NCBI GenBank assembly: GCA_031278635.1 | Contig: JAITKA010000139.1 | Span: 2,517-66,516 of the forward strand | Direction of reading: 5' to 3' | Source: Deltaproteobacteria bacterium | GTDB lineage: Bacteria > Desulfobacterota > Desulfarculia > Adiutricales > Adiutricaceae | Length of the DNA stretch: 64,000 nt | In this document: piece by piece, positions 1 through 64,000 of the stretch | How positions within the stretch are numbered: the first letter of the stretch is position 1 | How the letters are laid out: every line of letters begins with the position of its first letter | Program-made: the position numbers and the translations under genes | Notes under the pieces: model-generated | Database searches by the model: none | The model's input: the letters and a program-made list of their open reading frames with translations, nothing else | What the model was told of the DNA's origin: nothing

Positions 1-712
1 ATTATATAAAATTTGTTAAAATATATATAAATAATTTTTGTAGAAGAAAAGCGCTCTAAATTAGTACTTATATTATTAGAAAAATTTTTAAATAAAATAA
101 ATAATTCAAAACATAAAAATATAAAATCTAAGTCATTCTCTTGATGATTAATTAAAGTATTATCTTATATTTTGCTACATAAACTAACGATGCTACCTTC
201 CGTTTTGAAATTCGGCTGGTAGAAATTCCGCAGATACCCAGGAGCGCGAAAAAGCGACTACCAAGTGATTTAATGGCCTTGGCCAAGAACGGCTGCGACA
301 ATGGCATAAGGGGCTTAGGCGGTAATCGAGCCCCTGGATTCCTCCCGTGTTCCGCCTGACCTTTGGGTTTACCTATGCGGTGGCAAGGACCTACTGGCCG
401 TCACGACAATCTCCAAGGAGCTTGGCCAGTGGATCGATTACGGCGGCGGCTCGGTACAAGGTGGGAAAAAACCCACTTTCTTTTATATTGTCCATTGAGT
501 GCTGGTTAAAACAAAACCAGTGCGAGGCAAGAGGCCTGTTCTTAACGGGCATAATCGGTTTTAAATGCGGGTTTCCCGCTTACGGGTTGCCCGATGCCTA
601 GGCGGATGGCCTTAAGATTAATCCCCCCAATCGAATTTTCTAGACGCGGCGGCGGCAATGTGCGAACGACCATACCGCCCGCCCATCGAATTCCTTTTGG
701 CCCGGAAATCAC

Positions 713-741
713 TTGACAAACTTAGCCCAATACCAGATTAT
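713..741 (+). promoter_or_regulatory. candidate sigma70 promoter upstream of the GYF-domain gene
   Basis: TTGACA (713-718), 17-nt spacer, GATTAT (736-741); lies ~150 nt upstream of the ATG at 894. Confidence 0.3.
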
Positions 742-893
742 GCTAGTGTTATAGCTATTTCATACCTGTCCTAATATTCCCTCGTAAGCGGCTACGGCCT
801 GGCTTTACTCCCATCGGGTAGGCGCTGGCTACCCGCTTGGCGTGGCCGGTCGGGACGGTAGGATTCGAAACGAATATCGCGGAGGGGTTCTTT

Positions 894-1958
894 ATGGCAA
901 ACGCGGACAACGAAGCGACGCCGGCCCAGGGTGGCCCACTATGGTTTTACGCGAAGGATGGCCAGCCGGTCGGGCCGTTCGATTTGGAAAGATTCAAGGG
1001 CTTGGTAGCCGCCAAAACCATAGATGGCGCGACTTTGGTCATTAACGCCTCCCTTCAAAACTGGATTCCGTTGAGCCAAACCGAGCTTGCCGCTGGGCTC
1101 GCCAACCCTGCCGTTCAACAGGCCGCACCGGTCTCGCCCGAGGGTTACCAACAATACGCCCAGCAGCCCGGGCAACAATACGGGCAGCCTCCCGGCCAGC
1201 GGTACCCAGGGCAGCCTGGGCCGCAGTATGCCCAGCAGCCCGGCCAACCATACGGGCAGCCGCAACAGTACCCAGGGCAGCCGGACCCGCAGTACGCCCA
1301 GCAGCCCGGCCAACCATACGGGCAGCCGCAACAGTACCCAGGGCAGCCGGGGCCGCAGTACGCCCAGCAGCCCGGCCAACCATACGGGCAGCCGCAACAG
1401 TACCCAGGGCAACCGGGGCCGCAGTACGCCCAGCAGCCCGGGCAACAATACGGGCAGCCGCAGTACCCAGGGCAGCCTGGGCCGCAGTATGCCCAGCAGC
1501 CCGGGCAACAATACGGGCAGCCGTTCGGTCAGCAGTACCCCGGGCAACCGGGCCAGCGGTTCGGCCAATATCCGCAATATGCGCAATATGCGCAGCCACA
1601 GCCAGCTCAGAGGGTTACCGTCAATAACGTTTTTATATGGATTTTGGCCTTTGCGCCGATTATTGGCCTTATCTTAGAAATAATAGTTTATATGATTATA
1701 GATCCTCCTGAAGATTCAAAATTAGGAAATAAATTATGGATGATTACTGTTTTTTTAAACGTTATATTGTGTTATTTTGACGATAAAAAGTTAAAGGCTG
1801 CTAATATTGATACTAAATCATTCAACAAATTCATAATTTTAGTTCCCGTTTACTTGTACAAAAGAGCAAAGGCATTGAATGACCCTTTGACATATTTTAC
1901 CGTTTGGATGGTTTGTTTCGCTTTAATCGTATTCTTGCCCGAGTTGCTTTACTTTTAG
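894..1958 (+). CDS. GYF_2 (DUF4339)-domain protein with Pro/Gln/Gly/Tyr-rich repeat linker and C-terminal membrane domain
   Basis: ATG at 894 inside the TTG-started ORF 837..1958. The N-terminus '[23 protein letters not shown]...NWIPLSQ' fits the GYF_2 pattern. It is followed by '[22 protein letters not shown]' repeats. The last ~110 aa are hydrophobic and encoded by much AT-richer DNA. Confidence 0.75.
1150..1590 (+). repeat. in-frame 66-bp (one 63-bp) tandem repeat, about 6 copies, inside the GYF-domain CDS
   Basis: 'gcccagcagcc' recurs at 1230, 1296, 1362, 1428 (period 66) and 1491 (period 63). Confidence 0.85.
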
Positions 1959-1976
1959 GCCGCGCCTCGTTACGGG

Positions 1977-2016
1977 AAAAGCCCGAAAGCCATGGCTCAT
2001 TGGCTTTCGGGCTTTT
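1977..2016. terminator. bidirectional intrinsic terminator between convergent genes
   Basis: hairpin aaaagcccgaaagcca / tggctttcgggctttt, flanked by A-run and T-run; sits between the stop at 1958 (+) and the stop at 2048 (-). Confidence 0.7.
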
Positions 2017-2047
2017 GGCGTCGTGGCCTGGGAACGGGATGGGGGGG

Positions 2048-3016
2048 TTAACCCTGGAACTGTTTTTCCCCGTCCTCGAGGAGGCCAAGGAGGTGGCCGT
2101 AGCCCTCGGCTTCCATGCGGGCCTTGGGGACGAAGCGCAGGGAGGCGCTGTTCACGCAATAGCGTAGGCCGCCGGCGGCGGGGGGGCCGTCGGGGAAGAC
2201 GTGGCCAAGGTGCGAGCCGCTTTCGCGACCCCGGATCTCGGTGCGTTGCCGGCCGTGGGAATTATCGGGCAACTTGGCGATGAGGGCGTCGTCTATGGGC
2301 TTGGAGAAGCTCGGCCAGCCGCAACCGGACTCAAACTTTTGGGTGGAGAGGAACAGGGGCTTGCCGTCGACGACGTCCACGTAGAGGCCAGGCTCAAAGG
2401 TGGCGAAATACTCGTTGGCGAAGGGCGGCTCGGTCGCCCCGCGCTGGGTCACCTCGTACTGCATGGGGGAGAGGCGCTTTTGGAGGTCGTTTTGGCCGGG
2501 GGCGGTTTTTTTGTGCCGGCGGGCGGCCTCGAAACTGGCCTCCGGGATATGGCAGTAGCCGCCGGGGTTTTTGTCGAGGTATTTTTGGTGGTAGGCCTCG
2601 GCGGAGTAGAAGTTCTTTAGCTTGCCGCCCTGGACGGCCAAGGGGCGGTCGAGGCTCTCGCCCAGGAGGACCAGGGAGCCATGGATGATGGGCCGGTCGG
2701 CGGGATCGAGGTAATAAACGCCGGTCCGGTACTGGGGCCCGGTGTCGTTCCCCTGTTTGTTGACCGAGGTCGGGTCTATGATTCGGTAGAATAAGTCCAG
2801 GAGCTCCGAGAGGCCCAGGACCGAGGCGTCGTAGGTCACCATGACGGCCTCGGCGAAGCCGGTGTCGCCCCCGCAAACGTCGTGGTAGGTGGGGTTTTCC
2901 GTGTTCCCGTTGGCGTAGCCGACCTCGGTTTCGATGACCCCGGGGATCAGGGAGAGATAGCGCTCGACCCCCCAAAAGCAGCCCCCGGCCAGGGCGATGG
3001 TTTTAGTTGTGGGCAC
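2048..3016 (-). CDS. msrAB: bifunctional peptide methionine sulfoxide reductase MsrA-MsrB fusion
   Basis: MsrA motif 'GGCFWGVE'; MsrB motifs 'CGWPSF' and 'RYCVNSASL'. GTG at 3016 has GGAGG 6 nt upstream (TTG at 3055 from the ORF track is the alternative start). Confidence 0.9.
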   Translation of the reverse strand: MPTTKTIALAGGCFWGVERYLSLIPGVIETEVGYANGNTENPTYHDVCGGDTGFAEAVMVTYDASVLGLSELLDLFYRIIDPTSVNKQGNDTGPQYRTGVYYLDPADRPIIHGSLVLLGESLDRPLAVQGGKLKNFYSAEAYHQKYLDKNPGGYCHIPEASFEAARRHKKTAPGQNDLQKRLSPMQYEVTQRGATEPPFANEYFATFEPGLYVDVVDGKPLFLSTQKFESGCGWPSFSKPIDDALIAKLPDNSHGRQRTEIRGRESGSHLGHVFPDGPPAAGGLRYCVNSASLRFVPKARMEAEGYGHLLGLLEDGEKQFQG

Positions 3017-3115
3017 GATGGACCTCCCCTCGCCCGGCAAGGCGAAAAAATTCAAAGCCGCCAGGATTAGGATACCATCTTCGCGGCCATAATCAACCGC
3101 GGGGGCGGGGGATTT

Positions 3116-4153
3116 TCAGTTTAAATCCGGGAGGGCCTGGGAAAAAACGCGCCCAAAAAAGGCCTTTTCGTCAAGGTTGGGAGCCAGGGCGCCCCTTTTG
3201 ATGCCCTCATGGATGTAATAACGGAGATGTTCCTTGGCGTGGCTCACCCCGGGCATCCACATGTACCGGGCGATTTCGGCCTCCAGGGGTTCCCTGGGGC
3301 CCCCCCAAAGGCCCGTGGCCAGATCGGCCGCCTTCGAGGGGTTTTCCCCGACCCGGCGGGCCCCCCGGATTAGGGCCCTGGTGATGGCCGCCGCGGACGC
3401 GGGGTCGCTCTCGGCGAGGGTGGCGGGCAAGACGACGAAGGACTCGAACAGGTGGTGGGCCGAGGTATGTTTGGCGTGGGGGTTCCCGCCATCGTCCGCC
3501 GGTGAGTGGGCGGGCAGGCTGGCCGAGGCGCCGAAAAGTACCGTGGGCTCGTCGGCCGGGGCATGCCCATGGTCGTGGCCATGGGCGGCCTCGTGGCGTT
3601 TAAACTCCCAGCGGGCCAGGGCCGAGGCCTCGGAGCTTTCGAGGGCGGCCAGGGGGTCGTCGGTTTCCAGCCAGCCGATGTCGGCGTCGGGATCGATGCC
3701 CTCGGAGCGGAAGTAACGGGCGGCGGCCACCGCCGGGCCCGAGGCGAGGTCTTGGACGGCCAGGATCGGTTTATGGCCGGGCCCCCAGGAGGGTCCGGCC
3801 AGGATTTCCACGAAGCCGCCGTAGAGGCCCGCCGTGAATATTAGGGGGGCCCCATGGGAGGCGAGTTTCAGGCCGAGGTGGTTGATTTCCCCGCCCTTTA
3901 TTTCACCGGAGGCGATTTTTTGGGAGATTTCGGGTGCCGTGAGCGAGAGGGGCTCGACCTCGAAGCCCTCGTCGGCGAAATAGCCCTCGGAGATGGCGGC
4001 CGAGATGATGGCGGCCCCGCCGGGGCTGGAGTAGGCGAGCTTGATTTTTTCCAGGGCCCATAGGGGCGAGGCCATGGCGAGGGCCATGGCGAGGGCCATG
4101 GCGGCGGCCAGGGGCAAAAAGGAGGCCCGGCGGGTGGGTGGATCGCGTTTCAT
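3116..4153 (-). CDS. ABC transporter substrate-binding protein, NMT1/SsuA-like (NitT/TauT family), with His-rich insert
   Basis: signal-like 'AAAMALAMALAMASPLWA' then 'KIKLAYSSPGG'; His-rich 'HEAAHGHDHGHA' and 'HAKHTSAHH'; 37 nt from the upstream permease gene. Confidence 0.7.
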   Translation of the reverse strand: MKRDPPTRRASFLPLAAAMALAMALAMASPLWALEKIKLAYSSPGGAAIISAAISEGYFADEGFEVEPLSLTAPEISQKIASGEIKGGEINHLGLKLASHGAPLIFTAGLYGGFVEILAGPSWGPGHKPILAVQDLASGPAVAAARYFRSEGIDPDADIGWLETDDPLAALESSEASALARWEFKRHEAAHGHDHGHAPADEPTVLFGASASLPAHSPADDGGNPHAKHTSAHHLFESFVVLPATLAESDPASAAAITRALIRGARRVGENPSKAADLATGLWGGPREPLEAEIARYMWMPGVSHAKEHLRYYIHEGIKRGALAPNLDEKAFFGRVFSQALPDLN

Positions 4154-4190
4154 AAGTCACCGAGTACGCGGGGAATTGACCGGCGGCCGG

Positions 4191-5045
4191 TCAGTTCTCG
4201 GAGGCGTTGGGGAAACCTTCCAGGGAGAGGGTCAGGTAGCGGTGGCCCAGGGCCCGGATGAGGGCGTCCAGGATTAGGCCCAAAAAGGCTATGACCATGA
4301 CGGCGGCGTACATGCGGGTAAGCTGAAAGGTCTCCTGGCTGGAAAGGACCAGCCAGCCGAGGCCGCCGGAGGCCCCCATCATCTCGGCGGCCACCAGCAT
4401 GAACATGCTATAGCCGAGGCTCAGCCTGAGGCCGGAAAAGACGTGGGGCATGGTGGCCGGGATAACGATTTTTATGAGGAGCCCCAGGCGGTCAAGCCCG
4501 AAGGCCCGGCCGGCTTTGAGCAAAACGGGGTTGACCGTTGCGGCCCCGTGCGCGGAGGCGAAGGTTATCGGCCAGAGGCAGGCCCAGAAAATGATGGCGA
4601 TCTTGGGGCTCTCGCCTATGCCCATGAACAGGATCAGGATATGGAAGAGGAGGAAGGGGTTAATTTGGCTTAGGACTTCCAGGGGGATCTCAAGGCTCGT
4701 TTTAAGCCTGGGGAAGAAAGTCCCCAGGGCAAGGCCAAGGGGCACGCCGACCAGGGCGGCCAGGAAAAAGCCTGGGAGGGCCCTCATGAGGCTAAGGCGG
4801 ACGTGGGTCCCCATCACCCCGGTTTCAAAGAGACGCAAAATGGTATCCAAAACTAGGGTAAATGGAGGGAAGAATATGGGGTTTATTATTTTTAGCCTGC
4901 TTAAAATTTCCCATAATAACAAAAAGCCAATCACGCTGGCGTAGCGGCGCGCGAAAAGGCCCAGGGCCGCGAGGGTTTGGCGAAGGAGCCTTTCGGCTTT
5001 TTGGGGGCCGTGGGCGGCCAGCCTTATGACGGGCATAGTATCCAT
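4191..5045 (-). CDS. ABC transporter permease (SsuC/TauC-like), paralog 4 of 4
   Basis: ATG at 5045 ('MDTMPVIRL'). Permease core '...GRAFGLDRLGLLIKIVIPATMP...VAAEMMGASGGLGWLV'. The longer ORF-track start 5363 would overlap the upstream gene. Confidence 0.85.
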   Translation of the reverse strand: MDTMPVIRLAAHGPQKAERLLRQTLAALGLFARRYASVIGFLLLWEILSRLKIINPIFFPPFTLVLDTILRLFETGVMGTHVRLSLMRALPGFFLAALVGVPLGLALGTFFPRLKTSLEIPLEVLSQINPFLLFHILILFMGIGESPKIAIIFWACLWPITFASAHGAATVNPVLLKAGRAFGLDRLGLLIKIVIPATMPHVFSGLRLSLGYSMFMLVAAEMMGASGGLGWLVLSSQETFQLTRMYAAVMVIAFLGLILDALIRALGHRYLTLSLEGFPNASEN

Positions 5046-5098
5046 GGAAAACCTTGGCGGCTTGGGGGCCCGTGGGGTTTGATCGGGGCGGCGGCCCG

Positions 5099-6064
5099 TC
5101 ACCGGGACCAGACGCGGTACTCGGGGATGGCGGTGGGGTCGTTTAGCCGCACCTCGGCCAGGATTATCTCGTGGACGCCGACGGCCAGGACCAGCAGGAA
5201 GGCGGCCAGGGCGAGGGCGATTTTGAGGCTCGATATCCTCTTGCCGCCCTGGCTTGGCCGTTCGGCCCCCAGGAGGGGATCGACCGACTCCTTCCAGAAG
5301 AAAAGGCCGTTTTGGAGGAAGACCAGGAAGCGGTTGAGGCCCACCCCCAGGGCGACCACGCACAAACCGGCCCCGTATATCCGGGGTACCTGGTAGAGGG
5401 CCCCGGCGGAATGGATGATCCAGCCAAGGCCGGCCGTGGCCCCGGTCATCTCGGCGGCGATTAGGATGAAAAAGCTCATCCCCACCCCGATCCTAAGGCC
5501 GGAGAAGACCTGCGGGGCGGCGGCGGGGAGGACGATCCTCAAAAACGAGGTAAGCTTCCCGGCCCCCATGGAGCGCCCCGTGTCGAGCAAAACGGGATCG
5601 ACGTTCCTGACCCCGGTCAGGGTCGAGAAAAATATGGGCCACAGGGACACCCAGGCCAGGACGGCGATTTTCGGGGTCTCCCCGGAGCCGAAGAAGACCA
5701 CGAACAGCGGGAAAAGGCAGTAGGGGTTGATCAGGCCGAAGACCCTGAGAAGGGGCCCCAGGGCCTCGGCGGCGGCCGGGAAGGCCCGGCCCAGGGCGTA
5801 GCCGAAGGGGACGGCCACGGCCAGGGCCATGATTAGGCCGATCAGGACCCGGGTCAGCGAGACCATGACGTGGTTGAACAAAAAGGCCCTCTCCCAAAGT
5901 TCACGGGTGGCCGAGAGGGTCTGGGAAAGGCTGGGGACGAAGGCCGGGTCGGTTAGGCCCAGGGCGCCCGAGAGCTCCCAGGCGGCCAGGCCCAGGGCCA
6001 AAAGCCAGTATTTTTCCGCGAGACGCCGGGGGCGCCACCCGGCGGCCCGATCCAGCCTAGCCAT
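5099..6064 (-). CDS. ABC transporter permease (SsuC/TauC-like), paralog 3 of 4
   Basis: 'GRSMGAGKLTSFLRIVLPAAAP...IAAEMTGATAGLGWII'; multiple hydrophobic segments; ATG at 6064. Confidence 0.85.
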   Translation of the reverse strand: MARLDRAAGWRPRRLAEKYWLLALGLAAWELSGALGLTDPAFVPSLSQTLSATRELWERAFLFNHVMVSLTRVLIGLIMALAVAVPFGYALGRAFPAAAEALGPLLRVFGLINPYCLFPLFVVFFGSGETPKIAVLAWVSLWPIFFSTLTGVRNVDPVLLDTGRSMGAGKLTSFLRIVLPAAAPQVFSGLRIGVGMSFFILIAAEMTGATAGLGWIIHSAGALYQVPRIYGAGLCVVALGVGLNRFLVFLQNGLFFWKESVDPLLGAERPSQGGKRISSLKIALALAAFLLVLAVGVHEIILAEVRLNDPTAIPEYRVWSR

Positions 6065-6104
6065 GTCGCCCCCCGCTTTTGGGGACCTGGGAAGGGGCCC
6101 GGGC

Positions 6105-6884
6105 CTAAATGGCCTGGGCCTCTTTCCAGGTCACGGTGATTTTTTCCAGGTACCGAAAGAATTTGTCGATGAGGATGCCGAAAACCACGATGACCGCGGT
6201 CCCGGCGTAGAGCTTGGGGATCTGGTAATTGATCTGGGCGTTTATGATGAGCCAACCCAGCCCCCTTGAGGCCCCCATCATCTCGGCCGGGATGAGCATG
6301 AAAAAGGCCGTGCCCGCGGCCATCCTCAGGCCGTTGAAGAGGAAGGCGGCGGAGGACGGGATGACTATTTTGGCCAGAAGGCCTGGTTTCCCCATGCCCA
6401 TGGATCTGGCCAGTTTAATCAGGGAGGGATCGACGGATTTTACCCCCAGGGTGGCGTTCAGGAGGATCGGCCAGATGGAGACCCAGAAGATCATGGCCAC
6501 CTTCGAGAACTCGCCGATGCCGAAGAGGAGCAGGAAGACCGAAAATAGGGCGAAGGGGTTAAACTGGCCCAGGAAAACCAGAAGGGGGTTAAAAACCCGC
6601 TCGAAGTTCTTAAACCAGCCGCCCAGCATGAAGCCTAGGGGGATTGCGACCAGGGCGGCCAGGATGAAGCCGTAAAAGGCCCTGAGGAGCGAGACGCTGG
6701 CGTGCTTGTAAAGGGAGCCGTCGTTTAGGTATTGCCACAAGGTCTCGACTATGGTGACCGGGGAGGCCACGAAGGTTTTCGGCAGGATGCCGGCGAGGCA
6801 GCCCAGCTGCCAAAGCAAGACGAACAGGGCTATCGAGCCCACCTTGTAGAACAAATCCCAGAAGGTATCCGCTGTTATTTTCAT
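6105..6884 (-). CDS. ABC transporter permease (SsuC/TauC-like), paralog 2 of 4
   Basis: ATG at 6884 ('MKITADTFWDLF'), 37 nt after the upstream stop; 'ARSMGMGKPGLLAKIVIPSSAA...IPAEMMGASRGLGWLI'. Confidence 0.85.
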   Translation of the reverse strand: MKITADTFWDLFYKVGSIALFVLLWQLGCLAGILPKTFVASPVTIVETLWQYLNDGSLYKHASVSLLRAFYGFILAALVAIPLGFMLGGWFKNFERVFNPLLVFLGQFNPFALFSVFLLLFGIGEFSKVAMIFWVSIWPILLNATLGVKSVDPSLIKLARSMGMGKPGLLAKIVIPSSAAFLFNGLRMAAGTAFFMLIPAEMMGASRGLGWLIINAQINYQIPKLYAGTAVIVVFGILIDKFFRYLEKITVTWKEAQAI

Positions 6885-6921
6885 GGTTCCACCGTCCGGC
6901 CTAACCAATCCGTTGAATTCG

Positions 6922-7761
6922 TTAACCCAGCTTGACCTCTTCCTTAAAGTCAAGGAAATATGCCTCAAGCTTGTTCAAAAGAAGGATCATGAGCATGCCC
7001 AGGAGGGCGATCCCGACCACCCCGACGTAGATCCGGGGTATGTAATTGTTCATGGAGCTGTTGTGGATCAGCCAGCCCATGCCCGCGCTGGCCGAGAGCA
7101 TCTCGGCGGCGATGAGGAAAAGGAAGGCCGTGGTCGCCCCCATCCTGAGGCCCGTGAATATCGAGGGCAAGGCGGCCGGGAGGACGACCTTCCTGAAGAT
7201 TACGGCCTTTGAGGCCCCCATGGAGCGGGCGGCCTTGATCAATATGGGGTCGATATTCCGGACCCCGCTTATGGCCGTGTTCAGGATGGGAAATAGGCTC
7301 GACCAGAATATGATGGCGAACTTGGCCAGCTCCCCCACCCCGAACAAAAGTATGAACAGGGGGAAGAGGGCGAAGGGGTTGACGTTCCCCAGGAGCTGGA
7401 GGAGCGGGTTCAGGAATTTGGTCAGCCGAGGGAACCAGCCGGCCAGGACCATGGCCGAGGGGATGGCCACGGCTATGGCGGCGATGAGCCCCAGAAGGAC
7501 CCTCTGGGCGCTCGTGGCCGCGTGGATGAATATCTGGCCGCTCGCGACGAGCTTAAGGGCGTCGGTTACGACCTCCGAGAGCGGGGGGATGAATCGGCCG
7601 TCGGCCAGGCCCACGTAAGGCGCGATCTGCCAGAGGAGGAGGAAGGCGATGATGCCGTACCAGCCCATGACCCTATCATGGAAGCCCTTGTCCCCGGCGA
7701 CCGCCCTGGGAACCGGGCGGTTGGGGGCGAGGCCCTCCCCGGTAAGACGTAATTCCGTCAT
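6922..7761 (-). CDS. ABC transporter permease (SsuC/TauC-like), paralog 1 of 4
   Basis: 'ARSMGASKAVIFRKVVLPAALP...IAAEMLSASAGMGWLI'; ATG at 7761. Confidence 0.85.
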   Translation of the reverse strand: MTELRLTGEGLAPNRPVPRAVAGDKGFHDRVMGWYGIIAFLLLWQIAPYVGLADGRFIPPLSEVVTDALKLVASGQIFIHAATSAQRVLLGLIAAIAVAIPSAMVLAGWFPRLTKFLNPLLQLLGNVNPFALFPLFILLFGVGELAKFAIIFWSSLFPILNTAISGVRNIDPILIKAARSMGASKAVIFRKVVLPAALPSIFTGLRMGATTAFLFLIAAEMLSASAGMGWLIHNSSMNNYIPRIYVGVVGIALLGMLMILLLNKLEAYFLDFKEEVKLG

Positions 7762-7804
7762 GTTCGTTCCTTTCGCCCCCTCCCGCGGGGGCGGGGGCGC
7801 CCCG

Positions 7805-8206
7805 TCACCTGGAGGCGAGCTTTTTTAGGGCGTCCGCCAGGGGGATATGGACGGCGAGGCCCAAAACGCCCCGTTCGGACAAGGCTTTCGTGGCCGCCGG
7901 CCCGATCCTACCGGCCAGGACCATGCCGCAATCGCCCAAAAGGTCCGCCGTTTTGGACAAAATGGCCAAATCGTGCGTTTTGTCCTGGCAGGGCCTCGGG
8001 GCGGGCCTGGTTTCCAGAAACTCGTAGCGGTAGCCTTGGTCCTCATTGACCAGACGGTATATGCGAAAGCTTTCCACCCGCCCGAAGCAGGCGTCCACGT
8101 TCTCGCCAGTCTCGCTGGCCACGGCCAGCCTCTCCGGCCTGTAGGGCCCCCGGGCGAGGCCGGCCGGCCTTGGCCGGGCCATTTGGCTTTGATCCGTTTT
8201 ACCCAT
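7805..8206 (-). CDS. NifX/NafY/NifB-C-terminal-like iron-molybdenum cluster-binding domain protein
   Basis: 'AVASETGENVDACFGRVESFRIY...LLGDCGMVLAGRIGPAATKALSERGV' fits the dinitrogenase FeMo-cofactor-binding domain pattern. ATG at 8206 is preceded by AAAGGGG. GTG at 8230 (GTGA overlap with the upstream stop) is also possible. Confidence 0.7.
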   Translation of the reverse strand: MGKTDQSQMARPRPAGLARGPYRPERLAVASETGENVDACFGRVESFRIYRLVNEDQGYRYEFLETRPAPRPCQDKTHDLAILSKTADLLGDCGMVLAGRIGPAATKALSERGVLGLAVHIPLADALKKLASR

Positions 8207-8226
8207 AACGTTGCCCCTTTGGCTTC

Positions 8227-9105
8227 TCACCCGTGGGAGAAGGTCTCCGCGGGCCCAAGTTCGCCGTAGATCTCCCGCGAGAAATCGGAGAGGCCCGGTA
8301 CGCCGCAGGCGTCGGCCCGGCAGCGGCGGCAGTTTCGCTTGACCGGGAGGTGTTTTTCGGCGGCCGCCATGGCCCGGGCCTTATCGGCCTCGCCGGGGGC
8401 GGGTAGGCCGGCCAGTTCGCCCGCCGGGATCAGGGATATGACGTTCAGGAGATCGGCCCCCCAGGACTTGACCGTTTTGGCCACCTCCCCGACGTGGCCA
8501 TCGTTTATGCCCGGCGCGAGGACGCAGTTCACCTTCACCACCATGCGGTTCCGGTGGGCCAGCCGGATGCCCTTTTCCTGGGCATCGATCAGGAGCCCGG
8601 CCCCTTCCAGGCCCCCCACGAAACGGGCCGGGGTGCCGCCCTTACCCATGAGGACTCCCCGGTTCAGCCTTTCCAGTATCCGTGGGTTCACGGCATTGAC
8701 CGTCACGGTTATGGTCTCGACCCCCGCCGCCATGACCCTTTCCATGTTTCGGCACAGGGCCAAGCCGTTGGTCGAAAGGCAGGTCATCAGTCCCGGGAAC
8801 CTTACCCTGACCATGGTCAGGGCGTCCAGGGCCTCCCCGGAGTCCAGGGGATCCCCTGGCCCGGCCACCCCTACGACCTTAAGCCCGGGGCAGAGCCGTA
8901 GGGCCGTCTCCACCACGCTCACGGCTTCCGCCGGGCTTATGGCCCGGGCCGCCTGCCCGGGGCGGTTTAGGCCCAGGCTCTCGCCCCTTGCGCAGAAACG
9001 GCAAAAGATGTTGCAGTCCTTGGCCACCGGTAGGTGGATCCTTCCGGTGGTTGGTTGGCACTGGGTCCCGAAGCAGGGATGCGATTTCAGTTTTTCGGTT
9101 TCCAT
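8227..9105 (-). CDS. NifB-like radical SAM protein (stand-alone radical SAM domain)
   Basis: 'HPCFG...GRIHLPVAKDCNIFCRFCARG' is a NifB-type N-terminal motif with the CxxxCxxC radical SAM triad; 292 aa, no fused NifX domain. Confidence 0.8.
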   Translation of the reverse strand: METEKLKSHPCFGTQCQPTTGRIHLPVAKDCNIFCRFCARGESLGLNRPGQAARAISPAEAVSVVETALRLCPGLKVVGVAGPGDPLDSGEALDALTMVRVRFPGLMTCLSTNGLALCRNMERVMAAGVETITVTVNAVNPRILERLNRGVLMGKGGTPARFVGGLEGAGLLIDAQEKGIRLAHRNRMVVKVNCVLAPGINDGHVGEVAKTVKSWGADLLNVISLIPAGELAGLPAPGEADKARAMAAAEKHLPVKRNCRRCRADACGVPGLSDFSREIYGELGPAETFSHG

Positions 9106-9160
9106 CGTTAAAGGACCGTTTTTGGCCCCCCGGCCCCGGGGGGCCGTGGGGGCTGGGTTG

Positions 9161-10516
9161 TCAGATTGGGCCGGCGAAGGCGTGGGACATGTCCTCGATC
9201 ATTCTCATGCCGCCCCGGTAGCCGACGTAGCTTCTCTCGATTATCATCCGGTCGTAGACCGGGTAGGAGACGCTCAGGTGGTGGGCCTCGTTCTCGGTCC
9301 CGGCTATGTATTTTTCGAGGGAACTCCCCAGGATGACCTGAAGGGGCTCCTCCCGGAGGGCCAGCCTGATGCGGTGGGAGTCGTAATCGAAGATGACCTT
9401 GGGGGCGAAGATGCCCTCGAGGTTCGTGGTCAGGAGCTTTTCTATGCCCTCGCGGTACTCCTCGGGGGGATCGTCGGTGACTATGGCCAGTTTCGGGTTC
9501 CAGCCCAGCTCGTTGGCCCCGAAGCGGATCAGGGTGGCCACGGTCAGGCTATCGCCGATCACGGCGAAGTATGAGTGGGGCATGGCCACCATGAATAGCT
9601 CGGCCATGTACTCGACGAAACGGTAAGCGGCCCTCTCCTCCCTGGCTATGACCTCCTCGACCCGTTTTTTGGGTATTTTGAGGAGCCTCCCCACGGTCCT
9701 TAGCAAGGCGGAGGTTTTCTTGGGGCCCACCGGGAGGAAATTAATCGCCTCGTAGGGGGTGCCGAAGCGATCCTCCAGCTTTTTGACCGTCCCGTGGGCC
9801 ACCCAGGGGCTGAAAACGAGGTTCAGGGAGGCGGCCGGGATGCGGCCTATGGCCCCGAGGCTATCGAAGTCGGTGAAGATTGGGTTGGCCTCGACCCCGA
9901 TCTTGGACAGGATATCCCGCAGGTAGATGAGATCGCCCTTCCAGAAGACGTTTTGGTTGGGAACCACCCCGAGGATGTTGACCAGCTTTTTCTCCACCGG
10001 CCTTTCGGTCAGGAGCGAATCGATGACCGCGTCGAGATAATGCTCGTAGCCTAGGAAGCCGTTCCCGACGAAGCCGGAGGTCTTGACGTGTATGACCTTG
10101 GCCTTGTCCTTGAACTCGGAGACGACGCTATCGACGTCGTCCCCGATCAGGGCCGGGACGCAGCCCGGGATGACCACGTAAAGGTCCCCTTTCATGACCG
10201 AAATCGTCGTCTCGATCAGGCGCCTTAGCTTATCCTCGCCGCCGAAGACGACGTGCTCCTCGATCAGGCTCGAGCAGGGGGTGACGGTGGTCCCGGAGGG
10301 GCCGCCGGAATTGAGCCCTGAGGCGTAGGTCATGCCGTGGGCGTTGGCCATGCCGCAACCGGAGCCGCTATGGAGGATGGGCACGGCCCCGTAGGTGGCC
10401 AGGGCCGCCGAGTAGGCCCCGCCCAGGGCGCAGGTGAAACGGGGGGATTCGGCCACCTCGGGATAGTCCCGGGCGGCCAGGGAACCCCCCTCCCCGGATA
10501 TAAGCGTCAGTCCCAT
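9161..10516 (-). CDS. nitrogenase-like component 1 beta (NifK/NifN-like) subunit
   Basis: Cys29/Cys54/Cys119 sit in 'FTCALGG', 'HSGSGCG' and 'IPGCVPALIGDD'. The first pair has the same 25-residue spacing as NifK P-cluster ligands. ATG at 10516 lies directly after the D-like stop (10519). Confidence 0.8.
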   Translation of the reverse strand: MGLTLISGEGGSLAARDYPEVAESPRFTCALGGAYSAALATYGAVPILHSGSGCGMANAHGMTYASGLNSGGPSGTTVTPCSSLIEEHVVFGGEDKLRRLIETTISVMKGDLYVVIPGCVPALIGDDVDSVVSEFKDKAKVIHVKTSGFVGNGFLGYEHYLDAVIDSLLTERPVEKKLVNILGVVPNQNVFWKGDLIYLRDILSKIGVEANPIFTDFDSLGAIGRIPAASLNLVFSPWVAHGTVKKLEDRFGTPYEAINFLPVGPKKTSALLRTVGRLLKIPKKRVEEVIAREERAAYRFVEYMAELFMVAMPHSYFAVIGDSLTVATLIRFGANELGWNPKLAIVTDDPPEEYREGIEKLLTTNLEGIFAPKVIFDYDSHRIRLALREEPLQVILGSSLEKYIAGTENEAHHLSVSYPVYDRMIIERSYVGYRGGMRMIEDMSHAFAGPI

Positions 10517-10518
10517 TT

Positions 10519-12033
10519 TTATCCGATGGCCTCCTTGCGGTGAAAGTAATGGGGATCGGGCTGCTCGTAAAACCATGGCCTGTAGGGATCCTCGGTCTTG
10601 GCCAGCATGGTGTTCTGGAAGGAGCGGTTATGGGTGGCCTGGAGGAGGAAATTCCCGCAGGCGACCGCCCCGGCGTAACCCGCCTGGGCGCTCCAGGTCC
10701 TGCCGTCGGCCCTTAGGGCGTGGATGCGGGTCATGCCCTTCTCGCGCTTGTAGGCGCTCCCCTGGAAGGGGCAAGAGAGGACCATGTCGGGATCGTGCTT
10801 GCGGGCCGTGTGGGCCACCTCGGCGGCCTGGAAGGTATTGACGACAATCTCGAAGTCGCCCACCCTTTTGATGAGGTTCTCGACGTCCTCCAGGAGGAGG
10901 TCGTCAAAATCCTGGCAGAGGGCCACCGGGGTGGTGACCCCGAGCTCATGGAAGAAGGGGGTTTGGGTGACCAGCCTGCCCTGCCCCAGGCTACCCATGA
11001 TCCGGTACTGCCCGCCGTTCTTTTTCTTGAGCTCGTCGAAACCGGCCCGGATCTTGTCCATCCGGGGCTCCCAGACCTTGCGCTCCTCCTTTATGACCCT
11101 CTCGGCCTCTTTCCCCTTCCCGGTCAGGGCCGCGACCTGCCTTAGCCACTCGTCGGTGTTGGCCATGCCTATCGGCGAGGGGTACAGGAAGTACGGCACG
11201 CCGAACTCCTGCTCGAGGCCCCTGGAGAGGTAGTCGGTGTAGGTCGGGCAGACCGGGGCGGTCAGGGCCGCCTCGGACATCTGCCTGAACTCCCCGACCG
11301 TGGCGAATTCCGGGATGAAGTTGGGCCGGAGGCCTATCTTGCCCAGGAGCCTCGTGATCTCCACCCGATCCTGCCAGGTGTAGCTCAGCATGGAGGCGAC
11401 GTTCACGAGATCGGCCTGCTTTTTCCGGGGTTTCCCGACCAGGTATTTCAGGATGCCGTGCCAGAAGGCGTCGTAACCGGTCTGGACGATCCTGGAGCGT
11501 ATGCCCTCGCAGTGGATGGGGACGATGGTGGCCCTGGTCCTGGGCTGCAGCTCGCTCACCACGCCCTCGATGTCCTCGCCGATGATGCCCGAGGCGCAGG
11601 AGGTCAGGATGAAAATGGCCTCCGGGGAATGGCGCCTCTCCGACTCCTCGATGGCGTAGCGGAGCTTGTCGGCGGCCCCGTAGATGACGTCCCGCTCGCC
11701 GATGTTGGTGGTGAGCCAGTGGAAATCGAAGTCCACGGCCCTGTTCAGGGAAGTCCACAGCCGCCTGAACACCTCCCGGTACAGGGCCGCCGGGGCGGCG
11801 CAGCCGACGGGCGAGTGGACGATCATGGCCGAGTCCCTGATGGTGGCCACCCGCACGGTCAGGTAGAAGTTAAGGAGGCAGCCGGCGTTCTGCTGGAAAT
11901 CGCGCTCGCAGTTCCGCAGTTGGCCGCTCCTGGCCCGCTCCACCAGCTCGGTGGCCTTGCCGTTAAACGCGTTGATGCCGTTGGCCCTCTGCTCCCTGGT
12001 GGGGCAGGTGGGGGCGTCGAGATTGATAGTCAT
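10519..12033 (-). CDS. nitrogenase-like component 1 alpha (NifD/NifE-like) subunit
   Basis: Motifs 'AGCLLN', 'HSPVGCAA', 'LTSCASGIIGEDIE', 'IVPIHCEGIR', 'VCPTYTDYLSR'; strong RBS AAGGAGG before the ATG at 12033. Confidence 0.8.
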   Translation of the reverse strand: MTINLDAPTCPTREQRANGINAFNGKATELVERARSGQLRNCERDFQQNAGCLLNFYLTVRVATIRDSAMIVHSPVGCAAPAALYREVFRRLWTSLNRAVDFDFHWLTTNIGERDVIYGAADKLRYAIEESERRHSPEAIFILTSCASGIIGEDIEGVVSELQPRTRATIVPIHCEGIRSRIVQTGYDAFWHGILKYLVGKPRKKQADLVNVASMLSYTWQDRVEITRLLGKIGLRPNFIPEFATVGEFRQMSEAALTAPVCPTYTDYLSRGLEQEFGVPYFLYPSPIGMANTDEWLRQVAALTGKGKEAERVIKEERKVWEPRMDKIRAGFDELKKKNGGQYRIMGSLGQGRLVTQTPFFHELGVTTPVALCQDFDDLLLEDVENLIKRVGDFEIVVNTFQAAEVAHTARKHDPDMVLSCPFQGSAYKREKGMTRIHALRADGRTWSAQAGYAGAVACGNFLLQATHNRSFQNTMLAKTEDPYRPWFYEQPDPHYFHRKEAIG

Positions 12034-12097
12034 TGAACCCTCCTTCGTGGATGGTCGTTCGGGTGGCGGCCAAAGCCCCGGGGCCTTTGGCCGAAAA

Positions 12098-13003
12098 TTA
12101 GATCTGGGCCCCGGCCGAGCGAACCTCGCCCCGCTCCACGGCCAATATCTGGTCTGACCATTTGCCGGCCCACTCCCTCAGCTCCCGGGGATCCAGGGGC
12201 TTTGGTGTGACGGAAACCTCGTGGGCCTCGACCCTCTTGGCCAACTCCCGGTAGACCTTGGCCTGATCGGAGGTCGGGTCGGCCTCGATTGTCGTCTTGC
12301 CGCTGAGCTCGCTCTGGGTGACCGTGATCGACCTGGGGACGTACTGGAGGACCTGGGTATTGGTCTGGGCCACGAAATCGTCCACTATGGCCTTCTGGTA
12401 ACCCCCCGAGACGCTGTTGGCGATCACCCCGCCCAAAAGGGCCCCGCCCGCGTTCGAGTACTTCTGGATGCCCTTAAACAGGTTGTTGGCCGCGTATATG
12501 GCCATGAAGTCGGAGGACGAGACCGTAAAGACGTGCTTGGCAATCCCCTCCCTGATGGGCACGGCGAAACCGCCGCAGACCACGTCTCCCAGGACGTCAT
12601 AGATGACGTAATCGAGCCCGAGCTCCTCGAAGACGTTCTGCTGCTTGAGGAGCTGGACCGCCGTGATGATGCCCCGCCCGGCGCAGCCCACCCCCGGGGA
12701 GGGCCCCCCGGACTCGACGCAGTAAATGCCGTTATAGCCCTCGAAAATGGCGTCCCTGGCCTCCACCCGCCCGTTTTCCCGTAACAGATCCAGGATGGTG
12801 GGGATGTAGGACCCGTCCCGCAGGGTGTTGGTGGAATCGGCCTTGGGGTCGCAACCGAATTGCATGACCCTGTAACCCATGTCGGCCAACGCCGCGCTCA
12901 AATTGGACGTCGTGGTGGACTTCCCGATCCCGCCCTTCCCGTAGATGGCGATCTGCTTAAGCTTGCGCTCTTTTTTCTTTTTAACCACTAATCTGGTCAC
13001 CAT
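12098..13003 (-). CDS. nitrogenase-like reductase (NifH/BchL family ATPase, NifH-type)
   Basis: P-loop '[10 protein letters not shown]', switch I 'CDPKADST', and both 4Fe-4S Cys ligands in 'GVGCAGRGI' and 'DVVCGGFA'; GGAGG RBS before the ATG at 13003. Confidence 0.92.
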
Positions 13004-13069
13004 TAATCCTCCGATTCGGTGATATTCCCCCCCACTCGCCTTACGGCGAGGGGGGGCTTATGGAACCCC

Positions 13070-14170
13070 TTACGATCCGGGCTTCCGCTCGGCAGCCTTG
13101 GCCTCGGCCGGGGCTTCCTCGAAGACGTGGCTGACGATGTCGGCCGATTTAATCTTGCCCCTGGGAAGGGCCCCCTGGAGCTCCAGGTCCTCTATCCATG
13201 GGTCGATCTCCTTTTCATTGACCCGCAAATCCTCGGCGTAGTAATGGTTGGCGCTCACCGGGACCCCTATGGCCTCCTGCGTCCAAAGCCTGGCCTCCTC
13301 GGGATTCCCGTTGATCCAGCGCTGGCCCTTCCCGATGGCCCTGATGAAAGCCCTCACGGTCTCCGGCCGTTCCTCGATGAACCTCGCGTTGAAGTAATAG
13401 AACGCCAGGCCCGCCGAGGCCCCATCGAGGTTGGCCTCCGAGGAGTCGCCGATCTTACGGTTCCCGGCATCCACCATGCCCTTGAAAAAGGGCGGATGGA
13501 CCCCGCCGACGTCCGTCAGCCCCTGGGTCAGGGCCTGTATCGACTGGACGTCCGGCATGGTCACCCACTCGATCTTGTCCCTGGGTATCCCGTACCGGTC
13601 GAAAATCCTGTAGGCCAGGAAATCCGAGCACTGGGTGGTCGAGATTATCGAGAACTTAAGCGTACCCTCGATATCCTTCAGATCGGCGAAACTCTTGACA
13701 TTGGGGTACTTCTTAGGGTTAACGAACCACCACATGTGCCTAAAACTTTCGTCCACCTCCGGCCCCGGCTCCACCCCCTCCCTGGCCACGCCCTTGAAAT
13801 TGGCCCCGCCGTGCATGGCCACGGCCAAAACGTTGGGATGGGCCGCGGCCACGTCGTTGTCGCCCTTGATTATCGAGGGCACCTGCTGGGGCGGCTGCAG
13901 CTCCCCGGTAAAGACCAGCCTGATGCCCTCCTCCCGGAAATAGCCCAGCTTGTCGGTCACAAGCCAGGGAGCCAGCGAGCAATCCCGCCTGGTCCAGGTC
14001 CGTACCTCCTGGAGGGCCAAATCTTCCACCGCCTCCGCCGCCTGGCCCTCGAAACTCGCCGAGGGCGCCGCCTCCCTGGTCCGCCCCTGGTAGGCCCCAA
14101 CGCCTATCAGCCCAATGACGGCCACGGCCGCGACTATGATTATGACCAAGTTCTTCTTTTTGATACCCAT
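13070..14170 (-). CDS. ABC transporter substrate-binding protein, NMT1/SsuA-like (NitT/TauT family)
   Basis: ATG at 14170 gives the signal/anchor 'MGIKKKNLVIIIVAAVAVIGLIGVGA'. The 112 codons upstream in the ORF track are Gly/Arg-rich GC artefact. Confidence 0.75.
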   Translation of the reverse strand: MGIKKKNLVIIIVAAVAVIGLIGVGAYQGRTREAAPSASFEGQAAEAVEDLALQEVRTWTRRDCSLAPWLVTDKLGYFREEGIRLVFTGELQPPQQVPSIIKGDNDVAAAHPNVLAVAMHGGANFKGVAREGVEPGPEVDESFRHMWWFVNPKKYPNVKSFADLKDIEGTLKFSIISTTQCSDFLAYRIFDRYGIPRDKIEWVTMPDVQSIQALTQGLTDVGGVHPPFFKGMVDAGNRKIGDSSEANLDGASAGLAFYYFNARFIEERPETVRAFIRAIGKGQRWINGNPEEARLWTQEAIGVPVSANHYYAEDLRVNEKEIDPWIEDLELQGALPRGKIKSADIVSHVFEEAPAEAKAAERKPGS

Positions 14171-14214
14171 AAAGCACCTATCTTTACGAAAAGTATTTCC
14201 CCCACCCGTCGGGC

Positions 14215-15144
14215 CTAGGCCTCCCGGGCCAACGGCCCGCCCTTGGCCCCACCGACCCTCAGCCCCAACCTCGGGCCCCCCTCCCCGGGCGCCCCCTGGA
14301 GGCTCTCCCAAACCCTTTGCCGAATCTCCCCGTAGGCCGGGCTCAGGCGTATCTCCTGGTTGGTCCTGGGCCGCCCCAGCCCTATGTCGATGACGGCCCG
14401 TATCCTCCCGGGGTTGGCGCCCATGACCACCACCCTGTCGGCCAAAATGACCGCCTCGTCGATGCCGTGGGTCACGAACAGGATGGTCTTGCCCGTTTTC
14501 TCCCATATCCGCATGAGCTCGTCCTGCAGCATCTCCCTCGTCTGGGCATCGACCGCCGCGAAGGGCTCGTCCATCAACAGCACCTCCGGGTCATAGGCCA
14601 GGGCCCTGGCTATGGCCACCCGCTGCTTCATGCCCCCCGACAACTCATACGGGTAGCGGTCCTCGAAGCCCTCAAGGTTGACCAGCTCGATGAACCTCTG
14701 GCTGACCTCTTTCCTCTCCCTCGCGGCCAGCCCCTTCATCTCCAGCCCGAACTCCACGTTTTTCCGCACCGTCCGCCAGGGAAAGAGCGCGTAGCCCTGC
14801 ATGACTATGCCCCTGTCCAAGGCCGGCCCCGTCACCGCCTTGCCGTCGATGAATATCTGGCCACCGTCGGCCCTGGCCAAACCGGCGACTATGTTCAGCA
14901 GGGTCGATTTGCCGCAGCCGCTGGGCCCGACGATGGAGACGAACTCCCCCGCCGCCACGTTTAGGCTGAAGCTCTCCAGGGCCAGGAAATCCCCCGGCCC
15001 CTCGCCATCGACCCCCCTGATCCTGTAGACCTGCCGCAGGTCCCTCAAAACGATCTTGTAGCCGTCCCCTCCCGCATCGGCCCCCGGCCTATCCGATTCC
15101 CCAACATCTCCCCGGGCCGCGGCCCCGCTAAATGAAAAGCCCAT
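14215..15144 (-). CDS. ABC transporter ATP-binding protein (SsuB/TauB-like, NitT/TauT family)
   Basis: Walker A 'GPSGCGKSTLL', signature 'LSGGMKQRVAIARAL', Walker B 'LLMDEPF'; first gene of the operon. Confidence 0.9.
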   Translation of the reverse strand: MGFSFSGAAARGDVGESDRPGADAGGDGYKIVLRDLRQVYRIRGVDGEGPGDFLALESFSLNVAAGEFVSIVGPSGCGKSTLLNIVAGLARADGGQIFIDGKAVTGPALDRGIVMQGYALFPWRTVRKNVEFGLEMKGLAARERKEVSQRFIELVNLEGFEDRYPYELSGGMKQRVAIARALAYDPEVLLMDEPFAAVDAQTREMLQDELMRIWEKTGKTILFVTHGIDEAVILADRVVVMGANPGRIRAVIDIGLGRPRTNQEIRLSPAYGEIRQRVWESLQGAPGEGGPRLGLRVGGAKGGPLAREA

Positions 15145-15170
15145 GATTCCCTCACCCCGTTACGTGGTTA

Positions 15171-15199
15171 AAAATAAAAAAGCCGGGGAAACCCCGGCC
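15171..15199 (-). terminator. intrinsic terminator (leader attenuator 2), 27 nt upstream of the operon ATG
   Basis: minus strand reads aGGCCGGGGtttCCCCGGCtttttatttt, a 7-8 bp GC stem plus T-run. Confidence 0.7.
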
Positions 15200-15402
15200 T
15201 TCGCGCTCACCGATCGGCCAAAACAAACCAAACCCTTATGTCACCCAAACGAATCCCCCCTGGCGGCCGCGACAACGCCCGGCCCCGCCCCAAACGGGCC
15301 CCATGCCGGCCCGACAGCCCTTAGCCAAACTTTTCTTCATGACGACCCCCGAGCCGCGCCCCCCCCTGGGGCCGCGCCTTCCCGGCCCCCTCGGTCCGGG
15401 CC

Positions 15403-15444
15403 AAAAAAATAGGCCGAATCCGTCCGCCATGGACGCTTCGGCCT
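15403..15444 (-). terminator. intrinsic terminator (leader attenuator 1 or sRNA end)
   Basis: minus strand reads AGGCCGAAgCGTCCatggcGGACGgaTTCGGCCTattttttt, a long bipartite stem plus T-run. Confidence 0.7.
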
Positions 15445-15540
15445 TCGCTTTACACGATGGGCTATTTTAGGCTCCCCGCCGGGCTCCCGGTTTTTCCCCG
15501 GGTCGCGCCAACCGAGACCTAACCAAATTTCTTTTTCGTT

Positions 15541-15549
15541 ATTTTATCA
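15541..15549 (-). promoter_or_regulatory. candidate extended -10 promoter for the nitrogenase-like operon leader
   Basis: minus strand reads TGaTAAAAT; the -35 (TCCATA) is poor, so the call is speculative. Confidence 0.2.
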
Positions 15550-16269
15550 AGGAAATTATCGTTTATGGATAAGCTTAGTATTGAAATGACACTTGACGAT
15601 TAAACTAGTTCTTTGCTTACGCAACCAATAATGACATCAAGACTTAAAAAAATACCTACTGGCCTCTTCTTAAAAATACCATAACCCGTTTTCAAAGCCT
15701 TGTCAAGATATTTTTCACCCCATGCCAAAAAAAATTTTCATTCGTAAAAATTTCCCACCAATAGATGCTTTTGACATTGTAACAAAAACCCATCACCCTC
15801 AAACGTAACTTTTGTCAAATTTTATCTCCCTAACCCTCTAAATTTGACCCGGGAACGACTTTAAAGTCCGGCGAACCCTCCGCCTTGACAATCACACGGC
15901 TTTTCGGACAAAGGTAAAATTTGACATCAAGACATAAAGTTTGTGACCAACTGTCTCACTTTTAATCTATCATACAGACCCTTACCCAGACTGTCAATAA
16001 ATTTTTTGCCCGCCCGGGAAAAGGGCCCAAAAAAGGGCCCGCGAAAGGACCCATTTTGGATTATTCCCCCGGCGCCAAACGCCTCCCCGCCCCCGGGGGT
16101 GGAGGGAACCTTCGGGATGGCCGCGTGAAAGGTGAATCCTATCATGGCCCGGTTTCGGGCCTGCCCACGAAATCAAGCGACTTTGGCAGGTCTGAATTTC
16201 GGTCCCGGGGCCCCGGTCCCAACCTGAATTACCCTGGCCCAAACCGGCCAAATTGGGCCGGCTTATGGG

Positions 16270-16572
16270 CTATGCCCCCTTCCGGCGCTTACCTTTTTTG
16301 CCTGAGCATTTCATGGCCGTGAGCGGGCAGACCTTCGAGCAGCCCGTGCAGTAGCGACCCTCGAGCCCCGGGCTAAAGAAATTATCTTCCTCGCGGCTGG
16401 CCTCGTTTTTTGGGGCCACGTTTAGCCCGTCCTCGCCCCCCGGGGCCTCATCGGGCCCCTGGGGCCGTGCCCAGGGCGCCCGCCGGCCGCCTGGGGGGCG
16501 ACCGTGGTGGTGGCCATGGTGGCGGTGGCGCAGGGAGTCGAATAACGTCCCGAAAAAGTGATTAAATCCCAT
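16270..16572 (-). CDS. small His- and Cys-rich protein (possible metal-binding or anti-sigma partner)
   Basis: AAGGAG RBS before the ATG at 16572; N-terminal 'RHRHHGHHHG', C-terminal 'CTGCSKVCPLTAMKC'; directly downstream of the ECF sigma gene; no family recognised. Confidence 0.55.
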   Translation of the reverse strand: MGFNHFFGTLFDSLRHRHHGHHHGRPPGGRRAPWARPQGPDEAPGGEDGLNVAPKNEASREEDNFFSPGLEGRYCTGCSKVCPLTAMKCSGKKGKRRKGA

Positions 16573-16596
16573 TTGATCTCCTTATGTTGGATGTCG

Positions 16597-17166
16597 TCAT
16601 CGATAAACGATGGATTCGTAAAGCTCCAGGAGCTTTCGCCTAAGGGCCAAAACGGCCTTATGCTTTCTTGACAATAACGTGTTGACGGGCACCCCCGTCT
16701 GGGCCGAGATTTCCTTGAACGATTGGCCCATGAACTCCGTTTTGATGAATATCTCGCTTTGATCCGGCGGCAGGCCGGCCAAGGCCCGTTCGACTTCCTC
16801 CCAAAATAATTGCTTTAGGTAGGCCTCCTCCGAGGTCTCCGGCTGCCTGAAAAGGAGCGTCGAGATCTCCATGATCTCCGCGCTGGGCTCGGAATCCTCC
16901 CCGTCCACGGATAGCGTCTCCTTCTTTTTCCGGTAGCGATCGATTATCTCGTTTTTGGCCGCCTTGTAGAGCCAGGCCGCCGCCATATCGATGGGACCGC
17001 TCAGGCTGTCGGCCTTGATTAAATTACAGACGATTTCCTGGAAGACGTCGTCCACGTCCGAAAGGGGGACTTTTTTGGCGATAAAAGCCTTTACTTTGGC
17101 CTGGCAAGACTTGATGGCCTCCAGAAGTTTGTTGCCATTATCAGCGCTGACCATTTGGGTTATCAT
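16597..17166 (-). CDS. ECF-type RNA polymerase sigma-70 factor
   Basis: Region 2 'DDVFQEIVCNLIK...AAWLYKAAKNEIIDRYRKKK' and region 4 HTH 'QSFKEISAQTGVPVNTLLSRKHKAVLALRRKL'; ATGA overlap with the upstream gene. Confidence 0.85.
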   Translation of the reverse strand: MITQMVSADNGNKLLEAIKSCQAKVKAFIAKKVPLSDVDDVFQEIVCNLIKADSLSGPIDMAAAWLYKAAKNEIIDRYRKKKETLSVDGEDSEPSAEIMEISTLLFRQPETSEEAYLKQLFWEEVERALAGLPPDQSEIFIKTEFMGQSFKEISAQTGVPVNTLLSRKHKAVLALRRKLLELYESIVYR

Positions 17167-17732
17167 TTTTCTGGACCGGATATATCGCCGGGTTTATCAC
17201 CCCCCTCTCGCTCGCGAGGGCGGTCATGGCCACTTCCATGCTCCCGGTCGTGCGTTGGCCCATTTTCATGCTCCCGGTCGTGCGTTGGCCCATTTTCATG
17301 GTCATGGTGGCGCGTTGACCCATTTTCATGGTCATGGTGGTGACCCTCACCCCCGCTCTCACCTTCGTCCCCAGGCCCGTGACGCCCTCTCCCCCAGCCG
17401 CAGGGCCCCTTTGACCCCGGCCCTCGCCCGGCATTCTCCTCGCCGGCCTTTTTGAGCCACCAGGGGACGGACCGGCCATACAGGAGGCTGGCCCGCTCAT
17501 CGGGCGTAAGCTTGAACCAAGCTTTTTGGAGCTTGTAGTTGACGCTTCTCTCGTAGTACTGGCCGAACAAAATCCTGCACATAAGCAAAAAGCCCAGGGC
17601 CTGGAGGTAGCTCATGCTCTTCAGCCCGGTAACGCTCGGAATGACCGCGTTCCACAAAAGCATGATAATGAGCCCTCCCAAGGCCACTGACAGGGCTACT
17701 TTCAATATGAATAGATGGTGGTGATGTTTCAT
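17163..17732 (-). CDS. membrane protein with His-rich repetitive C-terminal tail
   Basis: 'MKHHHH' then two hydrophobic segments. Tail 'HHHDHENGSTRHHDHENGPTHDREHENGPTHDREHGSGHD'. An 'LTPDE' motif is reminiscent of LTxxQ (CpxP/ZraP/CnrX-like) sensors. Confidence 0.6.
   Translation of the reverse strand: MKHHHHLFILKVALSVALGGLIIMLLWNAVIPSVTGLKSMSYLQALGFLLMCRILFGQYYERSVNYKLQKAWFKLTPDERASLLYGRSVPWWLKKAGEENAGRGPGSKGPCGWGRGRHGPGDEGESGGEGHHHDHENGSTRHHDHENGPTHDREHENGPTHDREHGSGHDRPREREGGDKPGDISGPEK
17237..17345 (-). repeat. 30-bp in-frame tandem repeat (~3.6 copies) encoding the His-rich tail
   Basis: 'catgctcccggtcgtgcgttggcccatttt' at 17237 and 17267; diverged copies at 17297 and 17327. Confidence 0.85.
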
Positions 17733-19503
17733 CTAGGCCTCCTACCGGTCTGTATGGTTAGACGAGCCGGGATCGAATATATTGCCCCCCGTTCGATTAT
17801 CGGTTAATCGCCCTTAGGGGCCAAGGCATCAAGTTTCGGCCCCAAAAAAAGAAACCGTGGCTCATCACGGGAAATTATAATGGATCCCACCGGAACGCGC
17901 GCGGGATTCGTGACGGTTCATTCGACTTTATATACCATCATAACCGAAAGGCGGCGGCGGGGAAAAAACCCTTTCATTATGGGCCTTGGCGGGGCCGGGA
18001 GGGCTCCCCATGACGGTATGACGGTTCGGTCGGCCATATATTCCCCGGCCAAAAATCCGCCGGGGGGCGCGGGAAAAAAATGAACGTTTCGGGGCGATAA
18101 TCCCTAAGGGTCTATTTTGTCCCAGGGCTATGCCGTACATGATACTCCCCTCGCCGGGCCTGTCCAGAGAAACATCGACAAAATTTAAGTTTTTTACACA
18201 CTTGCGGCTTTGGCGTCGCCGGGGTCGGTGGCGGGGTGGACGTGGCCGGGGAAGATAATAACGGCCAAACTTTTAAGTTTTACGGGGAGTTAGTCAAACT
18301 TGGGACCCTAGGGGCCCAAATGGGCCTTTGGATCTAGTCCGGGCCTGGTGGGGCTGGCGGAATTTAGGTTTTGGGTATGGCTTATTTTCACTAATGGTCA
18401 GTAAGGACCAGTCATAGGCATGTTAATTTTAGTTTATCCCCAGAAAGTATCACACTAAAAGCGGGTAACGGTTAATTTGTTGCTTCGTCGCAGAGGTAAA
18501 AATTTTAGCCTTTACTTTTATTCTCCATTGTTCTATAATTTTGTAGGGTTATAAAGGACACTACTTTTATCCCCGGGAGCCGCGACCTTATACTCACCTG
18601 CCATGGATCCTGACTTTTAGGCCAGCACTGACCGCTGGCCTTTAGCGTATTATCTTGGAAAAGCTAGTAAAAAGTATAACGCAATCGGCCCTTTATCGCT
18701 AAAGGGGCAACCTGATTGGCTTCTAAGAGTGCCTAGAAAATCCATCTCAGTAATTTTTAGTTTATTCCAATAATTAAGGTTTTTATTGGAATTTTAACCC
18801 ATTAACTCTTTGTGGAAAAATATTGAGGCGATAATTTTTTAAAAATAATAGATCTTGTTTGCTCAAATAATTTCTCGTGATTCTAGTAAGTTAACAAAAA
18901 TTTTGCATATGCATTATATTGTTGCAAAAAATTTCGCTAAACGTCTGATAATTCAAACAATATCATTGTCGCCACTTCGTTTTTCCTAAACCAATGTATT
19001 TTTTACCAATATTATTAGTATGTTATGGCAACAAAAGACCAAGTTAATAATCTGCCGTAACCGTTTTATTTTGGCTATTACCCTCTAAAATATTTATTAG
19101 AATATTTCCTTAACTAACGAATCGGGGTTTTTTCCTTTACGCCAACGGAAAAAATTAATATTTTTTTCCATGAATCAAGCCTTTTCCCCTTGATTTTTTC
19201 GCCATGGTGCTTATATTATCTTGCGTTGACAGATTCGGTGCCCGCCAAACATAGGGTTTAGCCGAATCAAAATTGACATTACCGGCCTCGCCGGGCCATG
19301 TTAGCTTGACCGGCTTCGCTGGGGCCGGTTAGGCGGGCAAGACCGATGGGCCAAATATGGGGGCCGGCCCGATGGGTTCCGTTAGGCTGGCCGGTATCGA
19401 AAATTGAAATCCGAATCGAAGGCAATCTCACGCTTTTTGGCCTAAGCGGGTACGCTGGCCATAGGCAAAGAACATTATCGGGCCCTGAAAGTCGAGTGTC
19501 AAA
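17733..19503. other. ~1.7 kb gene-free spacer with a ~0.9 kb AT-rich core
   Basis: only two mutually overlapping 67-70 aa ORFs with no recognisable motifs (17880-18140), plus GC-artefact ORFs near 19279-19749; the AT-rich core spans ~18400-19260. Confidence 0.6.
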
Positions 19504-19980
19504 ATGGGCGAGAAACAACCGAAAGAGATTAAGATCATCTGCCAAAACAAGAAAGCCCGCTTTGAGTACGAACTGGGGGACCGCTACGAGGCCGGCCTGG
19601 TGCTCACGGGGACCGAGGTCAAGAGCCTTAGGTTGGGCAAGGCGAACCTGGTCGACTCCTACGCCAAGCTGGAGAACGGCGAGGCCTTTTTGGTGGGGGC
19701 CCACATAAGCCCTTACGTCAATACCGCCTATGGCAACCATGATCCACAAAGAAAGCGGAAGCTCCTTTTAAAGAAAAAAGAGCTTGGCAAGCTTATCGGC
19801 AAGGTCAAGGAAAAAGGCCAGAGCCTGATACCGTTAAAGCTTTATTTCAAGGACGGCCTGGCCAAGGCCGAGTTGGCCCTGGCCAAGGGCAAAAAAACCT
19901 ATGACAAAAGACAGTCAATGAAAGAGGCTGACTCCAAGAGGGAACTTAGCCGCTCATTAAAGGAATTCAACCGCCGATAA
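19504..19980 (+). CDS. smpB: SsrA-binding protein SmpB
   Basis: 'NKKARFEYELGDRYEAGLVLTGTEVKSLR...LVGAHISPY...RKRKLLL' is canonical SmpB. Confidence 0.93.
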   Translation: MGEKQPKEIKIICQNKKARFEYELGDRYEAGLVLTGTEVKSLRLGKANLVDSYAKLENGEAFLVGAHISPYVNTAYGNHDPQRKRKLLLKKKELGKLIGKVKEKGQSLIPLKLYFKDGLAKAELALAKGKKTYDKRQSMKEADSKRELSRSLKEFNRR

Positions 19981-20087
19981 GGTCTTAAGACCCAAAACGG
20001 TTTGAATGTGTGTATATATCTTTCACTAACCTATAAATCGGTTATTTACCATATCAATCTACCTCAAAAAAGCGAGTTAACATAAAT

Positions 20088-20705
20088 ATGAAAAAAACCA
20101 ATACCAGAACACGCCTTTTGGTCTTCGTTGACGAGGCCAACGTGACAAAGGCCGCCTCAAAGAACTTCAATAAAACGTTTGACTGGCTTAAGTTCCGGGA
20201 ATACTTGGAAAACTATGGGACCGAGCCCCGGGACCTCATCGAGATGGTCGTGTACGTCGGCGTCCCCCCGGCCACCAACGACTGGCTGGAGCGCCGCGAG
20301 GCCAAAAGGCACTATATCCACTGGCTCAGGAGCCAGGGTTTTTTGGTCTACGAGAAAAACGGCCAGGCCCGTAACAGCGGCTGGTATAAAGCCAACGTGG
20401 ATGTTATCATGGCCATAGATGCCATGGATCTGAGCCTTCGCATCAAGCCCGACACCGTGGTCCTGGTCACCGGCGACGCCGACTTCGCCCACCTGGCCCT
20501 GACCATCAGGCGCGAGGGCATCCGGGTGGAGGTGGCCTCGGTGCCCCAGACCCTGTCCACCGATCTTAGGAGCTCGGCCAACAGCTTTATCGATTTGACC
20601 ACCCTTTTCGATTCATTCGGGCCCTACACCTATGACGAGAACGTCGTCGCCCCAGACGCCAAAGTGTCCCCGGACGATTTTGGCAACAACGGTTACGAGG
20701 CTTAA
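20088..20705 (+). CDS. NYN/LabA-like (PIN-like) domain protein
   Basis: 'LLVFVDEANV...VDVIMAIDAMDL...VVLVTGDADFAHL...GIRVEV'. Confidence 0.75.
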   Translation: MKKTNTRTRLLVFVDEANVTKAASKNFNKTFDWLKFREYLENYGTEPRDLIEMVVYVGVPPATNDWLERREAKRHYIHWLRSQGFLVYEKNGQARNSGWYKANVDVIMAIDAMDLSLRIKPDTVVLVTGDADFAHLALTIRREGIRVEVASVPQTLSTDLRSSANSFIDLTTLFDSFGPYTYDENVVAPDAKVSPDDFGNNGYEA

Positions 20706-20780
20706 CCGCCACGGGACCCCGGCGGCCAGTCCTCGCCGGGGTCCTTACCCCGCCGGAAGCGGCCGGTGATTGCGTAGCCT

Positions 20781-23240
20781 ATGTTTACCGGGTTTCATCG
20801 CCATCGTGTTTCCCCGTGGCGGAAAGGGTCCAGGCCGGCCGGCCGGGGCTTCTTTCCGCTCGTTTTTTCCTTCCTCTTGGCCCTCGGCCTGGCCGTCATC
20901 GGGCCAACGGCCGCCGGGCGGCTCATGGCGGCGCCCGTCACCTCCAAGTTCGGTCCCTACTACCTGACCCAGCAACGATTCGGGAACGGGCTGTGGCGCT
21001 TCCGGATAAGCGCGGAGGAGCCAAACCCCAACAATCCCTGGGTTTCCACGCCCATGCTGGCCTCGGCCACCCAGTGGGCCGGCCCCCACGAGGGGCCGGA
21101 GTCCAGGCTCTATTTCACCGGCCTCGACGGGCCGACCCCCCAGATTACCATATCGGAAACCCTGGGGGACGGGACCACCTCGGAAGTCTTCAGGATCTCG
21201 CCCTTCGCCCCCGAAAACCAGCTGGCCGGCCTGACCTTCCACGGGGACCGCTATACCCACGTGGTCGGCTTGGGGGCCGATTTTAGGTTTTCGTTCTTCG
21301 ACATAAACCGCCTGGGCAGGGTGGTCATGCCCGGGGGGCCTTTCGGCTCGATCCTCGAGACCAGCTTCGGGACCAGGGCCAGCGGCATCCAATCCCCGGT
21401 CGCCTTCGCCCTGGGGCAGGGCTTCCAAAACGCGGCCATATTCATAAACGAAACCAGGCCCCTGGCCTGGGATTTTTCCTCCAGCCCTTGGTACGTGGGC
21501 CCAACCGGCCCCCTTGGCCCCCATGAGAGCGTCGATTTTTTCGTCATCCTCGGAAAGGACATCCCGGCCCTCCGAAGGATCCTGATGAGCATCCTGGGAC
21601 GCCAGGCACTTCCGCCAAAATCCGTCTTCTCCCCATGGATAATCGCCAAGGACAAGGAACCCTACGAAAACTACAAGGATTTCCTCGCCAACTTCGCCCA
21701 GCACGCCAGCGGCTTTCCCACCCTCACGCTGATGCTTTCCCCCCAGCCCGACCCGCCGCCCCTCGCCGAGGCGGCCGAGCAAAAACTGAACATCCTCCTT
21801 ACCGAATCCCCTTACATCCCCATGGATTCGACCCACTTTTCCGAGATGGCCAGGCGGGGCTTTCTGGTCAGGGGCGGGGGTCCCCAGGCCAACCCCCTTT
21901 TGCTCACCTACCAGGGCAAAAAGTCAGGCCTGATAGATTACTCCCACTCCCCGGCCGCGACCTACTGGAACAACGAGACCAGGACCAACTTGATTTTCAT
22001 GGGGGCCAAGCTTTTTAACCTCGTCGGCGGGGAGCCGGAGATTTATAGCCCCAGCGCCTGGTACCAGGGGACGCCGGGCGAACCGGCCCACTCCCAGTAC
22101 GCCTGGGGCCCCAGGTTCGCCCTCAAATGGATGGAAAGCTTTAACGCCAGCCGGGAGATTTTCCGCTTCGGCGGTTTCGGCTCCAGGCTGTTTTCCGTCT
22201 CCCGGGCCGGCATGGCCGGCATGAGCCGCTTCGGGACCGGTATCCTGACCTTCGAGCCCAACCCGGTCTTCGTCGAGAACGCCGCCCAGGCCAGGGCCAA
22301 CCTCATCCTAAGCGGGGTCGATTATTACTCGACCGATATAACGCAGTTTTTCGCCAACGCCCCGGCCGGGCGGCACGACCCGGTCTACGAGTCCTGGCTG
22401 GCCAACATCGTTTTATTGAACCTGCCGCTGGTCATCCCCAACGAGTTCCTGGGTAACGCCTGGGCCAGGGTAAATCTCGAGATTAAGGCCTCGTTCGAGC
22501 CCTATTACTACTCGCTGGCCCACCACTCCAGCCAGACCGGGGAGCCTTTGATCTCCCCCCTTCTCTACTATTTCCAGGACGACCCCCTGGCCCGCGACAA
22601 CTCCGCCGAGACCATGATCGGCCCCCACCTCATGGTGGCCGCCAAAGTCACCCCCAACATGGAGGTCCTCCAGTTCTACCTCCCCAAGGGCCGCTGGTAC
22701 GACTTCCATAACCGGGAAATGGTCGAAAGGGGCGACGGGGAGCTGGTGTCGCTGCCGGCCAAAAAGCAGGGCCTGCACGTCGCCCCCCTCGTGATCAGGG
22801 AAGGGGCCATCATCCCCATGATCCAGGACCCCGCCGGGCCCAGGCGGCGCAAGGCCCTTTTGGTCTTCCCCGGCCCGGAGGCCTCGACTTTTTCCTGGTA
22901 CGAGGACAACGGCACGGATCTGGCTTACCTGGAAAACCATTTTTCCTCGACCGCGTTTGAGCTCTCGCCCCTGGCCGAGGACGCCCCGATCGAGCTGACC
23001 ATAAAGGCCAAATCGGGCTCCTTCGCCGGCGAGGAGGTAAACCATCGGTTCTGGATCGAGTTCGTGGGCCTTAGAAACGTCGGGACGGCCACCCTGGACG
23101 GGGAGGAATACAAAAGGCCCAACGGCGAGGAACAGCTCCACGCCCTCGACGCCGGCTGGTTTTCCCTGGGCAACGGCCGGCTGGTCTTCAAGACCCCGGC
23201 CCTGAACCCCGCCGTGGATCATAAGATTGTCCTTAAGTGA
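20781..23240 (+). CDS. exported glycoside hydrolase family 31-like protein (divergent)
   Basis: Signal-like 'FPLVFSFLLALGLAVIGPTAAG'. C-terminal half shows GH31-like blocks 'YYYSLAHHSSQTGEPLISPLLYYFQDDP', 'MIGPHLMVAAKV', 'FYLPKGRWYDFHN', 'APLVIREGAIIPM'. Assignment is by remembered motif pattern only. Confidence 0.5.
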   Translation: MFTGFHRHRVSPWRKGSRPAGRGFFPLVFSFLLALGLAVIGPTAAGRLMAAPVTSKFGPYYLTQQRFGNGLWRFRISAEEPNPNNPWVSTPMLASATQWAGPHEGPESRLYFTGLDGPTPQITISETLGDGTTSEVFRISPFAPENQLAGLTFHGDRYTHVVGLGADFRFSFFDINRLGRVVMPGGPFGSILETSFGTRASGIQSPVAFALGQGFQNAAIFINETRPLAWDFSSSPWYVGPTGPLGPHESVDFFVILGKDIPALRRILMSILGRQALPPKSVFSPWIIAKDKEPYENYKDFLANFAQHASGFPTLTLMLSPQPDPPPLAEAAEQKLNILLTESPYIPMDSTHFSEMARRGFLVRGGGPQANPLLLTYQGKKSGLIDYSHSPAATYWNNETRTNLIFMGAKLFNLVGGEPEIYSPSAWYQGTPGEPAHSQYAWGPRFALKWMESFNASREIFRFGGFGSRLFSVSRAGMAGMSRFGTGILTFEPNPVFVENAAQARANLILSGVDYYSTDITQFFANAPAGRHDPVYESWLANIVLLNLPLVIPNEFLGNAWARVNLEIKASFEPYYYSLAHHSSQTGEPLISPLLYYFQDDPLARDNSAETMIGPHLMVAAKVTPNMEVLQFYLPKGRWYDFHNREMVERGDGELVSLPAKKQGLHVAPLVIREGAIIPMIQDPAGPRRRKALLVFPGPEASTFSWYEDNGTDLAYLENHFSSTAFELSPLAEDAPIELTIKAKSGSFAGEEVNHRFWIEFVGLRNVGTATLDGEEYKRPNGEEQLHALDAGWFSLGNGRLVFKTPALNPAVDHKIVLK

Positions 23241-24396
23241 GCCACCTCCGGCCGGCGCCCCCGGCCCGACGGGACCCGCCATCGGTCGCCTCAGGCTAAA
23301 AAACCCCTTTATCCTGGCCCCCATGGCCGGGCTGACCGATTTTTCCTTCAGGAGCCTGTGCCTGGGGCAGGGGGCCGCCATGGCCGTCTCGGAGATGGTC
23401 AGCGCCGTTTCCCTTGCCCACCATGGCCGGAACACGCTTAGGCTCCTTGTGACCGACAAGGCCATCGAGAACCCCTTCTGCGTCCAGCTATTCGGCAAAG
23501 ACCCCGGGAGCCTGGCCAAGGCGACCAAAGTGGCCGTCCTTGAGGCCGGGGCGGACATGGTCGATCTCAACCTGGCCTGCCCGGCCAGAAAGGTCGTCTC
23601 CAGCGGCCACGGCGGGGCGCTCCTGAAGGATCCCGACCTATGCCTCCGGCTGGTCGAGGCCATGGCCACGGCCACCCAGGCCCCCGTCACGGTCAAACTC
23701 AGGCCCGGCTTCCTCAAGGCCGACGGGCCCACCACCCTTCGTCTCGCCCCCAGGCTCGAGGCCGCCGGGGCCGCCGCCATGACCCTCCACGGCCGCTACG
23801 TCTCGGAGGCCTTCGGGGGCCAGGCCGACTGGTCGCTGGTCTCGGCCCTGGCCCAAACGGTCCGCGTCCCGGTCATCGGCTCGGGCGACATAACCGACGC
23901 CCAAACGGCCCTCTCGCGCCTGGCCGGGACAGGCGCCCAGGCGGTGATGATTGGCCGGGCGGCCAGGGGCAGGCCTTTCATCTTCCGGGAATGCCTGGCC
24001 CTTCTTGACCAAAAAGGCCCCCTGCCCCCGCCCTCCCTCCCCGAGAGGCTGGAGGTGGCCATCAAACACGCGAGACTCCTCGAGCGCGAGGTCGGGCCCA
24101 AGGCCTGCTTCCGCCTCCGGACCGTCCTCATGTGGTACACCAAAGATCTCCCCGGGGCCGCGGCCCTCCGGGCGGCCATCTGCCGCGAGGAAAAAATCGA
24201 TCGCCAGCTCGAGCTCCTGACCCACGCCGTCCAGGAAGCCATGGCCCAAACCCCGTCCCCTCCCGACCATTCCCTTACGCCCACCTTGGATCGGCCTAAA
24301 CGGTTCGCCTTCCGGCCTTTGCGATTAACGCCATCTCGTTGTTTACCAAACGTGGATGACTTTAAAAATACTGCCCTAAGGCGTTCAAAAGTTTGA
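23227..24396 (+). CDS. dus: tRNA-dihydrouridine synthase
   Basis: 'LKNPFILAPMAGLTDFSFR' and 'VDLNLACPARKVV'. The only in-frame start upstream of the conserved N-terminus is TTG at 23227 (14-nt overlap with the upstream gene). Confidence 0.85.
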   Translation: MSLSEPPPAGAPGPTGPAIGRLRLKNPFILAPMAGLTDFSFRSLCLGQGAAMAVSEMVSAVSLAHHGRNTLRLLVTDKAIENPFCVQLFGKDPGSLAKATKVAVLEAGADMVDLNLACPARKVVSSGHGGALLKDPDLCLRLVEAMATATQAPVTVKLRPGFLKADGPTTLRLAPRLEAAGAAAMTLHGRYVSEAFGGQADWSLVSALAQTVRVPVIGSGDITDAQTALSRLAGTGAQAVMIGRAARGRPFIFRECLALLDQKGPLPPPSLPERLEVAIKHARLLEREVGPKACFRLRTVLMWYTKDLPGAAALRAAICREEKIDRQLELLTHAVQEAMAQTPSPPDHSLTPTLDRPKRFAFRPLRLTPSRCLPNVDDFKNTALRRSKV

Positions 24397-24696
24397 AAAT
24401 ATAATTGGCCGGGATTCGCCCTACGCGGATAAGACCGCTTATCCGGCCAACATGATAGCCGGCGGCAACAAAACCTGGTTTCCGTCCCGCCCGAGGCCTT
24501 TCGGGAAATACCTGACCGTTTCAACCCTTGGGTCCCTGTTCCCCGGCCAGAAACATCCATGTTGAATATCCGGCCATCGAAAACGGGTTTGAAAGGCCTA
24601 TGGGAAGGCATACGGCCAGGGGTGGTTTTTCGGGCTTGGGGTGAGCCATGGCGAATGCGACGACCGGAAACCGGCCGGGGAGGCCTTGGGCCAAAT

Positions 24697-24730
24697 CCCG
24701 GGCGCCGCGGCGCCCGGGCCCTTATTTTTA
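24697..24730 (+). terminator. intrinsic terminator
   Basis: perfect palindrome cccgggcgcc-gc-ggcgcccggg followed by cccttattttta. Confidence 0.65.
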
Positions 24731-24747
24731 TGCCTTTACGGGTAACG

Positions 24748-24776
24748 TTGACTAGTTACCGAGAGTGGGGTACTAT
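24748..24776 (+). promoter_or_regulatory. candidate sigma70 promoter for the response-regulator/dGTPase operon
   Basis: TTGACT (24748-24753), 17-nt spacer, TACTAT (24771-24776); ~210 nt upstream of the ATG at 24991. Confidence 0.4.
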
Positions 24777-24990
24777 AAAAACACAGCTACGAGCCCCCGC
24801 GCGGCACCGCTGGCATAGGCCGGGATCGGCTTGGGCCGGTCCGGCCGGCCCCGGTGGCCCGGGCGGCGGGGCCCGGGACCGTTGGTTCGGGGACCCGGCC
24901 GACAGGCGTTCGCGGTTTGGGTTCTTTTTGGGGAGTTTTTAAAACCCTATGATTTTTCTAAACAAATTATCCATCTTCGGGAGTTAAAAC

Positions 24991-25341
24991 ATGGCTAAGA
25001 TTTTGGTCGTCGATGACGAAGCCCACATCAGGCTACTATATTCTGAGGAATTGACCGAGGATGGTTACGAAGTCATAACCGCCGAAAACGGTGACGGGCT
25101 GGTTGACCTCATAGAGAAGGAAAAACCGGACGCGGTCACCCTCGACATCAAGATGGTTGACTACAACGGCTTGGATTTATTGCAGGATATCAGGAACAGG
25201 TTCTATGACCTGCCGGTCATACTCTGCTCGGCCTATGACACCTTCAAAGACGACATGAAGTCCATCGCCGCCGACCATTACGTGGTCAAGAGCTTCGATC
25301 TGTCCGAACTAAAGGAAAAGATCAAGGAGGTTCTGGGCTAG
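24991..25341 (+). CDS. single-domain response regulator (CheY-like receiver)
   Basis: 'KILVVDDE...DAVTLDIKMVDYNGLDLL...PVILCSA...VVKSFD' carries the receiver-domain acidic pocket, phospho-Asp and Lys. Confidence 0.9.
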   Translation: MAKILVVDDEAHIRLLYSEELTEDGYEVITAENGDGLVDLIEKEKPDAVTLDIKMVDYNGLDLLQDIRNRFYDLPVILCSAYDTFKDDMKSIAADHYVVKSFDLSELKEKIKEVLG

Positions 25342-25344
25342 GCC

Positions 25345-26394
25345 GTGCCGGACTCGTATATTTCCCCGTCCTTGGCCGAGCCCGGCCAAGGCGCCCCTTC
25401 GCGCGGGGAGGTCCCCAGGCCCTGGAGAACCCCTTTCCAGGTCGACCAGGACAGGATTATCAAATCCAAGGCCTTCCGCCGTCTGGCCCACAAAACGCAG
25501 GTTTTCGTGGCCACCTCCTCGGATCACTTCCGCAGCCGTCTCACCCACACCCTCGAGGTCAGCCAGGTGGCCAGGACCCTGGCCCGCGGCTTTTCCCTAA
25601 ACGAGGATCTGGCCGAGGCCATCTCCCTGGGCCACGATCTGGGGCACACCCCGTTCGGCCACGCCGGGGAAAAGGCCCTGAACCGCTACGTCCCGGGCGG
25701 TTTTAACCACCAGGCCCACAGCGTCAGGGTGGTGACCAGACTGGCCAACAACGGCCAGGGCCTGAACCTGACCGAGGAGGTCGTCGACGGCATCGGCAAG
25801 CACTCCAAGGGCGGGGGCCCCATATTCGTGAGGGGCCGCGGCGCCCCCATGACCCAGGAGGGGGACCTCGTCAGGGCCTCGGACATAATCGCCTACCTGG
25901 CGCACGATCTCGACGACGCCCTGGAATCGGACCTCCTTAAGGCGGGCGATATCCCCACGGAACTGAAGGCCATTTTCGGGCCGGGGGCCTTTGACCGCGT
26001 CGGGGTCATGGTGGACGATCTGTTGACCAACACCAGGGCCGGGGACGGGCGGCTCGCGTTTTCCTTCTCCCCGCGCATCGGCGAGGCCATGCTCCTCCTC
26101 CGGGAGTTTCTGGACAAAACGGTCTACCACCATCCCCACCTGATCGACCAGCTCAATTACGGGACGGCCTGCGTGCGCTACATTTTCCTGGCCCTGACCG
26201 GGAGCCAGGAGCTCTACGAGACCTTGCCCCTCCGCCACCTGGCCGAAAACAGGTTCCAGGCCGTCTGCGATTTCATCGCCGGCATGACCGACCGCTACGC
26301 CATAACCTACGCCCAAAACCTCGCCAACGGCGTCCCCACGGCCAAGTTCAAGGGCATAGACGTGGACTCCATCCCCATGGTCGTGGAATTTTAA
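25345..26394 (+). CDS. dGTPase-like dNTP triphosphohydrolase (HD domain)
   Basis: 'FRRLAHKTQVF', 'RLTHTLEVSQVAR', 'GHDLGHTPFGHAGE'; GTG start 3 nt after the upstream stop. Confidence 0.85.
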   Translation: MPDSYISPSLAEPGQGAPSRGEVPRPWRTPFQVDQDRIIKSKAFRRLAHKTQVFVATSSDHFRSRLTHTLEVSQVARTLARGFSLNEDLAEAISLGHDLGHTPFGHAGEKALNRYVPGGFNHQAHSVRVVTRLANNGQGLNLTEEVVDGIGKHSKGGGPIFVRGRGAPMTQEGDLVRASDIIAYLAHDLDDALESDLLKAGDIPTELKAIFGPGAFDRVGVMVDDLLTNTRAGDGRLAFSFSPRIGEAMLLLREFLDKTVYHHPHLIDQLNYGTACVRYIFLALTGSQELYETLPLRHLAENRFQAVCDFIAGMTDRYAITYAQNLANGVPTAKFKGIDVDSIPMVVEF

Positions 26395-26447
26395 CCCCCC
26401 TGCCGGGGGAACGGGGCGGCGCCCCTTTCGGGATCGCCCCGAGGGGC

Positions 26448-26489
26448 AAAAATAAATGCCGGGAGCCTATGGCTTCCGGCATTTATTTT
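26448..26489. terminator. bidirectional intrinsic terminator between convergent genes
   Basis: aaaataaatgccgggagcc-tat-ggcttccggcatttatttt. Confidence 0.75.
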
Positions 26490-26525
26490 GAAATTCTTCG
26501 GGCGAGGCGAGGGCGGCGGATGAAC

Positions 26526-26807
26526 CTATTTGCCCTCATTGACGGTATCTTTAAGGACCTTGGCGGGCTTAAATTTGACCGCTTTGTGGGCTTTTATGAT
26601 CAAGGTCTCGCCTGAACGGGGATTGCGGCCCTTGCGCTTGGGCCTTTTGACCACGTCAAAGACGCCTAGCCCGTAGACCAGGACCCGACCTTCCTTTTTA
26701 AGCGATTGGATGATCGAGGAGATTACGCTCTCGAGGGCTTTTTGGGCCTGGGCTTTTGAGAGTCCGCCTTCTTGGGCGATTTGGGTGATAAGTTCGGCTT
26801 TAGTCAT
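26526..26807 (-). CDS. hup: HU/IHF-family DNA-binding protein
   Basis: 'MTKAELITQIAQEGGLSKAQAQKALE...GRNPRSGETLIIKAHKAVKFKPAKVLKD'; AAGGAG RBS before the ATG at 26807. Confidence 0.9.
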   Translation of the reverse strand: MTKAELITQIAQEGGLSKAQAQKALESVISSIIQSLKKEGRVLVYGLGVFDVVKRPKRKGRNPRSGETLIIKAHKAVKFKPAKVLKDTVNEGK

Positions 26808-27322
26808 TGATCGATATACTCCTTCTGGCTCGACAAATCCGGGAAATGGCACTCGGATTTTAATGAAGTTAATGAATTAGAAAAAGGGTGAAAAAGTAAA
26901 AATAAATTACTCCCTTTTAAGGTTAAAACTATATTAAACATAATCAAAAAAATATTGATTCAAAATTGACTCAAACAAGTCAAAACCTATTAAAAATCTA
27001 TGATTATTTGATAATTAAATGCAAAATTCAGATAGTTTCTATTTAAACTATGAACCAGCCTAGTAAGAACCGTTTGATTTGAAACCTAAAAGCGCGGGTC
27101 CAAGCCATCCCCGGAACGGCCAGGCTTCGGCCCTGGCCCGATTTGACGACAAAAAGCGCCACCCCGCTTAAGAAAAAATAATAAATCTAACATTCGTTTG
27201 CCAGTTCGATTAGTTCGCGCAACCAAAAGAATGCCAAAATAACAGATTTAGATTTTGTCCTTAACTAGTGAGGGTTTCCGCCGAGGGTGGCTGAGTCAAA
27301 TAGCATAATCTATCTTATATAC

Positions 27323-27357
27323 CAAAAAACCTTCGCTTGCAACATCTTCAAGCGATT
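27323..27357 (-). terminator. intrinsic terminator after gatA
   Basis: minus strand reads TCGCTTGaagatgttgCAAGCGAaggttttttgg. Confidence 0.6.
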
Positions 27358-27417
27358 TCGTTTAGATTTTTCCGAAGAAAATTTAGGGTCCCGATGGCCG
27401 GGGGGCCAAAAGGGGGC

Positions 27418-28878
27418 CTATCCCGCCATCGGGGGCGGCCCCACGGGCGGGAAAATCCTCTCCAATAGGGCCCCCGCGGAGAGGAGCCCGGCCTCGCCGA
27501 AAGAGGGCCCCCACAGCTGGACCCCGACCGGGAGGCCGGCCGACGAGAGGCCGGCCGGGAGCGAGAGGCCCGGGCCCCCGGCCAGGTTAAGGGGCAGGGT
27601 CATCATGTCCAGTTGGTAGATGGTCAGGGGATCGTCCGTAAAGGAGCCCAGGGGCCAGGCCGGGATGGAGGTCACGGGGGCCAGGAGGTAATCGCACTCG
27701 CCAAGGGCCCTTTGGTAGTCCCCGAGGATGAGCCTGCGGGTCTGGGCGGCTTTCTTGAAGTAGGCGTCGTAGTAGCCGCTGGAGAGGACGAAGGTGCCCA
27801 GCATTATGCGGCGCCTCACCTCCGGGCCCAGGCCCTGGGAGCGGCTTCGCCGGTAGAGGGCCACGAGCTCGGGATCGCCCTCGGCCCTTTGGCCGTAGCG
27901 GACCCCGTCGTAACGGGCGAGGTTACTGGAGGCCTCGGCGGCGGCCAGGATGTAGTAGGTGGCCACGCTGTATCTCAGGTTGGGCATCGAGACGCTTTTA
28001 AGCCTGACCCCGGCGTCGGTCAGGGCCTTTTTGGCGGCGGACAGGGCCTCGTCCACCGAGGGCTCGAACCCCGCCGACCAGAGGGCGTCCGGGAGGCCCA
28101 GGGTGAGGTCGGCGGCCTTTGGTTCCTTAAGGTTCAGGTAATCGTCCACGGGCCTGGCCGAGCAGGTGGAATCCTTGCCGTCGGGCCCGGCGATGACCGA
28201 AAGGAGGAGGGCCACGTCCCCGACCGATCTGGCGAAGGGCCCGGCCTGGTCGAGGGAGCTGGCGAAGGCCACTATCCCGTACCTCGAGACCCGGCCGTAG
28301 GTGGGCTTCAGGCCCACGCAGCCGCAGAGGGCCGCGGGCTGGCGGATGGACCCGCCGGTATCGGTGCCCATGGCCCCGGGGACCTGGAGGGCGGCGACGG
28401 CGGCGGCCGAGCCGCCGCTGGAGCCCCCAGGGACAAGGGCCGGGTCCCAGGGGTTTTTCGTCGGGCCGTAGGCCGAGAACTCCGTCGTGGAGCCCATGGC
28501 GAACTCGTCGCAGTTGGCCTTGGAGACGAAGATCGCCCCGGCGGCCCGGAGGCGCTCGACCACGGTGGCCTCGAAGGCGGGGAAATAATTTTCCAGGAGG
28601 CGGGAGCCCGCGGTGGTCGGGGCCCCCTTAAGGTCGAAGACGTCCTTGACCGCCAGGGGGACGCCCCAGAGGGGCCTCGCGGGGTCCGGGCCGCTTTCGT
28701 CGAGGAGTTTGGCCTCCCTTAGGGCGCTCTCGCCCAGGACGGTCACGCAGGCCCCTATCCGGGGCTCGGTCAGGCGGATCCTTTCGAGGGCGGCGGAGAC
28801 GGCGTCGGTTGCGGAAAACTCGCGCGCTTGCAGGGCTTGGGCGGTTTGCCGAAGGCCAAGGCGGTGGATATCGGTCAT
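27418..28878 (-). CDS. gatA: Glu/Asp-tRNA amidotransferase subunit A
   Basis: amidase signature 'GGSSGGSAAAVAA', 'GTDTGGSIRQPAA'; follows gatB-gatC. Confidence 0.93.
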   Translation of the reverse strand: MTDIHRLGLRQTAQALQAREFSATDAVSAALERIRLTEPRIGACVTVLGESALREAKLLDESGPDPARPLWGVPLAVKDVFDLKGAPTTAGSRLLENYFPAFEATVVERLRAAGAIFVSKANCDEFAMGSTTEFSAYGPTKNPWDPALVPGGSSGGSAAAVAALQVPGAMGTDTGGSIRQPAALCGCVGLKPTYGRVSRYGIVAFASSLDQAGPFARSVGDVALLLSVIAGPDGKDSTCSARPVDDYLNLKEPKAADLTLGLPDALWSAGFEPSVDEALSAAKKALTDAGVRLKSVSMPNLRYSVATYYILAAAEASSNLARYDGVRYGQRAEGDPELVALYRRSRSQGLGPEVRRRIMLGTFVLSSGYYDAYFKKAAQTRRLILGDYQRALGECDYLLAPVTSIPAWPLGSFTDDPLTIYQLDMMTLPLNLAGGPGLSLPAGLSSAGLPVGVQLWGPSFGEAGLLSAGALLERIFPPVGPPPMAG

Positions 28879-28926
28879 CGGGGCTCCCGGGTTCGATTGG
28901 CCAAAAGGGGGGGACTAGCCTCCCCG

Positions 28927-29238
28927 TTAAAAAATCCTCGGCACGCTGAAGTAGCGGCCCACCCTCTCCGGGGCTTGCCCCAAAAGCTCGTCGGCCTTTT
29001 GGCCGTCCCGGGCGGGCTCGTCCGCCCTGGGCGGCAGGGGGTCGGTCATGGGCGAGTAGAGGGGCTCGACGCCCTCGGTGGGGGCCCCGTTCAGGATGTC
29101 CATGTAGGCGACGATCTTGGAAAACTCGTCCACCAGGGCCTTCAGGCGTGCCGGGTCGGCGACCTGGCCCGCCGTCTCGCCCAGCTCAAGCCTCGCCAGA
29201 TTGGCCACGGCCCTGGCGTCGTTTTCGTTTATGGCCAC
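28927..29238 (-). CDS. gatC: Glu/Asp-tRNA amidotransferase subunit C
   Basis: 'VANLARLEL...VAYMDILNGAPTEGVEPLYSP...YFSVPRI'; GTG start at 29238. Confidence 0.85.
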   Translation of the reverse strand: MAINENDARAVANLARLELGETAGQVADPARLKALVDEFSKIVAYMDILNGAPTEGVEPLYSPMTDPLPPRADEPARDGQKADELLGQAPERVGRYFSVPRIF

Positions 29239-29273
29239 GTTAATCCCCCTCGCGCCCGGCCGGGCGCCCCTTT

Positions 29274-30704
29274 TTAGGCTTTCAGGGCCTCGATCAGGGC
29301 CTCACCGGCCCCCTTGGGGTCGGCGGCCCCGCGGCTTTTGCGCATGAGCTGACCCACCAGGAAGCTTAGGACCTTCTCTTGGCCGTTTCGGTAATTTTCC
29401 GCCTCTTTGGGGTGCGAGGCCACCACCTCGGCGGCCAGGGCCAAAAGGGCCCCCTTGTCGGAAATCTGCGTGAGGCCTTTTTCCCTGGCCAAGGCCTCGG
29501 GCTCGGCCCCGGTCCGGAAGAGTATCGGGAAGAGCTCCTGGGCCGCCCTGCGGCCGACCACGCCCTTATCCATGAGCTCGGCCAGCTTGGCCAGGTTCCG
29601 GGGGGTGACCGGGGAGTCGGGTATGGGGACGTCGGCCTTCTGGCAGGCGGGCAGCAAAAACTCGGCCATGAGGGCGGCTATTTTTTTGGCCTGATCGTAG
29701 TGGGCCCGGGCCTCTTCCAGGTACCCCACCGCCCCCTTGCGATCCATGAGGAGCGTGACCACGTCCTCCCGCAGTCCCTGGCCCAGGAGATTTTGGGCGG
29801 TCTCCTCGGCCGTGGCCGGCATGGACAGCCCGATTCGCTCCAGGAGCTCCGGCGAGACCCTGACCGGTGGCAGATCCGGCTGGGGGAAATAGCGGTAATC
29901 GTGGGCCTCCTCCTTGGACCTGAGGGGCCTCGTCTCGTGCCTCGCGGGGTCGAAATGGAGCGTCTCCTGCAGGACCGGCTGGCCCTGGGCGTAGAGGGCC
30001 GTCTGCCGCTTGATCTCGTACTCGATGGCCTGGCCGGCGTAACGGAAGGAGTTCAGGTTCTTTATCTCGCCCCTGACCCCCATGGTCGGCGAGCCCTTGG
30101 GCCTGAGGGAGACGTTGACGTCGCAACGGAACTCGCCCTCCTCCATGCGCCCCTCGGTCACCTCGAGGCGGACCAAAAGGGCGTGGAGCTTTTTCAGGAA
30201 ATCCATGGCCTCGGCGGAGGAGTTTAGGTCCGGCTCGGTGACAATCTCGATCAAGGGCGTCCCGGCCCGGTTGAGATCGACCAGGGTCCGGCCCCTTTTC
30301 TCATCGTGGACACACTTCCCGGCGTCGTCCTCCAGGTGGATCCTGTTCAGGCGGATGGTTTTGGGCCCCGACGGGGTCTCGATGTCCATGGAGCCGCCCT
30401 GGCAGATGGGCGGGTCGAGCTGGGAGGTCTGGAAACCGTTGGGCAGATCGGGGTAAAAATAATTTTTCCGGGAAAAAAGCGACTGGCCGTTGACCTTGGA
30501 GCCCAAGGCCAGACCGGCCTTGGCCGCCAGCTCTATGGCCTTCCCGTTCATCCTGGGCAAGGCCCCCGGCTGGCCGGTGCAGACCTCGCAGATGTTGGTG
30601 TTGGGCTCGGCCCCCGGCTCCGTGGGGCAGGGGCAAAAAAGCTTGGTTTTCGTCTTCAGCTGGGCGTGAATCTCAAGCCCGATGACCGGTTCCATCTCCG
30701 TCAC
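29274..30704 (-). CDS. gatB: Glu/Asp-tRNA amidotransferase subunit B
   Basis: 'EPVIGLEIHAQLKTKTKLFCPC' is a canonical GatB N-terminus; start is GTG at 30704 or ATG at 30695. Confidence 0.93.
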   Translation of the reverse strand: MTEMEPVIGLEIHAQLKTKTKLFCPCPTEPGAEPNTNICEVCTGQPGALPRMNGKAIELAAKAGLALGSKVNGQSLFSRKNYFYPDLPNGFQTSQLDPPICQGGSMDIETPSGPKTIRLNRIHLEDDAGKCVHDEKRGRTLVDLNRAGTPLIEIVTEPDLNSSAEAMDFLKKLHALLVRLEVTEGRMEEGEFRCDVNVSLRPKGSPTMGVRGEIKNLNSFRYAGQAIEYEIKRQTALYAQGQPVLQETLHFDPARHETRPLRSKEEAHDYRYFPQPDLPPVRVSPELLERIGLSMPATAEETAQNLLGQGLREDVVTLLMDRKGAVGYLEEARAHYDQAKKIAALMAEFLLPACQKADVPIPDSPVTPRNLAKLAELMDKGVVGRRAAQELFPILFRTGAEPEALAREKGLTQISDKGALLALAAEVVASHPKEAENYRNGQEKVLSFLVGQLMRKSRGAADPKGAGEALIEALKA

Positions 30705-30784
30705 GTTTCACCCTGGGGGCCGGGACCCGGCCGCCCTGAAAATATGGCCCGGGGCGCCATCGGGGCCCCAAGCGACAAACAATA

Positions 30785-31456
30785 TTAACCAAGCTTGGCC
30801 CCCGCGTCAACACCGTCGGGCTCCGGGGGCCCCGCCGTCCCATGGCGGGACAAAAGGGCCCGGGCCATCTCCTCCGATCTCTGGCCCTCGAGTCTCAGAA
30901 GGCCCCGGCCAAGGAGGACCAGCCTGGAAAGGCCGGACAGCCGATCGGCCCTCGTCCCGAGGGTTTCCTTAAGCTTTTGCGTCTCCAGGGCCATGCCCGG
31001 CAGGACCTTGAGGATGACGACCAGGGCCATGGCCAACAGGCCGGCCCTTTTCTCGCCGATGAAAAGCCTCAGGAAGGACTTTAAGGCCCCACCGAGCTCC
31101 ATTGGCGTCCACAGTAGGATCAAATGGAGCCCCAAAGCCATCTTGGCCGCCAGCTCCGCCGGGTTTTTGAATCCCGCGAGCCCAAACAGGCTCAGGTAGA
31201 GGCTCAGCGTCGTCCAGGCCAGCCAAAAGGCCATGGCCGCCCTGACCAACGACTCGAACGACGGCCTGCCCAAAGCCAAACATACGGCCGAGCAGACCAA
31301 AACGGCCGCCGACGGGGGACACAACCCCGGCCAGCGCCAAAAGGCCAGGCCCAAAAGCCAAACGAGGGCCAGGCCCAACCCCGGCCCCGGGCCCCTAAGG
31401 AGCGCCCGCCACCGCGAAACGACCCCGGCCCCGCCGGGCCCTTTAATCGCCGCCAT
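30785..31456 (-). CDS. hypothetical polytopic membrane protein (weakly CbiQ/EcfT-like)
   Basis: several hydrophobic segments; C-terminal 'EEMARALLSRHG' is reminiscent of the EcfT/CbiQ tail; 14-nt overlap with the upstream gene. Confidence 0.35.
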   Translation of the reverse strand: MAAIKGPGGAGVVSRWRALLRGPGPGLGLALVWLLGLAFWRWPGLCPPSAAVLVCSAVCLALGRPSFESLVRAAMAFWLAWTTLSLYLSLFGLAGFKNPAELAAKMALGLHLILLWTPMELGGALKSFLRLFIGEKRAGLLAMALVVILKVLPGMALETQKLKETLGTRADRLSGLSRLVLLGRGLLRLEGQRSEEMARALLSRHGTAGPPEPDGVDAGAKLG

Positions 31457-32042
31457 GGCCGGCCTCCCCGCCTGGGGGTCCCGCCCCCTCGGCGGCGGGA
31501 CCGGGCCCCACGGGCGCCTTGGGGGCCCCCTCGGCGGCCTCCTGGCCCTTGCGCCGCTCGTCGGCTTTTATGGCCTGCTCTACCTGGCCCAGGGTGCCCC
31601 GGTAATTATCGATCAGGGCCTGGTCGAGGCCGTCGGCCTCGGCCTGGCTCACGGCCTGGCCGGCCATCTCGAGGGCCTCGGCAAGGGAGCCCCCCTCCAG
31701 GAGGAGCACCCAGGCCAGGTTGTTGGCCGCGGCCGGGATCTTGCCCAGCTGCCAGGCCCGGCGGTAAAAGGCCAGGGCCTCCCCGACCTCGCCCCTTTGG
31801 TAGATGACGTTGGCCAGGCCCAGGTAGGCCATGGCCAGGGGGAGGGCCGCCCGGTATTCCCTCTCGGCGATCTCGAGCTCCCCGTCCTTCTCGTAGGTCA
31901 GGGCCAGGCCCAGATGCTCCTCTTTGCTCAAAGGGTCACTGATTAGGTGAACCTTCGGCAGCCAGGAGCAGCCGGCCCAAAAAAGCCCGGCCAGGGCCAG
32001 CGCGACCAGCCTGGCCCAATTCGTTCTCGCGGAAAGCGCCAT
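31443..32042 (-). CDS. TPR-repeat lipoprotein
   Basis: lipobox 'LFWAGC'; TPR-like 'AEREYRAALPL...GEVGEALAFYRRAWQL'. Confidence 0.7.
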   Translation of the reverse strand: MALSARTNWARLVALALAGLFWAGCSWLPKVHLISDPLSKEEHLGLALTYEKDGELEIAEREYRAALPLAMAYLGLANVIYQRGEVGEALAFYRRAWQLGKIPAAANNLAWVLLLEGGSLAEALEMAGQAVSQAEADGLDQALIDNYRGTLGQVEQAIKADERRKGQEAAEGAPKAPVGPGPAAEGAGPPGGEAGHGGD

Positions 32043-32045
32043 GCC

Positions 32046-33251
32046 TCAGCGCTCCCAGTCCATGACCGGGGCCGCCTCGGCCTTTTCGGGCGCGGCCTCG
32101 CCCTTTTCGGCCGGGGCGGCCTTTTCGGGCGGGGCGGCCCGCTTGGCCGCCTGGCGGGGCGTCATGGCCCCGGGGACGGTGGCCGGGCCCTTGAAATCGG
32201 AGCCGATCAGCTCCCCCGTGATGGGCTGCTCCTCCGGGAGGGGCACCACCGGGAGCATGAGCGGCAGGCCCACGTCGGTCTCGCTGAAGCCCTCCCCGCC
32301 CGAGGCGACGCCGTCAGGCTTCGGCAAGGGCTCCATGACCAAACCAGGGCCCGATGAGGCCTTGGGGCCGGGTTCCCCGGCCTCGGGCGCCGCGGGCTCC
32401 GCCCCGGGGTCGCCGGGGATCTCAAGGGACGGGTGGCCGGTGAAATCGATGATGGGCGCCTCGGCGGGTTTTTTGGGGGCGGGCAATTCGGCCCCGGTCA
32501 AAAAGGCGGGCGCCTTCGGGGCCGGCGGCGCGTAGGCGGCCGGCCGGGGGGACTCGCTTAGGCTCTCGGGGACGTCCAGGCCCTCGGGCAGGTTTAGGGT
32601 CTGGCTGACCTTGGTCGGGCTAAGGACCTCGACCTCGCCCTCGGCGCCCTGGTCGCCGGGGGCGTCCGCGGCCCTGCCGGAGACGATTATGGTAAAGTTA
32701 CCCATTTTGCGCCATTGGCCCAAAAAGTCCTTCCAGGGGATGACCTGTTGCTGGATCAGTCCGCTGTTTACCACCAGACCCTCGGGGCCATAGCCCACGG
32801 CCACGGCGAAGTGGCCCTTGCGGAGCGGCCCCAGGCCGCCCCCCAAAAGGACTATGGGCGGCTTGCGGCTTTTTATGGCCCCGATGAGCTCCTGGGGCTT
32901 GAGGCCGGCGAAGGTGGCCGCCATGCCGTTGCCCCTGGCCCAAATGACCATGTCCGGCCCCAGGGCGCCCCGCAGGTCGTCCCTCTGGACGTCCACGGCC
33001 ACCTCCCCCATGGTCGTCTCCCGGCCCATGAAGGTCAGGACCGCGGCCAGGGTCGAGGGCCCGCAGTGGCTGGAGTCGTCGGGGATGAAGGGCACGCCGG
33101 GGATTAACAACCTCTCGGCCGGGGGCGAGAAACCGCCCGCGGCGCCGGACGGGCCGGAAAACACGCCAAGGCAGCCGGCCAGGGCCAGCGGCAGGGTTAG
33201 CGCCAGGGCCAGCCATAGGGCCCGGGCCAGGGTGATTATTTTAGGGGGCAT
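32046..33251 (-). CDS. C39-like (papain-fold) cysteine peptidase lipoprotein with long Pro/Ala/Glu-rich C-terminal tail
   Basis: ATG at 33251 gives the lipobox 'LALAGC'. 'DSSHCGPSTLAAVLTFMG' fits a C39-like catalytic Cys context. It pairs with a downstream TPR protein, as in PA2778/PA2779-type pairs. Confidence 0.55.
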   Translation of the reverse strand: MPPKIITLARALWLALALTLPLALAGCLGVFSGPSGAAGGFSPPAERLLIPGVPFIPDDSSHCGPSTLAAVLTFMGRETTMGEVAVDVQRDDLRGALGPDMVIWARGNGMAATFAGLKPQELIGAIKSRKPPIVLLGGGLGPLRKGHFAVAVGYGPEGLVVNSGLIQQQVIPWKDFLGQWRKMGNFTIIVSGRAADAPGDQGAEGEVEVLSPTKVSQTLNLPEGLDVPESLSESPRPAAYAPPAPKAPAFLTGAELPAPKKPAEAPIIDFTGHPSLEIPGDPGAEPAAPEAGEPGPKASSGPGLVMEPLPKPDGVASGGEGFSETDVGLPLMLPVVPLPEEQPITGELIGSDFKGPATVPGAMTPRQAAKRAAPPEKAAPAEKGEAAPEKAEAAPVMDWER

Positions 33252-33330
33252 CCAAGCCTCCGCCTTCGGGCGATTGGTTCCAACGGGACGGCGAGACCTC
33301 CCGGTTTTTATTTGTGCCGTCACCGACGGC

Positions 33331-36150
33331 CTAAAACAGCCTGGGGCCCGACCCCTGGGCCTTGCGCTTGGCTCTCGCCCCGTAGGCCGCTTTGTGCTCA
33401 TGGCACAGGCTGACCGGCAAGAGGGACCAATAGGGCGAGGGCTTCCCCGGGAGGGCCCGGCCAAACATAAACCTTTTGGACGAGCGGGTCAAGTAAAGCA
33501 TATCGCGGGCCCTGGTCACGGCCACGTAAAAAAGCCGCCTCTCCTCGTCGGCATCGAAGTCCTCGCCCCCGTGATCGTAGGGGCATAAGCCTTCCTCGAG
33601 GCCGATTACGAAAACCAGCCTGAACTCAAGGCCTTTCGAGGCGTGCATGGTGAGAAGGCTTATCTTGTCGGCCTTAAAATCAAGCCCGTCGGTGGCCCGC
33701 TCCTCCTCCTCGCCGGCCATCTGGTAGGGGAAGCCGGCCCTCCCCAGGGCCTCGGCCATCGCCTGGCCCACGTGCCGCAGGCGAAAGATGACGGCCACGT
33801 CCGCCAGGCCCAAATCGGCGAGCCTCTCCCTGTCGCCGGCATGGGAGCCGGAGGGGCCAAGGTCGGTCACCCCCAGGTGGCCGGCGATCCTCCCGGCCAC
33901 CCAAGCGGCCTCCGCCTCGGGGCCGTCCAGGACCGCCCTGCCTATCCTCTGGAGCTCGCCCTGCCTTGCCGGGGAGCGCTTGGCGCCCCCCTCGGGCCTT
34001 ACGGCCTCGGCGGCCTGGCAGATGGCCGGCGTGGAGCGGAAATTGAGGCTCAAATCCATCCTGACCAGGTCCCGGCGGTCCCCGGCCAGCCTCTCGAAAA
34101 TGGACCCGTGGGCCCCCCGGAAGCCGTAGACGCTTTGGTCCGGGTCGCCAATCACCGTCAGGGAGGCGTTTTTGGCCAGCCGCATCAGAAACCCGTACTG
34201 GGTCAGGGAAAAATCCTGAAACTCGTCGGCCAGGACCGCCGAGTAGGCGCCGTCCTCGCCCAGGCCCTCCACCCCGGCCGCCTCCAAAATCAGATCGTCG
34301 TAATCCCAGAGGCCCAGGTCGCGCAATATCCGCTGGTAGAGCGCCAGGGCCGCGTTCACCGGCGATCCGGGGTCCTCCCCGAGCCAGTCCCCGTCGAGGC
34401 CCTGGCGGTTTTTCCTAAGCGATACGAGGTTCTGGAAGCGCCTGGGCGAGATCCCGCAAGCCTTCCCGCCATCGGCGGCCAGCCTTGAGAGGAGCTCCTC
34501 GTCGGCCAGCCTGAAACCCGGCTTCCGGCGGTTGGCCAGCCCCAGGGCCAGGGCGTGGAGGGTACAGACGGTGACCTTTTCGGCCGCCGGCCCCAGGAGC
34601 CCCACGAGGCGCTGGGACAGCGTCTCCGCGGCCTTCCGGGTATAGGTGGTCAAAAGCAGCTTCTCCGGGGCGACCGAGCCGTTCCTGATCAAAAAAACCG
34701 CCCTCCTGACCAAAGCCAGGGTCTTCCCGGCCCCCGGCCCGGCCGAGAGGGCCAGGGCGGGCCCGCCGAAGGTGACGGCCTGCTGCTGCTCGGAGCTCAG
34801 ATCGCCCAAAAGGCCGCCCGAGGCCACCCTGCGCTTGACCACGGCCTTGGTTTTCGGGGGCCCGCTCTCCGGCTCCGCCTTGCGGCGGCCCCGTTTGGCC
34901 GGGGCCGGGGCCCCGAACAAAAGGCCCTCCCCGCTCAGCTCGAGCCTCTCCCTCCGGCCGATGACCGTTATCCGGCCATACTTCCCGTCGTAACCCCCGC
35001 TGGCCTCGACCTCCCCCAGCCGCATCCTCTCGATGGCCCTGGCCAGGACCGGCCCGGCCACCTCCCTCACGTCGTCCAGCGGCGTGTCGAGCAAAAGTCC
35101 GTACTCGCTCCCGAACTCGGCCACGAGCCTCTCGTAGGCCCTGGCCACCTCCCTGCTGGCCGTGCCCACGTCCAGGGTCTGGGCCAAGACCTCGGCCAGG
35201 GGCAACAAATGCCAGTCCGGGAGCCTCCCCCCGGGTGCCGTCTCCCTATCGGCCAGCTCCAGCACCCGGCTTAAAACGCCCACGGTCAGGGGCTTCCCGC
35301 AGACCGGGCAGATCCCGCCCAGGGCCTTGGTCTCCGCCGGGGTCAGGGCCGGCCCGCACTGGGCGTGCCCGTCCAGGTGGTATTTGCCCTCCTCGGGGAA
35401 GAACTCGACGGTACCCACAAGGTTGTCCCCGCCCCCCAGGGCCCGCTTGAGGCCGGCGAAATCCAGTGGGCCCTCGATCACCGTCGCCTCCCGACCCAGC
35501 TTGTCGGGGCTATGGGCGTCCGAGGAGGAGACCAGGGCGTAGCGATCCAGGGCCGACACCAGGCGGTTCATCTCCGGGTCGCTCGAAAGCCCCGTCTCCA
35601 GGGCCCGGATATGCCCCGTCAGGTCGCCGAAACACTCCTCCACGGCATCGAAGCCGCTCTTGGAGCCGAATATCGAGAACCAGGGGGTCCAGACGTGGGC
35701 CGGGATGACCTCCATGGCCGGGTCGGCCTCGAGGGCGATCTCCAAAATGTTCCTGGCCGAGAGCCCCAAAATGGGCCGCCCGTCCGAGGTGACGTTTCCC
35801 AGCCTGCCCAAACTGGTCCCGAACCTCTCCGCCGCCCCAAGGTCCGGGGCCACGACCACCAGATGGATCTTCCTGGTCCGCCCGCCCTGCTTATAAATGG
35901 CGCTGACCTCCCCGGTGGGGACGAAAGCCGGCCCCCCTGGCTCGCCCGCCAGCCGGTAAAAGCCGTCCGGGCCCATTTCCAGGGCCTCCCTGAGCCGCCC
36001 CAGCCAGGCCGGGTGGGTCATGTCGCCCGTGCCCACCAGATCCAGCCCCTTGGTCTTGGCCCACCGGGATATGGTCACCGGGTCCAGCGAGGGCGACGTG
36101 GCCCTGGAGTAACGGGAGTGTATGTGAAGATCGACGAAAGAACGACTCAT
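33331..36150 (-). CDS. fusion protein: PHP/Endonuclease-Q-like N-terminal domain plus UvrD/REP-type helicase
   Basis: N-terminus: 'VDLHIHSRYSRATS' and zinc knuckle 'CPVCGKPLTVGV'. C-terminus: 'LSSEQQQAV', Walker A 'AGPGAGKT', 'VLADEFQDFS', 'TMHASKGLEF'. Confidence 0.8.
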   Translation of the reverse strand: MSRSFVDLHIHSRYSRATSPSLDPVTISRWAKTKGLDLVGTGDMTHPAWLGRLREALEMGPDGFYRLAGEPGGPAFVPTGEVSAIYKQGGRTRKIHLVVVAPDLGAAERFGTSLGRLGNVTSDGRPILGLSARNILEIALEADPAMEVIPAHVWTPWFSIFGSKSGFDAVEECFGDLTGHIRALETGLSSDPEMNRLVSALDRYALVSSSDAHSPDKLGREATVIEGPLDFAGLKRALGGGDNLVGTVEFFPEEGKYHLDGHAQCGPALTPAETKALGGICPVCGKPLTVGVLSRVLELADRETAPGGRLPDWHLLPLAEVLAQTLDVGTASREVARAYERLVAEFGSEYGLLLDTPLDDVREVAGPVLARAIERMRLGEVEASGGYDGKYGRITVIGRRERLELSGEGLLFGAPAPAKRGRRKAEPESGPPKTKAVVKRRVASGGLLGDLSSEQQQAVTFGGPALALSAGPGAGKTLALVRRAVFLIRNGSVAPEKLLLTTYTRKAAETLSQRLVGLLGPAAEKVTVCTLHALALGLANRRKPGFRLADEELLSRLAADGGKACGISPRRFQNLVSLRKNRQGLDGDWLGEDPGSPVNAALALYQRILRDLGLWDYDDLILEAAGVEGLGEDGAYSAVLADEFQDFSLTQYGFLMRLAKNASLTVIGDPDQSVYGFRGAHGSIFERLAGDRRDLVRMDLSLNFRSTPAICQAAEAVRPEGGAKRSPARQGELQRIGRAVLDGPEAEAAWVAGRIAGHLGVTDLGPSGSHAGDRERLADLGLADVAVIFRLRHVGQAMAEALGRAGFPYQMAGEEEERATDGLDFKADKISLLTMHASKGLEFRLVFVIGLEEGLCPYDHGGEDFDADEERRLFYVAVTRARDMLYLTRSSKRFMFGRALPGKPSPYWSLLPVSLCHEHKAAYGARAKRKAQGSGPRLF

Positions 36151-36234
36151 GGCGAAAGTCCGGGCAAGGGACGGCTAACCGTCCGCGTCATAACGAAATC
36201 ATTTGGCGGGGCCGGGGAAACCATGGGGGCCCCG

Positions 36235-36960
36235 TCAGCCCTCGACCAGCTCGTCCACGTCGGCGGCGAAGATCGTGAGCTTCTCCGGGAGGAGCCACGA
36301 GTTGGGCCTCAGGCCGGCCATCTGGCAGGCCTTGGAAAGCAGCTCCGAGTTCTCGTACTTACCGGGCATGTCCTTGGGGAGGCCCAGGCCTATGGTGAAG
36401 CCCTCAAGGACCACCACCGCCTGGCCCTTCCCGACCGCCTTGTCGTCGGCCGCCTCGTCCAGCTGATGCAAAACGGCCACGCCGATCTTGACCCTGGGCC
36501 ACTCCTCGAGGGTCGGGGCCCGGCCCTGATCCGGCTCGGACAGGACCTTGGAGGACAGGGCGAATATGCCCGCCCCCACGGGCTGGGGCTGCCTGATCTC
36601 CCAGGCCCTGGCCAAAATTTGCCCGTCGAGCCAAAGCGTCACGGCCAGGGGCACGGCCTGGGTCAGCGCCGGGGCCGTGATGGCCGGGAGCGGCCTCGCC
36701 TCGCGGCCTTCCTTGAGGGCGTTCAAGGGCTCCTTGGCCAGGAGCAACAGGTAATTAAGTTCCCTGGCAGAGAGGCGCCTGGCCTTGGGCCTCTCCGCCC
36801 CGGCGGTCCCGCCGCCAGGCCCTATCTGCCCCTGGGCCATCGCGCCCCCGGGCAGGGCCAGGGCCAGCCCAACCACGACCAGCCACGAAACGGCCAGCCC
36901 CGATAAACCCCCCGGGCCCCAGGGGCGCGGGGGGAGCCATGTCACTTTGCTTTTACGCAC
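36235..36960 (-). CDS. exported hypothetical protein
   Basis: GTG start; signal-like 'LAVSWLVVVGLALALPGGAMA'; coding-like composition; no confident family. Confidence 0.45.
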   Translation of the reverse strand: MRKSKVTWLPPRPWGPGGLSGLAVSWLVVVGLALALPGGAMAQGQIGPGGGTAGAERPKARRLSARELNYLLLLAKEPLNALKEGREARPLPAITAPALTQAVPLAVTLWLDGQILARAWEIRQPQPVGAGIFALSSKVLSEPDQGRAPTLEEWPRVKIGVAVLHQLDEAADDKAVGKGQAVVVLEGFTIGLGLPKDMPGKYENSELLSKACQMAGLRPNSWLLPEKLTIFAADVDELVEG

Positions 36961-37000
36961 GCCTAAACCTTTCGGCCAAAAACCCCCCGGGGGCCTTGGC

Positions 37001-37645
37001 CTAAACGGAAATTATCCGGTCCTCGACCGCCTCCCAGCAGGTCAGCCGGCCGCCCACGAAAACCGCCCCCGTGTCCAGGCCCACCCGGCCGGGGGCGAAA
37101 TAGGGTTCCCTGACCGGGGTGTGGCCGAAGACCACGGTCTTGCCGAAATCGTAAGCCGACTCCAGGAACTCGTCGCGTATCCACAATAGATCGTCCTCGG
37201 CCTGGTCACCCAGCCCGACACCCGGCCTCAGGCCCGCGTGGACGAATATATGGCTTTCCGTCTCGTGGAAGAGCTCCAGGTTTTGGTAAAAATCGATATG
37301 GGAGATGGGAAAAGGGGCGTTTTGGCGATAACTGTCTATGGTAAACTCGGATCCATTCGACGTCAGGGACAAATTCTCCTTCCCGCTGATATAATTGAAA
37401 AACATCTGCTCGTGGTTGCCCTTAAGCAACACCACCCGCTCCCGCCAGCGGTTCTTCAGCTCCAAAACCTTTTCGACCACCCCGTAACTGTCGAGGCCCC
37501 GGTCGATGTAATCCCCAAGGAAGACCAGCTTCTCCTGGTTCGCGGGCCGCCAATCGATCTTGAGCAGGAGCTCTTCCAGTTTGAGGCGACAGCCGTGGAT
37601 GTCCCCGATGACGAATATCCGGGGATTCTGGCTATTGGCTATCAT
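37001..37645 (-). CDS. calcineurin-like metallophosphoesterase (PrpA/ApaH-type Ser/Thr phosphatase or diadenosine tetraphosphatase)
   Basis: 'IFVIGDIHGC', 'VFLGDYIDRG', 'LKGNHE', 'VFGHTP'; ATG at 37645. Confidence 0.8.
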   Translation of the reverse strand: MIANSQNPRIFVIGDIHGCRLKLEELLLKIDWRPANQEKLVFLGDYIDRGLDSYGVVEKVLELKNRWRERVVLLKGNHEQMFFNYISGKENLSLTSNGSEFTIDSYRQNAPFPISHIDFYQNLELFHETESHIFVHAGLRPGVGLGDQAEDDLLWIRDEFLESAYDFGKTVVFGHTPVREPYFAPGRVGLDTGAVFVGGRLTCWEAVEDRIISV

Positions 37646-38087
37646 TTGCAAGTGACACTTTTTCGCCGTCCGCTTCGCCCGCCCGCTTACGGCCAGGCCA
37701 TTGGGCCCCAGGCCCTGGGGCCTGGGCGCCCGTCCCCGTCGCCGGGCGGGTCCCCCGAATCCCGGGCTCATTGTCCTAAGGGTTGGTCTTCGCCGAATCT
37801 ACTGAATTCTACATTAATTGCGAGAGAAAATCCATAACCTACGTCAAGTTGTTAAGACTTTCAAACAGCGCCCCAAAAATATCAAAATACCTAACGATTA
37901 TGGCTTACTTTTAACCAGGCCATACGCAAGGCCACATATCGATAGCGATAATGCCATACCGTTCCACCGCTATGTAAAGTTTTTGCCCTCATTAATCAAC
38001 CAAGATAGGGATAAATTAGCAATATTTCCCCTCATCAAACAACATTGGTTCAAACCCATACTATCCCACCGGATATCACGCCTAAAA

Positions 38088-38288
38088 TTCAAGCGCTTCC
38101 TCGCTTCCGCCCGGTGATTCGACTTTTCTTGCCGAAACTATAGCCCCCACGCGCCACCATGGGTAAAACTCAGGCGCTTCCGCCTGGTTATTCGACTTTT
38201 CTTGCCGAATCTATAGCCCCCACGCGCCACCATGGGCAAAACTCAGGCGTTTCCACCCCGTTATGAGATTTTTCTTGCCGAAAGTAGC
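38088..38288. repeat. 73-bp tandem repeat, ~2.7 copies, noncoding
   Basis: 'cttgccg' recurs at 38128, 38201 and 38274. Copies 38113-38185 and 38186-38259 are near-identical ('ttcgacttttcttgccgaa.ctatagcccccacgcgccaccatggg.aaaactcaggcg'). Confidence 0.85.
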
Positions 38289-38563
38289 TTGGATTAAAAT
38301 CAAAGGTGGGAAAAAGGGAATCAAACGAGAGATCGTAGCGGTGACGGACAATTTGAAGTTTAGGTTTACAAAAACTGCCTCTGAAGTAAAAAAATCCGCC
38401 TTTCTCGGGCATTTTACACCCGAAACTCTCTCTTTACAATTTCGTAGGATTGAAGGGCTTGATACTAACGGGCGTTTGTTACATCAGCCTTTACAAAAAA
38501 CTTACCTTGGGCACAAGCCTTGACCCACGAATTATAATTATAAGTCGTTTAATTTAAAATCAC

Positions 38564-39010
38564 TTAATTAGGCACTGTTGGATCATTTGAATCTATTCTT
38601 GGCCCTCCCTGGGCTATCATTCTTTGGTCATCACTATCGAACAAAAATGTGGTCGTCCTAGCGCCCTTATGGTTAACAGTAAACGAAAATTTAGGTAATT
38701 CAGTCGGTTGTCCCAACGTTATCGGACCATAATAAACGTCCCGGTCTATGGTTAGACCACCTATCATAACTAACTCGGTATAATCAGCGCTATAGGTCCC
38801 CTTTTCATTTAACACTAAAAATTGAGCTTTAACCACCGAATCACATGCGCTCTTGGCCACAGAATCCATTGCCGATCTACGGTAATTCATATACTTTGGC
38901 ACTGCAATACAGCCTAATATTCCAACTATTACAACGACAGTAAGTAGTTCTACTAGCGTAAAACCAGTGCGATGTTTTCGCACAGGATAATAAAACATAT
39001 ATCCATCCAT
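38564..39010 (-). CDS. prepilin-type N-terminal cleavage/methylation domain protein (type IV pilin-like), low GC
   Basis: 'RTGFTLVELLTVVVIVGILG' class III signal; visibly AT-richer than the surrounding genes; no pilus assembly genes nearby; start at 39010 or 38998. Confidence 0.7.
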   Translation of the reverse strand: MDGYMFYYPVRKHRTGFTLVELLTVVVIVGILGCIAVPKYMNYRRSAMDSVAKSACDSVVKAQFLVLNEKGTYSADYTELVMIGGLTIDRDVYYGPITLGQPTELPKFSFTVNHKGARTTTFLFDSDDQRMIAQGGPRIDSNDPTVPN

Positions 39011-39458
39011 AGTAAAGTGAGAGCGACTCACCGGAATGACCCCCCAACCGAAGGGGGGACTTATGTAGCAAAATTTCTGCCAAGCCAACTAGGCCCCTAT
39101 CGCAAAAAATCCCATTCGTATCATTTTACTCGTCCCTCTCTTTCGCCAGCCCCTCGCGACCGCGGCCGGCCCACGGCAGCCCCCCAAGTTCCCACCACCG
39201 GGTCCCTCCAGGTTTCCCGCCATCGTCACTTCCAGTCCCGCCCCGCGGGCGCCCCGCCTGGCCCCCTCCGCTCCGGGCGAATATCGCGCCTGGAAATGCC
39301 GCGCGATTTGAGGTAAAATCTGCAAGGCGCCATAAGGGAACCAGGGACCGGCCCACTCGGGCTACCTTCCTACTTTAATTATTATCATTATTTCCAAAAT
39401 TGCAATACCCCAATGCGGCGTTCCCTTTTCCCTACGCCTTCCCCCCGGTGGTCTGAAC

Positions 39459-39534
39459 GGGCGGTTAACTCAGCGGCTAGAGTGCTGGCTTTACACGCCA
39501 GGAGTCAGAGGTTCGAATCCTCTACCGCCTACCA
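39459..39534 (+). tRNA. tRNA-Val (anticodon TAC), CCA encoded
   Basis: Acceptor GGGCGGT/ACCGCCT, D-arm 'AGCGGCTAGAG', anticodon stem CTGGC/GCCAG with loop TT-TAC-AC, T-arm 'GGTTCGAATCC', discriminator A plus CCA; 76 nt. Confidence 0.93.
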
Positions 39535-40880
39535 TCCCACCGAATGCCAAAAACCCCCACCTTTCGTGAGGTTCTCTCTCCCTTCGGGCCCCTTCACGGC
39601 CTTATTCTACCCTTCGCCGCCCTTTCCTTTCAATGCCGTTCATGGCTATTGCATACGCTTGATCCGTCTTTTTTTCGCTTCGGCTATCTTTACCTGTCTT
39701 GAAGCTTATTGATAGCACTTTCATACTATATTGGTCCATTTAGCATCCTTCACTGCCATTTATGGGTCTTGCCCGCACTTAAAATTTTTTCGGCGCTATC
39801 GTGAGCCCTCCCCGGTCACCGGTTGGTATTCGTTTGCCGGCGGAAAAATCTTAAATCCCTCCCCCCCCAAATAACCCTTAACGGCAGTCGTTAGGCGAAA
39901 CCCTTTGGCGGGCCCGGCAAATTTCCTTGGTCCTCCGGTTTTGGCGCCGCGAAGGCGGAAAACCACCGGGCCGGGAATTGCCCTGGGGGAAGTTTACAAG
40001 TTATCCATTGAAAAGCCCCCGTTCCCCTTTATCTAAGCCGACAATCTGCCGTCCGGGCCGTCTGCCTAACGGAAATTTTTTTGGGCTAGGGCGGCGATAC
40101 CGCAAGATTCACGAAATCGCTCTTGGTTGTATAGGCGAATATTTTTTTCGTATACTGATTTTGGCGCAGCTAGAGGGTGGGGTAATTCGGGAATAATCCG
40201 ATGGCTCCACCAATGATCGCACCAATTTAAGCCGATTTGTGAGACGTGATTACTCGACAATTTGTGTTTTTTACAAAAAGGCCTTATATAAAAATTTACA
40301 TTTAAACTTAAAAATAGTGTTTTTTGACAACCAACGCTTGCCTTGCTGACCGCAATATCCCGACAAATAAATTTTCTTTATCCTGGATAGCCCTATGGGT
40401 CGGTGATTACCCAGTCACAAGGTGGGAAGATTATTGCCAAAGCTTTGTCTACCCGGGATGGCGATTCGGGAGCCCGGGTTGGCCGCCGTCTTTGAGAAGC
40501 CCTTTTTTACAATTTGCCGGCGTCGGACGTTTAGGGAACGGTAAGTAACAATGGGAAATGGCCGCATTAATTTGTAATTAACAGTCCAGATGGCAATCGA
40601 ATGATTTTAATTTTGCCAAATATTTGCTTAACAATTTTTTGCCATCTATTTAGCGGTTTATCTCTTGACAGGATCACATAAATTTTATCAACGCAGCTAA
40701 ACTGGACTTATTGACAACAAATAATTCATTCTTATTGTATTATTCATTGACTCTACTCTAGCATAAGTGACAAAATCTGCAATTATTTAATTATCACGTC
40801 ATATACGTATGCTAAGAGTTTTATTTTACCGGCATAACGATGAAACTTGAAATTTCGGATTCAACGTCAAAACGGATTTG

Positions 40881-40889
40881 TGTTATAAT
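40881..40889 (+). promoter_or_regulatory. candidate extended -10 promoter upstream of the hybrid histidine kinase
   Basis: TGtTATAAT (perfect extended -10), ~145 nt upstream of the ATG at 41033. Confidence 0.3.
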
Positions 40890-41032
40890 ATGCCGAATCG
40901 ATTTGAAATTCCGACGACGCTGGATATGTCGGTGGATCCATTATCGGTAACATACGTTTTTTTAAAGCTAAAATAAAAGTATAATCGAACCAAATTTTCC
41001 AAAATTAACTGAAGGCTTGAGTTCTTTCTTAT

Positions 41033-42832
<1,800 letters not shown>

Positions 42833-42941
42833 CGTTTTGCCCTCTTTTCCCGCCCTTACGCCGCCAAGCCCTCCCCTGCCCGCATAAACGCCCCGTCCGG
42901 TGTATAATGGGCCAGATTTATGGCGTCAGCGGAGGTCGTCC

Positions 42942-43778
42942 ATGCTCAGGATAGAAAACCTGGCCAAAAGTTTTGGCCCCACCCAGGCCCTCCGGGGCCT
43001 TAGCCTTACGGTGGGGCGGGGCGAGCTCTTCGCCTTCCTGGGCCCGAACGGGGCCGGCAAGACCACGACCATCCGCATCCTGAACGGCCTCTCCAGGCTC
43101 GATTCCGGGAAGGCCATGATCGACGGCCTCGACATTGGCGCCAAACCCCTGGCCGTCAAGCGCCAGTGCGGCCTGGTGGCCCAGCACACCAACCTCGACG
43201 GCGAGCTGACCGTCTGGGAGAACCTGGACCTGCACGGCCGCCTGTACGGCCTGGGGCGCTCGGAGAGGCGCCGCCGGGCCCAGGAGCACCTGGATTACGT
43301 GGAGATGGCCGATCGGGCCAAAAGCCAGGTCAAGACCCTCTCGGGCGGCCTGAAGCGAAGGCTCATGATCGCGAGGGCCCTCATGCACGGCCCCAACCTG
43401 CTTTTCCTGGACGAGCCCACCGTGGGCCTGGACCCGGCCATCCGGCGCCGCATCTGGGCCCTGATAAAAAAAATCAACCAGGACGGGGTCACGGTCTTCC
43501 TGACCACCCACTACATCGAGGAGGCGGAGTTCCTGGCCTTCCGGGTCGGCTTCATAAACGAGGGCCGGCTGGTGGCCGACGGGCCGCCCCAGGCCATCAT
43601 GGACGATCTGGGCCAATGGGCGGTCGATACCTACGGCCCAGGGGGCCACGCCACCAGCTTTTTCGCCGAGCGCTCCGATGCCGGCTCGTTCATCCAGTCC
43701 CAGGGCCTGGCCTGCTCCGTCCGCCGGGTTAACCTCGAGGACGCCTTCCTCTCGCTGACCGGCCGGAGGCTCCCATGA
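42942..43778 (+). CDS. ABC transporter ATP-binding protein (ABC-2 exporter type)
   Basis: GGAGG RBS; Walker A 'GPNGAGKTTT', signature 'LSGGLKRRLMIARAL', Walker B 'LLFLDEPT'. Confidence 0.9.
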   Translation: MLRIENLAKSFGPTQALRGLSLTVGRGELFAFLGPNGAGKTTTIRILNGLSRLDSGKAMIDGLDIGAKPLAVKRQCGLVAQHTNLDGELTVWENLDLHGRLYGLGRSERRRRAQEHLDYVEMADRAKSQVKTLSGGLKRRLMIARALMHGPNLLFLDEPTVGLDPAIRRRIWALIKKINQDGVTVFLTTHYIEEAEFLAFRVGFINEGRLVADGPPQAIMDDLGQWAVDTYGPGGHATSFFAERSDAGSFIQSQGLACSVRRVNLEDAFLSLTGRRLP

Positions 43779-44509
43779 CCGCCCTCCTGGCCGTCTACCT
43801 GCGGGAGATGCTTATTTTGAGGCGAAGGCTGGGAAGGCAGATCCTGGCCATGGGCGTCTCGCCCCTCCTCTACGTCCTGACCTTCGGCCTGGCCCTGGGC
43901 GGGTCGGTCCAGGTCGCGGGGCGCGGCTACCTCGAGTTTTTGATCCCGGGCCTCGCCGCCATGAGCAGCATGACCCAGGCCTTCGCCATGGCCGGCGAGA
44001 TAAACGTGGCCCGGTTCTACCTCCGGGTCTTCGAGGAGTTCCAGGCCGCCCCCATACCCAGGATTTCCTACGTTCTGGGCGAGACCCTGGCCGGCCTGAC
44101 CCGGGCCATGCTGGCCATCGCCATCGTCCTGGCCCTGGGCTACCTTTTCGGGGTGAGGCTCTATTACGGCCCCGCCTTCTGGGCCGCCCTGGCCCTGAAC
44201 GCCTTCGCCTTCGCCTCCCTTGCCGTGGCCATGGCCATGCTCGTAAAAACCCATGCCGACCAGGCCCTCCTGAATAATTTCATCATCACCCCCATGGCCT
44301 TCCTGGGCGGGACGTTTTTCCCCCTGGAGAGCCTCCCCGGCTGGGCCAGGGGCGCCCTGAACCTCCTGCCACTCTCCCACGCCTCCAAGGCCGCCAGGAA
44401 CGCCGCCTTCGGCCTGGGGACCCCCCTCCATTCCTACGCCTACCTGGCCCTGGCGGGCCTGGCCTTCCTCCTCTTGGCCATCTGGGCCGTTTCCAAGGCC
44501 CGCGACTGA
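43775..44509 (+). CDS. ABC-2 type transporter permease
   Basis: ATGA overlap with the ATPase gene; six hydrophobic segments; ~244 aa, typical of ABC-2 permeases. Confidence 0.8.
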   Translation: MTALLAVYLREMLILRRRLGRQILAMGVSPLLYVLTFGLALGGSVQVAGRGYLEFLIPGLAAMSSMTQAFAMAGEINVARFYLRVFEEFQAAPIPRISYVLGETLAGLTRAMLAIAIVLALGYLFGVRLYYGPAFWAALALNAFAFASLAVAMAMLVKTHADQALLNNFIITPMAFLGGTFFPLESLPGWARGALNLLPLSHASKAARNAAFGLGTPLHSYAYLALAGLAFLLLAIWAVSKARD

Positions 44510-44529
44510 ATCCCGGCCCCCAAGGCCAA

Positions 44530-44572
44530 AAGGGCGGGACCGACCCGAATGGGTTGGCCCCGCCCTTTTTTT
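44530..44572 (+). terminator. intrinsic terminator
   Basis: aagggcgggacc...ggccccgccc followed by tttttttcg. Confidence 0.65.
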
Positions 44573-44741
44573 CGTTGACCGGGGCGGGTTAATGGCGTAC
44601 ATTTTAAGGGTATTTTGGCCCCGTCGGCCGGGGCCGGTGGAAGCGATTTTATTTGCGCGCCAAGGTTTTTGCGTTTGATCCCAATCGGGGCCCGTCACCT
44701 GGCGTCGAAAATTATTTACCGATTCTTAATCGAGGAATTTT

Positions 44742-45155
44742 ATGCGCGGAAAACTACTTATTCTCGTTACGTTTAGCATGGTTATCGTATTCGCCACCTG
44801 CGGCCTTGCCTTGGCCCAGGCCAATAAAAAAGCAAAGGTGGTTGCCATCGGCAAGCACGAGGACGGCATCATCTGCCAATACATTGCCTCGGAAAAGAAG
44901 GATGTCCCGGACGTCGTGAGCGTCAGGATGGACACCCAAACCTTCAATTTTTACAACGGCCTGCAAATCGGGGAGCAGTACGACCAGCTGGGCAACCTTC
45001 CCGTGGGCTCGCCCATCAAGTTCGATTTCTCGGTCCTGGAACCCGTTGGCGAGCCTGAGGTCCTCTCGGCCGCCCCCAAGACCAACGTGGTCATCCATAA
45101 GCTGCACGGCGCGGGCGATCCCGACCCGTCCCTCTGCGAGGCCATGGGCGATTAA
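44742..45155 (+). CDS. small exported hypothetical protein
   Basis: GAGGA RBS; signal peptide 'LLILVTFSMVIVFATCGLALAQA'; no family recognised. Confidence 0.5.
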   Translation: MRGKLLILVTFSMVIVFATCGLALAQANKKAKVVAIGKHEDGIICQYIASEKKDVPDVVSVRMDTQTFNFYNGLQIGEQYDQLGNLPVGSPIKFDFSVLEPVGEPEVLSAAPKTNVVIHKLHGAGDPDPSLCEAMGD

Positions 45156-45185
45156 CCCCCAAAAGGCTTTGCCCTTACGCCGGGC

Positions 45186-45938
45186 CTAGATATACCCGGC
45201 GTAGAGGCTTAGGATCCAGTTAAGGACCTCGGACTCGAGCTTGGCGAAGTCCATGTCCCGCTGCCTGGGCCTGGGCAGGCTGATTTTCAAATCCTGTGAG
45301 ATACGGCCGTTCTCCAGGAGAATGACCCTGTCGGCCAGCGTGATGGCCTCGGCCACGTCATGGGTCACCAAAAGGGCCGTAAAGCCACGGCTGGCCCACA
45401 CCCTTTCCACCAGGGCCTGCATCCCTATCCTGGTCAGGGCGTCCAGGGCGCCCATGGGCTCGTCCAGCAGCAACAGTTTGGGGGAGTGGGCCAGGGCCCT
45501 GGCCAGGGCCACCCTTTGCCTCTGGCCGCCCGAGAGCGTCCTGGGCCAGTCGCCCTGCCGGAGCCCCAGACCCACGTCCCCCAAGGCTGTCATGGCCACC
45601 CGTCGCCAGTCCCCGGCGAGGCCCAGGCCGACGTTTTCCAAAACGGTTTTCCAGGGCAGTAGCCTGTCCTCCTGGAACATGATCCTGGTGTCCGGGTTCA
45701 GATCCGACCGGGGCTCCCCGTCGACCGAAACGCTCCCCTCGTCCGGGGCCTCAAGGCACCCCAGAAGCCTCAGCAGGGTCGTCTTGCCGCAGCCGCTGCG
45801 GCCGACCACCGCCGTGAACTCCCCCGCCTTAAGCTCGAAGCTGAGCCCGTTCAGGACGGAGGTCTGGCCGTAGGCCTTGGACAGCCCCTCGGTCCTTACC
45901 CCCGCTCCCCCGCCAGGGCCTTTAATGTCATATTCCAT
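45186..45938 (-). CDS. ssuB: aliphatic sulfonate ABC transporter ATP-binding protein
   Basis: Walker A 'GRSGCGKTTLL', signature 'LSGGQRQRVALARAL', 'LLLLDEPMGALDALTR'; in an operon with ssuA/ssuC-like genes. Confidence 0.8.
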   Translation of the reverse strand: MEYDIKGPGGGAGVRTEGLSKAYGQTSVLNGLSFELKAGEFTAVVGRSGCGKTTLLRLLGCLEAPDEGSVSVDGEPRSDLNPDTRIMFQEDRLLPWKTVLENVGLGLAGDWRRVAMTALGDVGLGLRQGDWPRTLSGGQRQRVALARALAHSPKLLLLDEPMGALDALTRIGMQALVERVWASRGFTALLVTHDVAEAITLADRVILLENGRISQDLKISLPRPRQRDMDFAKLESEVLNWILSLYAGYI

Positions 45939-46115
45939 GCTTTGCCCTTTCGCGGCTCCCGCCGGGGGCCAGCCCCGGCGCCCGCCGGGGCCTGGGCCTA
46001 AAATTACGGGTCATTCTGGGTTAGCGAAATTTCCCGGGGAAATGCGCGGTTAGGCGGCCAGCCCGCCCGGATAAATGGGTTCGGGCGATTAGAAACGATA
46101 AGCCGTAAGCTTCCG

Positions 46116-46937
46116 CTAGGCCGCGTTGACCGCCCGCCAGGATAAAAAGCGCCTCTCCAGGGCCCTGGCCACCACGTCGGCCAGCTTGCCCAAAAAGGCG
46201 TATATGAGGATGGTCAGGACAATGACGTCCGTTTGCATCATCTCCCTCGCGTTTGAGGCCATGTAGCCCAGGCCGCTGGAGGCGGCTATGGTCTCGGCCA
46301 CGATCAGGGTCATCCACATGACGCCAAGGGAGAACCTGACCCCGACAAGGATCGACGGGAGGGCCCCGGGCAAGATGACGTGCCGCCAAAGGGCCAGGCG
46401 ATCCAGGCCGTAGACCCTGGCCATGCTTATCAGGTTAAGGTCGACCGAGCGGATGCCGTGGAAGGTGTTCAGGTAGATGGGAAAGGTCACCCCGCAGACG
46501 ATCAGGAAAACCTTGGCCTTCTCCCCTATGCCGAACCAAATGATGACCAGCGGAAGGAGGGCCAGATTGGGGATCGTTCGGACCATCTGAAGGGTGGTAT
46601 CCAGTAGCGTCTCCATGAAGCGCCAGGTGGCCGTGACCAAGCCGAGGGTGAGGCCGATGCTCCCGCCGATCAGGAAACCCAGGCCGGCCCTCGCGCAGCT
46701 GACCTTCACGTTCTCAAGGAGCTCGCCGTTCATGAGGAGCCGCACGAAAGCCCGGAAAACGTTCAGGGGGGAGGGCAGGATCCTGGGGTTTATCCAGCCC
46801 ATGTTCGCGGCTATCTGCCAGTAGACGATCAAGACGATCGGGAGAAGCCAGGGCGTTAGCCGCTTCCTGAACTTTTTGAGTATCAAGCCGCCCCCGGGGT
46901 TTACCCGGGGGGGCTTTGGCTGGGGGTTACCGGTCAT
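46116..46937 (-). CDS. ssuC: aliphatic sulfonate ABC transporter permease
   Basis: ATG at 46937, 12 nt after the upstream stop; 'ARVYGLDRLALWRHVILPGALP...VAETIAASSGLGYM'. Confidence 0.8.
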   Translation of the reverse strand: MTGNPQPKPPRVNPGGGLILKKFRKRLTPWLLPIVLIVYWQIAANMGWINPRILPSPLNVFRAFVRLLMNGELLENVKVSCARAGLGFLIGGSIGLTLGLVTATWRFMETLLDTTLQMVRTIPNLALLPLVIIWFGIGEKAKVFLIVCGVTFPIYLNTFHGIRSVDLNLISMARVYGLDRLALWRHVILPGALPSILVGVRFSLGVMWMTLIVAETIAASSGLGYMASNAREMMQTDVIVLTILIYAFLGKLADVVARALERRFLSWRAVNAA

Positions 46938-46948
46938 GGCCAGGGTTC

Positions 46949-47914
46949 TTACTTTCCGGCCCAAACCGGGACGTCGCTGACCTTTATGGCCTTGGGCAGA
47001 AGCTTTTCGGTCACGAAAATGTCGGCGATTTTCTGCTCCTCGGCCAGGGCCACGGAATCGACCGGGGCCACGGCGTAGCTACGCCTGCTGTTGCCCAGTT
47101 TAACGATTTCCTTGTCAAGGCCGACCAGCGGGGCCTGGACGTCGGCGGCCGCGTCGGGGTTGGCCTTAACCCACTGGCCGATCTTGGTCAGCTCCTCGGC
47201 TATGGTCTGGGCGATCTCGGGGTTCCCCGCGAGGAAAGTGGTCGAGATGGGATAAAACCTCGTGTAGGTGACCCCGGTGGTCGAGCCGTCGTCTATCTTC
47301 CTCGCCCCGGACTGGATCTCCACCGTCGCCAGGAACGGGTCCCAGGTGGCCCAGGCGTCTATGGCCCCGGACTCGAAGGCCGTCCTGGCGTCGGCGGGCT
47401 GGAGATACGATATCGCCACGTCCTTGTCGAAAACGAGCCCGGCCTGCCCCAGGGCCTGGACCGTCAGGTAATGGGCGCCCGAGGCCTTGGCCACGGCCAG
47501 TTTCTTGCCCTTAAGGTCCTTGGTCGTCTTGATGGGGGAATCCTTGGCCACCACTATGCCTTCCGCCGTGGGCGAGGGCTTTTCCTGCAGGAAATAGGTA
47601 TACTCCGTCCCCGCCGACTGGGCGAACAGCGGCACCGTGTCGGCCACGTCCGCCGAGAGGTCCAGGGCCCCGACGTTCAGGGCCTCGACCATGGGGAGGC
47701 CCGAGGTGAACTCGTTCCATTCCACGGTCACCCCCTTGGGCCCGAGGACCTTTTCCAGGGTGCCCTGCCCCTTCAAAAGGATCAAAAGGGTGGACGACTT
47801 TTGGTAGCCGATGCGAACCTTCTTGTCCTGGGCCTCCGAGGGCTTGCCAAAAACCAAGCCCAGGGAAATCAAAAACGCCAAAACAGATACGAAAAATAAC
47901 CTTGTTTTCATCAT
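46949..47914 (-). CDS. ssuA: aliphatic sulfonate ABC transporter substrate-binding protein
   Basis: 'KVRIGYQKSSTLLILLKGQGTLEKVLGPKGVTVEWNEFTSGLPMVEALNVGALDL' fits the SsuA family pattern; signal peptide 'MMKTRLFFVSVLAFLISLGLVFG'; start at 47914 or 47911. Confidence 0.8.
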   Translation of the reverse strand: MMKTRLFFVSVLAFLISLGLVFGKPSEAQDKKVRIGYQKSSTLLILLKGQGTLEKVLGPKGVTVEWNEFTSGLPMVEALNVGALDLSADVADTVPLFAQSAGTEYTYFLQEKPSPTAEGIVVAKDSPIKTTKDLKGKKLAVAKASGAHYLTVQALGQAGLVFDKDVAISYLQPADARTAFESGAIDAWATWDPFLATVEIQSGARKIDDGSTTGVTYTRFYPISTTFLAGNPEIAQTIAEELTKIGQWVKANPDAAADVQAPLVGLDKEIVKLGNSRRSYAVAPVDSVALAEEQKIADIFVTEKLLPKAIKVSDVPVWAGK

Positions 47915-48093
47915 GTCCTCCGAAAAAGTGATAAAAAAATTATCCATAATATACAAATCGTAAATTATCTTATATAAGCAGACAAAAACACTTTTCACCT
48001 GCCAATATATGCTATCTTACGACATGCCTAACCCTGGACCCAGGCCCCCGCCCTCCCGGCCGGGGGCCCTTTCGCCCCCAAGCCCACTGGCAA

Positions 48094-48130
48094 TAAAAAA
48101 AGGCCGCGAAACCCTTAGGTCTCGCGGCCT
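48094..48130 (-). terminator. intrinsic terminator after the oxidoreductase operon
   Basis: minus strand reads AAGGCCGCGAgacctaagggttTCGCGGCCTttttttt. Confidence 0.7.
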
Positions 48131-48442
48131 TCAATATCTTGATCGGCCAATGGCTTAAATCGTTTTTTTTTAACGGGCCCGCGAAAGAACGCCTTGGTTT
48201 TTCGCGGCCGGCTTGGGAACCTTACTCGCTAACGCCCAACCAATCGGCTTAACCCCGGGACGCTTCGCGCCGCCGGTGGGGATTTGGCCTGGACGACTTG
48301 ACATTGGGACTATGTTAACTTCAAAAAAAGCGAACGTCAACAAAAATCCGCCACGTCGCCCCCGCCCTTGGCCAAGGTTTCCGCCCGCCCCCGGGGCGAA
48401 AGCGTAAACCTTATTTTCATGGGGGGGGCTTGCGGGCCACGG

Positions 48443-48973
48443 TCACTCCAGCTCCAGGGACCGCCCCAGCTCCAGGGCGGCCAGGTTCACCTCCCGCCCC
48501 CGCTTGGATAGTTCCGTCACCGCCTGCCGGAGGCAGTCGAAAGGCAGGAAATCCAAGAGCTTGGCGATGTGGCCCAGGGCGACCATGTTGGCGGCCTGTT
48601 CCGTCCCCAGGGACTCGATGGCAATCCGCCTCGCCGGCAAGGCCAACTGGTGGGTCAGGCCCTCGGTGGGCTCAACGAGGTCGCTATCGTAGAGGGTGAG
48701 CCCGTTCAGGGCCATGCCCCTGAAGCGCTCGTAGGCGGCCTGGGAGAGGGCCAGGAAAACGTCGGCCCTTTCGACCACGGGGCTATCGATCTCGCCGTCC
48801 GATATGACCAGCTGGCTCCTGACGTACCCGCCCCTGGTCTCGGTCCCGTGGCTGATAAGCATGGTGGCCTCAAGGCCGCCGTGGACGGCGGCGAGGCCCA
48901 GGGAACGGCCGGCCAGGACCACCCCCTGGCCCCCGAAACCGCTGATTAAAATCTCCCGCCTGAAGCTATTCAT
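48443..48973 (-). CDS. 2-oxoacid:ferredoxin oxidoreductase gamma subunit
   Basis: 'ILISGFGGQGVVLAGRSLG...TETRGGYVRSQLVIS'; ATGA overlap with the beta gene. Confidence 0.85.
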   Translation of the reverse strand: MNSFRREILISGFGGQGVVLAGRSLGLAAVHGGLEATMLISHGTETRGGYVRSQLVISDGEIDSPVVERADVFLALSQAAYERFRGMALNGLTLYDSDLVEPTEGLTHQLALPARRIAIESLGTEQAANMVALGHIAKLLDFLPFDCLRQAVTELSKRGREVNLAALELGRSLELE

Positions 48974-49869
48974 TTCTTGGCCCCCTGGCCGGTACCGACC
49001 GGATCGGGGCCGTCCCGGTTCAGGTTTTTGGTCCAGTCCTTCAGGCTCTGGGAATAATCGGCCCTGGAGCCCGAGGCGTCGACGTACAGGCCCCTTTTAA
49101 GCTTAAGGAAGCCGGGGTCGACCCTCCGGTTCAGCCGCTCGAGATCGGGGTTTTCGGCCCCGGGCTCGAATAGGCCCTTGAACCACGTGATGACCTTGCC
49201 CTTGTCCCGCTCCGAGAGGCTGACCGCCCCGAAATGGGTAAGGCAGGGGTAGATGAAATGGACCAGGGAAAAGCCGGGGTTTAGGAGGGCCCGCTTCACG
49301 TTTTCCACCGAGGCCTTCCCGTCCAGGCTCAGGTGCCTCGCCAGGAAGGTCGCCCCCGCCGCCTTCAGGATCTCCAAAATATCCAGCTCGGGCCCCAGCC
49401 AGCCCGTCTCCCCCAGGCCGTAGGGGCTGCTGTCGGTGACCGACCCGGGCGGGGTGGTCAGCCCGAACTGCCCGCCCGTGGACTGGTAGCCGAAATTGTC
49501 GGCGACTATGACCGTCATGTCCAGGTTTCGCCTCGCGCAGTGCAGGAGGTGCTTAAGCCCTATGCCGAAGGCGTCCCCGTCCCCCACGGTCAGGACGATT
49601 TTTTTCTCCCTGGGGAGGGCCATCCTGAGGCCCGCGGCCAGGGCGTAGACCCGGCCGTGGGTCCCGGCGAAATTGTCGCCCTTCCAGGTGTTAAACGTCT
49701 GCCGCCCGGCGCAACCTATGCCCGTCCCCCAGACGACGTCATGGACATTGAGCCCCAGCTCGTCCATGGCCAAAAGGACCCGCTTGTGGACCTGCCCCAG
49801 GCCGCAGCCCGAACAGGCCGTGCTGGGGATCTTTTTTGGCCTTAAATATTTCTCCGAAAGCTTATCCAT
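48970..49869 (-). CDS. 2-oxoacid:ferredoxin oxidoreductase beta (TPP-binding) subunit
   Basis: 'CSGCGLGQV', 'GIGCAGR', 'VGDGDAFGIGLKHLLH', 'DNFGYQSTGGQ'. Confidence 0.88.
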   Translation of the reverse strand: MDKLSEKYLRPKKIPSTACSGCGLGQVHKRVLLAMDELGLNVHDVVWGTGIGCAGRQTFNTWKGDNFAGTHGRVYALAAGLRMALPREKKIVLTVGDGDAFGIGLKHLLHCARRNLDMTVIVADNFGYQSTGGQFGLTTPPGSVTDSSPYGLGETGWLGPELDILEILKAAGATFLARHLSLDGKASVENVKRALLNPGFSLVHFIYPCLTHFGAVSLSERDKGKVITWFKGLFEPGAENPDLERLNRRVDPGFLKLKRGLYVDASGSRADYSQSLKDWTKNLNRDGPDPVGTGQGAKK

Positions 49870-49945
49870 CGCGGCCCCCTGGCCCCTCCCTTACGGCCGG
49901 CCCTGGCCGGGCCCCCGTTCGCCTTGCCACAAAATAACCCGACCC

Positions 49946-51112
49946 TCACCAGGCCTCCCGGACGTTCTTTATCGGCCGGGGCCTCCCGCCGCCGAACAGC
50001 GATCGGGCGATCTCCAATAGTTCCGAGACCGTGGGCAGTTCCCCGCAGCGGCCGAGGAAATGCACCCTCCCGCCCGAGGCCCTCTGGACTTCCCTGACCA
50101 GCTGGCCGTCGTGGTTCAATTCCACCACCAGGTGGATCTTGTCCTTCTTGAAGAGGGCGTCCTGGAAAGGCCACAGCGATTTCAGGCTTATGGCCCCGAC
50201 CCTCAGGCCCTTGGCCCGGCCCTCCTTGACCGCCTTGCGGACGACCCTGGACGGGCTCCCGTAGCTGACCAGCACCACCGGCGGATCGTCCTCCATGCGG
50301 GTCAAGACGCTCCGGTCGATCAGCTGGCGATTGTTCCTGATTTTGTAAATCAGCCGGTACGAGTGCTTCATCTGGGCCTCGATCTCCTCGGTGTCGTAGC
50401 CCTCCTCCGTGGGCGTCCAGTCGGAACAGGCCCCGCCCGTCCCCCTCCCCAAAACCACCGGCGGGATGTCGATCCCGTCGCTCCGTGGGTAGAAATCCGG
50501 CCCCTGGTGGGCCTTACGCTTTGGCAGGGGCAAACCGAGCCTCTCGAGCTCGAAGGCGTCCTCCGGGACCTCGAAGGCCTCCCAGCCATCGGTGACCAAC
50601 TGGTCGGCCAGAACGGTGACCGGGGTCCTGAACCTTTCCGCCAGCCGGAAGGCCTCGATGGTCAGCTCGAAGGCGTCCCGGACCCCCTCCGGGGCCAAAA
50701 CGATGGTCTCGAAATTGCCCCCGTGGGTCGGGTACCGCGACAGATAGAATTCCCCCTGGCCCGGGGCCCCGGTGATGCCGCTGACCGGCCCCACCCTCTG
50801 GGCGTTCAGGATGACCACGGGGATCTCGCTCCCGATGGCCCAGCCGTAAGGATCGGCGTAGAGGACGTAGCCCGGCCCGGAGGTCGAGGTCATGGCCCTC
50901 ATCCCGCCCATGGCCGCCCCCACGGCCATGTGGAAGGCGGCCGTCTCGTCCTCGGCCTGGAGGTAATAACCCCCGGCCATGGGCAGCCTCCTGGACATGT
51001 TCTCGGCGATCTCGGTCGCCGGGGTGATGGGATAGCCGCTGTAGAAATTAAGGCCGGCCAAAATGGCCGCTTCCGTGATGGCGGCGTTCCCGGTATCGAA
51101 GACTTTTCTCAT
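49946..51112 (-). CDS. 2-oxoacid:ferredoxin oxidoreductase alpha subunit
   Basis: 'GNAAITEAAILAGLNFYSGYPITPATEI'. Confidence 0.88.
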   Translation of the reverse strand: MRKVFDTGNAAITEAAILAGLNFYSGYPITPATEIAENMSRRLPMAGGYYLQAEDETAAFHMAVGAAMGGMRAMTSTSGPGYVLYADPYGWAIGSEIPVVILNAQRVGPVSGITGAPGQGEFYLSRYPTHGGNFETIVLAPEGVRDAFELTIEAFRLAERFRTPVTVLADQLVTDGWEAFEVPEDAFELERLGLPLPKRKAHQGPDFYPRSDGIDIPPVVLGRGTGGACSDWTPTEEGYDTEEIEAQMKHSYRLIYKIRNNRQLIDRSVLTRMEDDPPVVLVSYGSPSRVVRKAVKEGRAKGLRVGAISLKSLWPFQDALFKKDKIHLVVELNHDGQLVREVQRASGGRVHFLGRCGELPTVSELLEIARSLFGGGRPRPIKNVREAW

Positions 51113-51191
51113 GACCCCACCGCGAAATTAACCCTGACGTCAACGGACGAAAATTTTGAGCCCCCACAGGGGCTTACAGCCACTCGCCTCA

Positions 51192-51410
51192 CTAAACCGA
51201 CCTCGTGATTTCCAGGCAGAAATCGGGGCAGACCATGTAGCAACCCCGGCAACCCAAACAGTCATCCGGGCGGGCCACCACCGGCGGCCGGTAACCCTTG
51301 GCGTTATGGGCGGCCCCTGGATCGAACACGTCCTTCGGGCAGGCCTCCAGGCAATAGCCGCAGGCCTTGCAGGCGTCAAAATCAAGCTCTATGGAAAAAG
51401 CCTCTTTCAT
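51192..51410 (-). CDS. 2x[4Fe-4S] ferredoxin (oxidoreductase delta subunit)
   Basis: 'CKACGYCLEACP' and 'CLGCRGCYMVCP'. Confidence 0.85.
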   Translation of the reverse strand: MKEAFSIELDFDACKACGYCLEACPKDVFDPGAAHNAKGYRPPVVARPDDCLGCRGCYMVCPDFCLEITRSV

Positions 51411-51412
51411 CC

Positions 51413-53080
51413 CTATTCCTTCAGCCCATGGCCTTTTTCGGCCAGGGCCAGATACAAGTCCACCAGCTTCAGGCGCTGGATCTTACCGCTGGGCCCCTTC
51501 GGGAGATCGAGCCCAAAATAAAAACGCTTGGGGATTTTGTACGGGCTTAAATGCCTCTCGCAAACTTCCTTCAGGACCGGAAACGTAATCGACTGCCCGG
51601 GAGCGAGGTTTAAGAAGGCGACGATCTCCTCCCCGTAAAGCCGGTGCGGCACCCCGACGCAGGCCGCCGATTCCACCCCGGGGATTTTATACAGCACCTC
51701 GTCGATCTCCTGGGGCGAAATCATCTCCCCGGCCCGGTTTATCAGCTCCTTGACCCGGCCCGTCAAAAATAGGTACCCGTCACCGTCGAGCTTGCCCAAA
51801 TCCCCGGTCATGAACCACCCGCCCACGAAGGCCTCCCCGGTCGCCTTGCCGTCCCGCCAATAACCCGTGAACACGCTATCGCCCCTAATGCCCACCTGCC
51901 CGACCTCGCCAATCCCGGCCCGGCCGGACCCTTTAAACACGGCCACCTCAAGCCCGAAGGGAATCCCGGCCGAGCCCGCCTTTCTCCTCCCCGGTGGCAA
52001 GGGGTTGGAGGTCACCTGGCTCGCCGCCTCGGTGATGCCGTAAGACTCGATGACCGGAAGCCCGAGCTTCCTTTCGTATTCTTGCGACACCGCCACGGGC
52101 AAGGCCGACGAGGCCGAGCGGATGAACCTAAGGCTCCCCAACCGTTTTTTGCCCTCGCTTGCGGCCTTCCCCTTCCCCGTCGGGCGGTCCGGCAGCCCCT
52201 GGGCCAAAAGGATCGAGAGGATCGTGGGGACGGCGCTAACCCAAGTGACCCGGCACCGCTCCACCCAGTCCCAAAAACGGCTGGCGCTGAACCTCCCGGG
52301 CATGACCACCTGGCAGCCAACGTACAGCGGGGCCAGCAAGGTCACGACCAAACCGTTAACGTGGTTGAGGACCAGCACGCAAAGCGCCTTGTCTTCACCC
52401 GTGAGCCCGTGGGCCCTCTCGACGTTCCGGCATTCGGCCAACAAATTCCCGTGGCTCAGCATGACCCCCTTGGGCTTGCCGGTCGTCCCGGAGGTGTAGA
52501 GGATGATGGCCAAATCATCCGGCACGGGTGGATCGTCCGCCGCCAATGGCCCCCCTAACCACGGCGCGTCCTTAAGCCTTAACAATTCCAGGCCGGCCTC
52601 CCCAACCCCGGGGTCCCCAACCCCGGGGTCCCCAAGGCTTTGGGCCTCGAGTTTTATGCCCACCTTCCCGGCGAAGCCTATCCCGCCCCCTTCCCCGGCG
52701 TCGCGGGCGGCTAATTTTTCCGTGATTTCCCCGGCCAGGCCCTGGCTTACCAAAAGGCCCCTGGCCAACGAATGCCTCAAAATATGGGCCATCTCGGGCC
52801 CGCTGGCCCCGTGGGACACCGGCACGGCCACGAGGCCCGCCCCGAGCAAGGACAGTATGGCCGCGGACAGGGCCACCCCGTTGGGCCCGGCCACCAGGAC
52901 CCTGTCGCCCCTGGCCAGGCCGTTCTGGGCCAAAACCTCCCCGACGCTCCCGGCAATCCCGGCCAACCCCGCGAAACTCATGGCCAGGCCCGTGTCGGGC
53001 TCCGAGAGAAATATTCCCTCGCCCCCGTCCCGCGCCCTGACCCTTATCAAATCCCCTATGTGGCTTAATTCGGTAACCAT
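51413..53080 (-). CDS. AMP-dependent synthetase/ligase (acyl-CoA synthetase family)
   Basis: 'ILYTSGTTGKPKGV'. ATG at 53080 (TTG at 53086 is the alternative). An in-frame 15-bp duplication at 52600-52629 gives 'GDPGVGDPGVG'. Confidence 0.85.
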   Translation of the reverse strand: MVTELSHIGDLIRVRARDGGEGIFLSEPDTGLAMSFAGLAGIAGSVGEVLAQNGLARGDRVLVAGPNGVALSAAILSLLGAGLVAVPVSHGASGPEMAHILRHSLARGLLVSQGLAGEITEKLAARDAGEGGGIGFAGKVGIKLEAQSLGDPGVGDPGVGEAGLELLRLKDAPWLGGPLAADDPPVPDDLAIILYTSGTTGKPKGVMLSHGNLLAECRNVERAHGLTGEDKALCVLVLNHVNGLVVTLLAPLYVGCQVVMPGRFSASRFWDWVERCRVTWVSAVPTILSILLAQGLPDRPTGKGKAASEGKKRLGSLRFIRSASSALPVAVSQEYERKLGLPVIESYGITEAASQVTSNPLPPGRRKAGSAGIPFGLEVAVFKGSGRAGIGEVGQVGIRGDSVFTGYWRDGKATGEAFVGGWFMTGDLGKLDGDGYLFLTGRVKELINRAGEMISPQEIDEVLYKIPGVESAACVGVPHRLYGEEIVAFLNLAPGQSITFPVLKEVCERHLSPYKIPKRFYFGLDLPKGPSGKIQRLKLVDLYLALAEKGHGLKE

Positions 53081-53655
53081 TTCCAACGCCCCGCCATAAC
53101 CTTTGGCAGATTCGCATGCCTTGAACGATAGACAAAAGAGCCAGGCCCGAGGTTTTTGGGGACAAAAACCTTAATGGCCTGGCGTTTTTCGCCTCAACCC
53201 TTATCTAGGCGCTGGTTTCCCGATACGACCCTTACGGGGGATGGGCCACTTGCGGGCCCGCCGCTTTTGCCATGGCCCGGAAAATACCCGGCCATCCCCT
53301 GACGACCGCTCCCATGGGGCACTTTAAAACCGCGTTTCGGGTAAGGGAGCCAATCGATCGGCCCCCTCGCGAGAGGGCCCAAAAACCACCCCCGCCGGTC
53401 CCCGGGCGGCAAGCCTTGGCGGGGCGGGGACCATGTGCTCCCCGACCGGCGGCGAATGGCATCGCGATTTAACGAAAGCCACTCTCCCCGATTACGTGCC
53501 AGCGGATTTAAAATACTTTAGCCGCGGAGGCGGCGTCTGTCAAGCCAATCTTTTCACGGAAAGACCATCTTATGGAGCATAAATTACCGTTAAGTCGCAA
53601 AATTACGCTACCATACGCTAATCTTAAATCCCGTCTTGACCCAATCTGGGTCTGT

Positions 53656-53740
53656 CGAAATTATCGGCCGGGCGAAATTATCGGCCATGCGAAACCACCG
53701 GCCATGCGAAACTACCGCACCCGCGAAATTATCCTCACCT
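53656..53740. repeat. 17-bp degenerate tandem repeat, 5 copies, noncoding
   Basis: Units start at 53656, 53673, 53690, 53707 and 53724: cgaaattatcggccggg / cgaaattatcggccatg / cgaaaccaccggccatg / cgaaactaccgcacccg / cgaaattatcctcacct. Confidence 0.8.
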
Positions 53741-53956
53741 TGGTCGATTCCCTATCCAGGGCGCCCACAAAACCCCAAATGCCGCCTGGGACCTACCCCC
53801 GGCGGGATACGCGGGCGACAAAAAAATCCCTGCCCCCGCCTGTGAACCTAAGAATACAACCTTGACTTAGGTGACCGTTTTCTGTACATTTTACTGAACC
53901 AAGCACCAGGCCGCGTCTCATCCATTTTCGTAACCATTCCGCAAGGAAAAGCGATT

Positions 53957-54277
53957 ATGTCTCAGCGAAACCAATATCACGCCCCGGCTGGCGATATAAT
54001 TCGCTGCCCCTCATGCGGCAAACTCGTACAACTCCCGGCCCTGGACTGCCCCTATTGCCGGGTCGATTTAAAGGAAGCCACCGCCCCCAAAAAACCCAGG
54101 GTCGGTTTTTTTCGCTACTTATTTAGCGCGATAACGATTCTTTTATTCCTCGCCATCGCCGGTTGGTTGATCCACAAGGCCATCTACGGCGGCCCCATCG
54201 TCCCGCCATTCTTGCAAGACGTCATCCCTCACCAAGTAACCGATTTGATAAACAAATTCATGAAGCTTTTTAAGTAA
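53957..54277 (+). CDS. zinc-ribbon membrane protein (hypothetical)
   Basis: AAGGAAAA RBS; 'CPSCGKLV...CPYCRV' zinc ribbon followed by one TM segment 'FFRYLFSAITILLFLAIAGWLI'. Confidence 0.5.
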   Translation: MSQRNQYHAPAGDIIRCPSCGKLVQLPALDCPYCRVDLKEATAPKKPRVGFFRYLFSAITILLFLAIAGWLIHKAIYGGPIVPPFLQDVIPHQVTDLINKFMKLFK

Positions 54278-55077
54278 CTAGGCTTTAAACGCTAACCTTT
54301 TCACCTTATTATTAACCATAAGTTATCCCATTAAGGTACCGTCGCAAGACTTTTGACCGCCATCCGCCAAGGCCTGATTCATTCGCGATTAGGGCTTTTT
54401 TTCGCCCTCGTAAACCACATAACTTCCTTAATAGCCTAATAATATTTAACTTGCCGCTCATCAGGCTTCGTTAATTTACCGAGATCACGATAATTTTCTT
54501 GCAGTATATTTTACTTGCCAATCGCAACATACTATAATCATGCTAACTATCTAGTTAATAATCTAGCAAATTAGCGATTTCGACGTTTAATCTTTACGTC
54601 ACCGTGCCCGCAAAAAATACCCGCTAAATTTTACCTAAGCCGTACTTAGACAATATGGCGTAATTTCTAAAAATTTCTCCTTACGTTCAAAAGCGACGTC
54701 CTTCAAAAAATGTCTCGGGTCACGGCGGAAAATCGGGGGCAAGAATTTTGCCATTGGCCAATTTGCTCCCTTAACCACGGGCCATATCCTATCGACCCGC
54801 GAAGAGTCCACCATCGGGGATTAACCAAAATAATTTTCTGATAATGGCCCGATAAAATATGCCGTTTTGACCGCTTTGGGCGTTTCCCAGGTTTGAGAAA
54901 ATTAGCGTCGGGAAATTTACGACGCGCGAATTTGTCCCGGGCGATTCTCATCGAAAGCCTGACCATGATAATTCTCAGTTCCCGTTGGCCGCCCTTTGCC
55001 TATCGCTTATTTTTAACTACCTAATTTTTCTAAACTTAATCATTAATCGCTAGCGGGTTACCAAGAAAGTAAAAACG

Positions 55078-55641
55078 ATGCCTGAGACCCTCCGCCTATT
55101 TACCGCAATCGAGCTGCCCGATCACGTCATCGCCGCCCTGAGGGAGGTTTCGCCCCATTTCCCGGAGCTGAGGGTCCTGCCCGCGGGGCACGGGAAGCCG
55201 CATATCACGTTAAAGTTCATCGGCGACCTCGAAAAGGAACGGCTCCCCGCGCTCGATTCCCTGCTGGCCGGCCTCGGCGGCCCTCCCAGGGAGATCGGGT
55301 TTACCGGGCTGGGGGCCTTCCTGCGCCCCAATGGCGCGATCTTCTGGGCGGGGGCAAGGTCAGAGCCGGACCTAAAACCCCTCGTGGCCGAGATGGACGA
55401 TTCCCTTTTTAACGGGCTTGGTATCGGGAGATCCAAGGGCCCGTTCTTTCCCCACGTCACCCTGGCCAGGACCAAAAGGTACCGGAAAGACTTAAAATTT
55501 AAGGCCAAAGAGTATCAAAAGGTCCTAGCCCCTCCCTTTACGGCCACCTCCTTCGGTCTTTACAAAAGCGAGCTCAAACCCACCGGCGCTATCCATACCC
55601 TCCTGTTCGAGTATAAATTTTCCGTCGCATCTGAAAAATAA
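55078..55641 (+). CDS. thpR: RNA 2',3'-cyclic phosphodiesterase (2H phosphoesterase, LigT/ThpR)
   Basis: 'RLFTAIELP' and two HxT motifs, 'PHITLKF' and 'PHVTLAR'. Confidence 0.85.
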   Translation: MPETLRLFTAIELPDHVIAALREVSPHFPELRVLPAGHGKPHITLKFIGDLEKERLPALDSLLAGLGGPPREIGFTGLGAFLRPNGAIFWAGARSEPDLKPLVAEMDDSLFNGLGIGRSKGPFFPHVTLARTKRYRKDLKFKAKEYQKVLAPPFTATSFGLYKSELKPTGAIHTLLFEYKFSVASEK

Positions 55642-56279
55642 ACCCTTACCGGCGAAATAATCGTACCGGCAATGGCAAGGTTTTCATGCGAGGTTAGGAT
55701 TTTCGCATGAAGTGCGAAGTTAAGCCAATTTTCCCAGTTTTCTCGGCTAACGGTTGATAAAAATGAGAATTTTTAACCGGTAAGCTATAAAAGACTATAT
55801 ATCCCACGGTTTTAACGATTGGCATGGTTTTAGCATAATATGTATTGATCATCCATGAGAAAGTAACCAAACCCAAGCCGCCAAAACCTTTCCCGTGAAA
55901 GGTTTAAGGTTAGCCAAACTCGCCTTTATCCTAACCGTTCGGCGGGACGGCCTAAGTCACGGCTTGGTTCATGCCGTTACCAATTTTCGTAGATATTCGG
56001 TCACGTTTTCCCCTGCCCAGGAAGTTTGGGAACGAGGCCTCGGCCGCCTTTGGCGCAACCGCATCCTCACGGGCGCCCGGGCGGCCAATAGTCCATTACG
56101 GACAAGGAATGGGTTTAACGCGATGGGGGCGAAATTCCCTGGCGGTGGGTTTTGGGAGCAAAACCTGACCCGGCGCCAAGGTTTTACGCCTTCATCCAAA
56201 TAATTTTCGACATTAGGGCACTTTTTTTATGCCCTAAGAAGTAACTAGAACCAGCCAGTTAACGAATCGGAGGATCCAC

Positions 56280-57674
56280 ATGACTAGCCAATCACCACCG
56301 TCGGACGGCCAGGCCTACATCCAGGGACTGCTGGAAAAGGCCAGGAAGGCCCAGAAGCAGTTCGAATCGTTCTCCCAGGAAAACGTGGACAAGGTTTGCA
56401 AGGCCATAGGCAAGACCATTTTCGACAACGCGGAGATCCTGGCCCAGGAGGCCGTGAACGAGACCGGCATGGGCGACGTTGCCAGCAAGATCCGTAAGCA
56501 GCGCACGATCTCCATGAGCCACTGGGACTACATCAAGGACAAGAAAAGCGTGGGCGTGATCGAGGACGACCCCGCCTCCAGGGTGACCGTCTACGCGAAG
56601 CCCATCGGGGTCATCGCCTGCATCACCCCCACCACCAACCCGACGTCCACGGCCTGCGGGAACGGCATGTACGCCATCAAGAGCCGTAACGCCATCATCG
56701 TCGCCCCCCACCCAAGGGCCAAGAAGGTGACCGCCCACGGCGTGAACCTAATCAGGGAGGCCATAGCCAAGGCCGGGGCGCCCATCGACCTGATGCAGGT
56801 CATCGAGGAGCCCACGATTGACCTGACCAAGCAGCTGATGGCCGCCTGTGACTGCACCATCGCGACCGGCGGGCCGGGCATGGTCAAAAGCGCCTACGCC
56901 AGCGGCCGCCCCTCCTTCGGGGTCGGCCCCGGCAACTGCCAGTCGATCATGGACCGGGGCTGCCAGGACCTCTACCCGGCCTACGTCGACGGCACGATCC
57001 GCTGCCGCACCACCGACCAGGGCATACAGTGTAACGGCGAGCAGACCCTGCACCTGCCGGTTGAGGAAAGGGACGCCGTCCTGGCCGAGTTCCAGAAGCA
57101 GGATTGCTACGTCCTTCACGACGAGGCCATCATCGACAAGATCCGGAAGCTCCTTTTCTCCCCCGAGGGCGCCATAAACCTCAAAGTGATAGGGCTCTTC
57201 CCATACAAGGTCGCCAAAGAGGTCGGCTTGGATATCCCCGAGTCCACCAAAATCCTGCTCGTCAAGGGCAAGGGCACCCTGCCCGGCGAGATCCTCTGCC
57301 GGGAGAAACTCTGCCCCATCGTCACCTTCCTGACCTGGGACAAGTTCGAGGAAGGCGTGCAAAACGGCCTCACGAACCTGTCCCACGAGGGCGCCGGCCA
57401 CTCGTCGGTCGTTTTCAGCCGCGACCCGGCCCACATCGATCTGGTCGCCAAGACCTGGCCCGTCTCCCGCCTCTCCGTTAACGTCGCCAACATGCTGGCG
57501 GGCGGGAACTCCCCCATAGTCGGCTTCCCCCCGACCATGAGCCTTGGCTGCGGCTCCTGGGGCAACAACAGCCTCTCGGAAAACGTCACCTACCGCCACC
57601 TGATGAACACGACCAAGGTGGCCAAGCCCCTGGACGGCGCGCCAACCTTTGACCCGGAGAAGGTCTGGGCCTAA
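56280..57674 (+). CDS. CoA-acylating aldehyde dehydrogenase (EutE/PduP/SucD-type)
   Basis: GGAGGA RBS; 'IGVIACITPTTNPTSTACGNGMYAIKSRNAIIVAPHPRA' is typical of acylating aldehyde dehydrogenases; 464 aa. Confidence 0.8.
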   Translation: MTSQSPPSDGQAYIQGLLEKARKAQKQFESFSQENVDKVCKAIGKTIFDNAEILAQEAVNETGMGDVASKIRKQRTISMSHWDYIKDKKSVGVIEDDPASRVTVYAKPIGVIACITPTTNPTSTACGNGMYAIKSRNAIIVAPHPRAKKVTAHGVNLIREAIAKAGAPIDLMQVIEEPTIDLTKQLMAACDCTIATGGPGMVKSAYASGRPSFGVGPGNCQSIMDRGCQDLYPAYVDGTIRCRTTDQGIQCNGEQTLHLPVEERDAVLAEFQKQDCYVLHDEAIIDKIRKLLFSPEGAINLKVIGLFPYKVAKEVGLDIPESTKILLVKGKGTLPGEILCREKLCPIVTFLTWDKFEEGVQNGLTNLSHEGAGHSSVVFSRDPAHIDLVAKTWPVSRLSVNVANMLAGGNSPIVGFPPTMSLGCGSWGNNSLSENVTYRHLMNTTKVAKPLDGAPTFDPEKVWA

Positions 57675-57721
57675 AAACACCCCTCCCCCGGGACCCGAGA
57701 CGGCCCCGGGATAACGCTTAG

Positions 57722-57762
57722 GGCCCACGGGCGGCTAACCTGCCGCCCGTGGGCCTTTTTTT
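57722..57762 (+). terminator. intrinsic terminator
   Basis: ggcccacgggcgg-ctaacct-gccgcccgtgggcc followed by ttttttt. Confidence 0.75.
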
Positions 57763-58020
57763 GGCTACCCCCTGCCTCGGTAACCGTTCGCGAGGCCCCT
57801 TAGGCCCTGCCGCGATTACCCCCGGCCGGGGTAGCTTTGTGTGGCGTGATGGCCCGGATTGTGGCTAAGTATTGATGTAAATTCCATATTCCCTCCATAA
57901 TTTCTTGCATAAAACTCTGGTATAATTTAAGCATGGTCAGCGGCGGCCCGGAAATCAACCGGGGCCCGCCTGGCCCGAAGGGGGGACGATTTTGGTTTTG
58001 GGGTTTGGGATCGAGGTCCG

Positions 58021-60294
58021 ATGGCCGAGGTAGGGAAAAAAGTTAAAAAAATCACGCTCCGGGGGCTAGCCAGGGTCGCCGCCAAGACGGCGATTGGGCT
58101 GGGCCTTTTCGGGGTGATTTTTTTGGCCGTGGGCTTTATCTTGGCCACGCCGCCCCGTTACGACGGGTTCGCCGTCTCGCCGGTCCTTTTGGGCGCCGAC
58201 GGGGAGCCCCTATACGTGGGCATATCCGCGGACCAGGAGTTGGCCATCCCCTTATCCCTTGACCGGATGGGGGAGATATTTCCCAGGATAGCCGTGGCCG
58301 TGGAGGACAAGCGCTTTTTCTCGCATCCGGGGGTGGATCCCCTGGCCCTGGCCAGGGCCGCCTTCCAGAATATCAAAAACCGGAGGGTAATCTCGGGGGC
58401 CTCGACCATAACCGTCCAGCTGGTGCGGCTCTCGCAGCCCAGGCCCAGAAACCTTTGGTCCAAGATGGTCGAGTTTTTCCAGGCCCTGCGGCTTGAGCGC
58501 GAGCTCGGCAAAGACGAGATTTTGACCGTATATTTAAACCGGGCCCCCTTCGGCGGGAACGTGAGGGGTGTCGGGGCCGCGGCGGCCATCTATTTCGGTA
58601 AAAGCCCGGCCGATTTGACCCTTGGCGAGAGCGCCGTGCTTGTCGCCCTCCTTAGGGGTCCATCGATCTACAGGCCGGATCGCTGGCCGGGGAGGGCCAA
58701 GGTCAGAAGGGACATGGTCCTGTCCATACTGAGGGGAAAGGGCGCGATAAGCGAGGGGGACGAGCGAAGGGCCCGCCTGGAGCCCGTGACCGGGAAGAGG
58801 TTCTCGCCGCCCAGGAAGGCGCCCCACCTCGCGGCCTATTTGCTCGACCCGGCCGAATCGCCGCGCTGGCGCTGGGGGGCGGAGGGCTACGCCGGGGTGC
58901 CGACCTCGGTTGACCCCGCGCTCCAGGAAAACCTGGAAAAGAGGCTCCTCGTCGCCCTGGGACCCTTCCCCGGGGAGGTGAACGGGGCCGGGATACTGGT
59001 CTCCAACCGTACCGGGAGGGTCTTGGCCTACGTGGGCGGGGTGAGACGCGAGGGCCCGACCTTTCACGTCGATAACGCCCGCTCGAGGCGCTCGCCCGGC
59101 TCGACCCTAAAGCCCTTCGTCTACCTGGCCGCCTTCGCCGACGGCAAGCTTGGCCCCTCCTCGCTTCTGGCCGACAGCCCCCTGGGGCTGGGGGGCGACG
59201 CCCCCAGGAACTTCGACGGGGAATACCGGGGCCCCGTGGCCGCCGGCGTGGCCCTCTCCGAGTCGCTAAACGTCCCTGCCGTGAGGGTCCTTAGGCTGAT
59301 CGGGGAGGAGAGGGCCCTGGAGGTCCTAAGGGAGGCCGGTTTCACCGTCCCCGAGGGCCGCGCCTTCGGGGATTCGCTGGTATTGGGCGGGATGGAGACC
59401 TCCATGCTGGAACTGGCGGGGGCCTACGCCACCCTGGCCCGAGGGGGCGAGGCCGTGCGGCCTGGCTTTGATCCCGGGGGCCATTACCTGGGACCCAGGA
59501 TATTTTCCGGCGAGGCCGTTTGGCTCATAAACGAGAGCCTTTTGTCCCCGCGCCTTCTGGGCCCCGGCCTTTCCGGAGAGTCCCTGGCCATAAAAAGCGG
59601 GACCTCCATTAGCCTCCGGGACGCCTGGCTGGCCGCCTACGACCCGGCCCACACCCTGGTCCTATGGCTGGGGGATCCCTCGGGCCGCTCCCACAAGGGC
59701 CTCACCGGGCTGGCCAGCTTGTCCGCGGCAGGCGTCCAGTTTATGCACGACCTTGGCCCAAGGCCGCTTTGGCCCGATCCGCCCGACGGCCTTGAGCGTT
59801 TCCGGGCCTGTCCCGTCTCCGGGGAGCCGGCCTCGCCCTTCTGCCCCGGCTCCAGGTGGGCCTGGAGGATAAAAAGCCTGGCCAAAAGCCACCCCTGCCG
59901 CCTCCACCTTAGGCGCAACGGGCAGACGGTGACCGCCTGGCCCCCCGAGCTCTCCCGCCTCACCCGCGGCCCCGGGCATTTCCCCGTCCGGCCCGGCCCT
60001 GGCCCCCAGGTGGTCTCGCCCAAGCCAGGGGCCCAGGTGGTCATGGACGGCCAAAACCCCCACCTCCAGCTCAAAAGCGAGGGCGCCGTAGGCCTGGTCC
60101 ACTGGTACCTGGACGACCGCTTCGTCGGGACGGCCGATAAACGGGCCACGATCACGATTGAGCCGGGCCCCGGTCCCCACAAGGTCAGCCTCATGGACTC
60201 CCTGAACATGACGGCCAGGAGCGAGTTTACGGTTGTCGAAAAGGACTCCCCCAAAGTCGCCGACAAAGATACGCCCCTACCAATCATTGACTAG
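58021..60294 (+). CDS. pbpC: penicillin-binding protein 1C (bifunctional transglycosylase/transpeptidase)
   Basis: GT51 motifs 'EDKRFFSHPGVDP' and 'ASTITVQL'. Transpeptidase motifs 'SPGSTLKPF', 'SESLN', 'KSGTS'. Length and extra C-terminal domain match PBP1C. Confidence 0.88.
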   Translation: MAEVGKKVKKITLRGLARVAAKTAIGLGLFGVIFLAVGFILATPPRYDGFAVSPVLLGADGEPLYVGISADQELAIPLSLDRMGEIFPRIAVAVEDKRFFSHPGVDPLALARAAFQNIKNRRVISGASTITVQLVRLSQPRPRNLWSKMVEFFQALRLERELGKDEILTVYLNRAPFGGNVRGVGAAAAIYFGKSPADLTLGESAVLVALLRGPSIYRPDRWPGRAKVRRDMVLSILRGKGAISEGDERRARLEPVTGKRFSPPRKAPHLAAYLLDPAESPRWRWGAEGYAGVPTSVDPALQENLEKRLLVALGPFPGEVNGAGILVSNRTGRVLAYVGGVRREGPTFHVDNARSRRSPGSTLKPFVYLAAFADGKLGPSSLLADSPLGLGGDAPRNFDGEYRGPVAAGVALSESLNVPAVRVLRLIGEERALEVLREAGFTVPEGRAFGDSLVLGGMETSMLELAGAYATLARGGEAVRPGFDPGGHYLGPRIFSGEAVWLINESLLSPRLLGPGLSGESLAIKSGTSISLRDAWLAAYDPAHTLVLWLGDPSGRSHKGLTGLASLSAAGVQFMHDLGPRPLWPDPPDGLERFRACPVSGEPASPFCPGSRWAWRIKSLAKSHPCRLHLRRNGQTVTAWPPELSRLTRGPGHFPVRPGPGPQVVSPKPGAQVVMDGQNPHLQLKSEGAVGLVHWYLDDRFVGTADKRATITIEPGPGPHKVSLMDSLNMTARSEFTVVEKDSPKVADKDTPLPIID

Positions 60295-60913
60295 ATTTTA
60301 ACTCCTTTGTAATCCTTAAGGTATTTTAACGAGCCACTGAACTGATTTAAATAGTGATCTCTTGACACATTGAATAGCCTATTAATTACCGAAAAATATT
60401 AACTAAATTTAATCATCTCCATACAATTTAAATAATGGCCTAAGTCCTCGCTTATCATCGTCCAGGCGGCAAGAAGGTAGCCCATATCACTTCCAAGGCC
60501 CTGGGGCTTTTGCCCCTGTTTTCCCGGCCGTGGCGTTTTTCTCTCAGGCATCGGGCCCCCTGGCTTGCGGCGTTTGGCCATTTCCGATGAAAAAGCTCCC
60601 CTTGGGGCACCGAGGGGGCGCCCCAAGGGGAGTCGCAAGGTGGCTCGGAAGGGGCCCGGAGGGGCGCCCGGGGTATGGCATGGGCGAAAAGGGCCTTGAT
60701 ACCCTTTTCGTCGGGGTTCCCCAAAACGGGCTGCCCCTGCGGCTTAAAATCGAAAGCTTGCCGGGCGCGGGCGGGCTTTCGACGCTCCCTGGAAAAATCG
60801 CCGCCATTACGCCTTCCGGGTTCAAGCCATGGGAGTAACTATCGGGATTAATTGGCCTTTGCCCCAAGCGCTATTTTTCTTCCCTGGCTCATGCCATCCA
60901 TTAACGGTGCCCA

Positions 60914-61285
60914 TTAACGGTTGCAAGCGCCAGGTTGCGGGGCGCCGGTTATTTGAAAGTTATAGATTTGCATGGTCGTCATATGGCAATTATTATTTCC
61001 ATACGGAACCAAACGTATAACCATATCGAATTTTATCGGCGTACCACTTTCAATACTACTTAGATTGATAGAATCAGGTATATTTTGTTCATCTATTTCG
61101 ATATTAAATCTACCTACGGAATTACGTATAGCAATTAAATAAGAACCACCTTCCGATTCTTCAGAGCCACAAAAAAAGCTTTCCTGGTTACCGGCACCGT
61201 AAAAGGCATCCGATTGAGCGTAAACAGGGACGGAAACTACGCCTACGACGATAAATGTCAGTACGATCAAAAGTAACGTTTTCAT
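60914..61285 (-). CDS. small exported hypothetical protein, low GC
   Basis: signal peptide 'MKTLLLIVLTFIVVGVVSVPVYAQ'; AT-rich coding; no family recognised. Confidence 0.5.
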   Translation of the reverse strand: MKTLLLIVLTFIVVGVVSVPVYAQSDAFYGAGNQESFFCGSEESEGGSYLIAIRNSVGRFNIEIDEQNIPDSINLSSIESGTPIKFDMVIRLVPYGNNNCHMTTMQIYNFQITGAPQPGACNR

Positions 61286-62021
61286 ATTAGCCGCCTCACA
61301 TGGTTAGAAAGATATCGATGCGCCCTCCGCGCGACAGCGCGGCGCCTATTGGTCGCCCCATTTGGGAATCGATTTAACCCATGGCCTTACGCGCGCGGGA
61401 CTCCCGGCCACTCCCGAAGCCGCCCTTTGGCCAAAGCCTTGTCTCATCCCGGTTAAGGGGATTACTTTCAATAATCTCGCACGGTTAACCGGTTGGCAGG
61501 TATGGCTAACCCGCCGGTTCAATAAATTCCTTGATGGACCCCACGGTTCTGCGCATTGGTATGATAACCGGAAATAATCTCAGAAACTAGACCATTTTGG
61601 CCTGGATCTCTCAAGCCAAAATAGGTCACCCCGATATCGCCGCCTCTCAATCAAAAGGGCCCCAAAATGGGCTCCGGACCCCCGGCGAAACGATCACGCC
61701 GGCCTAAAACTTCCTGAATTATCAAGTGACAACCGGTAAGATAAACCCATGATTTGCCATAAACATTTTCTTGACGTAACAAATCCACCTAGCCATTCTT
61801 GCCGTTATTTAAGCCAAATGACACCTTTTTACGCCTTAAAACTTTGACGCTTAAAATGTTCCAACCTCTGGGAAAGGCCACTTGCCAAGTTCACGACAAA
61901 CCAAGCCGTCTAAATATCGACAAAATGGCCAGCCAATGACGCAATCGGTCTCTGGCCTAAGTCCCCCTCCTCCGTTTCCCTACATTACTTGGTTAAACAA
62001 AGACGAGGCATCCAATTGACC

Positions 62022-63056
62022 ATGAATAATAACCCGCTTCAAAACCCGCCTTACACAATAACGCCGAAAGCCGCGGATTTCTTGCCGAAAATCGTCGAAT
62101 CCGCAACCAAGCTCGAATTAGGAACGGGATTATCCCGGGACACAAAACCCCACGGGGAAACCCGCATGAAGGCCATTCACTCGTCCCTTGCCATCGTGGG
62201 CAACGGCCTTTCCCTTGACGACGTAAAGGCCGTGATCGATGGAAGGTTGGTCAGTTGAAAGCATGAGGATATCCAAGAAGTTAAGAACGCCTATGAAGCT
62301 TGTGACAAGCTCATGATATACGATCCGTATACCATCGAAGGCTTCCTTAAAGCGCACAATCTGACGCTGGACCTTCTCATAACAAAGTCGGGCAGATTCC
62401 GTAGCGGTGACGTCGGCCTTTTTGATGGCGCAAAGGTCATTCATATAGGCGCCAGTCCGATGTTCGTTGCCAAACTGGTTGTAGATCTGTTCCAATGGGC
62501 GCAAGATACCGCATTGCACCCCATTATCAAAAGCCCCGCGCTGCATTATGAAATCGTAATCATCCCTTCGCCGACGGTAACGGGCGTATGGCTCGTCTGT
62601 GGCAATCACTCACGCTCGCCAAATGGAACCCTCTTTTTGAGTGGATACCGATGGCATCGGCCTTGCACGAAAACAGGCCGGGGATATTACCAGGCTATCG
62701 CTGATGCCAAGAAATCCAACGATAGCGCCGTATTCATCGAGTTCACGCTGTCGGCGGTTGTTGGCACCATAAAGGCGCAGGAAAAGCACCAAGTCGAGCG
62801 CCAAGATAAGCACCAAGTCGTCTTCCCCGATACCCACCTAGCGATATCAAAAGCCCTCAAAACAGCTAACCTCTCACGCAAAGAGATTATCGCCCGAATC
62901 GGTATGTGCGGAGATAGTCGCTCTTTCAATCGAAACGTCGCTCCGTTATTGTCAAATGGGCTAATAGAAATGACGGTGCCGGACAAACCGAATAGTAGGC
63001 TCCAGAAATATCGGCTTACGGACATAGGAAAAACACAAATCATTGGTGATGCCTAA
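62022..63056 (+). pseudogene. Fic/DOC family protein pseudogene (one in-frame stop plus two frameshifts)
   Basis: In-frame TGA at 62256-62258 splits the ORF. The Fic motif 'HPFADGNGRMARLWQ' is encoded from 62561 in a different frame from the flanking 'ALHYEIV' and 'YYQAIADAKKSNDSAVFIEF' blocks. A C-terminal winged-helix-like tail is retained. Confidence 0.8.
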
Positions 63057-63731
63057 CCCCGGTAATTCCCAACTTCAAGTGACCCAAAATCCACCCTTGA
63101 ATCCCTCGGTCATGGCGAGCGGGAATCCGTGAAGGCCATGATCCCCTGTCTCAAAAACCGCCTTCAAATTATTTTCCCCCGGGCGTGGGGGATCCAAACA
63201 AATGCAACCCAATCGGTCCAATGAAACGCAACTTTTTGGGGACCAATCAAGATATGATACTGGCGGCTTTGGGGAAAATGCCGGCAAAGTCTTGCCGGTT
63301 TTTATCGTAGCGGCTGACCGATCCTCGTTAGCTTGCGAACAAGCTCTTTCCTCGCAGAAATCCCAAATGACATCCACTTCAAGGCAGGAAACAAGAACCA
63401 CTTCGAGACTTATATCCCCTTAAGCAATCCCGTACCGATTTTGGCAGTGGGGTACATCGATACACGCATCAAAAACCCTGACTGGCCAATAGCCTCGATA
63501 TTATCCACGCCTATAAGATTGCCAAACTATTGATTAAGATTTACCTCCGGGGTAACGGGCATTTTTCATGTTTACCCAAAGATAATTTTGGACAGCTCAC
63601 AGGGTGAAAAAGTTAAATAATATCTAGCCAATAGATTTTGTTCTCGTCGGAAGAAACTGTCTGACGAAAGGACAAACCCAATTAGATAGTTGTCCATGCT
63701 ATATCAATTAATAATTTGACAAAGAAAGCTA

Positions 63732-63760
63732 TTGACTAGCAATATCATACCTGTTAGAAT
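63732..63760 (+). promoter_or_regulatory. candidate sigma70 promoter
   Basis: TTGACT (63732-63737), 17-nt spacer, TAGAAT (63755-63760). Confidence 0.4.
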
Positions 63761-63953
63761 TTCCTAAAACCATGAAGGTTAGCTTCCTTGTCCACACTTG
63801 CTTTGTATCTGGTGTTTAGCCAAGGAGTGTCTCTAGACCAAACTACTACCCAAAATCACTGAACTGACATAATAAATCTATTAAACATTATTTTAAACAT
63901 CTTTAAGTTATCTCTTCAATTATTTTATTATTTTATATTTATTTTAAGCTATG

Positions 63954-63993
63954 AAAGCTATATTTACCTAAAAGTAAATATAGCTTTTTTATT
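63954..63993 (+). terminator. AT-rich intrinsic terminator
   Basis: aaagctatatttac-ctaaaa-gtaaatatagcttt followed by tttatt. Confidence 0.6.
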
Positions 63994-64000
63994 ATAATTA

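Follow-up and report, generated by a model that had tools for sequence, protein, structure and literature searches.

The window, the whole 64-kb stretch of DNA analyzed here, carries 13 open reading frames (ORFs) at positions 2048-15144, all co-directional on the minus strand and free of internal stops (Table 1). Pfam and NCBIfam profiles confirmed the gene assignment of every operon ORF. The preliminary description had counted 14 co-directional genes; the order holds, but 14 is reached only when the fused MsrA-MsrB is counted twice. The short or overlapping gaps it reported were borne out by measurement: with plausible starts assumed, the gaps (read 5' to 3' within the operon) range from -4 to 66 nt. 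They are 44 (ATPase/SBP1), 66 (SBP1/H), 64 (H/D), 2 (D/K), 55 (K/B) and -4 nt (B/X) in the first half, and 43 (X/P1), 37 (P1/P2), 40 (P2/P3), 53 (P3/P4), 37 (P4/SBP2) and 60 nt (SBP2/MsrAB) in the second.

Table 1. Features of the operon and its upstream region (positions in the window).
Feature	Position	Strand	Supporting match or signal
ABC ATPase, NitT/TauT type	14215..15144	-	PF00005 ABC_tran, 5e-32
SBP1, binding protein, NMT1/SsuA/TauA fold	13070..14170	-	PF09084 NMT1, 1.3e-12
H, NifH/MarH-like Fe protein, ATP-dependent reductase	12098..13003	-	PF00142 Fer4_NifH, 4e-101
D, NifD/MarD-like catalytic alpha subunit (predicted)	10519..12033	-	PF00148 Oxidored_nitro, 9e-67
K, NifK/MarK-like catalytic beta subunit (predicted)	9161..10516	-	PF00148 Oxidored_nitro, 4.5e-74
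B, minimal NifB-type radical SAM enzyme	8227..9105	-	Radical_SAM and TIGR01290 nifB, 4.9e-58
X, NifX-like cofactor carrier	7805..8230	-	PF02579 Nitro_FeMo-Co, 8.7e-11
P1, permease, SsuC/TauC-like	6922..7761	-	PF00528 BPD_transp_1, 2.7e-21
P2, permease, BPD_transp_1	6105..6884	-	44% identity to P1
P3, permease, BPD_transp_1	5099..6064	-	38-41% identity to P1, P2 and P4
P4, permease, BPD_transp_1	4191..5045	-	35-41% identity to P1-P3
SBP2, second binding protein, NMT1-like fold	3116..4153	-	weak PF13379 NMT1_2
Fused MsrA-MsrB, methionine sulfoxide reductase, 335 aa	2048..3055	-	PF01625 PMSR and PF01641 SelR
Upstream non-coding leader, putative regulatory region	15145..16000	-	sigma-70-like promoters, terminator-like hairpins

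Five of the ORFs encode nitrogenase-type proteins. The Fe protein H scored 401.3 bits on the nifH model TIGR01287, above the cut-off of 394.35, and is 75% identical to MarH of R. rubrum (PDB 9fmg_D; 279 residues). H is thus essentially a MarH and the D/K pair alone is divergent, so that the proposal of a new clade in the preliminary description applies to D and K and not to the Fe protein. The nifB match of B extends over profile positions 7-277, and across its full core B shares 41% identity with a solved structure, the Methanothrix NifB (6y1x). The NifB motifs HPCF, RxHLPVA, CxxxCxxC, C(L)STNG and CxxCRxDAxG all align in B, which we assign as a genuine minimal NifB and presume to be the L-cluster (NifB-co) synthase. 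Within NCBIfam, X best matches the NifX-like domain at the C-terminus of NifB (TIGR01290 330-422), followed by nifX. X is translationally coupled to B, its start overlapping the B stop codon by 4 nt.

D scored 119.9 bits on nifD (cut-off 653.55), and 120-132 bits across the nifD and N2-ase-I-alpha models (cut-offs 654 and 486); K reached 86.5 bits against a Nif cut-off of 427.3. The best PDB match of D is MarD (9fmg_A; 1e-70, 32% identity) and the best solved relative of K is MarK (9d9u_C; 1e-72, 33% identity), while NifD matches at only about 1e-20. Residues C52, C78, C146, C262, C421-P-F and H438 of D are invariant in the clade of related D/K pairs defined below, as are three Cys of K (window K and 68 K homologues from related loci) that align with the MarK cysteines. 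The six P-cluster Cys and the equivalent of Cys270/Cys275 (C262) are therefore conserved, in alignment with the Mar and Nif cysteines. The invariant Cys of D and K, the genuine NifB and the coupled NifX-like carrier together make complex cofactors in D/K likely.

The alignment of D to NifD ends before domain III, and consequently no equivalent of His442 is detectable. This bears on the reading of the operon as a bona fide or alternative N2-fixing nitrogenase. In its favor are the H score above the NCBIfam nifH equivalog cut-off, the presence of NifB and NifX, and a reported link between Nfa, a Group IV system, and N2 fixation in a bacterium of the termite gut. However, the D/K scores lie 4-5 fold below the Nif cut-offs, domain III is unaligned with NifD and the clade is separate from Nfa. 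The absence of nifEN, nifV and other nif-like genes from the 64-kb window also counts against N2 fixation, which we regard as exceedingly unlikely.

The active site is predicted to be distinct from that of Mar. The loop I motif Arg428-His429, ligating the [8Fe-9S-C] cluster, has been proposed as a hallmark of Mar (PMC12552129; note that the loop I His is numbered His429 there and His428 in a 2026 review). At this position the clade carries an invariant Cys421-Pro422-Phe423, in a low-confidence alignment region where HMMER and MAFFT differ by one residue. Of the other seven Mar-group representatives in the comparison, six retain Arg-His and one, P0140, has R-V instead. The Mar pocket residues H194, W195, S196, F199, F374 and H375 are replaced in the clade by I/V/L, V/I, Q, Y, Q/L and D, respectively. 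Mean column identity within the clade is 75%, pocket residues included. On these alignments, a ligand swap to Cys421 is proposed.

Clade D/K pairs (at least 60% identity) occur at 148 places in species-representative genomes. The hosts are Deltaproteobacteria MAGs, probably from termite guts, Geobacteraceae, Sporomusa, Syntrophobotulus and many methanogens. The literature searched yielded no published experiments on any clade member. Clustering at 50% collapses the clade to one representative, and its sisters show 40-46% identity. In a neighbor-joining (NJ) tree of cluster representatives, built without named references for groups IV-D, IV-E and IV-F, the clade and the Arg-His-bearing Mar/Nfa group each had bootstrap values of 100/100, and window D fell within the Mar/Nfa group in 0/100. 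At the level of sequence the clade thus stands apart from Mar, Nfa and the true nitrogenases, and the published features of Isr (below) set it apart from that enzyme as well. The preliminary description had inferred a reductase of a Mar-like or new nitrogenase-like clade, and the low Nif scores, the 32-33% identity of D/K to MarD/K and the tree uphold a separate nitrogenase-like clade; the alternative it had named, that D/K belong among characterized MarHDK, finds no place in the bootstrap replicates. With an adjacent PF00148 pair, an Fe protein gene, the P-cluster and Cys275 ligands and no detectable His442, the enzyme is assigned to the Group IV nitrogen fixation-like members of the nitrogenase superfamily, in the class with 3+3 P-cluster Cys and Cys275. 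This class, lacking His442, has been described previously (PMC3464626).

The enzyme genes are embedded in those of a NitT/TauT-type importer, whose single ATPase is encoded first. The best NCBIfam scores of the ATPase were 254.7 bits for SaoA, 249.5 for the nitrate transporter NtrCD and 247.2 for taurine, all below cut-off. The SAO (selenocysteine-assisted organometallic) ABC transporter was considered and rejected, as SaoA (254.7 versus 360 bits) and SaoP (117.1 versus 295 bits) both missed their cut-offs. P1 scored 128.8 bits on the SsuC model, likewise below cut-off. SBP1 begins with a membrane anchor or signal helix and has no PDB match by sequence; its AF2 model (pLDDT 86.8) matches the folds of ThiY, THI5, TauA, SsuA and NrtA at 10-17% identity. 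The AF2 model of SBP2 (pLDDT 86.4) matches ThiY, TauA and SsuA. The fold matches of the two binding proteins span binders of pyrimidine, taurine, sulfonate, nitrate, bicarbonate and PQQ (10-17% identity) and assign no ligand. In an alignment of homologues, SBP2 shows a variable His-rich insert and an invariant NPHAxHTxxxH motif, and the insert suggests a metal rather than an organic ligand. All 25 SBP2 homologues with a source name come from Deltaproteobacteria MAGs.

The synteny search suggested by the preliminary description confirmed the link between transporter and enzyme. The order from ATPase to SBP2 is identical in 12 related MAG loci (L001-L012). It is permuted in Geobacteraceae (B-H-P1-P2-SBP1-D-K-ATPase-P3-P4), and several methanogens have H-D-K-ATPase-P-SBP. 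In Syntrophobotulus, the set ATPase-P-P-SBP1-P-P-SBP is contiguous and is separated from D/K pairs by ~3 kb and from a NifX-like gene by 1.7 kb. In 38 of the 78 loci an ATPase homologue adjoins the clade D/K genes, and SBP1 homologues (50-76% identity) share contigs with clade D/K genes. P2 orthologues hold the same position in related loci, where the position of P4 is also conserved, and P3 is conserved downstream of the ATPase in Geobacteraceae. Since the ATPase-to-SBP2 order recurs in 12 MAG loci and the ABC linkage in distant taxa, the gene arrangement is not due to chance. The seven-gene NitT/TauT importer belongs to the reductase system.

This linkage is relevant to the possibility that the enzyme is a functional Mar isozyme acting on volatile thioethers (DMS, EMS, methylthioethanol), with the transporter a mere neighbor serving general sulfonate uptake. 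Among solved structures MarD and MarK come closest, H is near to MarH, B lacks a NifX domain as does MarB, R. palustris Mar requires a separate NifX homologue, and Cys/Met genes lie near clade members. In contrast, the identity of D/K to MarD/K is far below the 52-65% shared by the three R. palustris paralogues, Arg428-His429 and the conserved active-site residues are all replaced, and the clade is never placed within the Mar/Nfa group. Transporter and enzyme genes are intermixed, in several different orders, which goes beyond adjacency, and an importer would be superfluous for volatile thioethers. We consider a Mar isozyme quite unlikely.

A different role for the importer would be the uptake of a metal or metal chelate, with D/K acting as a NifEN-like scaffold or cofactor-maturation platform. 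The His-rich low-complexity insert and invariant His motif of SBP2 would fit this role, tandem D/K pairs adjoin the clade pair in several genomes, and metal transport coupled to cofactor assembly has been proposed by Dos Santos et al. (PMC3464626). However, the window contains a single D/K pair, leaving no client enzyme for a scaffold. SBP2 is lineage-restricted, the conserved partners being SBP1 and the permeases; to our knowledge, NitT/TauT permeases are not metal importers. The 75% mean column identity, extending to the pocket, fits a catalyst, making a scaffold function very improbable.

For the metabolic context, neighborhoods were counted in the 35 related loci outside L001-L012 that span 15 kb or more. 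ABC parts were present in 25 of these loci, and genes of the O-acetylhomoserine sulfhydrylase type, PALP (cysteine synthase-type) genes or hexapeptide acetyltransferase genes in 22; 34/35 had either ABC parts or such Cys/Met-type genes. In Geotalea, a PALP gene lies inside the cluster. Two observations count against a sulfur reading: Cys/Met biosynthesis genes are absent from the window operon and from the same-order MAG loci, and the search upstream of the operon turned up neither a riboswitch nor a regulator responsive to sulfur. From the gene context as a whole, we infer that sulfur is the target element, as well as the nature of substrate and product.

A sulfur-free imported target, such as a nitrogen oxyanion (an Nfa-like role) or a heterocycle, for example a thiamine pyrimidine precursor, would agree with the near-equal scores of the ATPase on the nitrate, taurine and SaoA models and with the resemblance of the SBP folds to NrtA, CmpA and ThiY besides TauA and SsuA. 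Reduction of nitrite or N2O has been raised as possible for Nfa (2026 review). Yet the recurrent neighbors are Cys/Met enzymes rather than nitrogen or thiamine genes, neither a PII gene nor a second nif-like gene is present within the window, and D lacks both the Nfa His ligand and the extra Cys pattern. Such a target is unlikely.

The msrAB gene, though adjacent and co-directional, lies outside the conserved system. The preliminary description had treated it as the terminal part of the system, but a counterpart was present in 0/78 related loci, and in the three relatives inspected just downstream of SBP2 (L002, L006 and L007) a different gene follows. The upstream region (15145-16000) contains sigma-70-like promoter-like sites at 15997 and 15706 and a hairpin with a T-run at 15202-15178, 33 nt ahead of the ATPase ATG, which may act in a putative regulation of the operon. 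This region matched no Rfam family and showed no conservation in relatives.

Taken together, the evidence makes it probable that the operon encodes a reductase driven by ATP, equipped with a cofactor of the L-cluster type and able to cleave an organosulfur compound taken up by the importer. We propose a two-component, ATP-dependent Group IV reductase encoded together with the importer of its substrate. One ATPase would power two permease heterodimers, P1/P2 and P3/P4, to which SBP1 and SBP2 would deliver the cargo, a polar, non-volatile organic sulfur compound. The NifB-type enzyme would assemble an [8Fe-9S-C] L-cluster-type cofactor, which the NifX-like protein, effectively a detached NifB C-terminal domain, would hand to D. 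Electrons would pass from the MarH-like Fe protein to a P-cluster at the D/K interface, ligated by three Cys per subunit, and on to the active-site cluster of D. The latter may be held by Cys262 and probably the invariant Cys421, alternatively His438, in place of Mar His429. Reductive cleavage of the C-S bond would release methanethiol, sulfide or sulfite for Cys/Met synthesis. The more specific proposal of a third mechanistic type among the C-S (or C-X) reductases of the nitrogenase family, with a NifB-derived cluster on Cys262 and Cys421, an imported non-volatile substrate and a new anoxic sulfur route, is one we advance only tentatively. If correct, methanogens, Geobacter, Sporomusa and probable termite-gut Deltaproteobacteria would have an unrecognized way of obtaining sulfur under anoxic conditions, perhaps with hydrocarbons as by-products. 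The cluster would be anchored by two Cys rather than by Cys and His, and an importer of its own, comprising two permease pairs and two SBPs, would supply the enzyme.

Among known systems, Group IV already includes two enzymes, Mar and Isr, with which cells obtain sulfur by breaking C-S bonds, and the genes of both are found among those for sulfonate transporters. Mar (MarBHDK, Group IV-C; R. rubrum 9fmg/9d9u; R. palustris Mar1, Mar2 and NflDK3) shares with the window system the Fe protein plus D2K2 architecture, the six P-cluster Cys and the Cys270 equivalent, a NifB-type maturase without NifX domain accompanied by a separate NifX homologue (as in R. palustris Mar2), and a sulfur-metabolism gene context. 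It differs in the low identity of D/K, in the loop I motif and all pocket residues, and in hosts, which are purple bacteria for Mar but strict anaerobes and methanogens for the clade. Mar converts methylthioethanol, DMS or EMS to methanethiol and a hydrocarbon. The preliminary description had named the separate NifX-like carrier and the insertion into a NitT/TauT transporter operon as departures from the Mar layout, but R. palustris Mar loci already carry a NifX homologue and sulfonate transporter genes (bioRxiv 10.64898/2026.08.20.746119); the interleaving with a seven-gene importer does set the clade apart.

Isr (IsrBHDK, Group IV-F; Rhodobacter capsulatus), located among ssu/tau transporters (PMC11423573), resembles the window system as a Group IV enzyme of sulfur acquisition with co-regulated SsuABC/TauABC-type transporters and an imported non-volatile substrate. 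By its published description, Isr diverges at the P-cluster and Cys275 positions, whereas all seven Cys are conserved in the window; IsrB resembles NifB in the radical SAM motif only, according to the literature, whereas B is assigned as a true NifB. Nfa (Group IV-A; Endomicrobium proavitum NfaBHDK) has the same BHDK set, P-cluster Cys at 53/78/146 (52/78/146 in the window) and the Cys275 equivalent, and both systems apparently come from termite-gut habitats. In contrast to window D, NfaD has the Mar-type His ligand and additional Cys at 50, 60 and 81, a pattern seen only in representative P0136, a member of the Mar/Nfa group that shares 34% identity with window D. Nothing in the window connects the system to nitrogen regulation. 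Mo-nitrogenase (NifHDK with NifB, NifX and NifEN) has in common the Fe protein, the P-cluster ligands, the Cys275 equivalent and NifB/NifX-type cofactor synthesis and delivery, but differs in that the 64-kb window lacks NifEN, D has no alignable His442/homocitrate region and D/K fall far short of the Nif cut-offs.

Dos Santos et al. (PMC3464626) pointed out in 2012 that nitrogenase-like genes occur together with those of ABC transporters, and Kountz and Balskus (2023) reported MarHDK-like genes near type I mlp clusters. The class covered by these two studies is associated with ABC transporters, sulfur genes and URO-D methyltransferase clusters. New relative to both are the clade itself, its Cys-Pro-Phe motif and the conserved seven-gene importer.

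Pfam and NCBIfam scans bore out every gene label of the preliminary description. The operon comprises 13 open reading frames (ORFs) between positions 15144 and 2048, free of internal stops and separated by -4 to 66 nt; the earlier count of 14 genes is reached only when the fused MsrA-MsrB protein is scored as two. We refer to the NifH-, NifD-, NifK-, NifB- and NifX-like proteins as H, D, K, B and X, to the binding proteins as SBP1 and SBP2, and to the permeases as P1-P4.

Features of the operon, its upstream region and its surroundings (window coordinates)
Feature	Position	Strand	Remarks
GYF_2-domain protein ORF	837-1958	+	just past operon end
MsrA-MsrB		-	one fused protein
SBP2	3116-4153	-	weakly NMT1-like binding protein
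P1-P4	4191-7761	-	four SsuC/TauC-like permeases, 35-44% mutual identity
X and B	7805-9105	-	X, PF02579 NifX-like; B, NifB-type radical SAM protein (Pfam/NCBIfam)
D and K		-	both PF00148 'nitrogenase component 1' (Pfam/NCBIfam)
H	12098-13003	-	NifH-family Fe protein; NCBIfam nifH equivalog, 401.3 bits, just over the cut-off of 394.35
SBP1		-	NMT1-type (Pfam and NCBIfam)
ABC ATPase	14215-15144	-	Pfam and NCBIfam
AT-rich 5' region	15145-16000	-	two sigma-70-like promoters, at 15997 and 15706
Strong terminator-like hairpin	15202-15178	-	33 nt ahead of ATPase ATG
Hairpin and T-run	near 15443-15400	-	read by eye from the sequence
Low-G+C islands	18001-20000, 38001-42000, 54001-56000, 60001-64000		45-51% G+C
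tRNA gene	39459-39531	+	adjoins one low-G+C island
Additional ABC ATPase	42900-43778	+	~30 kb from operon
Second NitT/TauT-type set	45264-47998	-	conventional (binding protein, permease, ATPase); ~30 kb from operon

The GYF_2 protein has an extended stretch of repeats rich in Pro, Gln, Gly and Tyr, and a membrane segment at its C-terminus. Neither the second NitT/TauT-type set nor the additional ATPase is linked to any nitrogenase-like gene. The low-G+C islands may be mobile or foreign DNA, given their contrast with the background (60-69% G+C) and the tRNA gene beside one of them.

Against the nifD and nitrogenase-alpha models (cut-offs 654 and 486), D reached 120-132 bits; K reached 86 bits, with an NCBIfam cut-off of 427. 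The nearest solved structures were MarD and MarK of the Rhodospirillum rubrum methylthio-alkane reductase, Mar (PDB 9fmg and 9d9u; 1e-70 and 1e-72), with NifD at ~1e-20. On these scores the enzyme is not a nitrogenase, in agreement with its earlier placement outside bona fide Nif. None of the 150 nearest cluster representatives was identified as a true NifD by motif search, and the 64-kb window contains no further nif-like genes. The D protein is named 'nitrogenase' at NCBI. Since the Fe protein H clears the curated nifH cut-off while its partners are not nitrogenase, operons of this kind would be scored as nitrogenase by nifH surveys and automated annotation.

For comparison with Mar, the MarD and MarK sequences were rebuilt from the printed PDB alignments and verified against the published Cys270, Arg428 and His429. 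Window D is 32% identical to MarD and K 33% to MarK, whereas H is 75% identical to MarH; the degree of divergence thus differs greatly between H and D/K. In R. palustris, an identity of 52-65% has been described among three paralogues of the Mar type (bioRxiv 10.64898/2026.08.20.746119). Judged by these identities, D/K is not a Mar orthologue.

A query of 5.8 billion proteins yielded over 100 homologues of D, 62-85% identical to it. The named bacterial sources included Deltaproteobacteria MAGs, Geotalea, Desulfosporosinus, Syntrophobotulus, Dendrosporobacter and Oscillochloris, and the named archaeal sources Methanosarcina, Methanothrix, Methanoregula and Methanoperedenaceae. Isolate codes of related MAGs (Gx485, Nm470) appear in a termite-gut symbiont paper, which suggests a termite-gut origin for the related MAGs. 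In a library clustered at 50% identity, this whole clade (window D/K and close relatives) collapsed into one representative; its three sister clusters are 46, 43 and 40% identical to it, and no other cluster exceeds 36%. A neighbour-joining (distance) tree of full-length, unnamed cluster representatives (100 bootstrap replicates) separated the clade, together with its sisters, from the MarD-containing group. The clade was recovered in 100/100 replicates, the clade with its sisters in 95-96/100, and a twelve-member group around MarD in 100/100; window D fell inside the latter in 0/100. In many genomes the clade pair stands in tandem with one or two further D/K pairs that are less closely related (30-47% identity; loci L080, L068, L077, L032 and L025-L028), with three consecutive pairs in Syntrophobotulus. 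These extra pairs could be either isozymes or scaffold/enzyme sets.

We considered whether the clade might correspond to Nfa (Group IV-A), because Sporomusa and Syntrophobotulus are entered as Nfa holders in Table S9 of PMC11423573. This identity was ruled out by ligand pattern, Cys pattern and tree position: the cluster representative with the published Nfa cysteine pattern (P0136) lies within the Mar group and is only 34% identical to window D.

The putative cofactor sites were compared in an alignment of D from 18 diverse clade members (mean column identity 75%). Residues C52, C78, C146, C262, C421-P422-F423 and H438 are invariant. C52, C78 and C146 align with the P-cluster ligands of MarD, and C262 with MarD Cys270 (NifD Cys275). 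Three K cysteines, invariant in window K and 68 K homologues of related loci, align with MarK cysteines. A hallmark of Mar is Arg428-His429, which sits on an extended loop ligating the [8Fe-9S-C] cluster (PMC12552129). This Arg-His motif is kept in six of the seven other Mar-group representatives in the comparison (P0140, with R-V, is the exception) and in 9 of 10 checked members of the twelve-member MarD group. It is replaced by Cys-Pro in the clade and two of its sisters, and by His-Pro in the third, suggesting that the ligand at this site may have changed from His to Cys. Note that the HMMER and MAFFT placements of the Cys421 region differ by one residue and alignment confidence there is low; we therefore put Cys421 forward as a hypothetical cluster ligand, with invariant His438 as the alternative candidate. 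The clade also differs from Mar at all six pocket positions conserved in Mar (H194, W195, S196, F199, F374 and H375; bioRxiv 10.64898/2026.08.20.746119). An invariant Cys in place of the Mar His is relevant to the question of how clusters of the nitrogenase type are adapted to different reactions.

B aligns across its whole core with solved archaeal NifB (1.4e-58, 41% identity) and contains all of the motifs HPCF, RxHLPVA, CxxxCxxC, C(L)STNG and CxxCRxDAxG. X has a GTG start, with a 4-nt overlap with the stop codon of B. Among NCBIfam models, X matches the NifX-like C-terminal domain of NifB best, and better than NifX itself. A fused B-X version of 421 aa is present in locus L083. In combination, B and X resemble a full-length NifB divided into two proteins. 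In contrast, the radical SAM partner of isethionate reductase (Isr) reportedly resembles NifB in the SAM motif alone (PMC11423573).

We next turn to the seven-gene NitT/TauT-type ABC importer. The gene order from the ATPase through SBP2 is identical in 12 related Deltaproteobacteria MAG loci (L001-L012), providing the synteny in other genomes that the preliminary description had proposed to look for. The order is B-H-P1-P2-SBP1-D-K-ATPase-P3-P4 in Geobacteraceae and H-D-K-ATPase-permease-SBP in several methanogens. Syntrophobotulus glycolicus has seven contiguous transporter genes (ATPase-P-P-SBP1-P-P-SBP; locus L082, 6176-13046); D/K pairs lie ~3 kb away from them and a NifX-like gene 1.7 kb away. 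SBP1 homologues (50-76% identity) share contigs with clade D genes. Because the same parts are permuted differently across phyla, these arrangements argue for the importer being a functional partner of the enzyme system rather than a chance neighbour. The msrAB gene, previously taken as a member of the system, was ruled out as part of it: none of the 78 related loci has an equivalent, and unrelated genes follow SBP2 in the relatives L002, L006 and L007. It is treated as a neighbour gene, possibly co-transcribed in the window organism only.

A typical NitT/TauT system has one permease. Here, four distinct permeases and two binding proteins share a single ATPase, implying that the permeases pair up as two heterodimers. 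SAO transporter membership was ruled out by NCBIfam cut-offs. No PDB relatives of SBP1 or SBP2 were found by sequence, and Foldseek searches with good AF2 models returned the generic NMT1, ThiY, THI5, TauA, SsuA and NrtA fold at 10-17% identity; ligand assignment from these generic matches was set aside. The SBP2 family comprises 25 matches, and Deltaproteobacteria MAGs account for all those with a named source. Between the two conserved lobes of SBP2 lies a hypervariable low-complexity insert rich in His, Gly and Glu (~15-120 residues), and an invariant NPHAxHTxxxH motif may form a metal-binding site; insert and motif are unusual for a binding protein of the NMT1/TauA fold. This apparent metal site keeps alive the older idea that the transporters of such loci feed metal to cofactor assembly (PMC3464626).

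To survey the neighbourhoods, all ORFs of the 78 related loci were clustered and recurrent unlabelled families scanned with Pfam. O-acetylhomoserine sulfhydrylase-type PLP enzymes occur in 21/78 loci, PALP (cysteine synthase-type) enzymes in 14/78 and URO-D methyltransferases in 11/78; FMN reductases, hexapeptide acetyltransferases, ThiI and cysteinyl-tRNA synthetase recur in fewer. With the 12 same-order MAG loci set aside, 35 loci reach 15 kb or more; ABC parts are present in 25 of these, Cys/Met enzymes in 22 and either in 34. The window operon and its same-order relatives L001-L012 contain no Cys/Met enzyme genes. In Geotalea, a PALP gene lies within the cluster and a URO-D/DUF1638 pair after it, matching the 'MarHDK-like genes near type I mlp clusters' of Kountz and Balskus. 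The Geotalea sp. SG265 locus (L079, 616-20251), where URO-D and DUF1638 constitute an mlp-type methyltransferase cluster, also has an extra distant NifH-like gene, two DUF2292 genes, an FMN reductase and a class V aminotransferase. A conserved ORF of ~100 aa with no Pfam match accompanies clade genes in 10 loci and sits just upstream of H in L039, L037 and other Methanospirillum loci.

The operon is preceded by ~1.4 kb of non-coding DNA and then an ECF sigma factor gene. The region of the hairpin next to the ATPase could be an attenuator or a small RNA. The leader folds modestly better than shuffled sequences (z = -2.9) and is not conserved in relatives. A riboswitch search of the whole window (Rfam, gathering threshold) returned tRNA only, and a permissive Rfam scan of 15100-16650 nothing credible. 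Two RNA elements of Firmicutes relatives were rejected as regulators: a T-box in Sporomusa (L034) is the Leu leader of a LeuA-like gene, and a SAM riboswitch in Syntrophobotulus (L080) precedes genes for Cys/Met-family PLP enzymes, not D/K. Thus, neither the window leader nor these elements yielded a sulfur-responsive RNA or regulator.

Mar and Isr cleave C-S bonds to acquire sulfur under sulfate limitation. The importer, the Cys/Met neighbours and this precedent combine to make ATP-driven reductive cleavage of an imported organosulfur compound the best-supported role for the clade enzyme. The high-affinity importer dedicated to this enzyme speaks for a substrate that is polar and non-volatile, unlike the volatile thioethers of Mar. 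It also offers an experimental handle that has no Mar equivalent, as the binding protein is open to ligand screening for the substrate. When one genome per GTDB species was scanned, relatives were encoded at 148 places in Bacteria and Archaea, among them many wetland methanogens; this reach makes the clade ecologically relevant to the anoxic sulfur cycle, and possibly to the formation of trace hydrocarbons.

Our literature search found no publication defining or testing the clade. A class with 3+3 P-cluster Cys, Cys275 present and His442 absent was described in 2012, when nitrogenase-like pairs were also reported to be co-located with ABC transporters and sulfur genes (PMC3464626). Sulfur-acquisition roles of related clades followed for Mar in 2020 (structures in 2025), Isr in 2024 and the R. 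palustris paralogues in 2026. A 2026 review assigns Group IV functions only to Mar, Isr, Cfb and, tentatively, Nfa, leaving clades D and E without an assigned function. In conclusion, the enzyme architecture is common to the related systems, and so, probably, is the physiological purpose. New are the separate lineage, the different active-site/ligand motif, the different host range and the built-in importer.

Follow-up and report, generated by a model that had tools for sequence, protein, structure and literature searches.

A Group IV nitrogenase-like D/K pair with conserved P-cluster and cofactor cysteines, probably belonging to a clade distinct from methylthio-alkane reductase

The adjacent nflD and nflK genes of the window (the whole 64-kb stretch of DNA that was analysed) probably code for the D and K subunits of a two-component nitrogenase-like (NFL) reductase of Group IV. 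This enzyme would belong to a clade distinct from methylthio-alkane reductase (MAR), would carry a P-cluster and an L-type cluster, and its ATP-driven reaction would most likely be the cleavage of C-S bonds of imported organosulfur compounds for sulfur assimilation. Homology, ligand conservation, operon content and the conserved gene neighbourhood are shown directly, and it is from these that the nature of the clusters, the route of the electrons, the distal ligand and the class of substrate are inferred. The uncharacterised NFL clades have been considered the main open problem of the field in a 2026 review (PMC13474568).

Organization of the nfl operon

The D and K paralogues (PF00148) are adjacent and are found together with a NifH-like ATPase in an operon of the minus strand, in the order ABC ATPase, binding protein, nflH, nflD, nflK, NifB-like radical-SAM gene, NifX-like gene and four permeases. 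The features of this region, all on the minus strand, are the following:

15678-15997 (-), two sigma-70-like promoter matches (11/12 and 10/12) in an AT-rich region upstream of the operon (consensus match only)
14215-15144 (-), ABC transporter ATPase of the nitrate/sulfonate/taurine type, operon gene 1 (family profile)
13070-14170 (-), NMT1/SsuA-family substrate-binding protein (listed ORF extends to 14506)
12098-13003 (-), nflH, NifH-like ATP-dependent reductase, 301 aa (TIGR01287, 401 bits)
10519-12033 (-), nflD, D (alpha-like) subunit, 504 aa (homology, translation)
9161-10516 (-), nflK, K (beta-like) subunit, 451 aa, ATG at 10516 (homology, translation)
8227-9105 (-), nflB, NifB-like radical-SAM protein, 292 aa (TIGR01290, E = 4.9e-58, below the cut-off)
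7805-8230 (-), NifX/NafY-like cofactor-carrier domain protein (PF02579)
4191-7761 (-), four tandem SsuC/TauC-type ABC permease genes (family profiles), with listed ORFs 6922-7761, 6105-6968, 5099-6064 and 4191-5363
3116-4153 (-), second substrate-binding protein, weakly NMT1-like, downstream of the permeases (family profile)

The nflK ATG at 10516 is located directly after the nflD stop codon, with an AAGGAGG sequence 14 nt upstream. A start at 10576, corresponding to a longer ORF, was considered and rejected in favour of 10516, and the K residues numbered in an earlier note on this DNA (Cys29, Cys54 and Cys119) are all found in the protein that starts at this ATG. The true starts of the second and fourth permease ORFs are likely at 6884 and 5045, and the start of the NMT1/SsuA-family binding protein is likely the Met at 14170, which precedes a membrane anchor. 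Both binding proteins (13070-14170 and 3116-4153) showed weak SsuA/NMT1 family scores, and a search by sequence found no PDB relative of either. No Rfam match to the operon leader was obtained, either with the gathering threshold or with a permissive E-value, and blastn revealed no conservation of it in related loci.

The NflH protein contains the P-loop GKGGIGKS, the switch I motif DPKAD and the [4Fe-4S] cysteines Cys107 (GVGCAG) and Cys143 (VVCGGF). The motifs HPCF, CX3CX2C (CNIFCRFC), GPGD, TNG and CRRCRADA are present in the nflB product, which has no fused NifX domain. Among the ORFs of the 64-kb window scanned with Pfam and NCBIfam, none matched NifEN-, NifV-, PII-type or second D/K-type proteins.

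Conservation of the cluster cysteines and pocket residues

The nflD translation (10519-12033, minus strand) contains Cys52, Cys78, Cys146 (LTSCASGIIGED), Cys262 (VCPTYTDYLSR) and His438 (TRIHALRADG), and HCEGIRSRIVQTGYD is likewise present. The D residue equivalences were obtained from a MAFFT alignment of 109 sequences, and the A. vinelandii NifD and NifK references were confirmed to be 100% identical to the PDB chains. The relevant codons are located as follows:

11878-11880 (-), nflD Cys52, P-cluster ligand by alignment
11800-11802 (-), nflD Cys78, P-cluster ligand by alignment
11596-11598 (-), nflD Cys146, P-cluster ligand by alignment
11485-11487 (-), nflD Val183, at the NifD Gln191 position
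11473-11475 (-), nflD Tyr187, at the NifD His195 position
11248-11250 (-), nflD Cys262, proximal cofactor ligand by alignment
10771-10773 (-), nflD Cys421, candidate distal ligand
10720-10722 (-), nflD His438, candidate distal ligand
10430-10432 (-), nflK Cys29, P-cluster ligand by alignment
10355-10357 (-), nflK Cys54, P-cluster ligand by alignment
10160-10162 (-), nflK Cys119, P-cluster ligand by alignment

NifD C62/C88/C154/C275 corresponded to nflD C52/C78/C146/C262 and to MarD C66/C91/C158/C270, and NifK C70/C95/C153 corresponded to nflK C29/C54/C119 and to MarK C32/C56/C121. The three P-cluster cysteines of D and Cys262 are invariant in 120 D homologues, and the K-side P-cluster cysteines are invariant in 44 K homologues. 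The matches that the earlier note had proposed for the P-cluster cysteines of both subunits, and for Cys262 as the cofactor cysteine, were thus confirmed, as was its claim that Gln191 and His195 are replaced, with Val183 and Tyr187 found in these columns. The D and K proteins matched the solved MAR chains with E = 1e-70 and 9e-73, respectively, and these values, together with the seven invariant cysteines, argue that the resemblance of the ligands is not due to chance. Other pocket residues are also shared with nitrogenase, since nflD Val60, Arg86 and Arg353 aligned with NifD Val70, Arg96 and Arg359; the first position is Val in 98 and the second Arg in 119 of the 120 D homologues, and Arg353 is invariant in a 70-sequence alignment. 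The NifK Ser188 position is occupied by Gly148 in nflK.

The closest solved structures to D and K are R. rubrum MarD and MarK. The AlphaFold model of D (pLDDT 85.5, pTM 0.89) was compared with 9fmg_A (TM 0.83/0.89) and with nitrogenase alpha chains (about 0.7), and a profile-profile comparison of D with the Mar-clade alignment carried out with HHalign gave a probability of 100% and E = 4e-100. In R. rubrum MAR (9FMG, 9D9U), the homologous cysteines have been shown experimentally to bind a P-cluster and an [Fe8S9C] cluster (PMC12552129). The earlier proposal of an alpha2-beta2 enzyme that has a P-cluster and a complex cofactor site but a different substrate chemistry is the best-supported reading, considering the MAR structures, the NifH-, NifB- and NifX-like genes of the operon and the lack of Gln191 and His195.

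Candidates for the distal cofactor ligand

His438, suggested in the earlier note as the cofactor histidine, is indeed invariant in the clade, but it was aligned by MAFFT to the NifD Glu440 column, two residues before His442, and is one of two candidates. The equivalence of His438 and His442 lacks statistical support because the HMMER local alignments to nitrogenase alpha chains stop near residue 420-424, short of the His442 region. This conserved histidine would lie at the end of the strand that bears His442 in NifD, being two residues beyond strand 434-436 in the AlphaFold model, and its H-[AS]-[LF] context resembles the nitrogenase H-S-W.

The other candidate, Cys421, did not appear in the earlier list of residues; it is near-invariant (119/120 D homologues) and is located at the MAR ligand loop. 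The alignment methods differ across residues 421-433, with MarD His429 placed opposite Phe423 by HMMER, Pro422 by MAFFT and Glu431 by HHalign, and in none of these alignments was a query histidine opposite His429. MarD Arg428-His429 correspond to Cys421-Pro422 by both MAFFT and equal loop length, and the AlphaFold model has low confidence at residues 421-430 (pLDDT about 51). Either Cys421 or His438 could therefore be considered, from the sequence comparisons, as a candidate distal ligand.

It may be speculated, as a tentative proposal, that the clade mounts a carbide-containing Fe-S cofactor in a way unlike those of nitrogenase and MAR, with the Cys421 thiolate at the MAR His loop giving an all-cysteine ligation, and with the invariant His438, Arg436 and Arg441 and the nitrogenase-type Arg96, Arg359 and Val70 lining the pocket. 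Such a pocket would suit a new organosulfur substrate that is imported and probably anionic. If true, an L-type cluster would be mounted here in a third manner, and the NFL reaction would be a new one that is common among anaerobes, methanogens included.

Clade distribution, gene neighbourhood and proposed reaction

At least 148 species genomes carry members of the clade, and the main carriers are Deltaproteobacteria MAGs, Geobacteraceae, Sporomusa and many methanogens. Several cultured strains are among them (Sporomusa, Geotalea, Methanospirillum, Methanosarcina and Methanoculleus), for example Sporomusa silvacetica DSM 10669, Geotalea toluenoxydans and Methanospirillum lacunae Ki8-1. Neighbouring genes were counted in 46 related loci, each at least 15 kb long, and unbiased clustering was carried out with 79 loci. 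In the 46 loci the neighbours were K (46), NifH (34), ABC ATPase (32), permease (29) and SsuA-like binding protein (25), with the second binding protein type in 3; NifB was inside the fetched flanks in only 12 of them, and may be located elsewhere in those genomes. Of the 79 clustered loci, 20 have a neighbouring gene for homocysteine synthase (O-acetylhomoserine sulfhydrylase) and 15 one for cysteine synthase A, and 11 loci were adjoined by MtaA/CmuA-family corrinoid methyltransferases. The linkage to transporter and sulfur genes is frequent but not universal (roughly 25-70% of loci). MsrAB was ruled out as a functional partner because it is absent from all related loci.

In the proposed mechanism, the NifH-like dimer would hydrolyse ATP and its [4Fe-4S] cluster would reduce a P-type [Fe8S7] cluster, for which D Cys52/78/146 and K Cys29/54/119 would provide the ligands where the two subunits meet. 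From there the electrons would reach an L-type cluster ([Fe8S9C]) in the interior of D. The latter would be made by the NifB-like enzyme of the operon and delivered by the NifX-like protein, and would be held at one end by Cys262 and at the other end by Cys421 (MAR His-ligand loop) or His438 (nitrogenase His442 loop). The most likely substrate would be an organosulfur compound that the SsuABC/TauABC-like transporter of the operon takes up, and reductive cleavage of its C-S bond would yield sulfide or a thiol, from which cysteine and methionine could be made. Of the relatives that have been characterised, both MAR and isethionate reductase (ISR) break C-S bonds to assimilate sulfur (PMC12552129, PMC11423573, PMC13474568). 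The clade may be an overlooked anaerobic route of organosulfur assimilation, methanogens included.

It is rather unlikely that the system acts on a non-sulfur substrate taken up by the ABC transporter, or helps cofactors or tetrapyrroles to mature as NifEN, CfbCD and DPOR do, even though the ligands of the NMT1/SsuA family also include nitrate, HMP, phosphonates and similar compounds and some loci adjoin the corrinoid methyltransferase genes mentioned above. The window proteins have kept the full set of six P-cluster cysteines as well as the cysteine of the buried cofactor, whereas CfbD, DPOR and IsrD lack some of these residues and have no such cofactor site (PMC13474568). In addition, the presence of a NifB and a NifX belonging to the system speaks for a catalytic carbide cluster, and the enriched neighbours form cysteine and methionine.

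Comparison with methylthio-alkane reductase

The MAR system (MarHDK and MarB, Group IV-C NFL), like that of the window, consists of two components of the NifH/D/K type, has a NifB homologue of its own and is associated with sulfur metabolism. Besides the six P-cluster cysteines and the proximal cysteine (MarD Cys270, nflD Cys262), both systems share a glycine in place of NifK Ser188, the lack of the long NifK N-terminal extension (nflK Cys29 corresponds to NifK Cys70) and a 13-residue loop between two strands of domain III, and MAR is the best fold match of D. A divergent MAR orthologue (MarDK, Group IV-C), converting volatile thioethers (DMS, EMS, methylthioethanol) into methanethiol and hydrocarbons, would agree with the first place of MAR among the PDB matches by sequence and fold, with the presence of B, H, D and K genes in both operons, and with the O-acetylhomoserine sulfhydrylase that adjoins the clade in 20/79 loci. 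This enzyme consumes methanethiol.

However, several differences make this reading improbable. Identity to MAR is only 32% for D and 33% for K, and that of MarD contrasts with the mutual identity of about 52-65% among the three R. palustris Mar/Nfl paralogues, all of which have His429 (bioRxiv 10.64898/2026.08.20.746119). The proposed hallmark Arg428-His429 is replaced by Cys421-Pro422 in nflD; MarD Cys270, Arg428 and His429 have been described as conserved in "nearly all" Group IV systems (PMC13474568), and the clade is clearly an exception for Arg428 and His429. MarD His194/Trp195/Phe199 correspond to nflD Ile182/Val183/Tyr187, and Trp195 is required in MAR, which is inactivated by its substitution. 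The active-site stretch, described in the earlier note as non-nitrogenase, is so, but it is not MAR-like either, with IVQTGYD in the helix-9 motif of nflD versus HWSTGFD in MAR. Further differences are MarD Cys73/Gln74 versus nflD Val60/Arg61, MarK Cys52 versus nflK Ser50, and MarD Asn99 and Tyr353 versus nflD Arg86 and Arg353, two arginines that correspond to nitrogenase Arg96 and Arg359 and are absent from MAR. The invariant His438, Arg436 and Arg441 of nflD have no MAR counterpart, and the histidine ligand of MAR sits on another loop than NifD His442. The clade combines an overall MAR-like fold with nitrogenase-like arginines in the cofactor pocket and a probably different distal-ligand arrangement.

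The nflD protein was assigned to a 50%-identity cluster and a neighbour-joining clade separate from those of the "RH"-loop proteins. Moreover, 8 loci contain a "CPF"-type D gene next to an "RH"-type one, an arrangement that speaks for separate functions of the two types. The window D/K pair is thus very probably not a MAR orthologue.

Comparison with nitrogenase, Isr and Nfa systems

The A. vinelandii NifDK proteins share with nflDK the three-domain fold, the six P-cluster cysteines and Cys275, and the Val70, Arg96 and Arg359 residues, with an identity of 21-26% to the window proteins. Differences are the absence of Gln191 and His195, the presence of Cys421 instead of NifD Gly424, the lack of the NifK N-terminal extension in nflK, and the nifEN and nifV partners of Mo-nitrogenase, which were not found among the window ORFs scanned. 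Gln191 and His195 are needed for N2 reduction, and with Val183 and Tyr187 at their positions N2 would therefore not be the substrate. An alternative nitrogenase (Nfa-like), fixing N2 with a homocitrate-free iron-only cofactor, is very improbable: the three shared pocket residues, a histidine near the His442 loop and the N2 fixation proposed for Group IV-A Nfa systems (PMC13474568) would favour it, but the Gln191/His195 pair is replaced, the scores are far under the NCBIfam cut-offs (132 versus 486 bits for nitrogenase alpha, N2-ase-Ialpha, and 120 versus 654 bits for nifD), no nifEN, nifV or PII-type match was found among the window ORFs scanned, and the genes conserved alongside code for sulfonate-type transporters and enzymes of sulfur assimilation rather than for nitrogen functions.

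NfaHDK of Endomicrobium proavitum (Group IV-A NFL) has conserved P-cluster and proximal cofactor cysteines and a NifB partner, and the residue numbers of NfaD Cys53/78/146 are very close to those of nflD (PMC13474568). NfaD has been reported to have the MAR-type loop histidine, whereas nflD, when compared with this description, has Cys there, and the Nfa system has been linked to N2 fixation while that of the window is in a sulfur-related context. The isethionate reductase IsrHDK of Rhodobacter capsulatus (Group IV-F NFL) is a nitrogenase-like enzyme that takes sulfur from an imported sulfonate under anoxia, with adjoining transport genes. However, of the P-cluster cysteines IsrD has only the counterpart of Cys88, with Cys62 and Cys154 replaced, and it lacks a counterpart of Cys275, whereas nflD keeps all four, and IsrB is not NifB-like, in contrast to the true NifB-type partner of the window system. 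The representatives of the "DCPN"-type cluster were grouped separately from nflD.

Genes of the D/K pair and their closest relatives

The two subunits are encoded by adjacent genes:

10519-12033, minus strand: nflD, ORF for a 504-residue D-like (alpha-like) protein
Start ATG 10516, end 9161, minus strand: ORF for the K-like (beta-like) protein

For K, the first ATG of the ORF (10576) was rejected as the start, and position 10516 was preferred because it immediately follows the stop codon of D and an AAGGAGG sequence precedes it by 14 nt; this start matches the K residue numbering of the earlier note. An identical D-like protein is annotated in the database as 'MAG: nitrogenase'.

The comparison with proteins of solved structure revealed two methylthio-alkane reductase (MAR) entries as the best relatives (E 1e-70 for MarD and 9e-73 for MarK), whereas nitrogenase alpha and beta chains were much weaker matches (about 1e-20). 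BLASTP identities were 32% to MarD and 26% to NifD for D, and 33% to MarK and 22% to NifK for K. Both proteins scored far under every cut-off of the NCBIfam nitrogenase equivalogs. The AlphaFold2 model of D (pLDDT 85.5, pTM 0.89) gave TM scores of 0.83/0.89 against 9fmg_A, versus about 0.65-0.8 against nitrogenase or NifE chains. Residue numbering was referred to Azotobacter vinelandii NifD and NifK, each 100% identical to the PDB chains over the full length, and to Rhodospirillum rubrum MarD and MarK reconstructed from HMMER alignments to 9fmg/9d9u, in which the published ligand positions were occupied by the expected residues.

Cluster ligands and the distal loop

The D and K residues named in the earlier note were all found at their positions in the translated ORFs. 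In a 109-sequence alignment, the P-cluster and cofactor cysteines of D, Cys52, Cys78, Cys146 and Cys262, corresponded to NifD Cys62, Cys88, Cys154 and Cys275 and to MarD Cys66, Cys91, Cys158 and Cys270, and the NifD pair Gln191/His195 was replaced by Val183/Tyr187, as had been deduced by eye. The P-cluster cysteines of K, Cys29, Cys54 and Cys119, corresponded to NifK Cys70, Cys95 and Cys153 and to MarK Cys32, Cys56 and Cys121. [quoted passage not shown] All seven cysteines were invariant among 120 D homologues (at least 62% identity) and 44 K homologues. K contains in addition a fourth cysteine, Cys81 (10274-10276), kept in 43 of the 44 clade homologues, where MarK and NifK have Ser; MarK has an extra Cys52, which corresponds to Ser50 in the window K.

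The distal Fe of MAR is bound by MarD His429, located on the MarD-specific Loop I beside Arg428, and this pair has been proposed as a MAR hallmark (PMC12552129); according to a review, nearly all Group IV systems retain both residues (PMC13474568). At the Loop I position, the window D has S-C421-P-F-Q-G. The two flanking strands enclose a loop of 13 residues in either protein, so that the gap-free pairing, which MAFFT also gives, matches Cys421 with Arg428 and Pro422 with His429. HMMER and HHalign shifted it by one and nine residues, respectively, and none of the three methods placed a His of D opposite MarD His429. Of the 120 clade members, 119 have Cys421. In neighbouring clades the corresponding residues are A-H-P-G, T-H-P-G or A-H-G-G, which makes replacement of His by Cys in the ligand loop plausible.

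His438, proposed earlier as the cofactor His, was invariant in the clade, as were Arg436 and Arg441. It lies two residues past the next beta-strand (434-436) of the D model, and the H-[AS]-[LF] sequence that it begins resembles H-S-W of nitrogenase. It stands two columns before NifD His442 and has a rival in Cys421. Because Cys421 is near-invariant at the MAR loop and His438 is invariant near His442, both are credible candidates for the distal ligand.

Comparison with MAR and other clades

The D protein is very probably not a MAR orthologue, a reading that the tested features disfavoured. Trp195, essential in MAR, is replaced by Val183, and His194 and Phe199 by Ile182 and Tyr187; Val60, Arg86 and Arg353 keep the NifD Val70, Arg96 and Arg359 equivalents, which MAR lacks. 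An exhaustive clade search over representatives at 50% identity assigned D to a single cluster, P0121 (64%). The next clusters, at 46% and 43% identity, were the sole others that have CPF as well as H-x-[LF]-R-x-D motifs, and the Mar-like 'RH' and Isr-like (isethionate reductase, ISR) 'DCPN' proteins formed separate groups.

Retention of the P-cluster and cofactor cysteines with loss of Gln191/His195 is already established for Group IV nitrogenase-like (NFL) proteins (PMC13474568). No description was found in the literature of the joint occurrence of three features in this clade: absence of the Arg-His hallmark; a near-invariant loop Cys with an invariant His on a nitrogenase-type loop; and retained Arg96/Arg359/Val70 equivalents.

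Operon, conserved neighbours and proposed function

The first gene of the operon encodes an ABC ATPase and the second an SsuA/NMT1-like binding protein; then come nflH (NifH-like reductase), nflD, nflK, the NifB-like and NifX-like genes, four genes for SsuC/TauC-like permeases and one for another binding protein. The NifB-like gene has all NifB motifs, without a fused NifX domain. No nifEN-, nifV- or PII-type match was found among the window ORFs scanned with Pfam and NCBIfam.

Genes found beside D in related loci. K, NifH, ABC, NifX, NifB and MsrAB were counted in 46 loci of 15 kb or more; the counts for sulfur and methyltransferase genes come from unbiased clustering of every ORF across 79 loci.
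K: 46/46
NifH-like: 34/46
ABC ATPase: 32/46
Permease: 29/46
Binding protein: 25/46
NifX: 16/46
NifB: 12/46
MsrAB: 0/46
Homocysteine synthase/O-acetylhomoserine sulfhydrylase: 20/79
Cysteine synthase A: 15/79
MtaA/CmuA-family (corrinoid) methyltransferase: 11/79 (e.g. L003/L021, 15840-16928, and L027)

MarHDK-like/nitrogenase-like genes near such methyltransferase (type I 'mlp') gene clusters were described in a 2023 preprint, whose authors proposed a role in salvaging methionine or valorising sulfur from methyl-sulfide compounds (PMC10418091). One further gene lies directly downstream of the operon:

2048-3055, minus strand: fused MsrA-MsrB methionine sulfoxide reductase

Its adjacency is probably incidental, since it was found in none of the 46 related loci.

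The D/K enzyme is most likely an ATP-driven reductase of an imported organosulfur substrate with a P-cluster and an L-type cluster. Electrons would be transferred from NflH to the P-cluster and from there to D's NifB-derived L-type cluster, anchored by Cys262 plus either Cys421 or His438, and reduction of the substrate would free sulfide or a thiol, to be used by CysK and MetY. Homology to a solved structure and the invariant ligands are the basis of the proposed architecture; the sulfur role is proposed from the gene neighbourhood and the functions of the characterised relatives MAR and ISR. The tested features spoke against an Nfa-like nitrogenase (Nfa being the Group IV-A system linked to N2 fixation) and against a non-sulfur or maturation role, both disfavoured.

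Distribution and paralogue arrays

A scan of species-representative genomes revealed at least 148 stretches encoding a relative. The closest were from further Deltaproteobacteria MAGs, followed by Geobacteraceae, Sporomusa, Desulfosporosinus, Myxococcales and many methanogens, including Methanothrix, Methanosarcina, Methanospirillum, Methanoregula, Methanoculleus, Methanobacterium, Methanocella and Methanoperedenaceae. Many loci or genomes have arrays of two to five D/K pairs, and CPF-type (the window type) and Mar-like RH-type D genes occur together in eight loci (L001, L024, L030, L032, L036, L053, L072 and L081), which suggests enzyme families with different substrates.

Upstream region and other features of the window

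Two strong sigma-70-like promoter matches, by consensus only, were found on the minus strand within 15144-15997 (15997-15969 and 15706-15678). The leader that follows them on this strand is about 530 nt long and ends, immediately ahead of the operon's first gene, in a GC-rich hairpin and T-run (15202-15178), which may be an attenuator or else an unrelated terminator. The leader had no Rfam match and no conservation in related loci by blastn. An ECF-type sigma factor (16597-17166, minus strand; region 16270-17732) lies between two small putative ORFs with histidine-rich stretches (HRHHGHHHG; repeated HDHENG/HDREHENG), and the three may form a metal-responsive module. About 30 kb from the operon lies another, separate ABC transporter of the NMT1/SsuA type (45186-47998, minus strand), made up of ATPase, permease and binding protein. 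Blocks of about 60-69% GC alternate along the window with patches of 45-51% (1-2, 18-20, 38-42, 54-56 and 60-64 kb), one of which contains a tRNA (39459-39531).
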